A stretch of 64,000 nt of DNA from Squalus acanthias (lineage: Eukaryota), in contig CM059430.1 in assembly GCA_030390025.1 (NCBI GenBank), positions 39,804,001 through 39,868,000 on the forward strand, given 5' to 3'. The notes under the pieces were generated by a model. It searched no databases. It had not been told where the DNA came from and saw nothing but the letters and a program-made list of their open reading frames with translations. The position numbers were made by a program, and so were the translations under genes. Numbering within the stretch: the stretch's first letter is position 1; every line of letters begins with the position of its first letter. Below are positions 1-64,000 of this stretch, piece after piece.

Positions 1-742
1 GGAATGCTTTAGGGAGGTATAGGAAGTACAACAGATTGTTTGTTTATTTTTCAAATGCTGACTCTCCTGAATTAAGCTTCTGTAAGAAGGTGCATGGCAG
101 GGCTTTGCAATGTTGCATTGGTTACACTCCAAGTACAGAGACATCTAATGCATATGCTAAGCAATTAGCCGTATCTATGCATCGATGTGTATATAGAACC
201 AGCCATTGTGAGAATGGGGGAGCAGTTATTGAACTAGCAAAAGCTATTGTCAATAAAATGCTCATTTGGAATAAGCTCTTTGATTGGTAAGACCAGTAAG
301 TTGGTCCATTTATTTGAAATGTCTGTTAGTTAACTGGTCATCCATCACTTGCCTTCCTCCGACAGAGTATAGATGTCACAAAATGTTACAAGACACTGAT
401 CAGGAGAGTAGGAAGCCCTATAATCAGGCCTGACTGCCACTGTCTTCCATTATCTTTCTCACTTCATCCTCCCTAGCACATTCCTCCTTTCCCACCAAGT
501 CTCTGAATCTGTGTACTTCACTCATTACTTGTCTCCTCCTGTTACTGAATCGACACCCAGCCATAGACTGACTTAATCATTTGCAAAGGACTGATGTGCA
601 CTCTGTCTCATGACATTAAACCAACCAAACAATGACTAACATGAACCAGACCTCAACAATCAAGGGACTGGAAAAACACAAAATATAAGCCATGATTTTT
701 TTGTATATATATATTTTTTAAACTACAAAATAAAAATATCTT

Positions 743-2396
743 GGTCCGGAATTTGTGGTCAGCGGCGAAGCAAAGGTGTTCGCTGCTGGTCCTGAAGTAT
801 ACTTTGCGCAAGGATCTCACGATCCCTGTGTCGAGAACTTTGAGTTTTTCGATAGTCAATTCAAATCAACGAAGTATAATGGGGATCCCCTTGTGCGAGC
901 TGCTGTGATGTCAACAAGCTGTCTAAGCAGCCAATCAAAGCACAGAATTCTCACAGACAGCAAACAAGGAAGTGAGTAAGCTCTTAAAATACTAAGGGGG
1001 AAAAATTCAGTTGGTTGTGCCTCCCGTTAGCTCCTTAAGAGGGCGCTAATGGGGCGCAAAGCAACTAGCGCCCGGGCGCGGCGATGTTTGCGCCGCTCGT
1101 GAAATTAACTAGACATTTTGCGGCAGCGCTAAACGCTACCGCCACGATCTCCTGCGCCGGCAGATCGTGACGTCAGTCAAGTGCGCAACGCCCCGGTAGC
1201 ACCCCGGAGCGGATATTGAGTGGCGCCCCCTGCCTTACCGCCTGCCGCTAGCAACGACAGGTTGAGGGAAGCGTTTTGCAGTCAGGAAGGGACTGGGGGA
1301 GTGCTATTTAAAGGCGACCGCTTCCTGCCTTTTTTTGTTGGTGACATTTTTGAACCACGCATTCTGAGAGCGAGAGAGAGAGACTTCTGGAGAGATTCAA
1401 CGCTGTGTGAAGGAGTTTTGGGTACTGAGCAGTACTTTGCAGGTTCATTTTGATTTGCCCTTCTTGTATCGATTTAGAAGAGATTGTGGGGGCTGCACTC
1501 TGAGCTCTTTCCCTGGTTCTGTCCATTGTTCTTTCCAGCAGATTCGATGTACAGGTCTCTCCAGGCCGAGATTCAAGGCTGCAATGAGCAGGATGTGGAT
1601 GGAAAGCAAGATCAACCCTCCCCTTTAAGAACTGGCCCGGGCCATTGTGTGTGTGTTCCATTGCTGACTGACATTACATGAGCTTCGCCAGCGCTCTGAG
1701 TTAGCGCCTCGCTCCTCGGCCTTTGCGCCTTAAGACAGATGTGTAGCGCCTGATTTAGCGCTCCAATCACCTCCAGGGGCGATAAAAGTCAAGTTTGCAG
1801 TCGGAGGCAATAATTAGCGCCAGGCGCTAATCTTTGCGCCCGGCCGATAATTGTGCCCCAAATGGGGCGATACTGAATTTCTCCCCCTAACTTTTTAAAA
1901 AAGTTAGAGGGAGCAAAAGAAAGACTGGGGCTCTCACATGGGGAAAAGGCAAACCTGAAATAAAGATGGGCAAACTTAAAAAAAAATTTTTTTAATATAA
2001 GTAAAAAAAAAATTTTAATCTTTAATTAAACTGGACAAATTTCACATTGCACAAAGTTAAAATTCGTTTTTCAGGCCATATACCTTTGTTTAGCAGTTAA
2101 TACACTGTTAAAACCCCAGTTACACCTAATCCCTTTGGGTCTATCTTTTGGTGGGGAATTTAACAGCGTACTGACTGCGGAAGAGCTGAAGTGGGTGATT
2201 ACACAGATTGCCGGCCCTGTGCCGGGGGGGGGGGGGGGGCGTTGGGGTTATGCGCACAGCGCAGCCCGTGTCAGAGCTGTCAATGACAGACTGCAACTTC
2301 AGGATACGCCAAATCCTGAAGTTGCGGTCGGTTTCAAAGGCGGAATGACTGCAAACGCAGTCAGTTCGCCATCATCCCGACCGCAAATTCCAGGCC
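743..2396. mobile_element. Non-autonomous TIR element (MITE, probably PIF/Harbinger), interrupted by a second MITE
   Basis: Ends GGTCCGGAATTTGTGGTC...GACCGCAAATTCCAGGCC; homologous in inverted orientation to 12777-13543. Confidence 0.75.
996..1887. mobile_element. PIF/Harbinger-type MITE, 892 bp, TAA target-site duplication
   Basis: 16-bp TIRs GGGGGAAAAATTCAGT / ACTGAATTTCTCCCCC; TAA at 993-995 and 1888-1890; many subterminal GCGCC/GGCGC motifs; second copy at 8495-9358. Confidence 0.88.
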
Positions 2397-3621
2397 TATT
2401 ATTTATAAACAAATGATTGGATCAGAAACGATATGATCCAGATTTTAGCAGAAAGGGCATCCTCATGAGTGCAATTCCTTAGTGGCCCCAGAGTTAGTTG
2501 TTCATTCACGCTTGTGTAATAATATCAAACAGATCCCTGTGTAGTTGCCCCTAATACACATCCAACAAGTTCACGATATTGTAGGATAAATTAATAGGTT
2601 CTGAGTGGGAATTGACTTTGGGAAAAGAAATGTTTTGATGATGTGCCACAAACTGATTGGCAGCATTAATGTGCATTTTTAGCCTTTCCTGAGGGAACCA
2701 TCTGCCATTACATCCACGCTTGTGTTAGTTGAGGAGGCTTTGAAAAAGCAGGTGGTCTCCAAGCTATACTCACTGAAATTATCTCACCCTGTGGAAAAGC
2801 CTTTGGAAAAAGTAATCACTTGAAAATACTTTTTGATGTTCTTCATTAGCAGAAAGCATCGCTTTACATTTATGTAATAACATTACATTACTGAAAATGT
2901 AACACGTTGAACAAAAAAGGTGACTTGCCCTTTCTGGGGTTTTTTTTCCATTCACATTCTTTTTGTTTTGAAATAACACTCTCTCCTCACCCTTTTGTTT
3001 TGTCCTCACAATACATCTCATGAAATTGTGTAGATCTGCCCAATGAATACATTCGCCTACATCCCACCACACATCAGTAGCAAGGTTTCACAGTGTAGCT
3101 CTTGTTTTAACAGAACTTAGCTTTTCAGTTTCAATGGACTGTAAAAATCAAGTTGGGAATGCAGCTTAGAAAGTGTTAGATGGGAACTCAACGCAATTTA
3201 AAAGTTGTCAAATTTCAATCGTTTGCTCACAAGAATAGTCTGCTAAGTGTTACCAACTGCGCTAGTGTGTTTTAGTGAAATGCAGCCCATATTGCATTTT
3301 GAAGGCACCATTGCTTCTGCTTGATCTAATGTATACTAGGTACTAGTAGTACTATGATTTGGTCTGGCCCCCAATAATCTTTGCTTGTGCTCACCATACC
3401 TTTTATGAGCCAAAACTTAACCATATAGGTGTAGTGAATGGGATGTACTATGTCCCAGGGCTAACAATCTACAATCATACCATTGGGTTATACTGGATAT
3501 AATGACTGATGTTCTGTGTGTGTATAGGTTGCCGGCTGGGAGCCTCACCCTTCGGCAACTCCTACCAAGAAATTCAGCCCCACGGTATGGGATGTTCGCC
3601 ATATACTCCTGAAAAACACTA

Positions 3622-3820
3622 GAGGGTAGACTTTTCACGGAAGTTCTCCCCATCTCTTGCCATAACTTCGACCGAAGATCAGCGGAAACCCTGGAGAAAC
3701 AACGTAAACAGCCATTTCCGCTGTGTCTCTGTGTTTTGGACGACCTTCCACCGAATTTAGGGTGAGAGCCAATGTCAGAATACGGGATACAAATCGTATT
3801 TGAAGCTGTTCCGCACACCG

Positions 3821-3851
<31 letters not shown>

Positions 3852-3870
3852 ACCGTTAGGAAATTCTACT
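3622..3870. mobile_element. Degenerate MITE-like repeat containing a C31 run
   Basis: Imperfect terminal inverted similarity (gggtagactttt...gaaattctact); shares agagccaatgtcagRatac with 7834-7860; C run at 3821-3851. Confidence 0.35.
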
Positions 3871-4499
3871 TACATATTATCAGACCATATATTTCAGGCT
3901 AAGCTACAAATTGTTTATTACAAGAAAGAAATATATACAGAAGTAAGTTATAATTAGCAGATCAAATAGTAATAGAGTACCTCTCTCTCGAATATTTTTA
4001 ACTGTTTTCCGAGACCAAAAAGATACAAATTTTTGAGATTCTTATTTTCAGTCTTTGTTCAGAGTCATTTGGCTGCTGCTCAGATATAGCTGGTCCAGAA
4101 GTCTTTTCATATCTTTGAAAGAAAAAGTCTTTTCCTCACTAAGAAAGTTTCATTTGAAGCAGCCTCAGAGCGGGAAATAAGCTTTTAATTAATTATATCT
4201 TATGGACAGATGGAGCATGACCTGATGCTCCCCTCCCCCACCACCCTACTCATCTGCTTCATTACCAGATCAATTGCTCTGGCTTTTTTTTCCCCCTTTC
4301 AAAAACAATGATTATTCTTTTGAAGGTCTGGGCAATTAGGGATAATGGCTACATTTGCATGCTTGCATTCTTTGACAACTGCCTGATTGGTATCTACAGC
4401 ATAAAACATCCATCACCCTGTATGGGATCTGTAACTTGGTTAGCAGAGCCTAAAGGATCCTAACCTATTTAACATGTGTGCGTTCAGTCACACCCATAC

Positions 4500-5030
4500 A
4501 CCACCAACAACAACTGCGTTATTTAATGCAGAACAAAATGTCCCAAGGTGCTTCATAGATGTGTAATCAGAATAAATGCTAAACCAAAGAAGGAGATATA
4601 GATGGGGTGACTCAAAGCTTGGTTAAAGAGGTAGGTTTTAAGGAGGATCTTGAAGGAGGAGAAGGTGGCAAGAAGGAGGGCCTTAGGCAGGGAATTTTAA
4701 AGTATTGGACTAGGCGGCTGAAGGCAGGGTCATCAAAGGTGGGGTAAAGGGAGGGGTGTTGCTCAAGAGTCCAGTGTCGGAAGAATGGAGAGTTCTGTGT
4801 TGCAGGGCTGGAGGAGGTTGCCCAGATCGGGAGGGGTGAGGCCATGAGGGATTTAAACATGGGGATGGGAATTTTAAATTGGAGGCATTGGGAGACTGGG
4901 AGCCAATGTAGGGTCACCAAGGACAGGGGTGATAGGTGAGTTGGAATTGGCGCGGGATAGGATTAGGGCAACAGAATTTTGGGTCAGCTGATGTTTACGG
5001 GGGTGGAAGATGGAAGGCCGGCCAGGAGAA
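4500..5030 (-). mobile_element. L2 LINE 3' fragment
   Basis: Minus ORF LHWLPVSQCLQFKI...LKPTSLTKL and a tail homologous to 30975-31550. Confidence 0.75.
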
Positions 5031-5899
5031 AGGCAGAAGAAACCCCTTTCAGCAAGCAGTTAACAGAAGTCAGTTTAAATCTGCCAATCTTGTCCTGGCT
5101 AAAACTTCATAGAAAAAGATATTGGAGCCAAAAGTCCATGGCTGTTCAGCATACTGCCTCTGTTACTTTGACAATAGTATAGGCAGAACAGTCGGAAACT
5201 AGGCTGGGATGTTGATAGGCTAGCACTGAAAAATCAAAGATGATTTTGTGGGAGCGGAGTAATTGCCTCCCCCATACAAGGTGATCATCATGGGGGAGGG
5301 CCAAGGACAGGGACTCTCTGCATCAGGAACTCTTGCATCACAGGTCTTCACTGGGATCCAGCTTATGGCTGGTGCTGGTACGGCTGGTGAAAGCAGATGA
5401 ATTGGCCAACTTGGGAGTAGATGTGTACCACCTGGTTCCAAGCTGCGATCGAGGCTAGGTTCCCTGAAGAGGAAGAACATTTTTTGACAAAAATATCTTT
5501 TCATGCAACTCTCATATCGAAGGGACCAGAGGGGGCAGCAAAATATTTTTCCAGGGCACCCCCCACCGCACCCCCGCCCACAACCCTTGCCGGGCTCATG
5601 TCCACCAGGCTTTCTACCTTGGAGACAATGACAGGCACTTTAGATATGCCCACCAGTGGCCCAGACACCCACCAATGTAAGAAGGAGAAACAATGGAGGA
5701 GAAGCTGAACTTGTGCCCAAAATAAGCAGAGCGATTGGTCACTGGTTCATGCCGGCCTGAGGCCTGAGCCAAATTCTGAGCCATAAAGGCCAGGAAGGTG
5801 CAGGTTTGATCCATGATTTGTGATTAGTCAGCCAAACTCATCCAGGGTGGCAGTGGGTACACTATAATTGGTATCAGTGTCCCTGGAGTGGAAGGGGAA

Positions 5900-6260
5900 A
5901 ATGCCACAGTAGGGCAGCATATTGATGAGGAGAAAAAGAGGGCCACAGTTGGATCCTTGAGGAATTCCAGAGGTTCAGGGATGGGCAGAGAAGCCATTGC
6001 TGGAGATGTGCCCACAGTGTTTGGATTGAAACCAGGCAAAGTCAGTTCCATGGAGCTGACAGTGGAGGAAAGGTAATGGAGGAGGATGCCATAGTCTGCT
6101 GTATCAAATGCTGCGGAGAGGTCAAGAAGGGCAAGGAGGTTAAATGCTCCTTGGTTGCAGTCACAGAGGATGTCATTGATGACCTTGGCTAGGGCCATCT
6201 TAGTGCTCTGAGAACAGCAGAAGCCAGACTGGAGGGATTTGAACAGGGAGTTTGTGCTGA
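5900..6260 (-). mobile_element. L2 LINE RT fragment
   Basis: ALAKVINDILCDCNQGAFNLLALLDLSAAFDT, a typical L2 RT motif. Confidence 0.75.
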
Positions 6261-8494
6261 AGTGTCAGGTTTATGCACCTCTGGATGCAGAAATTTGGGG
6301 TGTGGAGTCCCAATAATTCTAACACAAGCCCCAATCCTAATAAAGGTTTTTACTTTATTAACCTGGACAATTTTGCACTAGATTTGAGTGGGAAAAGTAT
6401 GAAGATTATAATCAAAATATATATTTATCTTTTGAGCTGTAGGCTGTGCTGGACCTGTTGCGGCAGCTAGTGTTGCCTTGTTTGTAGCTTCTAATGTAAT
6501 TATTCAACCCTCCACCTTTAGCACCTAAACTCAAAGCATGACTGGTATTTAACAGATCTGAGCACTGAAGAAGCCAGAAAGATAATTTGAACATACATTC
6601 CTCCCGAATTTCAATGTTAAAAGAAAATGTTCATGTCATTTACACAATTGACTTTTTCTTTGATGTTCCTCAGAAGCAATCGTCGGAACAAAAACGAAAT
6701 AGAAAATCCTCCTTTGGAACCAGGAGCAGCAATCACATCTTATCTTAGCATTTAACATTTTCTGTGGAATTATTGAAATATTTTTGACATTTGAACTGAT
6801 CCCCAGAGTGATTTAACTGATGACAAGCTAAAGTTTAGCACAAAATTGTTGTTTCTTAATCTCATTTTGCCAGAGAATCACTTTTATGTTTAATTACATC
6901 TGCATGTTTCAATAATCTACCTTTTCCCTCATAATCGCCAGCTTTATACATTGATACTTTGGTATCATGCTCATTTTGAAGGTAAATTTGTAATAACTTG
7001 TTTGAATTCAATATCAAAATATTTTACATTTTGTATTCACTCCCCATGGTGCATTTATATAGCACCTTATCATGTCCCTCAGAAACATCCTAAAGCACCT
7101 CACATACAACGAATTACTTTGAAGTGCAGTAATTGTCAATGTGAGTAAATGCCACAACTGTTTCATGCATAGCAAGGTCCCAGATGCAGAAATGAATAAC
7201 CAGTTAATCAACAACAGGCCCTACCTGTCAAGATAGCACCAACCATATCTGTAGACCCTGGTATAATTCCTAGCAATGACTGTTGGGAACGGTCTTCACA
7301 GGGTCTTGGACAGCAGAGAACTAGATGCCGAGCTGCACCGTCTGCTGCAAGGACACCTACAGTTGTAATGCGACAGAGACCGTAAAGGTCAGCTGTGGCC
7401 TGAAACATGACTTCACCTTCTTGCAGACACGTTGCAATGTTGACCTATAGGGATGGTACTGTGGAGTGGCAAAGGGGGTCCCCCTCCTTATGATCAGCAG
7501 TACCACCTTCACTTCAGCAGCCATCAAACAGGGGGGGGGGGGGGGGCACATGCTGGCCTGCTCCCTCACTTGCATACAGAAATCTTGGGTTTCCCCTACT
7601 TTCACTTATGTTATCACTTCTTAGTCCCCTCCTCCTTCAAGCTTGGTAAAGGTTGATAATGGGTTGATATATTTTCTAAACCTTTCCAAAGGCTTCAGAA
7701 TTTTTTTTTGCCAATATTCTGACACTCCCTTTTAGAGGTTCCCTTCCCTTTAAATTTCATTTACACAGTTTTCTGCTCCGATCACTAGCGTGTTGCCTGC
7801 ACCCGTCTAAATCTGCATCCGGAACTATGAAAAAGAGCCAATGTCAGGATACTGGATGCAATCTGTCTAAAACCAGCCAATAACCATTTCAGTCTAACCA
7901 TTGTGCCTGGATTATAAAATCTAGGCTATAAAGGCTAAACGGAAGCAACTTAATGATGCTCTGTGTTCGAAAACGTCAGTGCTCAGGAGCAGTGCTTCTC
8001 TGGGAAATAGCAGCATGATAATCTCTTTTATGGGGATAGAAAGTCTAGAGTAAGTATTTTTGTTAAAACTACTCCGTTGTATATATATTATCTAACATTT
8101 CATGGTTGTTTTTTAAATGGCAATTCAAACAAGTTATTACAAATTTACCTTCAAAATGAGCATGATACCAAAATATCAATGTATAAAGCTGGTGATTATG
8201 AGGGAAAAGGTAGATTATTGAAACATGAAGATGTAATTAAACATAAAAGTGATTCTCCAGCAATCGAGTCAGATCTGCTTGCCTGCTAGTCAGCTCCAGT
8301 GATCCAAATTATGGGGAGCATCCCAGAGTGGCTTCAAACCACCCAGAGGGAACCCCTGAGCCATTTAACCCCAGAAAACCAGCTGGAAATGATGATGATG
8401 TCCTGGTTCAGGAGTAGCCCTCAGGCCGGTTTGAAGCTGCACCTTCTGCTATTTATGACGGAACTGATTGGGATGTTCCTTGTAATTATTATTA

Positions 8495-9358
8495 GGGGGA
8501 AAAATTCAGTTGCTTTGCGCCTCCCGTTAGCACCCTAAGAGGGCGCTAATGGGGCGCAAAGCAACTAGCGCCCGGGCGCGGCGATGTTTGCACCGCTCAC
8601 GAAATTGACCAGACATTTTGCGGCGGCGCTAAACACTACCGCCACGATCACCTGTGCCCGCAGATTGTGACGTCAGTCGAGCATGCAACACCCCAGTAGC
8701 ACCCTGGACCGGATATTGAGTGGCGCCCCCTGCCTTACCACCTGCCGCTAGCAACGACAGGTTGAGGGGAGCGTTTTACAGTCGGGAAGGGACTGTGGGA
8801 GCGCTATTTAAAGGCGATCGCTTCCTGCCTTTTTTTGTTGGTGACATTTTTGCACCACGCATTCTGAGAGAGAGAGAGAGACTTCTGGAGAGATTCAATG
8901 CTGTGTGAAGGAGTTTTGGGTACTGAGCAGCACTTTGCAGGTTCATTTTGATTTAACCTTCCTTGCATCGATTTAGAAGAGACTATGGGAGCTGCACTCT
9001 GAGCTATTTCTCTGGGCCTCTCCGTTGTTCTTTCCAGCAGAATTGATGTACAGGTCTCTCCAGGCCGAGATTCAAGGCTGCAATGAGCAGGGTGTGGATG
9101 GAGAGCAAGATCAACCCTCCCCTTTAAGAACTGGCCGGCGCCATTGTGTCTGTGTTCCATTGCTGACTGACATCACATGAGCTTCGCCAGCGTTAGCGCC
9201 TTAAGAGAGGTGTGTAGCGCCTGATTTAGCGCTCCAATCACCTCCAGGGGCGATAGAAGCCAAGTTTGCAGTCGGAGGCGATAATTAGCGCCAGGCGCTA
9301 AACTTTGCGCCTGGCCGATAATTGCGCCCCAAACGGGGCGATACTGAATTTCTCCCCC
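8495..9358. mobile_element. PIF/Harbinger-type MITE, second copy, TTA target-site duplication
   Basis: Same TIRs as 996-1887; TTA at 8492-8494 and 9359-9361; colinear along its length. Confidence 0.88.
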
Positions 9359-9794
9359 TTAGTCTTTTACACATCTGGATGTCAAATCCATGCCTGAGAG
9401 GCTTATTTATAATGGGCAGCCTTTTAAATGCTGAAAACAGGAGTAAACCCATTATGAAAGTAGTTACATATCAATTTTTGAATTCTACCTGTTGCTCTTC
9501 TCTGTCATAAATTGTCCCTGGCAGTCATATAAAAATGGCTTCTACACACTGGCCACTACAGTTCTGATAAAGATTTACGCCCAAAATCTCAACTTTTCTT
9601 CCTCTTTCAGATAATGTTCGGCCTGCAGCACATTTACGTTACAACAGTGACTACATTTTTTTTTTAAGTACCTAGTTAGTTGTACAGCAGTTTGGGATGT
9701 CCTGAGGTCATGAAAGGTGCTACATAAATGCAAGTCTTTCTTTTTACAATATTTTCTGTTCTTATTTTAGATTTCTAACATTAATGTTTTTTGG

Positions 9795-10035
9795 TTGTGG
9801 CTCATGGGTAGCACTCTCGCCTCTGAGTCAGAAGGTTGTGGGTTTGAGTCCCACTCCAGGGAATTGAGCACAAAAATCTAGGCTGATACTCCAGTGCAGT
9901 GCTGAGGGAGTGCTGCACTGTCGGAGATGCTGTCTTTCAGATGAGAGGTTAAACCGAGGCCCCATCTGCCCTCTCAGGTGGACGTAAAAATCCTATGCCA
10001 CTATCTTGAAGAAGATCAGGGGAGTTCTCACCATT
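9795..10035 (+). mobile_element. tRNA-headed Deu-domain SINE (SacSINE1/AmnSINE1-like), 5' half; a tail fragment lies at about 9635-9745
   Basis: tggctca..ggtagcactctcgcctctgagtcagaaggttgtgggtttgagtccc head followed by a body homologous to 20431-20890. Confidence 0.75.
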
Positions 10036-10104
10036 GTAGGTCATAGTTTAGCCAAACATTGGATCAACAACAAATGTCAAAAATAACGTGTAATGAAGAA
10101 CTAA

Positions 10105-10908
10105 GGTTATCCACTTTGGTGGCAAAAACAGGAAGGCAGATTATTATCTGAACGGCAATAGATCGGGAAAAGGGAAAGTGCAACGAGACCTGGGAGTCCT
10201 TGTGCACCAGTCGTTGAAGGTAAGCATGTAAGTGCAGCAGGTGGTTAAGAAGGCAAATGGTATGTTGGCCTTCATAGCGAGAGGATTCGAGTACAGGAGC
10301 AAGGATGTCTTGCTGCAGTTGTACAGGGCCTTGGTGAGACCACACCTTGAGTATTGTGTGCAGTTTTGGTCGCCTTATCTGAGGACGGATGTTCTTGCCA
10401 TGGAGGGAGTGCAGCGAAGATTCATCAGACTGATACCTGGGATGGCAGGAATGACGTATGAAGAGAGATTGGGACGATTGGGCTTGTATTTGCTAGAGTT
10501 TAGAAGAATGAGAGGGGATCTCATTGAAACTTATAAAATTCTAACAGGACTAGACAGACTAGATGCAGGAAGGATGTTCCCGATGGCGGGGGAGTCCAGA
10601 ACCAGGGGTCACAGTCTAAGGATAAGGGGTAAGCCATTTAGGACTGAGATGAGGAGGAATTTCTTCACCCAGAGAGTGGTGAACCTGTGGAATTCTCTAA
10701 CACAGAAGGCAGTTGAGGCCAATTCATTAAATATATTCAAGAAGGAGTTAGATATATTTCTTAAGGCTAAAGGGATCAAGGGATATGGGGAGAAAGCAGG
10801 GACAGGGTACTGAATTTGGATGATCAGCCATGATCTCATTAAATGGCGGAGCAGGCTCGAGGGGCCAAATGGCCTACTCCTGCTCTTATCATCTATGTTT
10901 CTATGTAA
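10105..10908 (+). mobile_element. CR1 LINE, 5'-truncated (ORF2 C-terminus and 3' UTR)
   Basis: ORF 10232-10813 with LYRALVRPHLEYCVQFWSP...RRMRGDLIETYK...FFTQRVVNLWN; 3' stem-loop and (TTCTATGT)n tail. Confidence 0.92.
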
Positions 10909-12776
10909 ACTAACTGGTTTGAGTTTGAAGTTAGGTTAAACTGAGTTTGAACATAAAAATATTTTTTTTTCTGAATTATTCAGAGCCAGCAGTATTTAAG
11001 CAGCCAACCTCCATCAGTAACACCAACATTGACTTAAAGCTGCCAGAGCAGTTAACAACACTGCTGAGGCTGGTGAGAGCATTCGTGCCGGAAGTACGCT
11101 GGGAAAATTGGATGGGATATGCGCCAGACGGAGTCTAGTGAAGTGAAACTAGCTCTCAGACTCACATGGTGGAACCTTGCTGAGGAATGTAGGATTTCTG
11201 CATGATGGAGCTCAGGCTCACCAGGGAGTTACAGTGCTACAAACAGGTGGTTTGGTCCAGTGAAACCTGCAGCACCTGCCTGCATGTTTAACATCTGCAG
11301 GGGACCTGAAGAATCCTTTGTGCAGTGAGAGAGTCTCATAATATCAAGACCTTTTGTGGTTCCCCTTTCATGGTACTCAAATGTGTTACTTTTCCCTTGT
11401 GGAGCAGCTCAGTATAAAATGTCACTTTAGTTGCAGTACTGGGGTTTTTTATTTCCTGAAACCTTCCTGCAGCTTTTAGTTGATCCACTGCCTTTTCTCT
11501 ATGGCACCACCCTAACGTTGCTCCACTCCTGCCTGCCTCAAAGTAGTCAGTGCCCCAACTCTAATAGGGTCTCCTCCTGTGCCCACACAGTCACCTGGTG
11601 TGCCCAAAGGCTTCAACCATGCATTCTTTCTAATTGCCGTTTACACGCTGCCCCGCAGTAACATTATCTGTAAGTAGATGGACGATTAGACCATCAAATA
11701 GAATTGTTTTTGGTTCACCTCCAATATAATTTAAAACTTTTAGCCACCGGACTCAGTACAATGGTAACATCACAGTATCAATGTGCTTAAGGCTGTTATT
11801 GAAAAGAACTTATTGTTATTGAGTCAGAGAACCAGAAAATTCGACCAGCTCCATAGTTTACAATATTTCTGATATTGTAAATGTTGTTTGCAGTGAAATC
11901 CTTGCCCCGGGGATTTCCAATATGCAGTCCAGACATGCGTGTGAGGACTAATAAAGAAGTCTTCATTTTATAATAGTCTGCAGTGAATAGGAAAAATATC
12001 TTTAAAACAAGCTTTTCCCCCTTGAATGAATAAGATTAATATAATACTCATTAGAAATTATGGAATATTTTTCTCACTCATATACTCAGTGCAATTTAAA
12101 TTATTTAAATAATTCTCTGATTTAAGACATTCACTTGTCAGATTGCACCTATCATGTGCAATTACAGAAGGCTATAGATTAGACTTTGGGTTAATGCTGT
12201 TGTTGCCTAGCCAAATCGCCGATGGTTCAGTGCATCTAATAATATATCAGCGCCATCTAATGGTGAATATGGGACATATCAGGAAAATGGATAACGGTCA
12301 GCAAACCAGCACCTGTAGAAGCTTGAAAACTATAGCACAAGTGGCTAGATGTATTGAAAATCCAGTCCTATGAGCAAAGTTAGTACAGAAGGGACAATTT
12401 GATTATTAAAGATGCACACGTTTTGCAGATTGAACTGAATGAAAATGTATTAGCTGTAATCTGTGTAATAAATATTAGAAAACAATACAGCTGAAATGCT
12501 TCTCTTCTCCCGATATTAAAATGTGTGTTTCTTTAGCATCTCCTCGTAGGGATGTTTGTTGCAACCTGTAATAATTATCTTCAAAACAAGAACTGGACTG
12601 CTTCCCATTTAGTGTGGACTTTCGTGTTTAATACTTAAAAAAAAAATCCTGCTTCTTACCCTCTTGACTTTGTTTGAGTAACACAGTGCAAATGATTCTT
12701 GGTTTGATCTAAGTTTATCAGAAGGTTTTTATTGACTGCTCAAGTGCCTTATGACGTTTCGCACATTATAGTTAAT

Positions 12777-13543
12777 GGCCCAGAATTTGCGGTCCGGATG
12801 ACGGTGAACTGGCAGCGTTCGCCGTCATTCCGCCTTTGAAACTAACCGCAACTTCGGGATTTGGCACAAGCGCGTGCGGAAATCCCGAAGTTGTGGTCGG
12901 TCATTCGCAGCTCCGACACAGGCTTTGCTGCACCCGCACCCCACCTCGACCCCCACCCCACCCCACCCCACCCACACAGCCGGCAATCTGTGTAATCACT
13001 CAAATCAGGGAAACTGACAAAAACTTTGGCTCTTCTGCAGTAATTACGCTGTTAAATTCCCCACTAAAAGTTAGACCCAAAGAGATTAGGTGTAACTGGG
13101 GTTTTGTCAGCGTTAAACAGAGGTTAAGGGCCTGAAAAACTAATTTTAATTTTGTGCAGTGTGAAATTTATCCATTTTAAGAAAAATAAAAAATTTTAAG
13201 AAACTTAAAAAATTTTTGAATTTTTTTAAAGTTTGTTCATCTTTATTTCATGTTTGCCTTTTCCCCATATGAGAGCCCCAATCTTTGTTTTGCTCTCTCT
13301 AAAATTTTTAAAAAGTTAGAATTTTAAGAGCAGTCTGTGAGAATTCTGCATTTTGATTGGCTGCTTCGACAGCTTGTTGATGTCACAGCAGCTCATACAA
13401 GGGGATCCCCACTAACCTCCGTTGATTTGAATTGAAGGTCGGAAAACCCAAAGTTAACAGAGATCGCGAGATCCTTGTGCGAAGTGTACTTCGGGGCCAG
13501 TGGCGAATGCCTTCGGTTCGCCACTAATCGCAAATTCCAGGCC
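12777..13543. mobile_element. MITE, uninterrupted relative of 743-2396
   Basis: TIRs GGCCCAGAATTTGCG / CGCAAATTCCAGGCC; subterminal palindrome ccgcaacttcgggattt...aaatcccgaagttgtgg. Confidence 0.78.
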
Positions 13544-14059
13544 ATTGTATTTGAATGTACATTCATAATGACTGTAATTTGCATTTATTATGGCGCCTTT
13601 AACATACGAATTGTCCCAAAATACTTTACAAAGGGGCAACAGAACACTGAGTCAGGGGGAGAAATTAGGGAAGGTGATTAAAGGTGGAGTTTGAGAAGGA
13701 ATTTGAAAGAGGAGAGAGTCTTGGGAGGGAATTCCAAAATGCAGTGCCAAGTCAGCTGAAAGCAATGATGGGGCAAGAAGCTGTATAAATGGTCTCAATC
13801 TGACACAAGAAATCCATGAGCTCCTCACACTTGGATTTTAGGTTAAAGTGGAGGGAGCCAGGTCAAAGCTTTAAGGAGGGGGTTGGTCACAGAAATAAAA
13901 GTCTGGCCTTACTCCTAAATCCCTTTCAACTTCAGCCATTTTGACACTATTTGTGGATTACTTATTCTACCCTTTTTTCGTCCTATGTACAGTACTTTGT
14001 ACTTGTTTATTAAGTATCATCTGTCACACGTCTGCTCACATACATATTTTGTCCTATTT

Positions 14060-14960
14060 ATTTTTTAATTCCCGAAAAGCCTCCCCAGATTTAACTTCTT
14101 ATCCAGTCTGGTAGTCTCTGTGAATCTGAGCGTTTTCTATTAAGCTTCTGACTGCAAGTAGGTACAATAAATTGGAAACAGTAGGGACACTCCACTGGGC
14201 ATTTACCAAACCCCAACCCCACTCCCACCCTGATGCCACTCTTGTAACAAGTATCTGTTGAATCCTACACGTCATCCAATTTCTTATCCATTTCCGGGTT
14301 TTACTTTGAGTCCACATCACTTTAACCTTAAGTAACAGCCTTTCATGCAAAACTTTGTCAAACTTTGCCTTTTGAAAGTACATTACATCATAAGGTTTTC
14401 CACAGTCTACTTGGGATGTCACTTGTTCAAAAAGTCAAGGAGAATCTTTCTCTTCTGAACCCATGTTGGCTGCCATTCACTAGTTTATTGTCATATAGAT
14501 AATCTTCAAATTTACTCCTGGCAATTAATTCTATTATTTTACCCAATATGGATGTGAGGCTTATTGGGATGTGGTTGCCTTTGTCTGCTTTGTCACTCTC
14601 TTTGAAAATAGACACTACACTTGCCCATTTCCAATCTAGAAAGATGTCTCCAGTATTTATCGATTCCTCATAATTACCATCAACACCTCACAAATCTCAT
14701 CCTTTGTCTTTAGGATAAATATCACCTATGCCTGGGGATTTATTTGTTTTGAGCCTGTTCCAGCCTACCTCACACCTCCATTTCATTTATATTGAACTTG
14801 CTAATACTAGCAAGGATTATCACTAATATTGCTTCTACCTCTCCAGTGAATACTGTACTTGGATGAAGTAATCATTTAGTATATTAGCTATTTTATGCTC
14901 ATCCTCAGTTTCTGCCCTATTAGCATCTTTTGGGGTTCTTTACTTCTTCTTTGATTGCAT
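14060..14960 (-). mobile_element. Old degenerate CR1 RT fragment
   Basis: Minus ORF relics GNHIPISLTSILGKIIE...SQHGF and KFDKVLHERLLLK. Confidence 0.7.
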
Positions 14961-15114
14961 TTTTATCAACCAGCTTTACCTGTACTCAAGAGTGGTGCAG
15001 ATTCTGGTTTTATAGTGCTTCAGAGGTTCCACAATCAGATATTTCTGAAACCAGATTTTAAATTTATGCACTAGCCTCCCAAAATACCAGAAAACAGAAA
15101 CCTATTCACCTACT

Positions 15115-15757
15115 ATCATAGAATCATAGAATCATAGGAAGTTACAGCACGGAAGGAGGCCATTTCGGCCCATCGTGTCCGCGCCGGCCAACAAAGAGCT
15201 ATCCAGCCTAATCCCACTTCCCAGCTCTTGGTCCGTAGCCCTGCAGGTTAGAGCATCCCAAGTGCACGTCCAAGTACTTTTTAAATGTGGTTAGGGTTCC
15301 TGCCTCTACCATCCTTTCAGGCAGTGAGTTCCAGACCCCCACAACCCTCTGGGTGAAGAAATTTCCCCTCAAATCCCCTCTAAACCTTCCACCAATTACT
15401 TTAAATCTGTGCCCCCTGGTTTTTGACCCCTCTGCGAAGGGAAATAGGTCCTTTCTATCCACTTTATCTATGATTTTACTTGCCAAGAATTTTTCATGCT
15501 CTCTCTTTGCTTTCCTAATATTATTTTTAATTGCACCCCTGCACTTTCTGTACTCCTCTAAAGATTCTGGAGTATTTAGCCCTTGGTATCTGTCATACGC
15601 CTCCCTTTTTTTCTTTATCCTACCCTGTATGTCTCTAGACATCCAGAGGGCTCTAGATTTGTTAGTCCCACCTTTTCCTTTAAGGGCACATGTTTGGTCT
15701 GAACCCTCCGGATCTCCTCCTTGAATGCCTCCCACTGCTCTGACACTGATTTACCTT
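15115..15757 (-). mobile_element. CR1 LINE fragment with a large in-frame internal deletion
   Basis: ORF 15208-15735 joins the pre-RT linker (IRKAKREHEKFLASKI) directly to the ORF2 C-terminus (DKVDRKDLFP...FFTQRVVGVWNSLP) near 15470; (ATTCTATG)n tail. Confidence 0.85.
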
Positions 15758-15882
15758 ACTAGACAGCCAAAGTTTAAATGTATGCTTATTTGCCACTACT
15801 GCACTGTTCCTTCCAAACCACCTAGACTATCCTTGGTTGTAGATGCATATCTAGCACTTGACCTTCAGGAATTGGATACATA

Positions 15883-16700
15883 GCGGGCGATTTTCTCAGC
15901 CCCGAGGAGGCAGGTATGGAGGCATGACTGCCGGGAAAGTGGCAGAATTTGGGGGCGGGTGGCAAACCCGCCCCCAACCTGCCTCTGTTCTCTCTTGCCA
16001 GGAGGTGGGAAGCCGTCCCGCCCTGGGTCCCATCTCCTTGGAGGCGGGAAGGGATTAAAGCTTATTAACTGCCTGTTAACAGGTAGTTAACAGGCAGAAA
16101 ATAGGATTATCCCCATTTTCCATCCCAAAGTGCGAGCTTCCCGACCTGGGGGAACCCCGCTAGGGTGTAGGAGGCAAGCAGTGGGTCTGCGGGGGTCTGC
16201 AGGGTCTGAAAGTGCGATGTAGAGGTGAGTGATGGGTGCAAGTGTGGAGTGGTAAATATGTAAGGGGGAGTGTAAAGTCTTAGAAAATGTTAACTTACCT
16301 TTGTTTCTACCTACAGCCTTCAGCCGCTGTGGAGCTGGAGTCCCCGACATCTCCATTGTAGAGATCACAGACTGGCTGCTGCATCCTTCAATCCAACAGC
16401 CAGCTAATTTCTGCAAAGTAGAAAGGTTTGATGAGTCCTGAACACAAGGACTCATCAAACTACACAGAATGTCACTGTTTGACAGCTTCACAATGACATT
16501 TCTTCTTTCAAAAATTCTTGACAGATGACACGTCATACACTGACGTGCTCTGCAACTGCCTTCGCCCTAATTGGCCTGCTAAGCCCGCCGGGCGGGCTTA
16601 ACAAGGTCAAACAGGGGAAAATCCCCCTGGTTGGCCAGAAGTTGATGGAGGCGGGACTGAAACCCGGCAAGTGGGAGTCCCGCCTCCAAAAGCTTCCCAT
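15883..16700. mobile_element. Harbinger-type MITE lacking its right TIR
   Basis: Colinear with the complete copy 56333-57168 up to cgcctccaaaagcttcccatt, then switches to other sequence. Confidence 0.75.
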
Positions 16701-16965
16701 TCGGGCGGTCAGCGTGCCAGGTCGCGACCCCGTTGTTGGTTCCATCCCGCTGCTGAGGTCGACTTTGCACTAATGGGGCCTATTAAGCCCGCCCTGCGCG
16801 TTACCTGGCCCTATTAAATGGTGCGGGTCTGATGACGTCATCGATGATGCGTTTTCAGATGGAATATTTAAAGGAGCCTTGGCCACATTGCATTTGAAGG
16901 TTCATCTAGGAGTGTGCAGTCACTGCACTGGAGGCTTTGATTGCTCCAAACAGTTGGAGAGATGA

Positions 16966-18145
16966 TTGCACAGAGGCAGAGCTGCACCCAGGTTCTCCGA
17001 TGACTTCCTCCATATGCTAGTGGAGGTAGTCGGAGCATGCAGGGAGGTCCTCTTCCCTTTGAATGAGCGGAAGAGACCTCTCAGGAGACAAAAAGAGCCT
17101 GGCTCCAAATTTCAGAGGAGGTCAACAGCAGGGGTGTGTTCAGGGGACCTGGGTGTAGTGCCGTAAACGCTTCAATTATCTCATTAAATCAGGAAAGGTG
17201 AGTACAAAGTCACACTCAACTTCATCCTGCTGTGCCTCTTATCACATCCCCATCACTCTGCCTTCCCAACCCTACTCCTGCACATCATTACTCACACCAA
17301 CATACCTTGCACCTCCACCCGTCCCTCTCTCTCTATCTAAATTATCACATCCCCATCTTACTAGCCACCTCTCACACTCAGCCTCATCCTAATGCAATCA
17401 TACCAACTAACAACACACAAGGAGGCCATTTGACATTGCCACCCCACTCCATCATAGTCTCCCTCTAAAGATGTTACCCATCCATTCCTTACACTCATTC
17501 CATCACTCTCACTCAACTGTCTCTTCTTTCCCTCCTTGCAGGATAAGGGAGTGCACAATAAGAGGGAGAGGGAGAGAACTGGAAGTGGGCCTCCATCAAT
17601 TGCCACCCTTACAACAGCAGTGGAGGCTGCGTTGGAAGTATCAGGAGTGGCCGAGCAGCTGGAGGTGGGAGACGGAGAGAGGGGGACATCTCAGCAACCT
17701 GGTGACAGAATTACATATCATACAGCTACAGGCATACATCAGTCACTCATATGGGGACTGATGTTATCAGCCACTGAATGGTCATCATGTACATAATGGT
17801 ATCTGTACCCATTCTTCATATGGCATTTCTAACTCATCTCTTTACTCTCCCACAGGTCCATCAAGAGCTCCCCCCACCCCCCCATTGTCCAGGAGGAAGA
17901 GGAAGACGACTCCTCAGAGCAGCCTCCAGCCTCTGAGGGCGCACCATCACCAGACATAAGCGCACCCAGCACCAGCGCAGATACGCACACCATGGTGGGT
18001 CCCACGCGAGATAGAGTAGTATTGTCACTGGGTCCGTCACAAGTCACAAGTGAGCAAGAGCAGATGGTGGAGACAGGGACAGCAGTGGAGACTCCTCGCC
18101 GGAGGGCGCAGGATGCTTCCAGCTCTGCTCAGCTGCAAGCAGACG
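16966..18145 (+). pseudogene. Harbinger Myb/SANT-like DNA-binding protein (NAIF1-like), spliced and disrupted
   Basis: RAAPRFSDDFLHMLVEVVGACREVLFP...; donor gtgagt at 17198; exon after ttgcag at about 17542 encoding DKGVHNKRERERTGSGPP; acidic third exon from about 17856. Confidence 0.75.
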
Positions 18146-18263
18146 CTCACACCAGCATACCTTGCATGTCCACCTATCCCTCTTTCTCTATCTAAATTAT
18201 CACATCCCCATCTTACTAGCCACCCCTCACACTCAGCCTCATCCTAATGCAATCATACCAACT

Positions 18264-19060
18264 GAAGGGTGTCATGAGCCACGTCTTCAGTGGATAGCCC
18301 TTATCTCCAAGCAGTCAACCGGCAAGTCTGTTTGGAGGAGCGAAGAGCTAAGGGAGGGTGGACTGGGGAAGACGAGTCATGGCAGCTGACACATGCATGA
18401 TGATCTTTCTATGGTTGCAGACCAGCTGCACATTGAGGGAGTGGAAGCCCTTGTGGTTGACAAAGACTCCTGGGTTATGATGGGGTGTCCTGATGGCCAC
18501 ATGTGTGCAGTCGATGACGCCCTGCACCCGTGGGAAGCCAGCCAGAGTGACAAAGCCGAGCACCCGCTCAGTAACACTGGCTTCATCAGTGGCAAAGTTG
18601 ACACAATTGGCTGACTTGTTAAAGAGGGCATCGGTGACCTGTGTGATGTATCTGTGGGCGGCCGACTGTGAGATCCGGCAAATGTCTGCTGCAGATTCCT
18701 GGAAGGAGCCTGCGGTGAAGAAGATGAGGGCGCTGGTGACTTTGACAGCCACTGGTAAGGCGTGTCCACCCGCTCCTCTGGGCTGCAGATCTTGCTTGAG
18801 CAATGTGCAAATGTTTGCGACGACCTGAGCCTCCTTTGGCACTGCTGCTCAGTCATGTTGAGGAAGCTCATCCTCTGCCTGTATACCCTGTGTTGGGGGT
18901 ATCGCCTCTGGTGCGGTGCAGCCCTGTGCTGATGCCCTCTGTCCTGTGCAGCTTCAGGTGGTTGAGGAGAAGGTTGGTGGTGTTGTTGGTGCTGCTGGTG
19001 TTGGGGCTCATCGTAGTCCACTTCTGAGGACCAAGGTGAGACAGTATAAATGGCACCCAT
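18264..19060 (-). pseudogene. Harbinger (HARBI1-like) DDE transposase, frameshifted and C-terminally truncated
   Basis: [55 protein letters not shown], then LLGDKGYPLKTWLMTPF at 18264-18315; the catalytic Glu region is absent. Confidence 0.88.
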
Positions 19061-20430
19061 GCTGATGGAATAGATGGCAGGTCAAGTAGAAATCAGAGGA
19101 GCAAGCTGTCAATGGTGTGATAGGTTGTAACAATAAGGTGAGACTGGATGGCGACTTTGCTGGAAACACTTGTAGCCTGTAGAAAGCTAAATGTGTGCTG
19201 GGAATGCAGTCAGCAACAGCTTCTGCCTGAAGAAAGTGACCAGCTGTGAGATGGGAGCTTTTATAGTACATTTCACTCTGTCAACTAATCAGCTGGTACA
19301 ATGGCCACTCAACTCCCGCCTCAGGCTGACAGACGTGGTTCCCGAGCTGTGTGAATCCCATGAGCAGCCAGGGAAATTTGAAAGGTCGGCTGAAAAAGGC
19401 TTTTAAGGGTCTGACAACTACCTGGTAATGATTTGAATTAGGTCCCCCGCCTCTGCCGGTCGGGTTGCTGCCACACCGGCAAACACGCCCAAGGGAAAGG
19501 CGCGTGGGGGCGGAATGACGGCGGGTTCCCGACCCGCTGCAACTTATTTCAAATTTCCCACCCGATCCGCCTCCAATCGCGCCCGCACAGACCCCAGAAA
19601 ATTCCAGCCCTTGACTCTGTTTTGATCTCTCCCTGCCCAGTGGCAAACAGACTAATTGTGCATCCCCTACTTTTGCTAAAATCAACAGACTCAACACAAA
19701 TCCGGGAACAAACCTGGAACCTCCTGGTCTGTATGACTCGGTAACATACCATCCATGTATTTGCCTGCTGAACTAGTAGGAGAGCTGTGCGTGTGTGTAT
19801 ATATCTATATAGACAAATTTATGTTCGATACAAATATTTATAATTTGGACCCAATACTAAAAGCTACATAGTTCATGAATACTGAAGGCCTTTCAACCTA
19901 CCAAGACGATTAAATTTGGTTTAGTGCATTCCTTCAGGATTTCATTCTAGTAACAATATTTCATATTTATATTGTACAGTGCATACAACTGCAGAAAAAT
20001 GGTTTTAATTGCTGTAAAAAGGGTCCTGCCTCCAATAATTCTAGCTCCTAAAAATGTTGGCAGTTGACTGACACTATTGATAAATATGTCACTGCTCTAA
20101 AGCATGTCCTCTAGAAACATCATATACCAAGAGACAGTAAGAGACAGCATTTATTACAGTACATTGTCAATGCAGTACACATATGGAATCAAAATTCAGA
20201 TTCTGTCACAAACTTCTGAAAGTTATAAGGAAGATATGTTTGAAATGTAAAACTATCTCAACAGCCCATGTTCTTGTACACAAAATGGTTAGTCGAAGGC
20301 ATTTTTTCCACCATGATCAGAGCAGCCAGAGTGACCTCTGATGCCCCCTGGCTTGCTTTGGAAGTATTAATCCTGAGCTGCAGGAATGACAATCCATATA
20401 CATAGCAGGATGGGGAAGGTCTGTGATATC

Positions 20431-20890
20431 AGTGTCAGCTGTGGCTCAGTTGGTAGCACTGTTGCCTCTGAGTCAGAAGGTTGTGGGTTCCAAGTCCCTG
20501 TCCAGAGACTTGCACACAGGCTGACACTTGAGTGTAATACTGAGGGAGTGCTGCACTGTCGGAGGTGCTGTCTTTCAGATGAGATGTTAAACTGAGGCCC
20601 TGCCTGCTCTCTCAGGTGAACGTAAAAGATCCCACAGCGCTATTTTGAAGAAGAGCAGGGGAGTTATCCCCAGTGTCCTGGCCAATATTTATCCTTCAAT
20701 CAACATCTAAAACAGTTTATCTGGTCATTATCACGTTGCTGTTTGTGGGACCTTGCTGCGCGCAAATTGGCTGCCGCGTTTCCTACATTACAACAGTGAC
20801 TACACTTCAAAAGTACTTAATTGGCTGTAAAGCGCTTTGGGATGTCTGGTGGTCGTGAAAAATGCTATATAAATGTAAGTCTATGTTTTT
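20431..20890 (+). mobile_element. Full-length Deu-domain tRNA SINE (SacSINE1/AmnSINE1-like)
   Basis: A box tggctcagttgg, B-box-like ggttccaagtccc, conserved body (tactgagggagtgctgcactgtcggaggtg...), L2-type tail ctatataaatgtaagt. Confidence 0.82.
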
Positions 20891-21494
20891 TGTCCATTAT
20901 GTATCTAGGTATCCAATTTAAGGGTTTAATCTGTGCAACAAAGAATTTGAGCTGTTTTTGTAATTTTACAAGGGAAAGAATTCGAGATCTAATAAAGTGG
21001 AATTCTGTTGCATTCAATAGGTCACCATTGAAATAAACACTTCTGACTATAATCAGGCTTGGATGTAACAGCACTGAAATAAAGTCAGGGACAGCTGGTA
21101 TTTCATGGTGATTTAGATTATGATTGCATTCATGGGGTATGACGGTATGTGATAGTTTGAGGGGGTTAAAAATCGCCAATAGATCATTTGCTTTAATGGC
21201 TAGCTTTGTTATTTAAAGGTCATGTTTTATCAAGAGTTCACTGCTTGCAAACCAGAAATTCCTCATTACAAAGCCAAACATGGGTCAGTATTATCTATTT
21301 GCCCACCAAACGATCAGGGAGCTCAACAAGCTGTTTTTGTATTTCTTTTAAACTACTAAGCATATAATCTGGATTATAGAGACTCCCCAAGAGAGGCCAT
21401 TTAAGGAGAAGCTGCAGATTTTACGGTTAATGCACCCTAAAGATTTCAGGTGATCTTATACTTGTTGGTATGACTTAAATTATTTATCAAGATT

Positions 21495-21500
21495 TTTATT
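21495..21500 (-). terminator. Candidate SNX20 poly(A) signal AATAAA
   Basis: tttatt on + about 165 nt past the stop codon; a more distal one lies at 20150-20155. Motif only. Confidence 0.35.
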
Positions 21501-21662
21501 GGAAAATTACCCTTGTTTTGATGGAATTGACTGCACATTGTAGGAAATTAAAAAAAAAATAATTGCACACAAAATATTTTAGCAAAAGTGTGGCAATAAC
21601 CTTTTTGGCAATTTAGTTAACTGTTCAAAAGCAATTTTTGGGGGGAGATGGGGACATCAGGC

Positions 21663-22334
21663 TTATTGTACGTATTCCTGCACTACTAGCTCTTTCAGTG
21701 AAGGCAGATTGCTTTGGCTTCCGTGTAGTTCCTCTAGGTCGGTCACCTTGCGTTGAAGGTGCTGCATGTTCTTGCCCAGCTCATTACCTAGAGTAATCTG
21801 AACCTTCAGCAAAGGGATAAGGTATTTGTGGCGACTGCAGTTATGCAAAATAATCCCACCTTTCTCACAAAATTGGTAGGCACCATCTATATTACCCAAA
21901 TCTCTGCAGCACACACTGATAGCACTGAGTGTAAGAACAAGCCGATCATAGTAACGCATATACAGTTTTTCCTGCAAACTAAATACATTCAGAAGAGTAT
22001 TCAAAGCTCTGGTATACTGTCCGCTTCGAAGGCAGCCATATCCTTCTCGCACCTCTGGTAGGAAGAAGAACTCAATAAATTCATCAGATTCACGGATATC
22101 TTTGATCGCATACAACTGTCTTAAATAGTCCGTGAACGCCAACTTGCGTTCAGCGATTTTCTCCTGCATGAAGTTCCCAGCCATGATTTTCTTTGGAAAA
22201 GTAATTTCTTCTATCTCTTCTTTAAAATTCTTCAAGATGTTTTTATGTAACTTTTCAAAGTCTGAGTATCGCCGTTCAATATAAGCTTGGCTGCCATCAT
22301 AGGTGCCAGATTTTATCACTACTACTTTGTACAT
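21663..22334 (-). CDS. SNX20: Sorting nexin 20, last coding exon (rest of PX domain plus C-terminal PXB/TPR-like region), 223 aa + stop
   Basis: Translation MYKVVVIKSGTYDGSQAYIERRYSDFEKLHK...FPKKIMAGNF...ERKLAFTDYL...GCLRSGQYTRAL...LQEKL...SLKELVVQEYVQ is colinear with the SNX20/SNX21 sequence as I recall it. A polypyrimidine tract and CAG acceptor (minus: ttttttcctccccag|ATG) lie immediately upstream of 22334, so this ATG is internal (phase 0). Confidence 0.93.
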   Translation of the reverse strand: MYKVVVIKSGTYDGSQAYIERRYSDFEKLHKNILKNFKEEIEEITFPKKIMAGNFMQEKIAERKLAFTDYLRQLYAIKDIRESDEFIEFFFLPEVREGYGCLRSGQYTRALNTLLNVFSLQEKLYMRYYDRLVLTLSAISVCCRDLGNIDGAYQFCEKGGIILHNCSRHKYLIPLLKVQITLGNELGKNMQHLQRKVTDLEELHGSQSNLPSLKELVVQEYVQ

Positions 22335-24404
22335 CTGGGGAGGAAAAAATACTGATCAGAACAGTTGTGAGTAATTTCAACTAATGGCACGTGTTTGATT
22401 AAAAAATAAAGAGATGCCATGGATACCCTTACAATGGTCTAAAGGTTAGTCAAACATTTCCACTCAGAGGGTACAATTTATTTTCTTTACTAGCTTTGGC
22501 ACTGGCCAATTTGGTGCAGCAGGAAGCAAAATTTGGATTCCGTTCGACAGCACAACACCTTTTGAGAATTTCAGATCCTTTTTTACATAAATACAATTCA
22601 GAAGCTCTACCCCACTGAGGTCTGTGGGATTTGTGTTATTAATTAAGGACTATGTTTTCCTCCCTCACTAATTTTAGCACAAAAATGGATGTGAATATAA
22701 AGCAGGGAACAGAATTAGCAAACGGAGGGAAATATTTCCCAAGGGCACTATTCCAATCTGCAATCTGAGCAAAGACCAAACTAAGAAATGGACTATTTTT
22801 TTAAGTCGAAGATTTCCCACACTTTCTTCCACCTGCACAGTTGTGGATTTCTGCAAATATTGTACTTTCACCTGGGGAGGAATAGAAGAATCACAAACAT
22901 GTTGGAAACATCTAGAATTGGAAACATCCAGAATTCAAACGCGATGGCAAAGAAACTGCACTAATACGTCACATGGGTATAGTCAGGCTGAAATGGAACA
23001 AAACTCTCGGAGCCAAAAGCAGTGGACCAATAGGAAGTTGTTGGCATGTTAATGAAGAAGGTCTACAAATGAGCTATAGAGTGAGATGTAACGATCACGT
23101 AGCAGCACATACACTAAGAATAGTTTAATTTGCTGCTCGGAATTTACACACAACATTGCAAGATTAGTATTCCTGATATCACAATCCTGTCAGGAGGGAA
23201 ATGTAATATTTGGGGATTTCTCTGATAGGAATATCATAGTTCAGTGTGAAATGAAGCAAAGCGTTTTTTCAAGAGTTTTTGTATTGTGATTAGACACAGT
23301 GTGAATATTTTAAACAAAATATTATGATTTCTACATTTTGATAATGATGAGAGCCTTTGGTAGCTTGGTGGCTAGAAGAATAGTGTTATCATCGAATGGG
23401 CTAGATTACCCACTCATTCAGAGTTGATGGGTGGAAAGTCAAGGGTTAAATCCTGTTGTAAATGTTCTTTTTAAACAGTAGTATCAAATATTTGTGGCAG
23501 ATTGAAAATCGAGCATGGAGTTACAATGACACTGACATTGAGGAGAGGAGTTATTTTCATTTGGACTGCAGAATATGTCAGCATCAAACAGGGACATAAA
23601 TTTGCATTTTTTCACAGGGTGACCCCCATCTAATAACACCTGTCAGCAGCCAGTCTTCCATGCCAAAATGTGGGCCATGAGTCATAGCAGCACCTATTGA
23701 GGTCATTATACGTATTTCCCTTTGAGTCCTCCAGCAGCAACATATCAAACATGAAGGTTTTTATGCAGCTGGCTTGCCTAATGTCCTGGGAAAAATCAGT
23801 TGCACATAAATAGCCCTCCATGCACCTTCTGGGATTGAACTAGTTTCTCGTAATTCAAGCCAGCTGGCCTTGGATATATAGGTTGCATGTTGTGGTTTGG
23901 GTAAAATTAAAAGTCCGGTTGCCAAATCTCCACAGCCGTGCTATAACTTAGATTTGACGGTGGGCGATTTTCAACTGGAACGCGCATTTGGCGGGAAGTG
24001 GGTTTCACTACACCTGCCCTGTGGCTCCAGCGAGAGGCCCAAACAATTTTCATGGTCGGGCCTTGTCTAAACATTTTGGGTGAGCTGCTGAATGTTTAGA
24101 AGCTGCTTTTGGACAGGCTCACCTGGATGTGTGCTGTTTGCACCCAATCTTTTCAAGGTCATCCATCCATTAGCTTTGCCCCAAGTGCAGATTTCGACAG
24201 GTGAAGGGACTAGTCATGGGAGTGAAATTTAAAGGGATGGAAGCAATTAAAGGAAAGTGACAGAATAGGGTGACAAAAATTCTGAACGATTTAGAAAGGT
24301 TCAAAAAGCTTCTCAGCTTTTGCCAACACTAAAGGAGAAGGGACTAAGAAACAACAGGCAGAAATTAAGGAAAAGGAAACCCAGGTGGTAGGTATGATTT
24401 GGAG

Positions 24405-25096
24405 GCTAGTGACAGTGCAGCCCGGCACTCAACTCCCAGGCACTAATGCTTCTCAACTTTAAAAAATTCAGTTTTGCGCTCCAGGAAGGAATCAAGCGCT
24501 CCACTTCATTCCTGGAGGGCAACAGGCAGCAGGCGGGGCGGAGGTTGTGCAGCGCTGCACAATGGGCCGTGCAGCGCTGCCGCATTGAAAGGCTCCTTCC
24601 CTCCCTTAAAGGGAAGGGCCATCGCTGTAGGCTCTGCAAGGAAAAAAACTGGTCCCCGACAGCAGCCACACTGCGGCCCGATCAGCCCGATGCACTGCAG
24701 CAGAGTGCCGGGCTGATCGATGGCTGGCGACGAAAAAAAAAACTGCAAACAGCATTTGAGATTTTTTTTTCACCTATCTCTGCCACCTCACCTTTAAGTC
24801 TCGCCCCCAAAGCATCCGGCCTCCCGATCAACGCCTCCTGCAGCTGTCGGTGTCATCGCCCGGCAGGAAATGAATTTTGGGTCCGGGGCGCTACCGGGGT
24901 GATGCGCAACTGGATGATGTTACGATCTCCAGGCGCAGGAGATCATGGCGCTAGGGGTTACCACCACCACAAACCACCAGGTGAATTTCGCGGGCGACGG
25001 TAACATCGGCACGCCCGGGTGGTAAGTCCTTGGCGGTCCGTTATCGCTCCCCAGAGGCACTAACGGGAGGCGCTAAGGCACCGAATTTCTAGCCCA
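24405..25096. mobile_element. GC-rich Harbinger-type MITE, left end missing
   Basis: Ends in ccgaatttctagccc; subterminal GCGCT/GGCGC motifs resemble the 996-1887 family. Confidence 0.6.
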
Positions 25097-25097
25097 A

Positions 25098-25615
25098 AGT
25101 ATTTGTTTAATGTCTCTGCCATTTCCTTATTGTCCATTATAATTTCTCCTGTCTCTGCCTCTAATGGGCCTACGTTTACTTTCACTAATCTCTTCCTATT
25201 TACATACCTATAGAAACGTTTACAATCTGTTTTTATGTCTCTCGCTAATTTACTCTCATATTTTTTTCTCTTTCCTTATCAGTTTCTTGGTCCTCCTTTG
25301 CTGAATTCTAAAATCCTCCCAATCCTCAGGCTTACTACTCTTTTTGGCAACATTATAAGCCACTTCCTTTGATCTAATACTATCTTTAACTTCTCTTGTT
25401 AGCCACGGTTGGACCACTTTTCCTGTGGGTTTTTTGTGCCTTAAAGGAATGTAAATTATGTATTAATTCTTTAATGCTAGCCATTGCTTGTCTACCATCA
25501 TACCTTTTAATGTAATTTCCCAATCTACCTTCGCCAACTCACCCCTCATACCTACGTAGTTTGCTTTGTTTAGATTGAAGACCCTAGTTTCAGATTTAAC
25601 TAAATCACTTTCAAG
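25098..25615 (-). mobile_element. CR1 ORF2 internal fragment (EN-RT linker)
   Basis: Reverse complement parallels 28700-29210 (aaagtaaacgtaggccc, atggcagagacattaaacaaatacttt). Confidence 0.75.
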
Positions 25616-25789
25616 CTGTCCTAATAGCTCCTTTTTTAATTTATGGATATAGTTAGAGGCTGCAATGTGGTGCAGATTATGAAATCTTGTGTTGAAGCCT
25701 GCTTTTTTTCAGTTTGAGGCAGGAGCTTAAAGTTGTTGTCAATCAGAACATTTTCTGAAACTCACCAAGTAATTATTTTGTAAACCCTC

Positions 25790-26100
25790 TGAGAACTCTG
25801 TGTTCCTCCAACTCTGGCCTCTTGGGTATCGCTTACTTCCTTCACCCCACAATTGGCGGCCATGCCTTCAGCCAACTAGCCCCTAAGGTTTAGAATTCCC
25901 TCCCTAAACTTCTCCACCTTTCGTTCCTCCTATAAGACGTTCCTTAAAACCTACCTCTTTGATCAAGCTTTTGGTCACCTGTCCTAATGTCTCCTTCTTT
26001 GGCTCGATGTCAAATTTTGTCTGTTAACACTCCTATGAAGCGCCTTGGGACATTTTACTATGTTAAAGGCGCAATATAGGCGCAGCATGTTGCTGTAGCT
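25790..26100 (+). mobile_element. L2 3' tail fragment
   Basis: ccttaaaacctacctctttgatcaagcttttggtcacctgtcctaa...gaagcgccttgggacattttactatgttaaaggcgc, same tail as the L2 at 30975. Confidence 0.75.
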
Positions 26101-26813
26101 GTGTCATATTGGGCCAGAAATTGGTGTAATGGTGGGTTAGGCAGCGAACAAGTTTGGAGTTTGATGCTCATCATTGACATCGCATTATATTTGCGCTGCA
26201 AATTGCTGCAACGTCGATCCGATAACGGCGTAGTGATGTAAATGTCAAATCTGGGACCTCATGAATGCTGTGCCCAATGGTTTAGCTCCCTGACCAATAA
26301 AAGAAAAGGGTAGAGAAAGAAGCGGAGCGATTGACGGAGAAGGAAATAGGGTGAATTAGAGTCAAACAAAATATAGTGACAGAAAGAGGAATAAAGAGAG
26401 TGGATTAGAGAGAGAGAAAAGAGACAGAAAGGAAAAGTAAGATTTTTGAAAAAAAGAACAAGCAGAAGAAAAGGACATTTTAACTCAGTTGTGTTTGGGA
26501 ATTGTTGTATCGGTCCTTGAGAAGTTAATGAGTGAATAGCAGGGTAAGTGTGTGAAATGTACAAACATTCTTGCCCTATGAAATATAGAACCAGCAACTA
26601 GGAACAGTGGCACACCCAGTGGGTACGTCAATGCAATGCTTTCATAGGGACTGTTAGATGAAGAAAGACCACGGTCCATCTAGTTCGCCTTCTACCATCC
26701 TGGTAGTCACATGATACAATGCTAAGGAAGTTGCTGACTAATCATAGCAATCAATCGCTATCAATCTACAATGGACCCAGAAATGACACAAGAAAAACTC
26801 TAGTGGTGTAGAG

Positions 26814-27525
26814 GTGCCTGAGGAACAGAGTGTTTGAAGACCAGGACCTCAAACCCGGCACTAAGCTCATGGTCTACAGAGCAGCAGTGATACCCGCCCT
26901 GCTGTATGCCTCAGAGACATGGACCATGTACAGCAGGCACCTCAAAGCACTGGAGCGGTACCACCAACGCTGCCTCCGCAAGATCTTGCAAATCCATTGG
27001 CAGGATAGGCGCAGCAACGTCAGTGTTCTCGCTCAGGCCAACATCCCCAGCATCGAAGCTTTGACCACGCTGGATCAGCTCCGATGGACGGGTCACATCA
27101 TCCGCATGCCCGATACGAGACTCCCAAAACAAGCGCTCTACTCGGAGCTCCGACACGGCAAGAGAGCCCCAGGTGGGCAGAGGAAATGCTTCAAGGACAC
27201 CCTCAAAGCTTCCTTGAAAAAGTGTAACATCCCCACCGACACCTGGGAATCCCTGGCCCAAGACCACACAAAGTGGAGGAGAAGCATCCGGGAAGGCGCC
27301 GAACACCTCGAGTCTCTTCGCCGGGAGCAAGCGGAAGCCAAGCGCAGGCAGCACAAGGAGCGCACGTCAACCCAAGCACCCCACCCACCCGCCCCTTCAA
27401 CCACCGTCTGCCCCACCTGTGACAGAGACTGTAGGTCCCGCATTGGACTCATCAGTCACCTGCGAACTCATTTTTAACGTGGAAGCAAGTCATCCTCGGT
27501 TCCGAGGGACTGCCTAAGAAGAAGA
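26814..27525 (+). mobile_element. RTE (BovB-like) LINE, 5'-truncated, 12-bp TSD
   Basis: Intact 215-aa ORF (VYRAAVIPALLYASETW...RLPKQALYSEL...C2H2 CPTCDRDCRSRIGLISHLRTH); (AAG)n tail; AGTGGTGTAGAG at 26802-26813 and 27526-27537. Confidence 0.92.
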
Positions 27526-27810
27526 AGTGGTGTAGAGCTTTGGGAACCAAAGGTCCAAAGTCACCTTTTTCCTCCCAAGCTTGCTGCATTTACCACGCCT
27601 GTCTCAAATTACTCATATATAGCCCCAGGACATCACTGCAGGAGTGCCTCAGGGCAATGTCCTAGGCCCAACCATCTTCAGCTGCTTCATTAATGACCTT
27701 CCCTCCATCATAAGGTCAGAAGTGGGGATTGCACAGTGTTCAGTACCATTCGCAACTCTTCAAATAATGAAGCAGTCCATGCCCGCATGCAGCAAGACCT
27801 GGACAATATT

Positions 27811-30800
27811 GAATAACTAGGGCTGTAGAGTGGGCTTTAAACTAATTAGTGGGGGGGAGGTTTCAAGAGAGCAAAAAATAAAAATGTCAGCGGAGAAGGC
27901 AATAGAGCAAAGTAGCAGTGGGGTAATTAAAAACCAGAGTGTGTCAGGAAGGGACAGAATATATAAAGATAAAGGTAAAGTAGTAAAGGGGGTAAAAGCA
28001 GGAATAAATTGTCACAAAACATATTTAAAAGTTCTTTATCTGAATGCACGCAGCATTCGTAACGAAATAGATGAGTTGACGGTACAAATAACTACACATG
28101 GGTATGATCTGGTGGCCATTACAGAATCATGGCTGCAAGGTGACCATGACTGGGAACTAAACATATAGGGGTATTTGACTATTAGGAAGGACAGACAGGA
28201 AGGAAAGGGAGGTGGGGTGGCTTTGTTAATAAAGGATGGAATCACTGCAATAGTGAGAAATGATATGGGTCAAAGGATCAGGATAGTGAAACAGTTTGGG
28301 TGGAGATAAGGAATAATAAGGGGAAAAAGTCACTAGTGGGCGTAGTCTATAGGCCTCCTAACAGTTGCAACTCAATTGGTCGGAGTATTAATCAGGAAAT
28401 AGTTGGGGCTTGTAATAAGGGAACAGCTATAATCATGGGAGATTTTAACTTTCATATTGACTGGACAAATCAAATTGGGCAGGGCAGCCTTGAGGAAGAG
28501 TTCATAGAGTGCATTAGGGACGGGTTCCTTGAGCAGTATGTTACTGAACCAACCAGGGGGCAGGCAATCTTAGATCTGGTCCTGTGTAATGAGACAGGAT
28601 TAATAAAAAATGTCCTAGTAAAGGATCCCCTTGGAATGAGTGACCATAACATGGTTGAATTCCAAATTCAGTTGGAGGGTGAGAGAGTTGGATCTCAAAC
28701 CAGCGTACTAAGCCTAAATAAAGGAGACTATAAAGGTATGAGAGCAGAGTTGACTAAAGTGGACTGGGAAAATAAATTAAGGTGTAAGACGGTACAGGAG
28801 CAGTGGTGTACATTCAAGGAGGTATTTCGCAACTTTCAAGAAAAATATATTCCACTGAGGAAAAAGGGGCGTAAAAGAAAAGACAGCCATCCGTGGCTAA
28901 GTGAAGTAATAAAGGATAGTATCTGACTAAAAACAAGGGCTTATAAAGTAGCCAAATCTAGTGGGAGGATAGAAGATTGGGAAGCATTTAAAAACCAGCA
29001 AAGAATAACTAAAAGATTAATTAAGAAAGGGAAGATAGATTATGAAAGTAAACTAGCAAAAAATATAAAAACAGATAGCAAGAGTTTCTACAGTTATATA
29101 AAAAGAAAAAGGGTGGCTAAAGTGAATGTTGGTCCCTTAGAGGATGAGACCGGGAAATTAGTAGTGGGGAACATGGAGATGGCAAATATGCTGAACAAAT
29201 ATTTTGTATCAGTCTTTACAGTAGAGGACACTAAAAATATCCCAACATTGGACAAACAAGGGGCTATAGGGGGGGAGGAGCTAAACACGATTAAAATCAC
29301 TAAGGAGATGGTACTCGGTAAGATAATGGGACTTAAGGCGGATAAATCCCCATGATCTGATGGCTTACATCCTAGGGTCTTGAGAGAAGTTGCGGTAGGG
29401 ATTGCGGATGCATTGGTGGTAATTTTCCAAAACTCCCTGGATTCAGGAAAGGTCCCAGCAGATTGGAAAACTGCTAATGTAACACCCTTATTTAAAAAGG
29501 GAGGTAGACAAAAGGCTGGAAACTATAGACCAGTTAGCCTAACATCTGTGGTTGGTAAAATGTTGGAGTCCATTATTAAGGATGCGGTAACAGGACATTT
29601 GGATAAGCATAACTTAATCGGACAGAGTCAGCATGGTTTTATGAAGGGGAAATCATGCTTGACAAATTTGCTCGAATTCTTTGAGGACGTAACAAACAAG
29701 GTGGATAAAGGGGAATCAGTGGATGTGGTGTATTTGGACTTCCAAAAGGCATTTGACAAGGTACCACACAAAAGATTACTGCACAAGATAAAAAATCATG
29801 GGATTGGGGGTAATATACTGGCATGGGTGGAAGATTGGCTATCTAACAAAAAACAGAGAGTTGGGATAAATGGTTCATTCTCGGGTTGGCAATCAGTAAC
29901 TAGTGGTGTTCCGCAGGGGTCAGTGCTGGGACCCTAACTCTTTACAATCTATATTAACGATTTGGAGGAGGGGACCAAGTGCAATGTATCCAAGTTTGCA
30001 GACGATACAAAGATGGGAGGAAAAGCAGTGAGTGAGGAGGACATAAAAAACCTGCAAAAGGACATAGACAGGCTAAGTGAGTGGGCAGAAATTTGGCAGA
30101 TGGAATATAATGTTGGAAAGTGTGAGGTTATGCACTTTGGCAGAAAAAATCAAAGAGCAAGTTATTATCTAAATGGAAAGAAACTGCAAAGTGCTACAGT
30201 ACAAAGGGATCTGGGGGTCCTGGTGCATGAAACACAGAAGGTTAGTATGCAGGTACAGCAGGTGATCAGGAAGGCCAATGGAATCTTGGCTTTTATTGCA
30301 AGGGGGATGGAGTATAAAAGCAGGGAAGTCTTGCTTCAGCTATACAGGGTACTGGTGAGGCCACACCTGGAATACTGCGTACAGTTTTGGTTTCCATATT
30401 TAAGAAAAGATATACTTGCTCTAGAGGCAGTTCAGAGAAGGTTCACTCGGTTGATTCTGGAGATGAGGGGGTTGACTTATGATGAAAGGTTGAGTAGGTT
30501 GGGCCTCTACTCATTGGAATACAGAAGAATGAGAGGCGATCTTATCGAAACATATAAGATTGTGAGAGGGCTTGATCGGGTGGATGCGGGGAGGATGTTT
30601 CCACTGATGGGTGAGACTAGAACTAGGGGGCATAATCTTAGAATAAGGGGCTGCCGTTTCAAAACTGAGATGAGGAGAAACTTCTTCACTCAGAGGGTAG
30701 TAAATCTATGGAATTTGCTACCTCAGAGAGCTGTGGAAGCTGCGACATTAAATAAATTTAAAACGGAGATAGACAGTTTCCTAGCTGATAAGGGAATGAA

Positions 30801-30934
30801 GGGTTATGGGGAGCGGGCAGGGAAGTGGACGTGAGTCTAGGTTCGGATCAGCCATGATCCTATTGAATGGCGGAGCAGGCCCGAAGGGTCGTATGGCCTA
30901 CTCCTGCTCCTACTTCTTATGTTCTTATGTTCTT
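27811..30934 (+). mobile_element. CR1 LINE with nearly complete ORF2 (APE endonuclease + RT), several stops/frameshifts, 6-bp TSD
   Basis: YLNARSIRN...AITESW, MGDFN, SDHN, YLDFQKAFD, GVPQGSVLGP, FADD; (TTCTTATG)n tail; AATATT at 27805-27810 and 30935-30940. Confidence 0.95.
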
Positions 30935-30974
30935 AATATTCAGGCTTGGGCTGATAAGTGGCAAGTAACATTCA

Positions 30975-33560
30975 CAACAACGACAGCAACAACAACTTGT
31001 ATTTATATAGTGCCTTTAACATAGTAAAACATCCCAATGCACTTCACAGGAATATTAAAAGACAAAAAATGTTGACATCGAGCCATATAAGGAGAAATTA
31101 GGGCAGGTGACCAAAAGCTTGGTCAAAGAGGTAGGTTTTAAGGAGCGTCTTAAAGGAGGAAAGAGAGGTAGCAAGGCAGCGAGGTTTAGGCAGGGAATTC
31201 CAGAGCTTAGGGCCTAGGCAACAGAAGGCCGCCCACCAATGGTTGAGCGATTATAATCAGGGATGCTCAAGAGGGCAGAATTAGAGGAGCGCAGATATCT
31301 CGGGGGGTTGTGGGGCTGAAGGAGATTACAGAGATAGGGAGGGGCGAGGCCATGGAGGGATTTGAAAACAAGGATGAGTATTTTGAAATCGAGACGTTGC
31401 TTAACGGGGAACCAATGTAGGTCAGCGAGCACAGGGGTGATGGGTGAACGGGACTTGGTGCAAGTTAGGACACGGGCAGCCAAGTTTTAGATGACCTCAA
31501 AGTTTACATAGGGTAGAATGTGGGAGGCCAGCCAGGAGTGCGTTGGAATAGTCTAGAGGCAACAAAGGCATGGGTTTCAGCAGCAGATGAGCTGAGGCAA
31601 GGGCGGAGATAGGCGATGTTACGGAGGTGGAAATAGGCGGTCTTAATTATGCTGCGGATATGTGGTTGGAAGCTCATTTCCGGGTCAAATATGACACCAA
31701 GGTTGCGAACAGTGTGGTTCAGCCTCAGACAGATGCTAGGGAGAGGGATGGAGTCAGTGGCTAGGGAAAGAAGTTTGTGGCGGGGTCCGAAAACAATGGC
31801 TTCGGTCTTCCCAATATTTCATCGGAGAAAATTTCTGCTCATCCAGTACTGGATGTCGGACAAGCAGTCTGACAATTTAGAGACCGTGGAGAAGTTGAGA
31901 GAAGTGGTAGTGAGGTAGAGCTGGGTGTCGTTAGCGTACATGTGGAAACTGACGCTGTGTTTTCAGATGATGTCGCCAAGGGGCAACATGTAGATGAGAA
32001 ATGGGAGGGGGCCAAGGATAGTTCCTTGGGGGACACCAGAGGTTACGATGCAGGAGCAGGAAGAGAAGTCGTTGCAGGTGATTCTCTGGCAATGATTAGA
32101 TAGATAAGAATGGAACCAGGTGAGTGCAGTCCCACCCAGCTGGATGACAGTGGAAAGCGTTGGAGAAGGATGGAGTGGTCAACCATGTCAAAGGCTGCAG
32201 ACAAGTCAAGAAGAATGAGGAGGGATAGTTTACCTTTGTCACAGTCACAAAGGATTTCATTTGTGACTTTGATGAGAGCCATTTTGGTACTGTGGCAGGG
32301 GCGGAAATCTGATTGGAGGGATTCAAACATGGAATTGCGGGAAAGATGGGCACGGATTTGGGAGACAACAACACGTTCAAGAACTTTGGAGAGGAAAGGG
32401 ATGTTGGAGATGGGGCAGTAGTTTGCAAGGATGGAGGGGTCAAGGGTTGGTTTTTTGAGGAGAGGAGTGATGACGGCAGATTTGAGGGAGAGGGGGACAG
32501 TACCTGAGGAGAGAAAACCGTTAACAATGTCAGCTAACATAGGAGTCTGAAAAAGAAGTTGGGTGGTCAGCAATTTGGTGGGAATAGGGTCGAGGGAGCA
32601 GGAAGTAGGTCTCATGGCCAAGATGAGTGCAGAGAGGGCATGAGGGGAGATCGGAGAGAAACTGGAGAAAGATGTGAGTTCAGGGCTAGGGCAGGGGGGA
32701 CCTTAGAGGAAGTTTGGCCCGGTGGGCTAGGGGAAGGAAGGGAAGTGGCAGAGGCAGCTGAATGGATGGTCTCAATCTTAGAGACAAAGAAGTCCATAAG
32801 GGTAAGGTGTCATCACCCCTCAACCAAGTTTCCGTCAGGGCATGATGTCGAAGCAATCATCCACAATAAACTCATGGATGGCAAGGGCTTTGTTCACAAG
32901 AAAACGGACATTCTGGAGGGAGATGTGGAGAGGGTCGGTGATGGCTGCCCCACTGCCAGCGTCCACAGGGTCAGCGCTGGTGGGGGGGATGAGTTGGATG
33001 GGGAGGAGATTGTCAAGATTTGCCCCCAGTGGCCGCGCTAGATGGGAAGGTCTGCGAGAGAGTAGGATGGGACAGTTGGGGTTGCTGCTCGTAAGGCGGC
33101 AGCGACGAGTGCCTCGATGGGCCCTTCGTAGGATGCCAAGAGAGGCACAGAGGGAAGCTGTGGGCTTATCTAAGAGGGAGTCAAGCCTGGGGCGGTGGCA
33201 GGAGAGCAGGAAGGTCGAAGAGTAATGAAGGATTGGGGTAGGGATTTGGGAGGGCAGAGTATCCGAGAGAGGAGAGATGAAAGGAGGCATGACGACAGGA
33301 GAGTGCGGTCAGGGAGGGATAGAGAGAAAAGGAAAATAGGGGGAAAAGTGGAAAAGTATTAATTGGCTCAGGTCCGGAGCGGCAGCCAAAGTGCGCACGT
33401 GAATGGACATGGGAAAAGCTCAGGTTACATAGGCCTGTTTAAATGTAATAATTAATGGAATACATATTTTCTGGTACCAGGGAATAAGTTGGAGACAATA
33501 GTAGGAAGACCAAGGTCAAAGTCAGAGGTCCCATGGAGGGACAAAGCCGACGTAAGCAGG
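30975..33560 (-). mobile_element. L2 LINE retaining its 5' region, with a large internal deletion near 32797; 5-bp TSD
   Basis: N-terminal LGILRRAHRGTRR...ISLQNVR..VNKA; RT LDPIPT...LLDLSAAFD; LHWFPVKQRLDFKIL; (GTT)n tail; ATTCA at 30970-30974 and 33561-33565. Confidence 0.9.
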
Positions 33561-36037
33561 ATTCATGCCACAGAAGTGCCAGGCAATGACTATCTCCAAC
33601 AAGCGAGAGTCTAACCACTGCCCCTTGACATTCAAGGGCATTACCATCACCGAATCCCACACTATCAACATCCTGGGGGTCACTATTGACCAGAAATTCA
33701 ACTGGACCAGCCACATAAATACTGTGGCTACAAGAGCAGGTCAGAGGCTGGATATTGTGCGGCGAGTGTCTCACCTTCTGACTCCCCAAAGCCTTTCCAC
33801 CATCTACAAGGCACAAGTCAGGAGTGTGATGGTATACTCTCCACTTGCCTGGATGAGTGCAGCTCCAACAACACTCAAGAAGCTCGACACCATCCAGAAC
33901 AAAGCAGCCCACTTGATTGGCACCCCATCCACCACCTTAAACATTCACTCCCTCCACCACTGGCGCACCGTGGCTGCAGTGTGTACCATCTACAAGATGC
34001 ACTGCAGCAACTTGCCAAGGCTTCTTCGGCAGCACCTCCCAAACCCGCGACCTCTACCACCTAGGACAAGGGCAGCAGATGCATGGGAACGCCACCACCT
34101 CCAAGTTCCCCTCCAAGTCACATACCATCCTGACATGGAAATATATCATCATTCCTTCATTGTCACTGGGTCAAAATCCTGGAAAATCCTCCCAAACAGC
34201 ACTATGGGAGTACCTTCACCACAGGGACTACAGCGGCTCAAGAAGGTGGTTCACCACCACCTTCTCAAGGGCAATTAGGGATGGGCAATAAATGCTGGCC
34301 TTGCCAGGGACACCCACATCCCAGGAAGGAATAAAAAAAAATACTGTATCCCAAAATGTTATTTTCTGAAAGAAGACTATCTCATTTGCATTTGAATGAG
34401 TGAACTTTTCTGTCAAAATAGCTTTGTGTCCTGAAATATTTGCCTTCCAACACTAACAAGAGTGTGGATGGCAAGATTGGCACAACAAACTGCCAGGACA
34501 GATAAAAAGATTAAAAGCTTCTAGGAACAATTCACTATCTGCTGGAGTGAGACTCCGTAGCTGCACTGGTCCCTTTATGGGCCTCCAAGTTTGAGGGTTA
34601 TGTGAGGACCATAAATCACATCATTACCAGGGTCCTCTACGACACTGATTACCAGCTCTGTAGGAATAATTCGTAATAATGTCATAATTCCAGCAATTTC
34701 ACGATCACCATTAAGTTCAATGGGGAGCCTAATGGCGAGAACAAACATTTATCGGCTTTGGCGAGACAAACGACGGAATGGCGCAAATCATGCAGAAATT
34801 TGCGGAGGATTGGAACGGATCATGTGTCTCTTTTACTCTGCCAATTGCTGGATTTTTCAGGAATGAATAATGCTGAGTGCCATTAACGCATCATTCGAAT
34901 GGCATGAATTCCCGACAATTTCTAGCCCATTATGTCAGCTAATGTACAAAAGAGCCTCAGCGGAAAAAATAAATAACAAAAAAAAATCAACACACAATGT
35001 CTTGTGGCTATAAAGGGAAAATTCTGACTAACCGCAACAAGACCGAAATGTAACATCTTACTTTGTTTCCTTAAGGTGGTCTTTTCTTTATTTTTCATAG
35101 TAGATGTCACTTATTTCGAAAACTCTGAATTTGGTTCAGGTAAAAGCAGTTTGGATTTAGCTATTCCTGTTCCTTTATGTTAAAAAAACCCATAAATGCC
35201 AAAGATCCCCTTCCCCTGCCCACACATTTTATTGGGCCTGTGACCAATCATGGGGTATGTTCGCAGTCTTTGGTCAATACTTGCCATAACAAATACAACC
35301 ATTCCATGAAAATGGATGTACTGAACTCTGTGGCAATCGCTGGAAATAAATTACTGAAGAACTTTCCAGTGCAGAACTGAAACCACTGTCGTAGGATTTA
35401 AGGAATATAATTACACAACATTCTGCATAGTTACCCTACATTAGATTTTCTCTTTAACACAAAACTCGAGCCTGTGTGTTAAACATCAAGTGAGTAAAAC
35501 TTCCAGTAATTCACGAAGTATTAAGTTCCCCCAGATGTTCACATTCCTCTTTTTGTTGCTAAAAATGATTCTTTAAGGTATATCACATGTAGTTCATTTC
35601 TCTTATTAATGGGGAAGTGGTTGCAAAATGGTTCCATACCATCTGACAACAATTATCAGTAAAATTAGTATGAAGTGGATCTAATGGCAGTAACCATTGG
35701 AGACACAAATGAAGCATGGTATATTTTAGTAGAAGGTCATTCTTAGTAGCAGAAGCATGAACTAAGCATCTGAAGAACTGACAGAATCATTTGAAATACA
35801 ATTAAAATTTTCCTCTTCTAATTTTAAAATATGGCCTGGGGCATTCGTTTGAGACTTGATTCGCAGCCGTGAAAACACTATTCATGTGGTAATCTGATTA
35901 ATAAGTTTTGTGCTTTGGGAAATAGATTGATGTTGTAAGGACAATGGATAAAAATGAGGCTCTCCTGTAGAACATGAGGCCTAGCCGTAATATTTTACAT
36001 GGGGTGAACAGCGATAGGTTTGTGTAGTAAGTGGGAA

Positions 36038-39000
36038 TTTTTTTTTTTAATTCATTCGTGGGATGTGGGCGTCGCTGGCAAGGCCAGCATTTATTGCCCA
36101 TCCCTAGTTGCCCTTGAGAAGGTGATGGTGAGCCGCTTTCTTGAACCGCTGCAGTCCGTGTGGTGAGGGTACTCTCACAGTGCTGTTAGGGAGGGAGTTC
36201 CAGGATTTTGACCCAGCGACGATGGAAGAAAAGTGATAGATTTCCAAGTCAGGATGGTGTGTGACTTGGAGGGGAACATGGAGGCGGTGGTGTTCCCATA
36301 CGCCTGCTGCCCTTGTCCTTCTAGGTGGTAGAGGTCGCGGGTTTGGAAAGTGCAGCCGAAGAAGCCTTGGCGAGTTGCTGCAGTGCATCTTGTAGATGGT
36401 ACACACTGCAGCCACGGTACGCCAGTGGTGGAGGGAGTGAATGTTTAAGGTGGTGGATGGGGTGCCAATCAAGTGGGCTACTTTGTCCTGGATGGTGTTG
36501 AGCTTCTTGTGTTGTTGGAGCTGCACTCATCCAGGCAAGTGGAGAGTATTCCATCACACTCCTTACTTGTGCCTTGTAGATGGTGGAAAGGCTTTGGGGA
36601 CTCAGGAGGTGAGACACTCGCCACAGAATACCCAGCCTCTGACCTGCTCTTATTGCCACAGTATTTATGTGGCTGGTCCAGTTAACTTTCTGGTCAATGG
36701 TGACCCCCAGGATGTTGATGGTGGGGGAATCGGTGATGGTAATGCCCTTGAATATCAAGGGGTAGTGATTAGACTCTCGCTTGTTGGAGATAGTCATTGC
36801 CTGGCACTTGTGTGGCGCGAATGTTACCTGCCACTTATCAGCCCAAGCCTGAATGTCGTCCAGGTCTTGTTGTATGCGGGCATGGACTGCTTCATTATCT
36901 GAGGAGTTGCAAATGGCACTGAACACTGTGCAGTCATCAGTGAACATTCCCATTTCTGACCTTATGTTGGAGGGAAGGTCACTGATGAAGCAGCTGAAGA
37001 TGGTTGGGCCTAGGACACTGCCCTGAGGAACTCCTGCAGCGATGTCCTGGCTGAGAGGATTGACCTCCAACCACCACAACCATCTTCCTTTGTGCTAGGT
37101 ATGACTCCAGCCAGTGGAGAGTGTTCCCCCCGATTCCCATTGACTTCAGTTTTACTAGGGCTCCTTGATGCCACACTCGGTCAAATGCTGCCTTGATGTC
37201 AAGGGCAGTCACTCTCACCTCACCTCTGGAATTCAGCTCCTTTGTCCATGTATGGACCAAGGCTGTAATGAGGTCTGGAGCCGAGTGGTCCTGATGGAAC
37301 CCAAACTGGGCATCAGTGAGCAGGTTATTGGTGAGTAAGTGCCGCTTGATAGCATTGTCGATGACACCTTCCATCACTTTGCTGATGATTGAGAGTAGAC
37401 TGATGGTGTGGTAATTGGCCGGATTGGATTTGTCCTGCTTTTTGTGGACAGGACATACCTGGGCAGTTTTCCACATTGTCGAATAGATGCCAGTGTTGTA
37501 GCTGTACTGGAACAGCTTGGCTAGAGGCGCGGCTAGTTCTGGAGCACAAGTCTTCAGCACGTCAGCCGGGATGTTGCCGGGGCTCATAGCCTTTGCTGTA
37601 TCCAGTGCGCTCAGCCGTTTCTTGATATCATGTGGAGTGAATCGAATTGGCTGAAGACTGGCTTCTGTGATGGTGGGGACCAGAGGAGGAGGCCAATTGT
37701 GATCATCCACTCGGCACTTCTGGCTGAAGATGATTGCAAATGCTTCAGCCTTGTCTTTTGCACTCACGTGCTGGGCTCCACCATCATTGAGGATGGGGAT
37801 ATTCATGGAGCCTCCTCCTCCCGTTAGTTGTTTAATGGTCCACCACCATTCACGACTGGATGCGGCAGGACTGCAGAGCTTTGATCTGATCCATTGATTG
37901 TGGGATCGCTTAGCCCTGTCTATAGCATGCTGCTTCCGCTTTTTAGCATGCATGTAGTCCTGTGTTGCAGCTTCCCCAGGTTGGCACCTCATTTTTAGAT
38001 ACACCTGGTGCTGCTCCTGGCATGCTCTTCTACACTCCTTATTGAACCAGGGTTGGTCCCCTGGCTTGATGGTAATGGTAGAGTGAGGGATATGCTGGGC
38101 CATGAGGTTATAGATTGTGGTGGAATACAATTCTGCTGCTGCTGATGGCCCACAGCGCCTCATGGATTCCCAGTTTTGAGCTGCTAGATCTGTTCTGAAT
38201 CTGTCCCATTTAGCACAGTGGTAGTGCCACACAACACGATGGAGGGTGTCCTCAGTGTGAAGATGGGACTTCATCTCCACAATGACTGTGCGGTGGTCAC
38301 TGCTATCAATGCTGTCATGGACAGATGCATCTGCAACAGGTAGATTGGTCAAGTAGGTTTTTCCCTCGTGTTGGTTCTCTCACCACCCGTCGCAGGCTCA
38401 GACTGGCAGCTATGTCCTTCAGGACTCGGCCAGCAGTGGTGCTACCAAGCCACTCTTAGGTGATGGACATTGAATCCCCCACCCAAAATACATTCTGTGC
38501 CCTTGCTACTCTCAGTGCTTCTTCCAAGTGGTGTTCAACATGGAGGAGTACTGATTCATCAGCTGAGGGAGGGCAGTAGGTGGTAATCAGCAGGAGGTTT
38601 CCTTGCCTATGCTTGAGAGTTCATGGGGTCCAGAGTCAATGCAAGGGCCACTCCTTCCTGACTGTATACCACTGTGCCACCACCCTGGTGGGTCTGTCCT
38701 GCCGGTGGGACAGGACATACCCAGGGATGGTGATGGAGGAGTTTGGGACATTGGCTGAAAGATATGATTCTGTGAGTATAACTATGTCAGGCTGTTGCTT
38801 GACTAGTCTGTGAGACAGCTCTCCCAATTTTGGCACAAGTCCCCAGATGTTGGTGAGGAGGACTTTGCAGGGTTGACTGAGCTGGGTGTGCCATTGTCGT
38901 GTCCGTAGCCAGTGCCGAGGTCGATGCCGGGTGGTCCGTCCGGTTTTATTCTTGTAGCAGTTTGTTACAACTGAATGGCTTGCTAGGCCATTTCAGAGGG

Positions 39001-39269
39001 CAGTTAAGAGTCAACCACATTGCTGTGGGTCTGGAGTCACATATAGGCTGGGACAGCAGATTTCTATCCCTAAAGGACATTAGTGAACCAGTTAGGTTTT
39101 TACAGCAATCCGATAGTTTCTTGGTCACCATTACTGATACCAGGTTTATTTAATTAACTGAATTTAAATTCCCCAGCTGCCGTGGTGGGATTTGAACTCA
39201 TGTCTCTGGATCATTTGTCCAGGCCTCTGGTTACCAGTCCAGTAACATAACCACTATGCTACCGTTCCC
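36038..39269 (-). mobile_element. Near full-length Zenon/jockey-like LINE (EN+RT, disrupted) with a tRNA-SINE-like 5' end
   Basis: EN start VLLTNIWGLVPK...PDIVILTESY at about 38870; SSDH; LKTCAPELAAPLAKLF; ALDIKAAFDRVWH; GVPQGSVLGP; FTDD; 3' UTR and poly(A) at 36038-36103. Confidence 0.88.
38960..39269 (-). promoter_or_regulatory. tRNA-derived head with Pol III A and B boxes plus SINE-like body
   Basis: Minus strand GGGAACGG-TAGCATAGTGG (A box, 39251-39261)...GAGTTCAAATCC (B box, 39188-39199). Confidence 0.75.
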
Positions 39270-40234
39270 AAATGCTGTCCCTCAATGCTGTTTGTGCTTC
39301 TCAGTGTTAATTTGAAGTGAGCTCTACAGTAACAAGAACATGCACCAATCAGCTGTGTAAAATATATAAAGTAAAAATACTTTAAATACTGATGACAAAA
39401 GACCTCCACCCTCTCCCAAAAAGAACTGAACCTGTTTTTATTCTTTTCCAAGAATACTCTGAATTTGAAAGAATTTTTATGATTCCATATATTTGCAATC
39501 CAGGTTTGAATATTGAACATAAGAGATCACAGGAATTGTATATTTTATTCTGTACTCAGTAGGTTCCAGAGTTTCCTCTCTGTGGTATGTTTAGAGCAGT
39601 GAAAGAATGAAAACGATCTGATGTGTCTAAGACAGATCAACAGAGCAGGAAGGACAACCCACTTCCCCTAGCGTTTCCCTTTTTTAAATGTATAGTTGAA
39701 GAAATATGCAGCATGCCAAGTTTCCAAGACGGGAACTTCCCAGTTTTTCTGAGGACACTGTACACTTCTTGTGTGTCTGTCAATGATTTCAGTAAAGTAC
39801 ACACAGAGTTGTAATTTATTTTGTGTGAAATTTTTTGTATTAGCTCTGTATCAAGTTTTTTAAAGCAGGGGAAATATTTATTGTATTTTATCTTCATTTG
39901 TATGTTATTGATTTTTTCTGTCGGTGCTGGGGAATGGAACACTTGGTGCTTATTGCTGACATCTGTTGCATACTCAGGTGAGGTATAACAGGGTTAGACA
40001 CAGAATAAGCTTCCTCTACTCTGTACACTTTGTTCTAGAAATTCATAAATATTATATATACATATGTAGGTTAACACTCCATTTTGCATTAACTATATTG
40101 AGTACACAGGCTGTTGATGTCTCCATGGCATCAGCTGCCAACAAAAGAAATGGATAATAACAGATTAAAACACACCACAAACTCCACAGACTAGGTGTGT
40201 ATGTATAAATAGATACATGGAGAGATGTACATCA

Positions 40235-40935
40235 GGGCCTAGAGTTTCCGTTAGTTATTAGCCTGAAATCGGCCAAACCAGTGTAAAAGATCGGGGAATT
40301 TTAAGCACAAGTTACGTCGAGCGCAAGTCGAGTTTCCGCGATCTTTAACGCTGGTTTAAAAATCATCGCGCTGGAAGCTGGCCCAGCCCCCAGATTGAAA
40401 TAATGAGCATGACGAGTTTTGACCGATTGCGTCCATTCGAGGAGGCTCTTCAAATTAAGAGTGTTTTTTTTAGGAGCACAGGCACGTTTTAAAAGTTTTA
40501 AAATATAATATTTAATTTACTAAGAAACTGACTAGTGTACACCAATGAAACTAGTAAATGGTTCAGTATAGATTTTTTTTAAGTCATTTTCAGTTATTTA
40601 AAATCAGGTTACTCGCAGGTGGTGGACTAGACACTCTGATTAAAAATGATTATTTTTTGTGATAAATCCATTTTCACCTGTATTAATAAAATGGCACCAG
40701 ATTACCACTCTTTAATATATCAAGGAATATTTTTAATGCAAGGAAAAAAATAAACAATTATGTTTTATTACACTGCCCGATTGCGCTGATTCATGGCAGA
40801 TTTTACGTTTGTGATTATGCAAATGAGTTTGAGTGAAAACTTGAACCATAAAATCGCTTTGGAAAGGACAGTGCAATTTCAACCGCAATTTGCGCTAAGA
40901 TTGCCAATTGCGCCCAAAGCGGAAACTCTAGCCCC
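40235..40935. mobile_element. MITE with 16-bp TIRs in an SNX20 intron
   Basis: GGGCCTAGAGTTTCCG...CGGAAACTCTAGCCCC; AT-rich centre; TSD ambiguous. Confidence 0.75.
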
Positions 40936-41092
40936 AAGGCGATAATCTTGTCTGAGGCGTCAGATGGCAGTTGTAACCTGCTTGAGATTTTGGTCCAGTG
41001 ATATAAGATGTCCTTTGTACCCCTTGTAATCACTCTTTGTCCATTATCTTCTGCACAATCACAAGAGATCCAGTCTGCTGAATCAAACTTAC

Positions 41093-41244
41093 CACATATT
41101 TGGACCCCTGATCTTCTACAATTCTAGTTTCTGGTATTTCAAAGAGCAGCCGGATTGGCTTCACCTTCTTATTCACCGTGTTCCAGTACTGCAACTGTTG
41201 CTGTGTGGTCAGTGTGGCTTCTGGGACTGCAGTGCTGTAAGGGG
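41093..41244 (-). CDS. SNX20: SNX20 middle coding exon (152 bp), start of PX domain
   Basis: Not in the ORF track. Minus strand reads ttctccctttcttag|CC CCT TAC...AAA TAT GTG|gtaagt, encoding PYSTAVPEATLTTQQQLQYWNTVNKKVKPIRLLFEIPETRIVEDQGSKYV, similar to SNX20 'MTTRELQQYW...[21 protein letters not shown]'. Phase 1 in, phase 0 out, matching both neighbouring exons. Confidence 0.92.
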
Positions 41245-41439
41245 CTAAGAAAGGGAGAAAACCTAGTTTATTTTAGCTTATTGGCACATCAGTAAAACAT
41301 TAAACTTGCAACTTTTTACTACTGGCTTAGAATCAACCCAGTAACACCATCAATATAATAGTCCAGTTCTTTGTTGTGTTGGATTATGAGAGAATACTTA
41401 TTAAAGATATCACATTTCCTTATGCCTGTGCCCTATCAG

Positions 41440-42090
41440 TCCTTAGAATCAGAAATTATAGCACAGAAGGAAGCCATTTGGCCTATTGGACTTGCACCAG
41501 TGCTAGCTCTTCAACTGAAGCTATCTATTCAAATCCCATTTCCCTGTATCCTTTTATATTCCTTTTCAAATATTTATCCAATTCTCTTTTAAATGCTATA
41601 GACTCTGCCTCAATAGCTACTTGTAGTAACATTTTCTGTGTTCTGATAGCATTATGTTAAAAAATTCTTCGAACTTCTGATTTAATTCTTCTAGTGATAA
41701 CCTAGAGTCCATAACCCCTTGTTACTAATTTGCCACAATGAGAAAATCTTTCACAATTAAACCTTTCATAATTTTGAAAATCTGTGTTAGATCCCTCCCT
41801 TAACCTTCTCTGTTCCAGTGAGTAAAAAGAAAGTTTTTGAGCCTTTCTTTATCTCATTTCTGGCATGATTCTAGTGAATCTTCCATGATTTTAATATCCT
41901 TTCTATAATGGGGTGCCCAAAACTGCACACAATATTTAATCTGTGGCCTAACCAATGTCTTGTAAAAATTCAACATAATTTCCTTTTATATTCAATGCCC
42001 TTGTATAAAACTCAGAATCTCTTTTACCTTTTTAATGGCCTTTTCTACACCTTTAAAGATCTTTTTATCCACACTCCTGGATCCTTCCTG
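41440..42090 (-). mobile_element. Old degenerate CR1 3' fragment; a younger CR1 tail lies at about 42320-42418
   Basis: agaatcagaaattatagcacagaaggaagccatttggcc tail signature; ggggtgcccaaaactgcacacaatat corresponds to the CVQFW region. Confidence 0.65.
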
Positions 42091-42554
42091 ACTCAGCAGA
42101 TGGGATTTTCTGCTCCTGCAATCACATCCATGATTTTCCGTCCGTTAAACTGAATAGGTGGAAAACCAGAGGCAGAAAAACCCGGCCAGTCTGTTGTTTT
42201 AACATGCTGTACCAACATGCTGCCCTGTCTATTCCAGGTTTAGGGAGAATAGTTCACTCATGTTTAATGTCTTGTGCTGTTTTACTCAGGATAAAACTGA
42301 GCACAAGAAGCCAGCGAAATCATAGAATCATAGAATAATACAGCACAGAATGAGGCCATTCGGCCCATCAAGTCTGCACCGGCTCTTTCGAAGAGCAATC
42401 CAGTTAGTCCAACTCCCCGAGGATATTTCGACCTATATCCTGATTGAGTTGGAAAGCATTCAAATTGCTCAACATCTTTACAATAACACAACTTAGCATT
42501 AAATGTAGTAGTGAAAATAACTTTTAATGTGATTGGTTACACCACCTCTTTTAC

Positions 42555-42735
42555 CTGCTTTGTTTTGTGGTGAAACTCCACCCACTGTGTCGCACCCTTG
42601 TGCACAGATAACTGTGCTTCCAGTACCAGTAACACTTTCTTCTTTATTAGGCTTTTTATTGCAAAATGCTGCTGAACATTCATTGTTCACTGATGAATTT
42701 TGTTGTTTGCTAATCTGATCATTGTCATCTTCCAT
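42555..42735 (-). CDS. SNX20: SNX20 first coding exon (exon 42555-42747, ATG at 42735), 60 codons + 1 nt
   Basis: Acceptor ttttacttgttacag|GTTGTTGCAGCAATGG (A at -3, G at +4); encodes MEDDNDQISKQQ...SPQNKA; donor GCAG|gtaaaa is phase 1 and joins the next exon as G+CC (Ala). Sequence is poorly conserved, so the call rests on splice sites and phase. Total CDS 181+152+672=1005 nt. Confidence 0.75.
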
Positions 42736-44024
42736 TGCTGCAACAACCTGTAACAAGTAAAAGCAGAAGGTTATATTTTTGAATTTGTCTGTTCTAAGAG
42801 ATCCTATGGATAACATTAACTAACTGTAAAGGTTGCTGAGGTGTAGATGAATTGTGTTATTGGATGCAGTATTTTTACAGTAGTATGTTTCCTAAGTCCA
42901 AGTCCTAATTTGGAGGATTTGTTGTTTGTACTTATCTAAAAGAATGAACAAAAGACAAACACTTTTATTCTCAGAAATGTCTCAAGGTGCTTAACATTTA
43001 AAGAATTCCTTTGAACTGAACTGAGGCAAGTGTGACAGTTATTTTGCACACATTTTGAGCTGGCTGAAATTTGGAGGGCGAGTGGCATCGGGTCACCCGA
43101 TTGGTGCTCACAGCTTGCCATGATTATGATGATGAGGCTCAAGGACATATTTAGGAAGGTCCTCGGGCCTTGCCGTTCTGGCACGCCCCCTAGCTGTGCA
43201 CCGCACGTATCACATCTGGTTTTTGGAGCTAATGAATTTAGGACCCTCTGTTTCTCAAATATTCCTTGAGACATGGAGGGTCCTAAATTCATTAGCACCA
43301 AGAGAAATCACTTTAATTTCTCTCATCAATGTCTCCTATAGTTTCATGCTTGTTTCATTTCCTGTTCTTTACTCAAGCACTTTGCAAGTCTTTCTATTTC
43401 TTTTCCTTCATGTGTGTATTTTTTTGCCCATTCCTTTCCCTTTGTTCTGTTCCCGTTTAACTGCTGGTCATCTGTAAGATCTTCCACTTGGCTCTCAGTA
43501 TCCAAGCAAGTGGGCAATGATTGGCTAAAAGAAGGGATGATTTTTAGCAAACTGTAATCTCAAATTCTGAAAATTGATATGAGGATGTCATGTACATCAC
43601 TGGGTCAATCTTAGACTTCTAAAACCCATTAAACCCAGAAGAAATGCTGCCAAGTTAGTGAACTGTTCAATGGTTCCCAAAGTCTAATTGCAACTGGACA
43701 TGCAACCTTGCCTATGGTGCGCTAAAGGTTTATAAATATTGTGATCAGCAGAAATCCTGAGATTGAATCCTGGAATACTCTACAACATCCTCCTTTATCC
43801 TATTTTAGAGACAAATCTCTTGTGACACATTTTATCAAATGTCTTCTGAAAGCCTAGATGTCTAAACATCTGTTACATTACACTTGTCTACCAAGTCAGT
43901 TATATCCTCGAGGCTGGGCTGGGAATAACTGTCTTTACTCTTGTTAAATATGCTTGATTTGCTTTCTTTCTGATAGGCTCCAGTGTTTTTTTCCTACAAT
44001 AGATGACAAGCAAGCAGGCATTTA

Positions 44025-44125
44025 AAACAACAACAGAAAACGCTGGAAATACTCAGCAGGCCAGGCAGCATCCGTGGAGAGAGAAACAGAGTTAACGTTT
44101 CAGGTCGAAGACCTTTCGTCAGAAC
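44025..44125 (-). mobile_element. Roughly 101-bp Penelope pLTR-derived insertion
   Basis: Homologous to 48531-48630; flanked by CAGGCATTTA (44015-44024) and CAGGTATTTA (44126-44135). Confidence 0.75.
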
Positions 44126-44126
44126 C
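44090..44126 (-). ncRNA. Minimal type I hammerhead ribozyme motif (family A)
   Basis: Minus: GGTT-CTGACGA-A-AGGTC-TTC-GACCT-GAAA-CG-TT^AACT; core CUGANGA/GAAA/UH, stems I and II, palindromic ACGT in place of stem III. Confidence 0.7.
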
Positions 44127-44458
44127 AGGTATTTATCCTGGGATCATGTTTTCAAAAATGTAAACATTAGTTATGTTATGATCAATATCTTTTAATTTAA
44201 TGAGCTGTGAAACATTTCAGCTACAAATTCTCTATGGTCTACTCTCTTCTTCTTAAATATTTTCTTATGAATATTTATCAGCTTCAGATTTTCTTAAATG
44301 GCCATTTTGTTACTAATTTGTATTTTCTCCAAGAATTTAAAAATGCATCTCTTACCTTTTATATGAGTCATGATGTGGAGATGCCGGCGTTGGACTGGGG
44401 TGGACAAAAATGAGAAGTCGCACAACACCAGGTTATAGTCCAACAGATTTATTTAATT

Positions 44459-44496
44459 TTACAAGCTTTCGGAGCTGTCGCTCCTTCCTCAGGTAA
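44459..44496 (-). ncRNA. Hammerhead motif (family B), inverted copy
   Basis: Mirror copy with a perfect stem II, GGAGC-GACA-GCTCC. Confidence 0.72.
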
Positions 44497-44793
44497 GTTA
44501 GCAGTGAGAGAATCTCCCAGAATTCACAATTTAAACACAGACAAAATCTATTCAAATATTACCCTACATCAAAGACACACTAAGAGCACAGCCAAGACAA
44601 TGAGATGTGTCCCAGGGGGTCCAACGTGTCAAACCACCTGCTGGCTGCATATCCTGTCAATTTGTGTTGGTTTCTTGTGTTAGTCTTTTTTAAAAAAAAC
44701 ACCTGGGAAGACCGGCCATGATGTCAAGTCACGTTCTGTATCGTGACATGAACCCGATATCGCGATTGAGGCCATCCTCATGAGTGCCAAATC

Positions 44794-45183
44794 ATGGACA
44801 CAGATACCATCATCACACATGAGGACACTACCCACCAGGTACACGGTACATACTCATGTGACTCGGCCAACGTTGTCTACCTGATACGTTGCAGTAAAGG
44901 ATGCTCCAGAGCATGGTACATCGGCGAGACCATGCAGACACTGAGACAACGTATGAACGGACACCGCGCAACAATCGCCAGGCAGGAGGGTTGCCTCCCA
45001 GTCGGGGAACACTTCAGCAGCCAGGGGCATTCAGCCTCGGATCTGCGGGTAAGCGTCCTCCAAGGCGGCCTTCGGGATACACAACAGCGCAAAATCATAG
45101 AGCAGAAACTGATAGCCAAGTTCCGCACTCATGAGGATGGCCTCAATCGCGATATCGGGTTCATGTCACGATACAGAACGTGA
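44794..45183 (+). CDS. GIY-YIG endonuclease domain of the Penelope-like element (truncated ORF C-terminus)
   Basis: SCDSANVVYLIRCSKGCSRAWYIGETMQTLRQRMNGH...VGEHF...RKIIEQKLI...GLN: VVY/YIG, conserved R, H, E, N and Cys/His ligands. RT is absent and the Met is probably not the true start. Confidence 0.85.
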   Translation: MDTDTIITHEDTTHQVHGTYSCDSANVVYLIRCSKGCSRAWYIGETMQTLRQRMNGHRATIARQEGCLPVGEHFSSQGHSASDLRVSVLQGGLRDTQQRKIIEQKLIAKFRTHEDGLNRDIGFMSRYRT

Positions 45184-45415
45184 CTTGACATCATGGCCGG
45201 TCTTCCCAGGTGTTTTTTTTTAAAAAGACTAACACAAGAAACCAACACAAATTGACAGGATATGCAGCCAGCAGGTGGTTTGACACGTTGGACCCCCTGG
45301 GACACATCTCATTGTCTTGGCTGTGCTCTTAGTGTGTCTTTGATGTAGGGTAATATTTGAATAGATTTTGTCTGTGTTTAAATTGTGAATTCTGGGAGAT
45401 TCTCTCACTGCTAAC

Positions 45416-45453
45416 TTACCTGAGGAAGGAGTGACAGCTCCGAAAGCTTGTAA
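45416..45453 (+). ncRNA. Minimal type I hammerhead ribozyme motif (family B) in the pLTR
   Basis: TTAC-CTGAGGA-A-GGAGT-GACA-GCTCC-GAAA-GC-TT^GTAA; stem I TTAC/GTAA; palindromic AGCT. Confidence 0.72.
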
Positions 45454-45848
45454 AATTAAATAAATCTGTTGGACTATAACCTGGTGTTGTGCGACTTCTC
45501 ATTTTTATATGAGGACTTTGATTAAGCAGGTGGTGATGAGTAAGTCTGATTATGCAGCATCGGACTTAGAGATCTAAAACATTAAGCTGACTGACACATT
45601 GCAAACTGCCCTGTGTAAGTCCTACCAGGTTGAAGGCAGATGTCTGTCTAATAGTTGATGTGCAAAACTTGGTATGCAGGCATTGGATACCATTAAATGG
45701 GAGCTGCATGTGTGATTGTGCACTAATATAGCCAGGGTTCTGTGCCAACCTTGATTAGGTTGTGGAGAGCCAAACAATTACTGCTTAAGCTCCATACTTT
45801 TGACTGATGACTATCATTTATGTTCATGTTGTGCTCAGATGTTATGCT

Positions 45849-45857
45849 ACTCACCTT
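45849..45857 (-). promoter_or_regulatory. Candidate splice donor of a non-coding SNX20 exon 1
   Basis: Consensus AAG|GTGAGT on minus in non-repetitive sequence. The first coding exon has an acceptor, so an upstream exon must exist. An ETS-type ACAGGAAGTG lies at 46397-46406. Inference only. Confidence 0.35.
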
Positions 45858-47134
45858 GCAACGTGAGGGGGATTCCTGGTACCACATGTCTTTCTAGTGT
45901 ATTTGTCAAGTGTCTAATGGCAAATGGTGGCTATCCTCCATGTGTGGGGGAGGGAGTGATGGGGAAGAGTGGGAAGTAAGCAGGGTTCCTTTGGGGTCTA
46001 TTTGACCCCAGGATCGCATGCCTGGTGATGAGAGTAGATCTTCCCTTGTAAACTCAGTAATCCAATCTCTGAGCCAGGCAGGTTTGCCATACTCTAGGGC
46101 ACTGTTGATTGCTGAGATTTTAATGTTGTTTTTCTCCATCTAATCTTAACATTTCATTTGAACCCCTTTTTAACTTTAGAATTAACTTGAAAATCTTTTA
46201 CCTGTTTTCTTTTTCACCCTGGCTCCCACCATCCATTTTGTGAGTGGGAACAACTTCTAAACAATAGTTTTCTTTGATTGAAAATAAGTTTTAAAAGCTT
46301 ATTTACCAGCCAATTAAAATACCTAAACCTTAAGATTGGCCTGGTAATGGCAATGACTCAACAAAATTAATCTATCATATGTAACATTGCTTCAAAACAG
46401 GAAGTGACTCTGCCAAATGAGAATACTTGTCAGCAGCCCCTGATGCCGAGCAGTGTAAACTCATCTGTGGCATGGTAGGCAAGTACAACTAAGCCTTTAC
46501 ATTTTGCACACACATAAAGCATTTCCTGTGTTTCCACATGGATGCACATTTGACAATCTTCATGCATTTTATGTAAATGTTGCTAAATAAAGCACGTTGG
46601 TAATAATCTCCTGAGGGTTCTGTAAATGTCGAGCTTAAAACCCTGAAACTTTCTTCTATGATCATGTTGAATGTGCATAGAATCTTTCTTGAGTTATTAG
46701 GTGCTCTCCTGAGCTTTAGAGAACCAGCTACACTGAAACTTTATTAACACGATATCCATGACCTCCTAGATTGGGGTACCCAAACTACCATCACTGAGCC
46801 ACTTGGAGCCTGTGAGTCCTAACAATCTAGCCCACAAAGCTTCTATTTCTTATTTGCTAACTTGTTCTCTTTGAACTTCATGAGACTGGAAGTTTCAAAT
46901 GAGCTGCTGTTAGTGTTTTGCCTTAATCGTGGATAAATCAGAGCACCAAGATCTGTTAGTGAACACAACTTGAGATCCATACAAATGAAGGGAAAGATTC
47001 ATTAATCTTTATATATGTCCCACGAAGCTCTCTGGTATGCAACTAAAGTGGCTCATGAGGGTAAAAAGCTTGGCCACACCTGCCCTAGAACATGGTAGAC
47101 TGCAAGGAGACCCATGCTTTGTGGGCTGATTGTA

Positions 47135-48060
47135 TAATTACATAGAATTTTACAATACAGAAACAGGTCATTTGTCCCAACAGCTCTATGCCGGTGTTTA
47201 TGCTCCACAAGAGCCTCCTTTCACCTTACTACATCTCACCCTAGCAACATGTCCTTCTATTCTGTTCTCCCTCATGCACTTATCTAGCTTCCACTTAAAT
47301 GCATCTATGCTATTCGCCTCAATCACTACATATGGTAGCGAGTTTCACAGTCTCACCACTCTCTGAGTAAAGAAGTTTCTCCTGAATTCCTTATTGGATT
47401 TATGAGTGACTACCTTATATTTATGACCCCTAGTTTTGGGCTCTGCCACACGTCTACCCTATCAAACCCCTTCATAATTTTAAGGACCTCTATCAGGTCA
47501 CCTCGGAGTTTTCTAGAGAAAAGAGCCCCAGCCTGTTCTGTCTTTCAGAATTTATAATCATTCCACGTTCCATGGTAGAAGCCAATAGTTGATTGTTGCA
47601 GTGATTTTTCACAGCTACAGATAATGCAGTGGTGATTACAAGATCATAATGGATGAGGAAGGACATTCGGCCCATTTGATTCATCCATCCAGAGAAATCC
47701 TAATGCCCCCTCACCCATTGTTGCATTCAACTGTTACTTAAACGATGCTGGGGATTTTGCCTCCTCTACTTTATCTGGAAGTTTAATCCACATGTTGATT
47801 ACTCTGTGTGAAGAAAATATTCCTGCTATCTATCGTAAATGTACCCTCGCTAGTTTAAACCTATGTACCCTAGTTCTAATTTAAAGTAATGTTCTGGATT
47901 CACTTTTTCTATACTTTTAACAATCTTATATACCTCTCTTAGATCACCTCTCACACACCTCTTTTCCAGGCTAAAAAGCTCAAGTTTCTCCAGTCATTTC
48001 TCATAATTCATAACCCTGACACAAGGGATTAGCCTCATCACTCTTCTATGCACAGCCTCT
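47135..48060 (-). mobile_element. Two CR1 3' fragments (about 47135-47545 and 47640-48060)
   Basis: CR1 tail signatures and ORF2 C-terminal relics (RLGLFSLE); homologous to 57730-58030. Confidence 0.7.
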
Positions 48061-48530
48061 GCACTGCCAAAAAAAAACGCACCACAGGTTGACTGGACTG
48101 TACATGGTAAGCTGAGTGCAAGTTTTCTTGTCATGTCCAGTCGAGGTCACAAAACTCAACTTTTCCAAATAAAGGATAATGCTCTGACAGGACTTTGCAA
48201 ATGCCCAACAAGATATGTATTTGTACTAGGCCATGGCACCATCTTTCAAAGAACATTCTTCTTTTATTTTTGAACAAACAATCCCTCCCTGAACCTACTA
48301 TAACAGTTGAAATGAAATTTGTTGTTATCCATCGGTGTACACATTCAAACATACGTCAAGAATGGCGGTCTTATGTTTCAGTGTCAAGTGTATCCTGGGG
48401 AGCGCTTCTTTTGCCTCAGTCTGGTGTTCTGAGCCATATAGTATAGATTGATGCCAGTGGATTTCACACTTCTTTCAGCCTTAACCTGTCACATTAACAC
48501 CACCTCTCGCCTTGCATATCTCTTAATGAA

Positions 48531-48567
48531 AGTTCTGACGAAAGGTCATCGACCTGAAACGTTAACT
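48531..48567 (+). ncRNA. Minimal type I hammerhead motif (family A), copy 1 of tandem pair
   Basis: AGTT-CTGACGA-A-AGGTC-ATC-GACCT-GAAA-CG-TT^AACT. Confidence 0.72.
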
Positions 48568-48776
48568 CTCTTTCTCTCTCCACGGATGTTGTCTGGCCTG
48601 CTGAGTTTTTCCAGCGTTTTCTGTTGTTATTTCGGATTTCCAGCATTCGCAGTATTTTGCTATCATATCTCTTAATGTCTCTTAATGTCTCTTAATCCCC
48701 CCTTTGTTCCTTTATCCCCTCCCCCTTTTCCCAGCTTTATCCTGGCCTTAAATCTATTTGATTTCCGGCTCTTTCC

Positions 48777-48813
48777 AGTTCTGACGAAAGGTCATCGACC
48801 TGAAACGTTAACT
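48777..48813 (+). ncRNA. Minimal type I hammerhead motif (family A), copy 2 of tandem pair
   Basis: Identical to 48531-48567. Confidence 0.72.
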
Positions 48814-51427
48814 CTCTTTCTCTCTCCACGGATGTTGTCTGGCCTGCTGAGTTTTTCCAGAGTTTTCTGTTGTTATTTTAGATTGATCCCCAGCCTGTGC
48901 TGCATTAGCTTGTCTCAACGGGAGCAGGGAGCTACAATTGAACTCAATGATCTTGAGCTAGAGAGGGAAACTATTTGCCAGACTTCCCACTTATGATATC
49001 CAGTGACCCCTAGTGGAAAATATGCATGTATGGGCACCTACTGAAGGTGAGAGTGGGCGCAGCCCCGATAACCTGATACTCTAGTAGCCCTTTGAGACTC
49101 TCATCAAAAGAAGCCATTTGGATGTGTTGCCAGAGGGCTACCGGCACACACAGAACTATACACTGGTCTGAGGTCAGTACCTTCAAAAAGGGAAAAAGGG
49201 AGAAAATGGGGAAAAAAATACTATTCTGGGTGTAGTGGGAACCTTTTTTTTAAAAAATTGGATTAGGATAAAAGACATTTATATATAAAGAAAAAGATTG
49301 TAATCAGTCTTATAACATTTAATATGGATGCAGAAAGCTGCAGTAAAGAAAATGCCACAAGACACTGCAATTTTTTAAAAAACCTTTAGACACCAACTTA
49401 AACACCGTTACACAGTAGCAAGTGCTGCTACATGTGAAATGTTACCATTAAGCCTGTGAAACTATTGCAATTGCCTTTTAAAAATAGTACAGGATTCCAT
49501 TCTCTTTGGAAAAAAATATACACCTGTAGTCAAGTAGCTATTAATTACATAGTACAAAGACAAATCTCCATATTAGCCATATGTGCAAAATATTGGTTTG
49601 GCAAATAGTGTAGTAAAGCCACAATTTTATTTTGATAAAACAGGCTCCATTAGTTCATACTATAGCTCTCATTGAAGCAATGGAAAAATGACTTACTAAA
49701 CTGTGGGAGAACATAAACCAATCATAATCGCATTTGTAAGAGTCATTCTAAAACAGACACTATTAGCAGTAAATTATTTTTCTTTAATTTCTGGAAAATA
49801 TTTAGTTATTAGTAATTTCACTACATGCATGACTATTACCCACACGTGAAAATGACAGTTTAAAATGACACTCAAGTGTCCATCCGAAGTAACATGCCCA
49901 TAAAATAAATCTAAGATCTCACTAGTCACTGCAAGTTCCAGATATCCTGCCACTGCCATAAATGAGACATCTCTGTACAGCTCAAAGCTATGGGGCCCTC
50001 CCACGCACGACAAAACTGCTATAACTCACTAGTTCAGTAAAATTTCTTCAAAATATATTTAACAGCCCAAAATATATTAAACAGCCCAAAAGAGGACAAA
50101 TGGGAGCAAGTCTGTATATTGTAAACACTGTGGGGGGGAAGGAACATTGAAACCTTGAATTATTTTAATGCAGTATATACACATTATTGCAGTCTACAAA
50201 ATAGGAAGCACTGAGTTCGAAGCATGAACTAACCTTCAATGTCTGAATTTCTTCCTGGAGTTCAAAGCAGACTCGGACTTTGCAACTATTGTGATCTTAG
50301 AAGTAAACAACTGAAGTACGTTCCCAGCTTTACATAACTGAAACACATTTCGGTGGATGCATGCAGTTATGATAAAGACACTGTGGTTTACATGATTGGA
50401 AGAAAGACAGAAGCTATGTCCTGTTACTCTAAACTAATTACCTCCTGTAAGGGAGGAGTTTATGCAAAGTGAGAATGTTCTTTAGCAGATTTTTTAAAGG
50501 GACACTGTATCCATTCAAAATGTTTGCAAACCAAATTTTTGTATGTGGAGGGAGTAGAGACAGGAGGCATTTGCATCATTTTTTGTTACATGTTCAAGTG
50601 GCATGATAATTAGTTTGAGGAAACCTCCATCATCATATGTGTTTCTAAAGAAAACAAAGACGTTAATCAAACACTCTTTCAGGATCTGATGATATCCTTT
50701 TAAATGCACAATATCTTTGGGAAATCTTATTTGGGGCAGAAATATAGAAGACTCATAGGTCTTTGCAGTTATTTTTCAACTGATGAAAGCCCAGTTTTTT
50801 AACATAATAGAATCTGTTCAATGGCTTTGATTCTGGGTGAGGGAACACTGCCCCCTTGCCTTGTTCTTTGCTCCAGCAATAATTTTCACAGACCTGCTGA
50901 CAGCATTTAGTGACACTTCATATTGTGTAAGGGTTATTAAATCCGTTGCTTATGGAAATACCCTAGTATGACTTCTAAATTAAGAACACAATAAAAAGGC
51001 TCAAAACAGGCAATTTTTCATCTAAAATACACCCACATACAAGATAGAACAGCTGCACATTTTGAAAGCAAACACCTAAAACTTCTGTGGGTTTTCAGTG
51101 ATATCAAACATAAGAGGAAGTACCAGGCCATGATCAAAACTTTCAATTTTTGACTAATAAAACATTTTATAAATAGATGCTATGACTAATTTATCCATTT
51201 TTCAGATGAGACATTAAACCAAGGCCCTATCTGCTCTCTCGGGTGGACATGAAAGATTCCAATCACACTAGTCGAAGAGAAGGGGAGTTCTCCCGGTGTC
51301 CTGGCCAACATTTATCTGTCAACCAACATCATTAAAACAGATTATTTGGTTATTTGTCTCATTGCTATTTGTGGGACTTTGCTGTGTGCAAATTGGTTGC
51401 CACGTTGCTCTATATTACAACAGTGAC

Positions 51428-51621
51428 TGTCGTAAGAATGAGCCTTACGCGTGGTGAACTTAAAGTAAGCTTTAATCAACTAAAAAGGTGCTACATACAA
51501 AAGAGGTCTTACTCTATGCCTCTCCAGGATCCAACTGCTCAGTCCAGTATTTATCCTGGACTAATCACAGGAAGTGATGCAATAAAGTTCGAGTCACAGG
51601 AAGCTGTATTGTGTTACCACA
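51428..51621 (-). repeat. 3' LTR
   Basis: No difference from 55645-55838 seen on base-by-base reading. Confidence 0.95.
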
Positions 51622-51639
51622 TTCTCCCCCCCCAAAAGA

Positions 51640-54600
51640 TTAGGAGGCCGGGATGCTCCCTCCATTTCGTAGCCGCCGGACGAGGGAGAGCCGCACCCGT
51701 TTGGGTTCTCGTAGTGGTAGAGGGCCCCTAGCCCGTTTACCCGCCGCGGGCCGTGGACCAGAGTCCGAGTGATCCAGCCCGCTCTGTGAGGGGTCAGGAC
51801 GATCCTGACTGTGTACTGGTGCCCGAACGGGTGTCGGGCAGGGCTGTGGCAGATCCGTTTCCGAGCGTATGGTACGGGGTGGATCGTGGCTGCGCGTGCG
51901 AGCCCCGACGGGCTCATAGTCAGTCTGCCCCAGGTCGGCACGCTGGAGTGAGGTACCAGCCGGCGTCAGATCCAGATCGTGATGAGAGGCACCTGGCGAG
52001 CCCAGAGATGTGCCTGGTACAATATCATCCCCTGGTGTCCCTCTATGTTTCGGCGGGCAGGGAGCCAGATCCCGCAATGACACGGTAGATTCCCGACCGT
52101 CAGGATACCGAATATAGGCGTAGGTAGGGTTGACGTCAGTGAGCTCAACCTCATCTACCAGGGGGTCATTCTTAGACGCCCGGACATATCTTCGGAGTAG
52201 CACTGGTCCCGGTGCAGTCAGCCACGACGGGAGAGATATCCCATAGGATGAGCGACGCTGAAATCGGAAGAACCGTTCATGAGGCGTCGTATTTGTGGCG
52301 GTCGAAAGGAGGGACCGTGTGGAGTGTAATGCGTCTGGAAGTACTGCTTCCCATTGCTGGTTGGGTAGGCCCCGAGATCTCAAAGCCAGACGTACCGCAT
52401 TCCAGATGATAGCGTTAAAACGCTCGACTTGCCCATTCCCGACCGGATGATAAGGCGTCGTTCTGCTGGCAGCAATACCCCGTTCCGAGAGATAGGCCTT
52501 GAGTTCTCCTGACATAAAAGAAGGGCCCCGATCCGAATGAACATAGGATGCCATGCCACAGAAAGCAAATACCTGCTCAAGGCAGCTGATAACCGTGGTC
52601 GTCAGCATATTGGGGCAGGGAAAGGCAAACGGAAAACGGGAATACTCATCGACCATGGTCAACAGATAAGTGTTGCGAGTTGAAGAGGGCAACGGCCCCT
52701 TAAAATCGATGCTAAGCCGTTGCATTGGCTGGGTCGCATGTATGAGTATACCACCCGAGGGGCGGAAAAACTGAGGTTTCAATTCTGCACAGACTCTGCA
52801 GTCCGAGCACATCTTCTTTACATCCCCGGTAGAGAATGGGAGATTTCGGGACCGCACGAAGTGTAGCATGCGAGTAACGCCCGGATGACACAACCCATCA
52901 TGGATGTCTACGAGCGTAGAGGGTGCCATGGCGGAGCAGAATGCTCGTGTGAGGGTATCCGGAGCCACATTCTCCTTGCCAGGTCGATAGTGGATGGTGT
53001 AACCAAAAGAGGCCAATTCCAGCCGCCAAAGCTGGATTTTATTATTTTTAATTTTGGTCCGTTTTCGATTATCGAGCATGAAGGCGACCGATCGCTGGTC
53101 CGTGATTAAGGTAAAGTGCTGGCGAGCTAGGAGATGAGTCCACTTCCGTACTGCCTCTATGATGGCTGTAGCTTCTTTCTCGACTGGAGCTCAGCCCCTT
53201 GAAAAGTCCTGGACAAAAATGCCACCGGACGACCTTCCTGATTCAGAGTGGCCGAGATCGCCACCTCCGAGGCATCACACTCAACAACAAAAGGAAGACT
53301 CTCATCGATGGAGTGAAGAGCCGCTTTCTCCAACTGTTTTTTCAGGAGGTTAAAGGCTGCAACAGCCGCTGTGTCTTCAGTAGAGGTTGGATTCGGTCCG
53401 AGAAGTTAGGAATCCATTTAGCATAGTATGCAAACAGGCCGAGGGCCCGGCGCAAGGAGGCCGGATTCTTAGGTGGCGGGAGCTCTTGGAGTGGGCGAAG
53501 CCTTTCAGGGTCAGGTTTAATGATGCCATTGCCCACACAATAGCCAAGGATGTTGATGGTTGGTTGTGACTCAATGGATTTAGCCGCATTTAATGTCAAA
53601 TTACGGTGCTGGAGTGCATCCCAAAATCGTTGGAGATTGGCGTCATGTTCCCGCTGATTGCGACCTGTGACAGTAATATTGTCCAGATAAGGAAACGTAT
53701 CCTTCAAGTCTTCCTGTTTGACCAGGTCATCCATTGCTCGCTGGAAGACAGCCACTCCATTAGTGACCCCAAAGGGGAGGCGACGAAATTGATACAGCCG
53801 TCCATTGGCTTCAAAGGCCGTATACTGCTTGTCTGAGACCTTCAAGGGTACCTGATGATAGGCACTTTTCAGATCATATGTTGAGAACACCGTGTACTCA
53901 GCCAGTTTATTAACCATATCATCGATGCGCGGCAATGGGTATGCGTCCAAGTCCGTATATTGATTGATGGTCTGTGAATAGTCAATGCACAGCCGTTTCT
54001 TGTGAGGTTGTAGAGGGTTCTTAACAATAACGACCTGGGCGCGCCATGGTGACGAACAAGGCTCGATGATATCCTCTGCTAAAAGCCGAGAAATCTCAGC
54101 CGCAATAAAAGACTGGTCTTCCTGACTGAAACGTCGTGACTTTGTTATAATCGGTTTGCATCGAGGAGGGATACTGGTAAACAGTGAGGGTTCATCCAGT
54201 GAAGCTGCTGACAATGCACAGAACAGTAATCGAGGTCGTATATTAGAAATAGTGAGTTCAGGTTTGGATCCGCCGAACTCAATGGTGAGCTTCTTATGCT
54301 GCTTTTGAAAATCCAGCCCTAAGATAAGATCACTACATAAGTCCTTGAGCACCGAAAGCCGGGTGGAGGGATACCTGTGACCATTAAGTGTTATTTCAAC
54401 CATACAAAAGCCAGAAATTCTGGTATTAAGTGATGACTGAGCCATCGCAATTGCCTGGTCCGATGGGAAAACATGTAGCTTTAACTCTGCAACAATCTGT
54501 TCCCTAATGAAACTATCAGTGCTACCTGAGTCAATTAAGGCATCTAAAGTATGTCCATTAATTGATGCTTTTGTAGCTGCATGGAATAGGTTCTGAGGAC

Positions 54601-55567
54601 AAGCAGCTGTAATTGGTGTCGTTGCACAAAGAGTGGCTGAAACTCTAGGTGTGTTTCTTCGAGAGAAAACCCGAGAGGAAGCATGATAGATTTTAGCCGG
54701 AACATCTTGATAGGCCCTTACCGGGGCAGTTCGGTAGGACTTAGCTTGATAAGCCCTCGTAGAGGCTCTTGATAGGCAAACCTTTGCAAAATGACCCTTT
54801 TTGTTGCAATGACTGCAAAACGCATTGCGAGCAGGGCAGAATTTCCGAGGGTGAAACTCATCACCACAAAAGAAGCATTTCTTAGATTGCCAAGAGGCTG
54901 CCACAGTGGGGTCATCATCCTCTTCATCAGTGAAGTCATCAGATTGATCGTCAGGGATAAAGTCCTCCCTAATAGAGTTCACCTGTGGCCTCTTAAATTG
55001 CCTGACTGTAGTTAAGGCAGCAGACCGAGGTCTGGGCACTGTATAAAGGTCTGCATTTCTTTTTGCCAGATCTAGAGAGCAAGCCATGTCATAAGCTCTC
55101 TGAAGCTCAAGTGTCTTACTTTCCAGTAGATGCTGGCGTATAAATGGGGAGGCAAGCCCGCAGATGAAAGCATCACGGATCATTTCTTCACGGTACAGCT
55201 CAGCTGAGGCCGCCTGAAAGTTACAGTCCATACTAAGTCTGCGAAGCTCTTGGAGGAATTTATCAATGGATTCCTCCGGCCCTTGTTGGGCTGTAGCTAG
55301 TCGATGTCTGGCATAGACCTCATTCGGTGTCTTAGTATATAGTTTTTTAAGCGTCCGAATTGCCTCCTCGTAACTGCCCCATTCCTCAACATACTGAAAT
55401 ACATTCGGAGTGACACAGTTGATGAGTATCCGCAACTTTGTGTCATCATCAGCCTTGCAATGTTCGAGAAAATTGTCAAACGTGCGATATCAGTGTTTCC
55501 ACACCTTACCGGCTGCTGGGGTGTTTGGGTCCAAGTCAAGACGCGATGGTTTAAGGATGTTTTCCAT
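51640..55567 (-). pseudogene. Single gag-pol polyprotein with one stop and two frameshifts
   Basis: ATG at 55567 (MENILKPSRLDLDPNTPAAGKVWKH*YRTF, TGA at 55490-55492); two CCHC knuckles; protease LIDSGS; RT DLKSAYHQ/LPFG/YLDN; RNase H VECDAS...EKEA...TDQRS with frameshifts near 53371 and 53187; integrase HHCC + D,D,E. Confidence 0.92.
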
Positions 55568-55644
55568 GATGGGTGATTCCCTGGATCCTTAGTTCCGAGT
55601 TCGTCCAAAAAGTTTGAGTGCGAAGTTTTCAAAGTTGATTAAAT

Positions 55645-55838
55645 TGTCGTAAGAATGAGCCTTACGCGTGGTGAACTTAAAGTAAGCTTTAATCAACTAA
55701 AAAGGTGCTACATACAAAAGAGGTCTTACTCTATGCCTCTCCAGGATCCAACTGCTCAGTCCAGTATTTATCCTGGACTAATCACAGGAAGTGATGCAAT
55801 AAAGTTCGAGTCACAGGAAGCTGTATTGTGTTACCACA
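55645..55838 (-). repeat. 5' LTR
   Basis: See 3' LTR; contains two TCACAGGAAG repeats, GATAAATA and ATTAAA on the minus strand. Confidence 0.95.
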
Positions 55839-56332
55839 GTGACTACACTTCAAAAGTATTTAATTGGCTGTGATGTCGAGGTTGTTGGAGATTTTTTTTA
55901 ATTTAAAAAATAACTTTTTCTTTCTGTTTCATTTTTCTCTCTTCATCCAATCTTTCTTTCCTTCTCTTTATTTTTCTTTCTGTACCTGATTTGACATTGA
56001 ATTCACCCACTCTAACTTACACTTCCTTGTTCAGACCTTGCGCTGTTCATTTCACAATCCTTGAATCTGGTTGGTTAAGGAAATACCCAGTTGCTTGCCC
56101 TTTTCACACAGATCCCAGATGCCCTGTAGAGGGCGCCGCGCCATTCCCATCTCACACTTCCAGCAACATGCAGGGCAAAATATCGTCAACATTAATTGGG
56201 CAAGGGCAAGTCTAACTAACAGCGGGTGCTGTTCGTTGGCCTGCCACAGCAATTTTTGTGCCAATATCACCAGGTGCTCAGTTGCTGTGTTGTGTTCTCT
56301 TTTTCTTTGGCTAAAAAGCCTGCCAACACTTA

Positions 56333-57168
56333 GGGCTGGATTTTGCCAGCCCTGGGGAGGCGGCTTTGGAGGCGGGACTGCCGGGAAAATGGCAGAATTT
56401 GGGGGCGGGTGCCCAACCCCACCCCCAACCCACCTCCATGCCATCTTGCCAGGAGACGGGTAGCCGTCCCGTGCCGGGTCCTGTCTCCTTGGAGGCGGGA
56501 AGGGATTAAAGCCACTTAACTGCCTGTTAACAGGCAGAAAATAGGCTTATCACCATTTTGCCCACACAAGTGTGGGCTTCCCGAAGGCTCCGAAACCCAC
56601 CAGGGTCACCGAGGCAAGTAGTGGGTCTGCGGGGGTCGGAGGGGTCCAAAAGTGTACTGTGGAGGTGAGTGATGGGTGCAAGTGTGGAGAGGTGAGTATC
56701 TGAGGTAAGTGCAAAATGTTAGAAAAAGTTTACTTACCTTTGTTTCTTCCTGCAGGCTTCAGTCGGTGGGTATGCGGAGAGTCTCGCACCTCCGTGGTAG
56801 AGATGACAGATGGCCATTGCATTCTCCAATGCAACAACCATCTCATTTCTGCAAAAGAAAGAGGTTTGATGAGGTCTTGAATTCAAGACCTCATCAAACT
56901 ACAGAGAATGTCAGTGTTTGACAGCTTCACAGAGCTGTCAAACGAGGACAATTCATCTGTCAAAAATTTTTGACAGATGAAACATCATACGTTGACATTC
57001 TCTGCAACCAGCTTTCCCTTAATTGGCCTGCTAAGCCCGCTGGGTGGGCTTAACAAGGTCAATCAAGGGAAAATACCATGGGTTGGCCACAAGTCGATGG
57101 AGGAGGGACTGAAACCCGACAAGTGGGAGTCCCGCCTCCAAAAGCTCCCCATTGGCAAAATCACCCCC
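56333..57168. mobile_element. Harbinger-type MITE, 836 bp, TTA TSD
   Basis: TIRs GGGCTGGATTTTGCC / GGCAAAATCACCCCC; TTA at 56330-56332 and 57169-57171. Confidence 0.85.
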
Positions 57169-57724
57169 TTACTATCTAGGCTTATACATGAAAAATGGCC
57201 ACTCAGTCAATGACCATGGAACTACAGCACAGCATGAGGCAGCACCTTTGGGTGGAGGTGAGAAATAGGGAGATTTTTTTTTTAATCTGACATTTTCCTT
57301 AGTTTACGATTATTAATAATGAGGAGCCAAAAGAGTTTATTTACAGTAGTAGCACAAGGAGCACAAATGCCCAATGTGTTGCAGCTCATGCCGGTCCCCG
57401 GTCCTGGTCACCCATCCATCTGAAAGGTAGTACAGGTTGTGACTCATCACTTATATGTCATGATAGATCAAATAATAGTGAGGAAAATCGGGAGTCACAA
57501 CAGGAGGAAACAGATGGAAAAGACCATTGCAGCAGCAGGTCAGTTAACAAAAGCAGTGAATCATCTGAATTTGTATTATAAGTTCAATTTTGTCATTATT
57601 CCTGTGCATTAATTTATATTAACCTGCAAATTACTGTCAGCATTAAACTTAACTTAACATTAAGCCCACCTGAGTCAGAGGGTCGTGGGTTCCAACCCAA
57701 CTCCAGGGACTTGAATACATCGAG

Positions 57725-58032
57725 CGTACTGCCATTCAGCCCAACTGGTCTATGCAAGCGCTTATCCTCCACACGAACCTCCTCCTACCCTACTTCATTT
57801 AACCTTATCAGCATATTCTTTTATTCCTTTCTCCCTCATATGCTTATCTAGCTTTCCCTTAAATGCATCTATGCTATTTGCTTCAACTACTCCTCGTGGT
57901 AGCGCGTTCCACATTCTCACCACTCTTAGGGTGAAGAAGCTTCTCCTGAATTCGCTATTGGATTTATTAGTGACAATCTTATATTTATGACCTCTAGTTT
58001 TGGACTCCCCACAAGTGGAAACATTTTCTCTA
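57725..58032 (-). mobile_element. CR1 3' fragment inserted in a Deu-domain SINE (about 57665-58270)
   Basis: GESKTRGHKYKI...FFTLRVVRMWNALP; SINE head precedes it and SINE body follows. Confidence 0.78.
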
Positions 58033-58559
58033 CAGTACTGATGGGAGCGATGCATTGTCTGAGGTACCATCTTTCAGATGGAACGTTAAACCAGCCTGTT
58101 TGTGTGTATGTAAAAGATGCCAAGGCACTAATCAAAGAACAGCAGAGAAATTCTCCCAGTTTCCTGGTCAACATTTAACTCTTCGTCAATGTCACCAAAA
58201 ACAGATTAACTTGTCATTCTCATCGCTGTTTGTGGGACCTTGTTGTATGCAAAATTGGCTCCTGCATTTTTTAAAATTTGTTTATGGGATGTGGGCGTCG
58301 CTGGCAAGGCCAGCATTTATTGCCCATCACATATGTCCTATAAGAAACAAAAGCATTGTTTATCTCAATGTAGACATACTATCCAATCCACCAGCAAAGA
58401 TTCATGCAGGTCAATGCCTGCCTCCCTGGAAGCTTCTAAAAATGCTTTCACTTTAAGGCCATTATCTGTGCCACCCTTACCTGAAATTACTAAATATATA
58501 GATGAAGAAAAAATATTAGAAGCAGCCCACATAGATTTCAGAAATGAAGATCATGTTTG

Positions 58560-59645
58560 ACAAGCATGATAGATTCTTTTGAGGTGGGGACAGATATGAT
58601 GGATGGGGGAAATACAGTGGGTGTAGTGTACATTTCAGAAAGCCTTTGACAAGGTACCACCCATGAGACTATTGGAGAAGATTAAGGGTTATGGAATTAG
58701 GGGAAGGGTAGCAAAGTTAATTAAAAACCAGCTAGAAGGGAGGAAACAGTAAGAGTTAAGGGCAGTTTCTCAGAGTGGTTGAAAGCGGTAACGATGTCCC
58801 ACAGGGTTCTGTTCCGGGACCACTTCTGTTCACTGTGTGCATCAATGATTTTGGTACAGGGCTAGAGGAAGTGGTGCCCAAATTTGCAGATAAACTTAAA
58901 TAGGAGGCATAGTAAATAATTCTGAAGACCAAAGGAAGCTGCAAAGTGATATTGATAATATAGTGGAATGGGCAAAAAAAAATAGAGATGGAGTTCAATG
59001 TTGGTAAATGTGAGGTGGTACATTTTGTTAAAATAAATGTGATAATTATACTTTGGGTGATATGAAAGAGCAGAAGGATTTGGGGGTTCATGTTCACAAG
59101 ACATTAAAAACAGCAGCTCAAATGGATAATTAAAAAAGCTAATGAATACTGGGTTTTATAACAAGAGGTATAGCATACAAAAGTCACAATGTAATAGTGA
59201 ATCTGTATATAAACCTTAGTAATACTATTGTTGGAGGATTGTGTGTAGTTTTGGGTTCAACTACTACACGATTGGAAATGTGGAGGCAAGAGTGACAGCA
59301 CAGATTTATGAGGATGTTGCCTGGTATGAGAAAATACAAGTACGAAGAAAGACTTAAAAAATTGAGATTATTTTCAGAAGTGATTTGATGGAGGTGTTTA
59401 AAATTATGAAGGGATGGGACAGAGTAGACAGAAACAGACTGTGTCCAGTATTTGAGGGGTCTAGAATAAGGGGAAATTGATGCAAGATTAAATGTTAGAG
59501 ATTTAGAACAGACCACATAAGAAGTTTTTACACAGAGTTTGTGAGGCTATGGAATGCACTACTGGAATTAGTGATTGAACCGGAGGCCATGTCAACATTT
59601 AAGAATAGGTTAGATAAGTGGTTGAGGGAAAGGAGAAATGAAGGT
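58560..59645 (+). mobile_element. Old degenerate CR1 (RT to C-terminus)
   Basis: cagaaagcctttgacaaggtaccac (KAFDKVP), aaatttgcagat (KFAD), tgtgtgtagttttgg relics with many indels. Confidence 0.78.
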
Positions 59646-59705
59646 TATCCTATGCAGCCACAGCTCATGCACCACTCATAGACAGCAGAGGATCCCAGAT
59701 ATAAT

Positions 59706-60399
59706 GGCCCGTATTTTCCGATCGCAGGCCTTCCGCAGGCAGAGGCCTGCGATCTGGAAGAATCTGCGCCCTTGCCTGAGGGCTCCCGGGACGCACACGC
59801 TTCCGCTCCTGGGCCTCTCCAAACTGCCGGTGCGCAGGGCCCACGTATCCCAGAGGCAGCAGGCAGTTCGCAGCGTCCCTGGGATCACGTGGGCCATGGG
59901 GAGCCAATCACAGAAGGGAATCTCCCTTCATACATTTGACAGGAAGACCTGTCAAATATATGAATGGAGATCAATGAAAAAACATAGTAAAACTTTAAAT
60001 AATTTTTTTTTTAAATCACATTTTTAAAATGACTTGAAATTACAAAAATTTAATTTTTTGAAAAAAATAATTAAAGTTTTTTACGGGGTTAAAAATAAAC
60101 TTACCGTTTTTAAAGTATTTTTAAATGATAAATCAGTGAAAAAATTTTTTTTTACTTTTTTTCAACTCTTATCCTGGTAAAAGCAGGCCTTATGCTGGAG
60201 GGTCTCCAAAAAGTGGAACTATCTGCCTGCAGAGGCCCTTCTCCAGGGCAGCCGGAGGATCTGTCAAGACCATTCTTGACAGATCGGAAATGCCGGTTTT
60301 CAGCGCATGCGCTGTGCATGCCTGAAACCGGCATTTCCGATGTCCCTACGGGTGGGTACGCAGCGCGTACTCACCCGTAGGGATCAGAATATCTGGGCC
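59706..60399. mobile_element. MITE with imperfect 18-bp TIRs and AAT TSD
   Basis: GGCCCGTATTTTCCGATC...GATCAGAATATCTGGGCC; AAT at 59703-59705 and 60400-60402; strong internal palindrome 60283-60341. Confidence 0.78.
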
Positions 60400-60666
60400 A
60401 ATAAAACTCTTGCTACAGCCAGACTTTATCAAACATATCATTGGTCTCTTGAAGCAGCACTTCAGGTCAGGATCAATCAGGGGTAGCCTTACAATACAAT
60501 TCTTGGGTTTCCAAAGTAATTATTGTCCACCGCATACTTCATAACTGTTCTGAAGAGAGGCCTTAGCATGCAGGTCGATGGCTTTTAATACTATTATCGT
60601 GCTCGGTCAATGAGGAATTAGCAACAGTACCAGTTATGCAGCAAATTAAGCACCTTTTACTAAATC

Positions 60667-61097
60667 AAACATAGAAACATAGAATCTAGGAGCAGGAGTA
60701 GGCCATTCGGCCTGTCGAGCCTGCTCCACCATTCAATACGATCAGGGCTGATCATCCAAATCCAGTACCCTGTCCCTGCTTTAATCCCCACAGTACACAT
60801 ATCCCACCCTACCCCCGTAACCCCACGTATTTAATTTCCCCTAACATATCCCATCCTATCCCCATAACCCCACATATTTAATCCCCCCTAACACTAAGGG
60901 TCAATTTATCATAGCCAAATCAACCTAACCCGCACATTTTTGGACTGTGGGAGGAAACCGGAGCACCCGGAGGAAACCCACGCAGACACGGGGAGAATGT
61001 GCAAACTCCACACAGACAGTCACCCGAGGTCAGATTCGAACCCGGGTCCCTGGCGCTGTGAGGCACCAGTGCTAACCACTATGCCACCGTGTTGCCC
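60667..61097 (-). mobile_element. Full-length HE1-like V-SINE with CR1-derived tail
   Basis: Head GGGCAACACGGTGGCATAGTGGTTAGCAC...GGTTCGAATC; V-domain tgtgtggagtttgcacattctccccgtgtctgcgtgggtttcctccggg; tail matches the CR1 3' end at 10800-10908. Confidence 0.9.
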
Positions 61098-63671
61098 TAT
61101 ATTAACTGGACAAATCAAATTGGGCAGGGCAGCCTTGAGGAAGAGTTTATTGAGTGTATTAGGGATGGATTTCTTGAGCAGTATGTAACTGATCCTACAA
61201 GGGGGCAAGCAACCTTGGACCTGGTCCTGTGTAATGAGACAGGATTAATTAATAATGTCCTAGTTAAGGATCCCCTTGGAATGAGTGACCATAACATGGT
61301 TGAATTCCATATCCAATTAGAGGGTGAGAAGGTTGGTTCTCAAACAAGCATACTGAGCTTGAATAAAGGAGACTATGATGGTATGAGAGCGGAATTGATT
61401 AAAGTGGACTGGGAAAATAGATTAAAGGGTAAGACGGTACATGAGCAGTGGTGTTCATTTAAGGAGTTATTTTACAACTTTCAAAAAAAATATATTCCAC
61501 TGAGGAAAAAAGGGTGTAAAAGAAATGACAGCCATCCGTGGCTAAGTAAAGAAATTAAGGATAGTATCCGACTAAAAACAAGGACATATAAGGTAGCCAA
61601 ACTTAGTGGGAGGATAGAAGATTGGGAAGTCTTCAAAAGACAGCAAAAAGTAACTAAAGGATTGATTAAGAAAGGGAAGATAGATTATGAAAATAAATTA
61701 GCAAAAAATATAAAAACAGATAGCAAGAGTTTCTATAGTTATATAAAAAGAAAAAGGGTGGCTAAGGCAAACGTAGGTCCCTTAGAGGATGAGACCGGGA
61801 AATTAATGGTGGGAAACATGGAGATGGCAAAAATGCTGAACAAATAGTTTGTTTCAGTCTTTACGGTAGAGGACACTAAGAATATCCCAACACTGGACAA
61901 ACAGGGGGCTCTAGGGGGGGGGAGGAGCTAAATACGATTAAAATCACTAAGGAATTGGTACTCAGTAAAATAATGGGACTCAAGGCGGATAAATCCCCTG
62001 GACCTGATGGCTTACATCCTAGGGTCTTGAGGGAAGTGACAGTAGGGATTGTGGATGCTTTGGTAATAATTTTCCAAAATTCCCTGGACTCAGCAAAGGT
62101 CCCGGCAGATTTGAAAACTGCTAATGTAACACCCTTATTTAAAAAGGGTAGTAGGCAGAAGGCTGGAAATTATAGACCAGTCAGCCTAACATCTGTGGTG
62201 GGTAAAATTTTGGAGTCTATTATTAAGGAGACAGTAACGGAACATTTAGATAAACATAATTTAATAGGACAAAGTCAGCATGGCTTTATGAAGGGGAAGT
62301 CATGTCTGACAAATTTGCTTGAGTTCTTTGAGGACATAACGTACAGGGTGGATAAAGGGGAACCAGTGGACGTAGTGTATTTAGACTTCCAGAAGGCATT
62401 CGACAAGGTGCCACATGAAAGATTATTGCTCAAGATAAAAAATCACTGGATTGGGGGTAATATTCTGGCATGGGTGGAGGATTGGTTATCTAACAGGAAG
62501 CAGAGAGTTGGGATAAATGGTTCATTCTCGGACTGGCAACCAGTAGCCAGTGGTGTTCCGCAGGGATCGGTGCTGGGTCCCCAACTCTTTACAATCTATA
62601 TTAACGATTTGGAGGAGGGGACCGAGTGTAACATATCAAAGTTTGCAGATGATACAAAGATGGGAGGGAAAGTAGAAAGTGAGGAGGACATAAAAAACCT
62701 ACAAGGGGATATAGACAGGCTGGGTGAGTGGGCGGAGATTTGGCAGATGCAATACAATATTGGAAAATGTGAGGTTATGCACTTTGGCAGGAAAAATCAG
62801 AGAGCAAGTTATTATCTTAATGGCGAGAAACTGGAAAGTACTGCAGTACAAAGGGATCTGGGGGTCCTAGTGCAAGAAAATCAAAAAGTTAGTATGCAGG
62901 TGCAGCAGGTGATCAAGAAGGCCAATGGAATGTTGGCTTTTATTGCTAGGGGGATAGATTATAAAAACAGGGAGGTATTGCTGCAGTTATATAAGGTATT
63001 GGTGAGACCGCACCTGGAATACTGCATACAGTTTTGGTGTCCATACTTAAGAAAAGACATACTTGCTCTCGAGGCAGTACAAAGAAGGTTCACTCGGTTA
63101 ATCCCGGGGATGAGGGGGTGGACATATGAGGAGAGGTTGAGTAGATTGGGACTCTACTCATTGGAGTTCAGAAGAATGAGAGGCAATCTTATTGAAACAT
63201 ATAAGATTGTGAAAGGGCTTGATCAGGTGGATGCGGTAAGGATGTTCCCAAGTATGGGTGAAACTAGAACTAGGGGGCATAATCTTAGAATAAGGGGCTG
63301 CTCTTTCAAAACTGAGATGAGGAGAAACTTCTTCACTCAGAGGGTAGTAGGTCTGTGGAATTTGCTGCCCCAGGAAGCTGTGGAAGCTACATCATTAAAT
63401 AAATTTAAAACAGAAATAGACAGTTTCCTAGAAGTAAAGGGAATTAGGGGTTACGGGGAGCGGGCAGGAAATTGGACATGAGGCTGAGTTCGGATCGGTC
63501 AAGGCCCTGTGGGTGGCGGAGCGGGCCCAGGGGCTGAGTGGCTGGGTCCTGCTCCTACTTCTTGTGTTCTTTAGATCTGAGGTTAGGATCAGATCAGCCA
63601 TGATCTTATTGAATGGCGTAGCAGGCTCGAGGGGCCGATTGGCCTACTCCTGCTCCTAGTTCTTATGTTCT
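61098..63671 (+). mobile_element. CR1 LINE, 5'-truncated, RT intact (ORF 61955-63481)
   Basis: Close relative of 27811-30934; TAG at 61845-61847 and a G-run frameshift near 61915; duplicated 3' tail. Confidence 0.95.
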
Positions 63672-63779
63672 AACAAGTGCCAGAACGGCACCATTTCTTA
63701 AAGGGGCAAAACTACCTTGTCCTACGCATTCATGCTCAATTTTTCAAATACCATCTGTTACTAACCTATACAAATAAAA

Positions 63780-63965
63780 TGCAATAAAACAACCTGTAAA
63801 TGCTGGAATCTGAAACAAAAACAGAAAATGCTGAGTATCCACAGCAGGTCAGCCAGTAGCTGCAGCGAAAAGACAAGTCGATGATTTGGTCAGGGTGCTT
63901 TCCCTGCCGGAAATGTTGATCTGTCTTTTCTCTCCACAGATGCTGGCTGACTTCCTCTATATATC
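63780..63965. mobile_element. Degenerate inverted pair of Penelope pLTR-derived (family A) repeats
   Basis: tgctggaatctgaaacaaaaacagaaaatgctg...cagcaggtcag faces ...tctctccacagatgctggctgac; ribozyme core decayed. Confidence 0.6.
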
Positions 63966-64000
63966 CGATACGAGCTTTCTCTCCCACGCATATAAAGCAC

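Follow-up and report, generated by a model that had tools for sequence, protein, structure and literature searches.

A tRNA-derived head, a putative Pol III promoter, at the 5′ end of elasmobranch Zenon LINEs

Introduction

LINEs and SINEs stand on two sides of a divide, the former being protein-coding and transcribed by Pol II and the latter non-coding and transcribed by Pol III. Several SINEs, such as Bov-tA, AfroSINE, SINE2_Gav and CoeSINE4, join a tRNA head to the 5′ part and the 3′ tail of a LINE (PMC5786205). These SINEs derive from RTE or Vingi, the head having been added to a deleted LINE while the autonomous partner is head-less, and only RTE, Ingi, Vingi and R2 are named as sources of such 5′-plus-3′ derivatives in the accessible part of that article. 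A tRNA-like sequence matching many tRNA SINEs is also carried by a LINE group of the RTE clade, RTE-1_DAn, which is described there in one sentence; nothing on its tRNA-like part was found in the supplement. In elasmobranchs, the tRNA-headed SINEs described include SacSINE1, in which a Deu domain is combined with an L2-2_CM-like tail (PMC5499810), and HE1 (V-SINE), which pairs with HER1 (PMC3747384); both were compared by description.

Zenon LINEs, of the CR1 group, are defined by the lack of ORF1 and by a poly(A) tail, and have been found in elasmobranchs, coelacanth and hagfish, the elasmobranch ones not yet being in repeat databases (PMC13343379). According to the accessible part of the same source, their coverage ranges from 28.5 Mb (Hypanus) to 290 Mb (Carcharodon), and intact ORFs are rare (3/612, 1/1419, 0/2313, 1/294, 0/59 and 0/396 in the six values given). 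The words "tRNA" and "promoter" do not occur in its main text, where "SINE" occurs once, in a reference title, and "tRNA" does not occur in its supplement, so the structure described below seems to be unremarked there.

Here, a Zenon copy of Squalus acanthias with a tRNA-derived head is described. The window, that is, the whole stretch of 64,000 nucleotides that was analyzed, had previously been interpreted from its letters alone (the sequence-only reading). In Zenon it is the autonomous LINE that bears the head, whereas in the Bov-tA-type SINEs the autonomous partner does not. The consensus sequences of the family are already published; a description of the Pol III-type head and of the short form was not found in the open-access literature, which was the scope of the search (Repbase, Dfam, SINEBase and subscription papers lie outside it).

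Results and Discussion

The Zenon element and its parts

A Zenon-type LINE copy of 3.2 kb, broken and decayed, spans positions 39269-36038 on the minus strand (Table 1), and its 5′ end corresponds by eye to the first base of SquAca_Zenon-1. The first 400 nt match those of seven published consensuses of the same family, SquAca_Zenon-1, -2 and -3, CarCar_Zenon-1, RhiTyp_Zenon-1, ScyCan_Zenon-1 and HypSab_Zenon-1, the SquAca rows being the closest; these consensuses are likewise 3.2-3.3 kb long, with one ORF, no ORF1 and a poly(A) tail (PMC13343379). The motifs of the window are contained in the published elasmobranch Zenon rows alone, and the rest of the 400 nt was matched by eye. By these matches the element is assigned to the elasmobranch Zenon LINEs of the CR1 group, the placement of the reverse transcriptase resting on the tree given in PMC13343379 for the matching consensuses.

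Two pieces of the ORF match Pfam RVT_1, with E values of 3e-15 and 8e-15, and its N-terminal piece is 44% identical to the endonuclease of the full-length protein P0002 (E 4e-13). Three-frame translation is consistent with a single APE-RT ORF and no ORF1. The absence of ORF1 noted by the sequence-only reading was thus confirmed, but its presentation as part of the surprise was overstated, since Zenon elements are defined by lacking ORF1 (PMC13343379), which is therefore ordinary here. In the 3′ tail, AATAAA sits 40 nt ahead of the poly(A). As a separate observation, a 36-nt piece at 30938-30973, 97% identical to the Zenon RT region, lies directly after the 3′ end of another LINE copy at 28454-30926.

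Table 1. Coordinates of the Zenon element, its parts and related copies in the window.
Feature	Position	Strand	Remarks
tRNA-derived head, 5′ end of the element	39184..39269	-	Rfam tRNA match; opens 7/7 elasmobranch Zenon consensuses
A box, type 2 Pol III internal promoter	39251..39261	-	TAGCATAGTGG; by eye in 7/7 consensuses
B box	39188..39199	-	GAGTTCAAATCC; by eye intact in 6/7 consensuses, one base short in the ray
Non-coding body common to LINE and short form	38966..39183	-	20-nt motif in exactly the 7 elasmobranch Zenon rows
LINE-only linker, ~100 nt	38867..38965	-	A-rich tract, then Arg-rich peptide in the endonuclease frame; without in-frame AUG
Single APE endonuclease-reverse transcriptase ORF	36104..38866	-	In this copy, interrupted by frameshifts and stop codons
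3′ tail	36038..36114	-	AATAAA 36095-36090; poly(A), 11 A, 36048-36038; retained in the short form
Second copy of the same LINE, 5′-truncated	33561..34341	+	91% identical, without TTTT
Internal fragment of the same LINE	27625..27810	+	85% identical
3′ tail fragment, same family	58267..58328	-	90% identical

[quoted passage not shown]

The head contains D-arm-, anticodon-arm- and T-arm-like parts, with a variable region about 20 nt longer and without the acceptor stem. The tRNA-like start of the minus-strand LINE and both of its boxes were found where the sequence-only reading had placed them, the distance between the A and B boxes being 51 nt. A strict A/B pattern, based on the textbook consensus, matched at two places in the 64 kb, the Zenon head and an ordinary SINE at 61086, against 0.017 pairs expected per window in 60 Markov-2 simulations. 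On a 181-nt stretch, the Rfam tRNA model RF00005 was the best of three matches, over model positions 7-64, and scored 18.1 bits on the head (E 0.17), which is below the gathering score of 29. The head was not picked up in the Rfam scan of the whole window, ARAGORN did not call it as a tRNA, and the head alone folds no better than shuffles (z -0.47). Among the elasmobranch consensuses, in which the boxes are kept as listed in Table 1, the spacer length and the acceptor-stem region vary by eye.

The body is about 215 nt long, and its terminal ~150 nt hardly differ from the sharks to a ray; by eye, the body is better conserved than the head. About 10 nt are missing from it near 39048 in this copy, where aligned contigs have a loose end. 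The folding score of 38960-39130 was z -2.0 in this damaged copy, and several hairpins are visible by eye in the conserved body. Neither a SINE tail nor a poly(A) lies between the head and the ORF, in agreement with the earlier interpretation, and the first endonuclease motif, then estimated at about 100 nt, begins 103 nt past the end of the body and 406 nt past the 5′ end. The Zenon head and body did not match the CR1-tailed SINE of the window at 60668-61099.

The head-to-ORF junction across the family

The junction was compared over the first 400 nt, by eye, in the ten Zenon consensuses of the PMC13343379 supplement. All seven shark and ray consensuses, from five species, open with the same head and body and continue towards the endonuclease, and the 20-nt body motif of the window occurs in exactly these rows among the ten. 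None of the three hagfish and coelacanth Zenons shows such a head by eye, and their 5′ ends may be poorly resolved.

Four public runs were also aligned to positions 35900-39500 at 80% likeness: the contig sets X1, X3 and X9, from three organisms, and the raw-read run X24. The summed contig depth of the three sets, which gives no copy number, was 0.1-10 million across 36021-39287, the flanks having 5-19, and it declines along the element from 3′ to 5′, as in 5′-truncated LINEs. The summed depth (again no copy number) in X1, X3 and X9 was 868k, 319k and 1105k in the head bin and 900k, 116k and 1246k in the LINE-only bin 38804-38924; the depth over the head is therefore similar to that over the LINE-only linker in X1 and X9, and almost threefold higher in X3. 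Among the contigs listed, a 350-nt contig of X1 with 45 differences bridges the body and the endonuclease, and none of the pieces listed covers the entire element. No stack of loose ends was seen at the 5′ end among the loose ends listed. X24 yielded only 164 reads, with zero depth over the head. Three other runs, presumed to be RNA, contain 35-43% of the sequence words.

In addition, a body-derived peptide was found ahead of the endonuclease in 4 of 169 database proteins, P0027, P0029 and P0053 by tblastn and P0026 by eye, the linker peptide being present in the whale-shark gene model P0026 too. Three of the four are separate whale-shark gene models; as these may be spliced, they show the order of the parts and not their contiguity. 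Motif scans gave no match in metagenome and genome contigs, and two viral-contig matches to an 18-nt motif were taken as chance.

Taken together, these comparisons, of which that of the consensuses is the decisive one, show that the head-to-ORF junction is the normal 5′ end of the elasmobranch Zenon family. Whether the junction was unique to this locus had been put forward as a check, and the same junction in all seven elasmobranch consensuses and in independent contigs shows that it is not. The chance adjacency of head and LINE, which the earlier interpretation had left open, is countered by the consensuses, the contigs and the whale-shark models. A one-off template-switch chimera, or a chance insertion at this locus, would fit the absence of a TSD, which had been claimed and was seen again at both ends of the 39269-36038 element; with an identical junction in seven of seven consensuses, independent contigs and whale-shark loci, this explanation is considered extremely improbable, in effect refuted by the consensuses, and the lack of a TSD no longer matters because the junction is family-wide.

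A short form sharing the head, body and tail

The sequence-only reading had pointed to a common shark SINE with this head and body on the 3′ tail of this LINE, and such a short form does exist in the contigs of three organisms. It is about 380 nt long, and the body is joined in it directly to the LINE 3′ tail. The two leading joints among those listed, 36114-38966 and 36114-38969, were present in at least 29 contigs of X1, 21 of X3 and 35 of X9, and in none of X24; the same two breakpoints thus recur in three organisms, at a low summed depth (66-441, from incomplete counting). The contigs bearing these joints probably carry the whole head. Further breakpoints were 36166-38997 and 36166-38954, and in four X24 reads the body end joined to the tail is a little longer. 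At 36041/36042, in the 3′ tail, loose ends whose flanks are unrelated number 1883-2386 per run.

Like a tRNA-derived SINE, the short form has a tRNA-like head containing both boxes (with an Rfam score below the cut-off), is short and non-coding, and ends with the 3′ tail of its partner LINE. The identification of SacSINE1 as the short form was not supported, as its tail differs from the Zenon tail of the latter. The earlier statement that SINEs normally share only the 3′ tail with a LINE was overstated, since the SINEs of RTE and Vingi share the 5′ part of the LINE too (PMC5786205). Furthermore, the element had been interpreted as either a SINE-headed LINE or the parent of a short form; both structures hold, and they are not alternatives.

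Regarding the order of events, CAA is present on both sides of the main short-form break and, together with the several breakpoints, this favors a repeated internal deletion from the LINE. In the opposite order, a short SINE made of a tRNA head and the former 5′ UTR and tail of the LINE would have come first, and recombination within the body common to both would later have returned its head to the LINE; this would alter the history only and leave the present structure unchanged. A bipartite route of this kind is documented for RTE and Vingi (PMC5786205), and the body has no known source. However, several breakpoints with CAA flanking the main one are what repeated deletion is expected to leave, such derivatives were known by 2018 from RTE, Ingi, Vingi and R2 alone (PMC5786205), and no head-less consensus is present among the seven elasmobranch ones. 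A SINE-first origin is thus rather unlikely, while still deserving some weight.

The head as a putative Pol III promoter

The tRNA-derived head is the putative Pol III promoter of the Zenon LINE, a role that we judge slightly more probable than its opposite. In this copy, sense runs of three or more T numbered 11, against 22.5 in shuffles (P 0.002), and when the amino acids were kept constant 8 were seen where 16.8 were expected (P 0.005), while runs of A, C and G, as well as the two CR1 copies of the window, were undepleted at this length. The observed/expected ratio of TTT was 0.45 in this copy, and higher (0.68-1.67) in all 21 distant relatives examined, which were those with long matches among 42 metagenome loci (24-40% to P0003). 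TTTT occurs twice in this copy, against 4.6, 1.9 and 1.4 expected under models of order 0, 1 and 2, and once against 3.2 with the amino acids fixed (P 0.14), and the CR1 copies are equally low in TTTT on the latter measure (P 0.04 and 0.06). The suggested check for a depletion of sense TTTT gave a divided answer in this copy: runs of three or more T are halved, but TTTT alone is not significantly rare. These statistics comprise several tests on one decayed copy, and the low T could reflect a codon bias for ATC over ATT and TTC over TTT.

Both TTTT runs look private to this copy, as 97-99% of the depth carries another base at 38486, the site of one of them, and the aligned contigs differ at 36232-36229, the site of the other. 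In the first 400 nt, TTTT is absent by eye from all seven elasmobranch consensuses and present in the three non-elasmobranch rows, the seven being homologous and not independent. None of the 21 distant relatives, whose true 5′ ends are uncertain and which may lie outside Zenon, has an A/B pair in the 71-1159 nt seen upstream. ARAGORN found no tRNA at 20 of the 42 distant loci, which says little, since it also missed the head of the window itself.

A different explanation is that the head is fixed but the mRNA is a capped Pol II RNA, originating from host read-through or from a promoter in the body, so that the head would be a passenger or would drive only the short form or the template RNA. 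The translation of an uncapped RNA would then not be needed, and the AATAAA placed ahead of the poly(A), the TTTT that is not significantly rare and the better conservation of the body (by eye) all agree with a Pol II mRNA. Moreover, the expectation in PMC5786205 is that LINE 5′ regions act as Pol II promoters, which may conflict with Pol III. On the other hand, one would not expect a passenger to have kept the A and B boxes, and a common 5′ end that is sharply defined, in five species; runs of three or more T stay depleted through the ORF, and the AUG is missing all the same. This explanation is regarded as unlikely, although well worth considering. The AATAAA itself does not decide between the polymerases, because the Pol III transcripts of some mammalian SINEs are reported to be polyadenylated via AAUAAA (PMC8466645). 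Pol III promoters in Penelope-like elements, considered as a precedent, were not borne out by the accessible part of 10.1101/2021.04.23.441226.

The head might also be a processing signal: element and host RNA would be made as one transcript, which would be cleaved at the head in an RNase P-like manner, comparable to the HDV-like ribozymes of R2, RTE and Ingi LINEs. This would explain the precise 5′ end, and in six LINE clades a ribozyme is known to define the 5′ end (PMC5786205). Nevertheless, the acceptor stem is not retained (as judged from the extent of the Rfam match and, by eye, the consensuses), the window gave no match to a ribozyme family up to an E of 1, and the conserved part is the box sequence, all of which make a processing signal improbable.

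The start of translation

The endonuclease frame is open over a span of 48 codons from the stop at 38995, and no ATG, CTG, GTG, ACG, TTG or ATH codon occurs in that frame before VLLT. The nearest ATG to the ORF, at 38894, is out of frame, as the sequence-only reading had noted; it is a mutation of this copy, since the published consensuses that reach that far have ACG by eye. An ATG at the position of 38949 is present in six of the seven consensuses and is also out of frame by eye (compare P0028, P0031 and P0054), and no slippery site stood out near it. An ATG at the position of 38991 is in the endonuclease frame, followed by TAG as the third codon, in the main consensuses of three of the five species by eye, and is not so placed in those of the other two or in this copy, its frame differing between species; a start there with stop readthrough was rejected, as it is not conserved among the five species. 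The proposed search of the consensuses for a start codon consequently yielded no conserved in-frame AUG (by eye, first 400 nt).

The closest full-length relative found, P0002 (40%), has its Met about 115 residues before the endonuclease motif, and the shark element has only about 33 codons between the body and that motif. The position of the Met in P0002 suggests that the head replaced an old 5′ end. Pol III RNA is uncapped and, as an in-frame AUG is not conserved either, the protein may come from another transcript. Our guess is an AUG-independent initiation, perhaps aided by the conserved body, the near-invariant last 150 nt of which are a candidate translation or packaging signal.

Proposed mechanism and significance

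Before the split of sharks and rays, the 5′ end of a Zenon ancestor, probably including its start codon, would have been replaced by the tRNA-derived head and the body. With the head as an internal promoter bound by TFIIIC on the A and B boxes, Pol III would make an RNA of 3.2 kb that starts at 39269, crosses the ORF and runs into the A tail, stopping at the next T run of the flank. Target-primed reverse transcription may then copy that RNA, beginning at its 3′ tail, and every full-length copy would in this way carry its own promoter. The short form, that is, the element without its ORF, would be moved by the enzyme of the LINE, which would make it in effect a SINE. The use of Pol III, the order of these events and the mobilisation of the short form are deduced from the structures described above.

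In its complete form, the proposal states that the only RNA of Zenon is a Pol III transcript of 3.2 kb, purged of T runs and translated independently of cap and AUG by means of the body, in a family that pre-dates the shark-ray split, makes up as much as ~7% of some genomes and gives rise to SINEs by internal deletion. As a whole it is put forward tentatively, with less than even confidence.

If a tRNA-type promoter is a fixed part of a major LINE family of vertebrates, the divide between LINEs and SINEs is broken. Such a family would offer a one-step route to a new SINE, by deletion of the ORF, would allow the translatability of a long Pol III RNA to be tested in nature, and would extend the 5′-plus-3′ derivatives to the CR1 group. 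In practical terms, repeat annotation of shark genomes will split such elements into a "SINE" and a "LINE".

Other features of the window and of shark gene models

Pieces of the Zenon ORF were found within the annotated shark gene models P0012, P0017, P0018, P0019, P0025, P0001, P0032 and P0033, which include anoctamin-7-like, LRRC32-like and ercc5. These are probably annotation errors and possibly exonised copies.

Two LINE copies that we take to be CR1, and which served as controls for the T runs, lie on the plus strand at 28454-30926 and 61099-63571 and are 88% identical; the latter has stop-free stretches of 533 and 248 codons. The ordinary tRNA-headed SINE at 60668-61099, on the minus strand, is placed head to head with it at 61099; it carries A and B boxes, ends in the 3′ tail that these CR1 LINEs have, and presumably resembles HE1/V-SINE.

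A young LTR retrotransposon occupies 51428-55838, with two terminal repeats of 194 nt that are 100% identical, start with TG and end with CA. Its ORFs on the minus strand, 55489-53342 (715 aa) and 53190-51640 (516 aa), correspond by eye to gag-protease-RT and RNase H-integrase, in a Gypsy-like order. An inverted repeat of 382 nt (44406-44787 and 45125-45506), 99.5% identical and 337 nt apart, is a very recent fold-back or MITE-like structure. Finally, a repeat of about 105 nt occurs three times, at 44020-44125, 48531-48638 and 48777-48884, with 92-97% identity, two of the copies being in tandem and one inverted.

Follow-up and report, generated by a model that had tools for sequence, protein, structure and literature searches.

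A Ty3/Gypsy retrotransposon of Squalus acanthias carries a primer-binding site that is complementary to a segment of its own long terminal repeat (LTR), and in the clade to which the element belongs this pairing is widespread and is maintained by two-sided changes. To judge from these sequences, the element very probably primes its reverse transcription with its own RNA in some form, and it probably does so with the first 11 bases of that RNA, in the manner of Tf1. The proposal made in a preliminary description of this DNA, that a vertebrate element primes itself, is therefore well supported, both by the covariation found throughout the clade and by the TGG primer sites of other Gypsy elements in the same genome. 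The element lies in a stretch of 64,000 nt (assembly GCA_030390025.1, contig CM059430.1, positions 39,804,001 to 39,868,000), here called the window, and all positions given below without a further label refer to it. The features of the element are listed in Table 1.

Table 1. Features of the self-complementary Gypsy element, given in the direction of its sense strand
Feature	Position in the window	Strand	Remark
Target-site duplication, 5 nt, copy before the 5' LTR	55839..55843	-	
5' LTR, 194 nt, TG...CA	55645..55838	-	100% identical to the 3' LTR
TATA-like GATAAATA, 67 nt upstream of the segment	55765..55772	-	
Two UGUA motifs upstream of the hexamer	55709..55716	-	
Initiator-like TTAGTT, +1 A being the first base of the segment (55698)	55695..55700	-	1 mismatch to TCAKTY; putative transcription start
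11-nt LTR segment complementary to the primer site	55688..55698	-	putative self-primer, likely transcript nt 1-11
ATTAAA, candidate poly(A) signal within the primer segment	55688..55693	-	
Short stem right after the putative cut, GCTTA/TAAGT in the window	55675..55687	-	
Hairpin near the LTR end	55648..55666	-	not conserved in the clade
Unpaired A separating the LTR end from the primer site	55644	-	opposite G at 55687
Primer-binding site, non-tRNA type, 1 nt past the LTR end	55633..55643	-	
Region of gag, protease, RT, RNase H and integrase	52018..55567	-	homology stops at 52018
Polypurine tract, precedes the 3' LTR	51622..51633	-	
3' LTR, 194 nt	51428..51621	-	
Segment and poly(A) hexamer, copy in the 3' LTR	51471..51481	-	no adjoining primer site
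Target-site duplication, 5 nt, copy after the 3' LTR	51423..51427	-	

The element spans 55838 to 51428 on the minus strand. Its LTRs with TG and CA ends, its target-site duplication, its polypurine tract and its domain order identify it as a Ty3/Gypsy element (Metaviridae). Protease, RT, RNase H and integrase were all recognised by Pfam and are arranged in Gypsy order, and among solved structures the RT was closest to that of Ty3 (E 1.7e-37). The window copy shows an in-frame stop early in gag (55490-55492), and its frame is broken near 53370 and near 53185, around RNase H; many genomic copies have a single open frame that runs for about 1,320 codons. In the S. acanthias genome the family is abundant and very young. 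A first look at the 3.7 Gb of this genome gave 1,398 candidates for the window LTR, and the same segment and primer site were present at the junction in all of the 30 best genomic copies. Three junctions of LTR and primer site were also observed at a spacing of exactly 4,247 nt (G000:C1:566479-575212), which is likely a head-to-tail tandem array with LTRs in common between its units. Elsewhere in the window, fragments of LINE-type endonuclease and RT were found at 28264-30834, 32043-32702, 36321-38379 and 61880-63481, and an open frame with a PX domain on the minus strand at 21663-22355 is probably a host exon. An inverted repeat of 382 nt, with 99% complementary arms lying 337 nt apart, occupies 44406-45506, and a 106-nt repeat adjoining it recurs in inverted orientation at 48531-48884.

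On the minus strand, the 5' LTR ends in ACGACA and is followed by a single A (55644) and then by TTTAATCAACT (55633-55643), in agreement with the preliminary description. A TGG could not be detected near the LTR end, the first one being located 38 nt downstream. As had also been described, TTTAATCAACT is the exact reverse complement of AGTTGATTAAA (55688-55698) within the LTR, and the two enclose a loop of 44 nt. When the region 55625-55705 was folded, this duplex was the minimum-energy structure (z = -3.57), and none of 200 shuffled sequences was as stable. The arms of the additional hairpin reported near the LTR end were found in place, although this hairpin is not kept in the clade. Two GGATCC palindromes, one in the LTR (55744-55749) and one in the leader (55583-55588), are predicted to pair with each other. 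The frequency of such complementarity was estimated by counting matches of at least 11 nt that start within 4 nt. This test was passed by 64 of 118,652 other 25-mers of the window (5.4e-4) and by 87 of 200,000 shuffles of the LTR, and host DNA following 3' LTRs yielded matches of just 3-8 nt in 56 of 56 loci.

A protein search yielded 125 homologues, with identities of 35-69% among the 120 listed, and the hosts named were cnidarians, crustaceans, insects, molluscs, an echinoderm, a nematode, a rotifer relative and cartilaginous fishes. These homologues are known here from protein only, and primer sites were examined in DNA loci. With an alignment of 65 sequences as the query, 80 of 570 confirmed metagenome loci and 11 loci on genome contigs were obtained; a further 40 loci were taken from the S. 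acanthias genome, and an LTR pair was present in 61 of 132 loci. Viral contigs yielded no relatives. The start of gag is included in 46 of the 91 outside loci, and 44 were testable, having sufficient upstream DNA. In 37 of these 44, the bases lying 1 nt after the CA formed at least 10 of 12 Watson-Crick pairs with an upstream segment. The seven misses include two decayed members of a paired family (L042 and L075), one locus with a deletion within its 5' LTR (L073), one with a 13-nt match shifted by an insert (L101) and one outside the clade with TGG directly after CA (L119). The remaining two, L041 and L067, fall inside the clade, are unmatched and show CA-A-TGG before gag (at L041:1-30, and in the printed leader of L067 at about 240 nt). 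They may be truncated or deleted copies, and tRNA priming inside the clade is a possible explanation; L041 groups with butterfly and silkmoth proteins. Four clade members (L111, L113, L116 and L117) were located on contigs labelled as bacterial genomes and are likely to be animal host DNA binned with bacteria.

The 37 paired outside loci and seven S. acanthias loci were grouped into 22 clusters, each represented by its best-paired member or, in its own cluster, by the window copy. L084 is a close sister of L079 and, like L071, appears to be either decayed or out of register. Counted from the 3' end of the segment, positions 1-11 pair in 20-22 of the 22 clusters and positions 12-16 in 20, 18, 16, 15 and 10, and pairing is at background from position 17 onward. 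A primer length of 11 nt is not the rule, as pairing often extends over 12-16 nt. Three or four types of base pair occurred at positions 5, 7, 8, 9 and 12, and the clusters contain 18 distinct 11-nt primer sites. The circularity of segments picked by their complementarity was offset by a free search of each primer site against the LTR of every cluster. The primer sites formed 11.7 of 12 pairs with their own LTR versus 8.5 with the LTRs of other clusters, a result reached in 0 of 100,000 permutations, although this figure and the backgrounds overstate independence because the representatives are the best-paired members and the clusters are related. L040 and L045 are 99.1% identical in gag, and L045 carries a single base change in both LTR segments together with the complementary change in the primer site. 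The covariation that the preliminary description had proposed to look for could thus be observed across the clade. An origin by chance or as an artefact of local duplication, for which the AT-rich sequence might speak, is extremely improbable; the low frequency of matches within the window argues against it, and the pairing with two-sided changes in the outside relatives refutes it.

A readable LTR end was available in nine of 20 other Gypsy loci of S. acanthias, and all nine had TGG within 5 nt; the self-match at these TGG sites was 3-7 nt in the seven for which it was computed. In a quick RT tree, which held the clade and the TGG-site controls and no Tf1 or sushi sequence, 44 rows were placed on a long branch apart from the controls, with a support of 100 (SH-aLRT only). 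A young Gypsy family of S. acanthias (L214, L215 and L217) has a 224-nt LTR that ends in AAAA, not CA, and is followed by a TGG primer site.

A sister family in S. acanthias has its exact primer site in 114 places. Of its 30 best copies 28 could be parsed, 25 of them being fully paired and three showing a one-sided change. Five places (L282-L286, on C1, C73 and C3504 of G000) share a primer site with two mismatches to the LTR; they represent four distinct insertion sites, and L284 and L285 have flanks in common. The spread of this mismatched sublineage indicates that perfect pairing is not strictly needed. Such copies would also be in keeping with a primer of the same sequence supplied from elsewhere, either from the 3' LTR copy at the far end of the RNA or from a short transcript terminating early within the 5' LTR, and trimmed to its AAA; the segment occurs in both LTRs and has an AAA end in most clusters. 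The loop, however, is confined to 36-56 nt across the clusters and a stem is found right at the junction, both of which fit local folding, and there is no second poly(A) hexamer upstream that would end an RNA at the AAA. A supply from elsewhere is thus quite unlikely, and pairing of the segment with the primer site of the same 5' junction is the preferred reading.

To locate the transcript start, the initiator consensus TCAKTY, as given in the available portion of PMC3601003, was compared with the LTRs. With its +1 placed on base 1 of the segment, the consensus was matched with at most two mismatches in 17 of 22 clusters (upstream background 14.5%) and with at most one in 8 of 22 (upstream background 2.8%); among 24 offsets, the runner-up reached 10 and 3, respectively. 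Within the segment, base 2 is G in all 22 clusters and 18 of them have A as base 1; a T-rich run lies upstream. This placement of the initiator-like motif suggests that transcription starts at the segment, as in Tf1, although the motif could instead reflect constraint by the duplex. A plain test for a pyrimidine-purine start did not single out position 11. The T-rich run with the AG also resembles a splice acceptor. Splicing inside the LTR was rejected as an explanation: the candidate intron would measure about 33 nt, it is the unspliced sequence that the primer site matches, and the A of the AG is a T in 4 of 22 clusters. One raw-read RNA run of those consulted gave 0 reads on the element and one contig run also gave 0; two other runs consisted of contigs, which do not reveal transcript ends, and in four further contig runs, a type of data that loses rare variants, no substitution was observed in the segment or the primer site.

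The preliminary description had suggested, on account of the TATA-like GATAAATA, that the primer may lie inside the transcript. This motif was confirmed at its position, where it occupies the loop of a perfect hairpin (GTCCAG/CTGGAC, 55759-55778), but the position is not conserved in the relatives. If transcription began about 30 nt after GATAAATA, the segment would have to prime while still joined to a leader of about 45 nt. The S. acanthias families do have TATA-like motifs 84-102 nt before the 3' end of the segment, and the frequent pairing over more than 11 nt would likewise be compatible with an internal primer. No TATA-like motif at a shared distance could be detected among 33 loci, however, the initiator-like motif sits on base 1 of the segment, and pairing never exceeds 17 nt. 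A long leader would also be expected to leave an unmatched tail in the plus-strand strong-stop DNA and so hinder the second strand transfer. An internal primer is therefore not favoured and appears unlikely, and a primer formed by the 5' end of the RNA is preferred.

At the other end of the segment, the following base and the LTR spacer form a Watson-Crick pair in 0 of 22 clusters. The first four bases of the loop, mostly RCCT, pair with AGGY to open a short stem in 12 of 20 clusters, compared with 4.2 expected, and none of 13 other start positions gave stems above expectation; in the S. acanthias families, GCTT with AAGT replaces RCCT with AGGY. As the pattern was spotted after the folds had been viewed, this junction stem is regarded as a lead only. 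Folding of the loop, which holds the U5 hairpin of the preliminary description, reached z below -1.65 in just 2 of 20 clusters in a crude shuffling test.

The overlap of the primer segment with a poly(A) hexamer, another point of the preliminary description, was supported. The ATTAAA at 55688-55693 is the sole AATAAA or ATTAAA on the sense strand of the LTR, and 15 of 22 clusters have one of these hexamers in the segment, as do 15 of the 17 whose segment ends in TAAA (background 0.14). Owing to this enrichment, the overlapping poly(A) signal is likely to be genuine. The hexamer is absent from the segment in 7 of 22 clusters, which keep the duplex nonetheless, and one of these has AATAAA in the loop instead. 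UGUA occurs within 45 nt of the segment in only 7 of 22 clusters. If transcription starts at the segment, the hexamer of the 5' LTR would lie 6 nt from the cap as well as inside the duplex, either of which could prevent early polyadenylation, and the UGUA motifs of the window family would be transcribed only at the 3' LTR; masking of the 5' hexamer by the duplex may thus be redundant.

Masking of a 5' poly(A) signal by structure occurs in retroviruses. Given this precedent and the enrichment of AWTAAA in the segment, the duplex might be purely regulatory, hiding the 5' signal or serving in packaging, with a tRNA fragment or another host RNA acting as the primer. The comparison with host tRNAs covered 48 genes of four isotypes, which leaves room for such a primer; the best complement was 7 nt in genes of normal length and 8-9 nt in two over-long intron predictions. 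A purely regulatory role is nevertheless very unlikely, as the duplex begins exactly 1 nt past the LTR end, where priming must start, as it is retained in the clusters that lack the hexamer, and as 18 different primer sites are hard to reconcile with conserved host RNAs.

In the proposed mechanism of self-priming from the 5' end, transcription would start at or a few bases from 55698, on the initiator-like motif, and the first bases of the RNA would fold back onto the primer site. Cleavage of the RNA would follow, between the last A (55688) and 55687, next to the conserved mismatch and the short stem. This cut could be made by the RNase H of the element, as in Tf1; an RNase H domain was found in the element by Pfam, and its part in releasing the primer is proposed by analogy. 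Extension of the new 3' end by RT across the 44-nt loop would yield a short strong-stop DNA. The ATTAAA of the 3' LTR would terminate the RNA inside the loop, which would give an R region of about 30-40 nt. During plus-strand synthesis the primer would serve as the template from which the primer site is remade, and this proposed step could explain why segment and primer site change together.

According to the available text of PMC7175516 and PMC4600332, the first 11 bases of Tf1 RNA pair with the primer site, and cleavage by RNase H separates base 11 from base 12. In Tf1 and Tf2 of Schizosaccharomyces pombe, in Tj1 of S. japonicus and in the Tf1/sushi group, the primer site is likewise complementary to an LTR segment and not to a tRNA, and the likeness of this group to the window element extends to the 11-nt core and the single gag-pol frame. 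In the portions of the sources available, Tf1/sushi elements are classed as chromoviruses (10.1101/2022.12.06.519325) and self-priming is described for them from fungi to vertebrates (PMC6317226; 10.1101/2022.12.06.519325). The earlier reservation that self-primed animal Gypsy elements might already be catalogued is thus borne out in so far as vertebrate Tf1/sushi elements have been reported, but the window element does not appear to belong to that group. Tf1/sushi elements have a chromodomain at the C-terminal end of their integrase, whereas neither a chromodomain nor Pfam SH3_Tf2-1 could be detected in the 18 relatives scanned (of 125) or in either window frame (E 0.01 / 0.001). Tf1/sushi elements also form a 'pretzel' of three duplexes around the primer site, whereas the clade shows no evident flanking duplexes and has a short stem after the cut instead; folding of the loop, and a duplex between the loop and the sequence after the primer site, each gave z below -1.65 in 2 of 20 clusters by crude shuffling. 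A further difference is that in 15 of 22 clusters the primer shares bases with a poly(A) hexamer. With neither chromodomain nor pretzel, membership of the clade in Tf1/sushi is not supported. Twenty SH3_Tf2-1 loci considered as chromovirus outgroups were left out, having given eight weak RT matches (22-28%), two of them with YVDD, and no LTR pair. The loci L162-L168, which show weak RT matches with YVDD in two, are likely endogenous retroviruses.

Self-priming has also been predicted by sequence complementarity for plant Tcn1 (Ty3/gypsy) and for the TAR lineage (Ty1/copia; Houba, Osr-1), the latter showing that self-priming has more than one origin, according to the available part of PMC6317226. 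These are plant lineages, however, TAR being Copia and Tcn1 a relative of Tf1/sushi. Other LTR elements without TGG, namely Skipper with a polypyrimidine site and fungal GalEa with a conserved hairpin site (PMC5006619, PMC5445492), are described in the accessible text with no LTR segment complementary to the site, in contrast to the window element. Cigr-1, MolGy1-16, PolGy1-4 and LGF2/LGF4 are non-chromovirus animal Gypsy clades known, from the parts of the sources available, by RT/RNase H trees (PMC6238403, PMC8556966, PMC8220671), and the clade studied here may be one of Cigr-1, MolGy, PolGy or LGF. The terms PBS, primer and tRNA had 0 matches in the accessible text of PMC6238403 and PMC8556966, and that of PMC8220671 contains general mentions only. 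Within the portions available, PMC5006619, PMC5445492, PMC3587641 and PMC10886601 likewise contain no such signature for an animal non-chromovirus clade. No description of the priming of the clade was encountered in the literature searched, a scope that lies outside Repbase, GyDB and most subscription journals. The self-priming signature is a variant of a known mechanism, found in a lineage that this literature does not tie to that mechanism.

To our knowledge, self-primed reverse transcription has been worked out in detail only for Tf1 of fission yeast, and we know of self-priming among Gypsy elements only as a mark of the Tf1/sushi chromoviruses. As the S. acanthias family is young and abundant, it should be possible to measure its RNA ends and strong-stop DNA in tissue of the host. 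If the reading presented here is true, a compact and widespread animal clade without a chromodomain would indicate either a separate origin of self-priming or a trait that is older. Annotation that demands a tRNA primer site would miss self-primed elements. Such elements would be independent of host tRNA, and they would presumably escape silencing by tRNA-derived fragments directed at primer sites.
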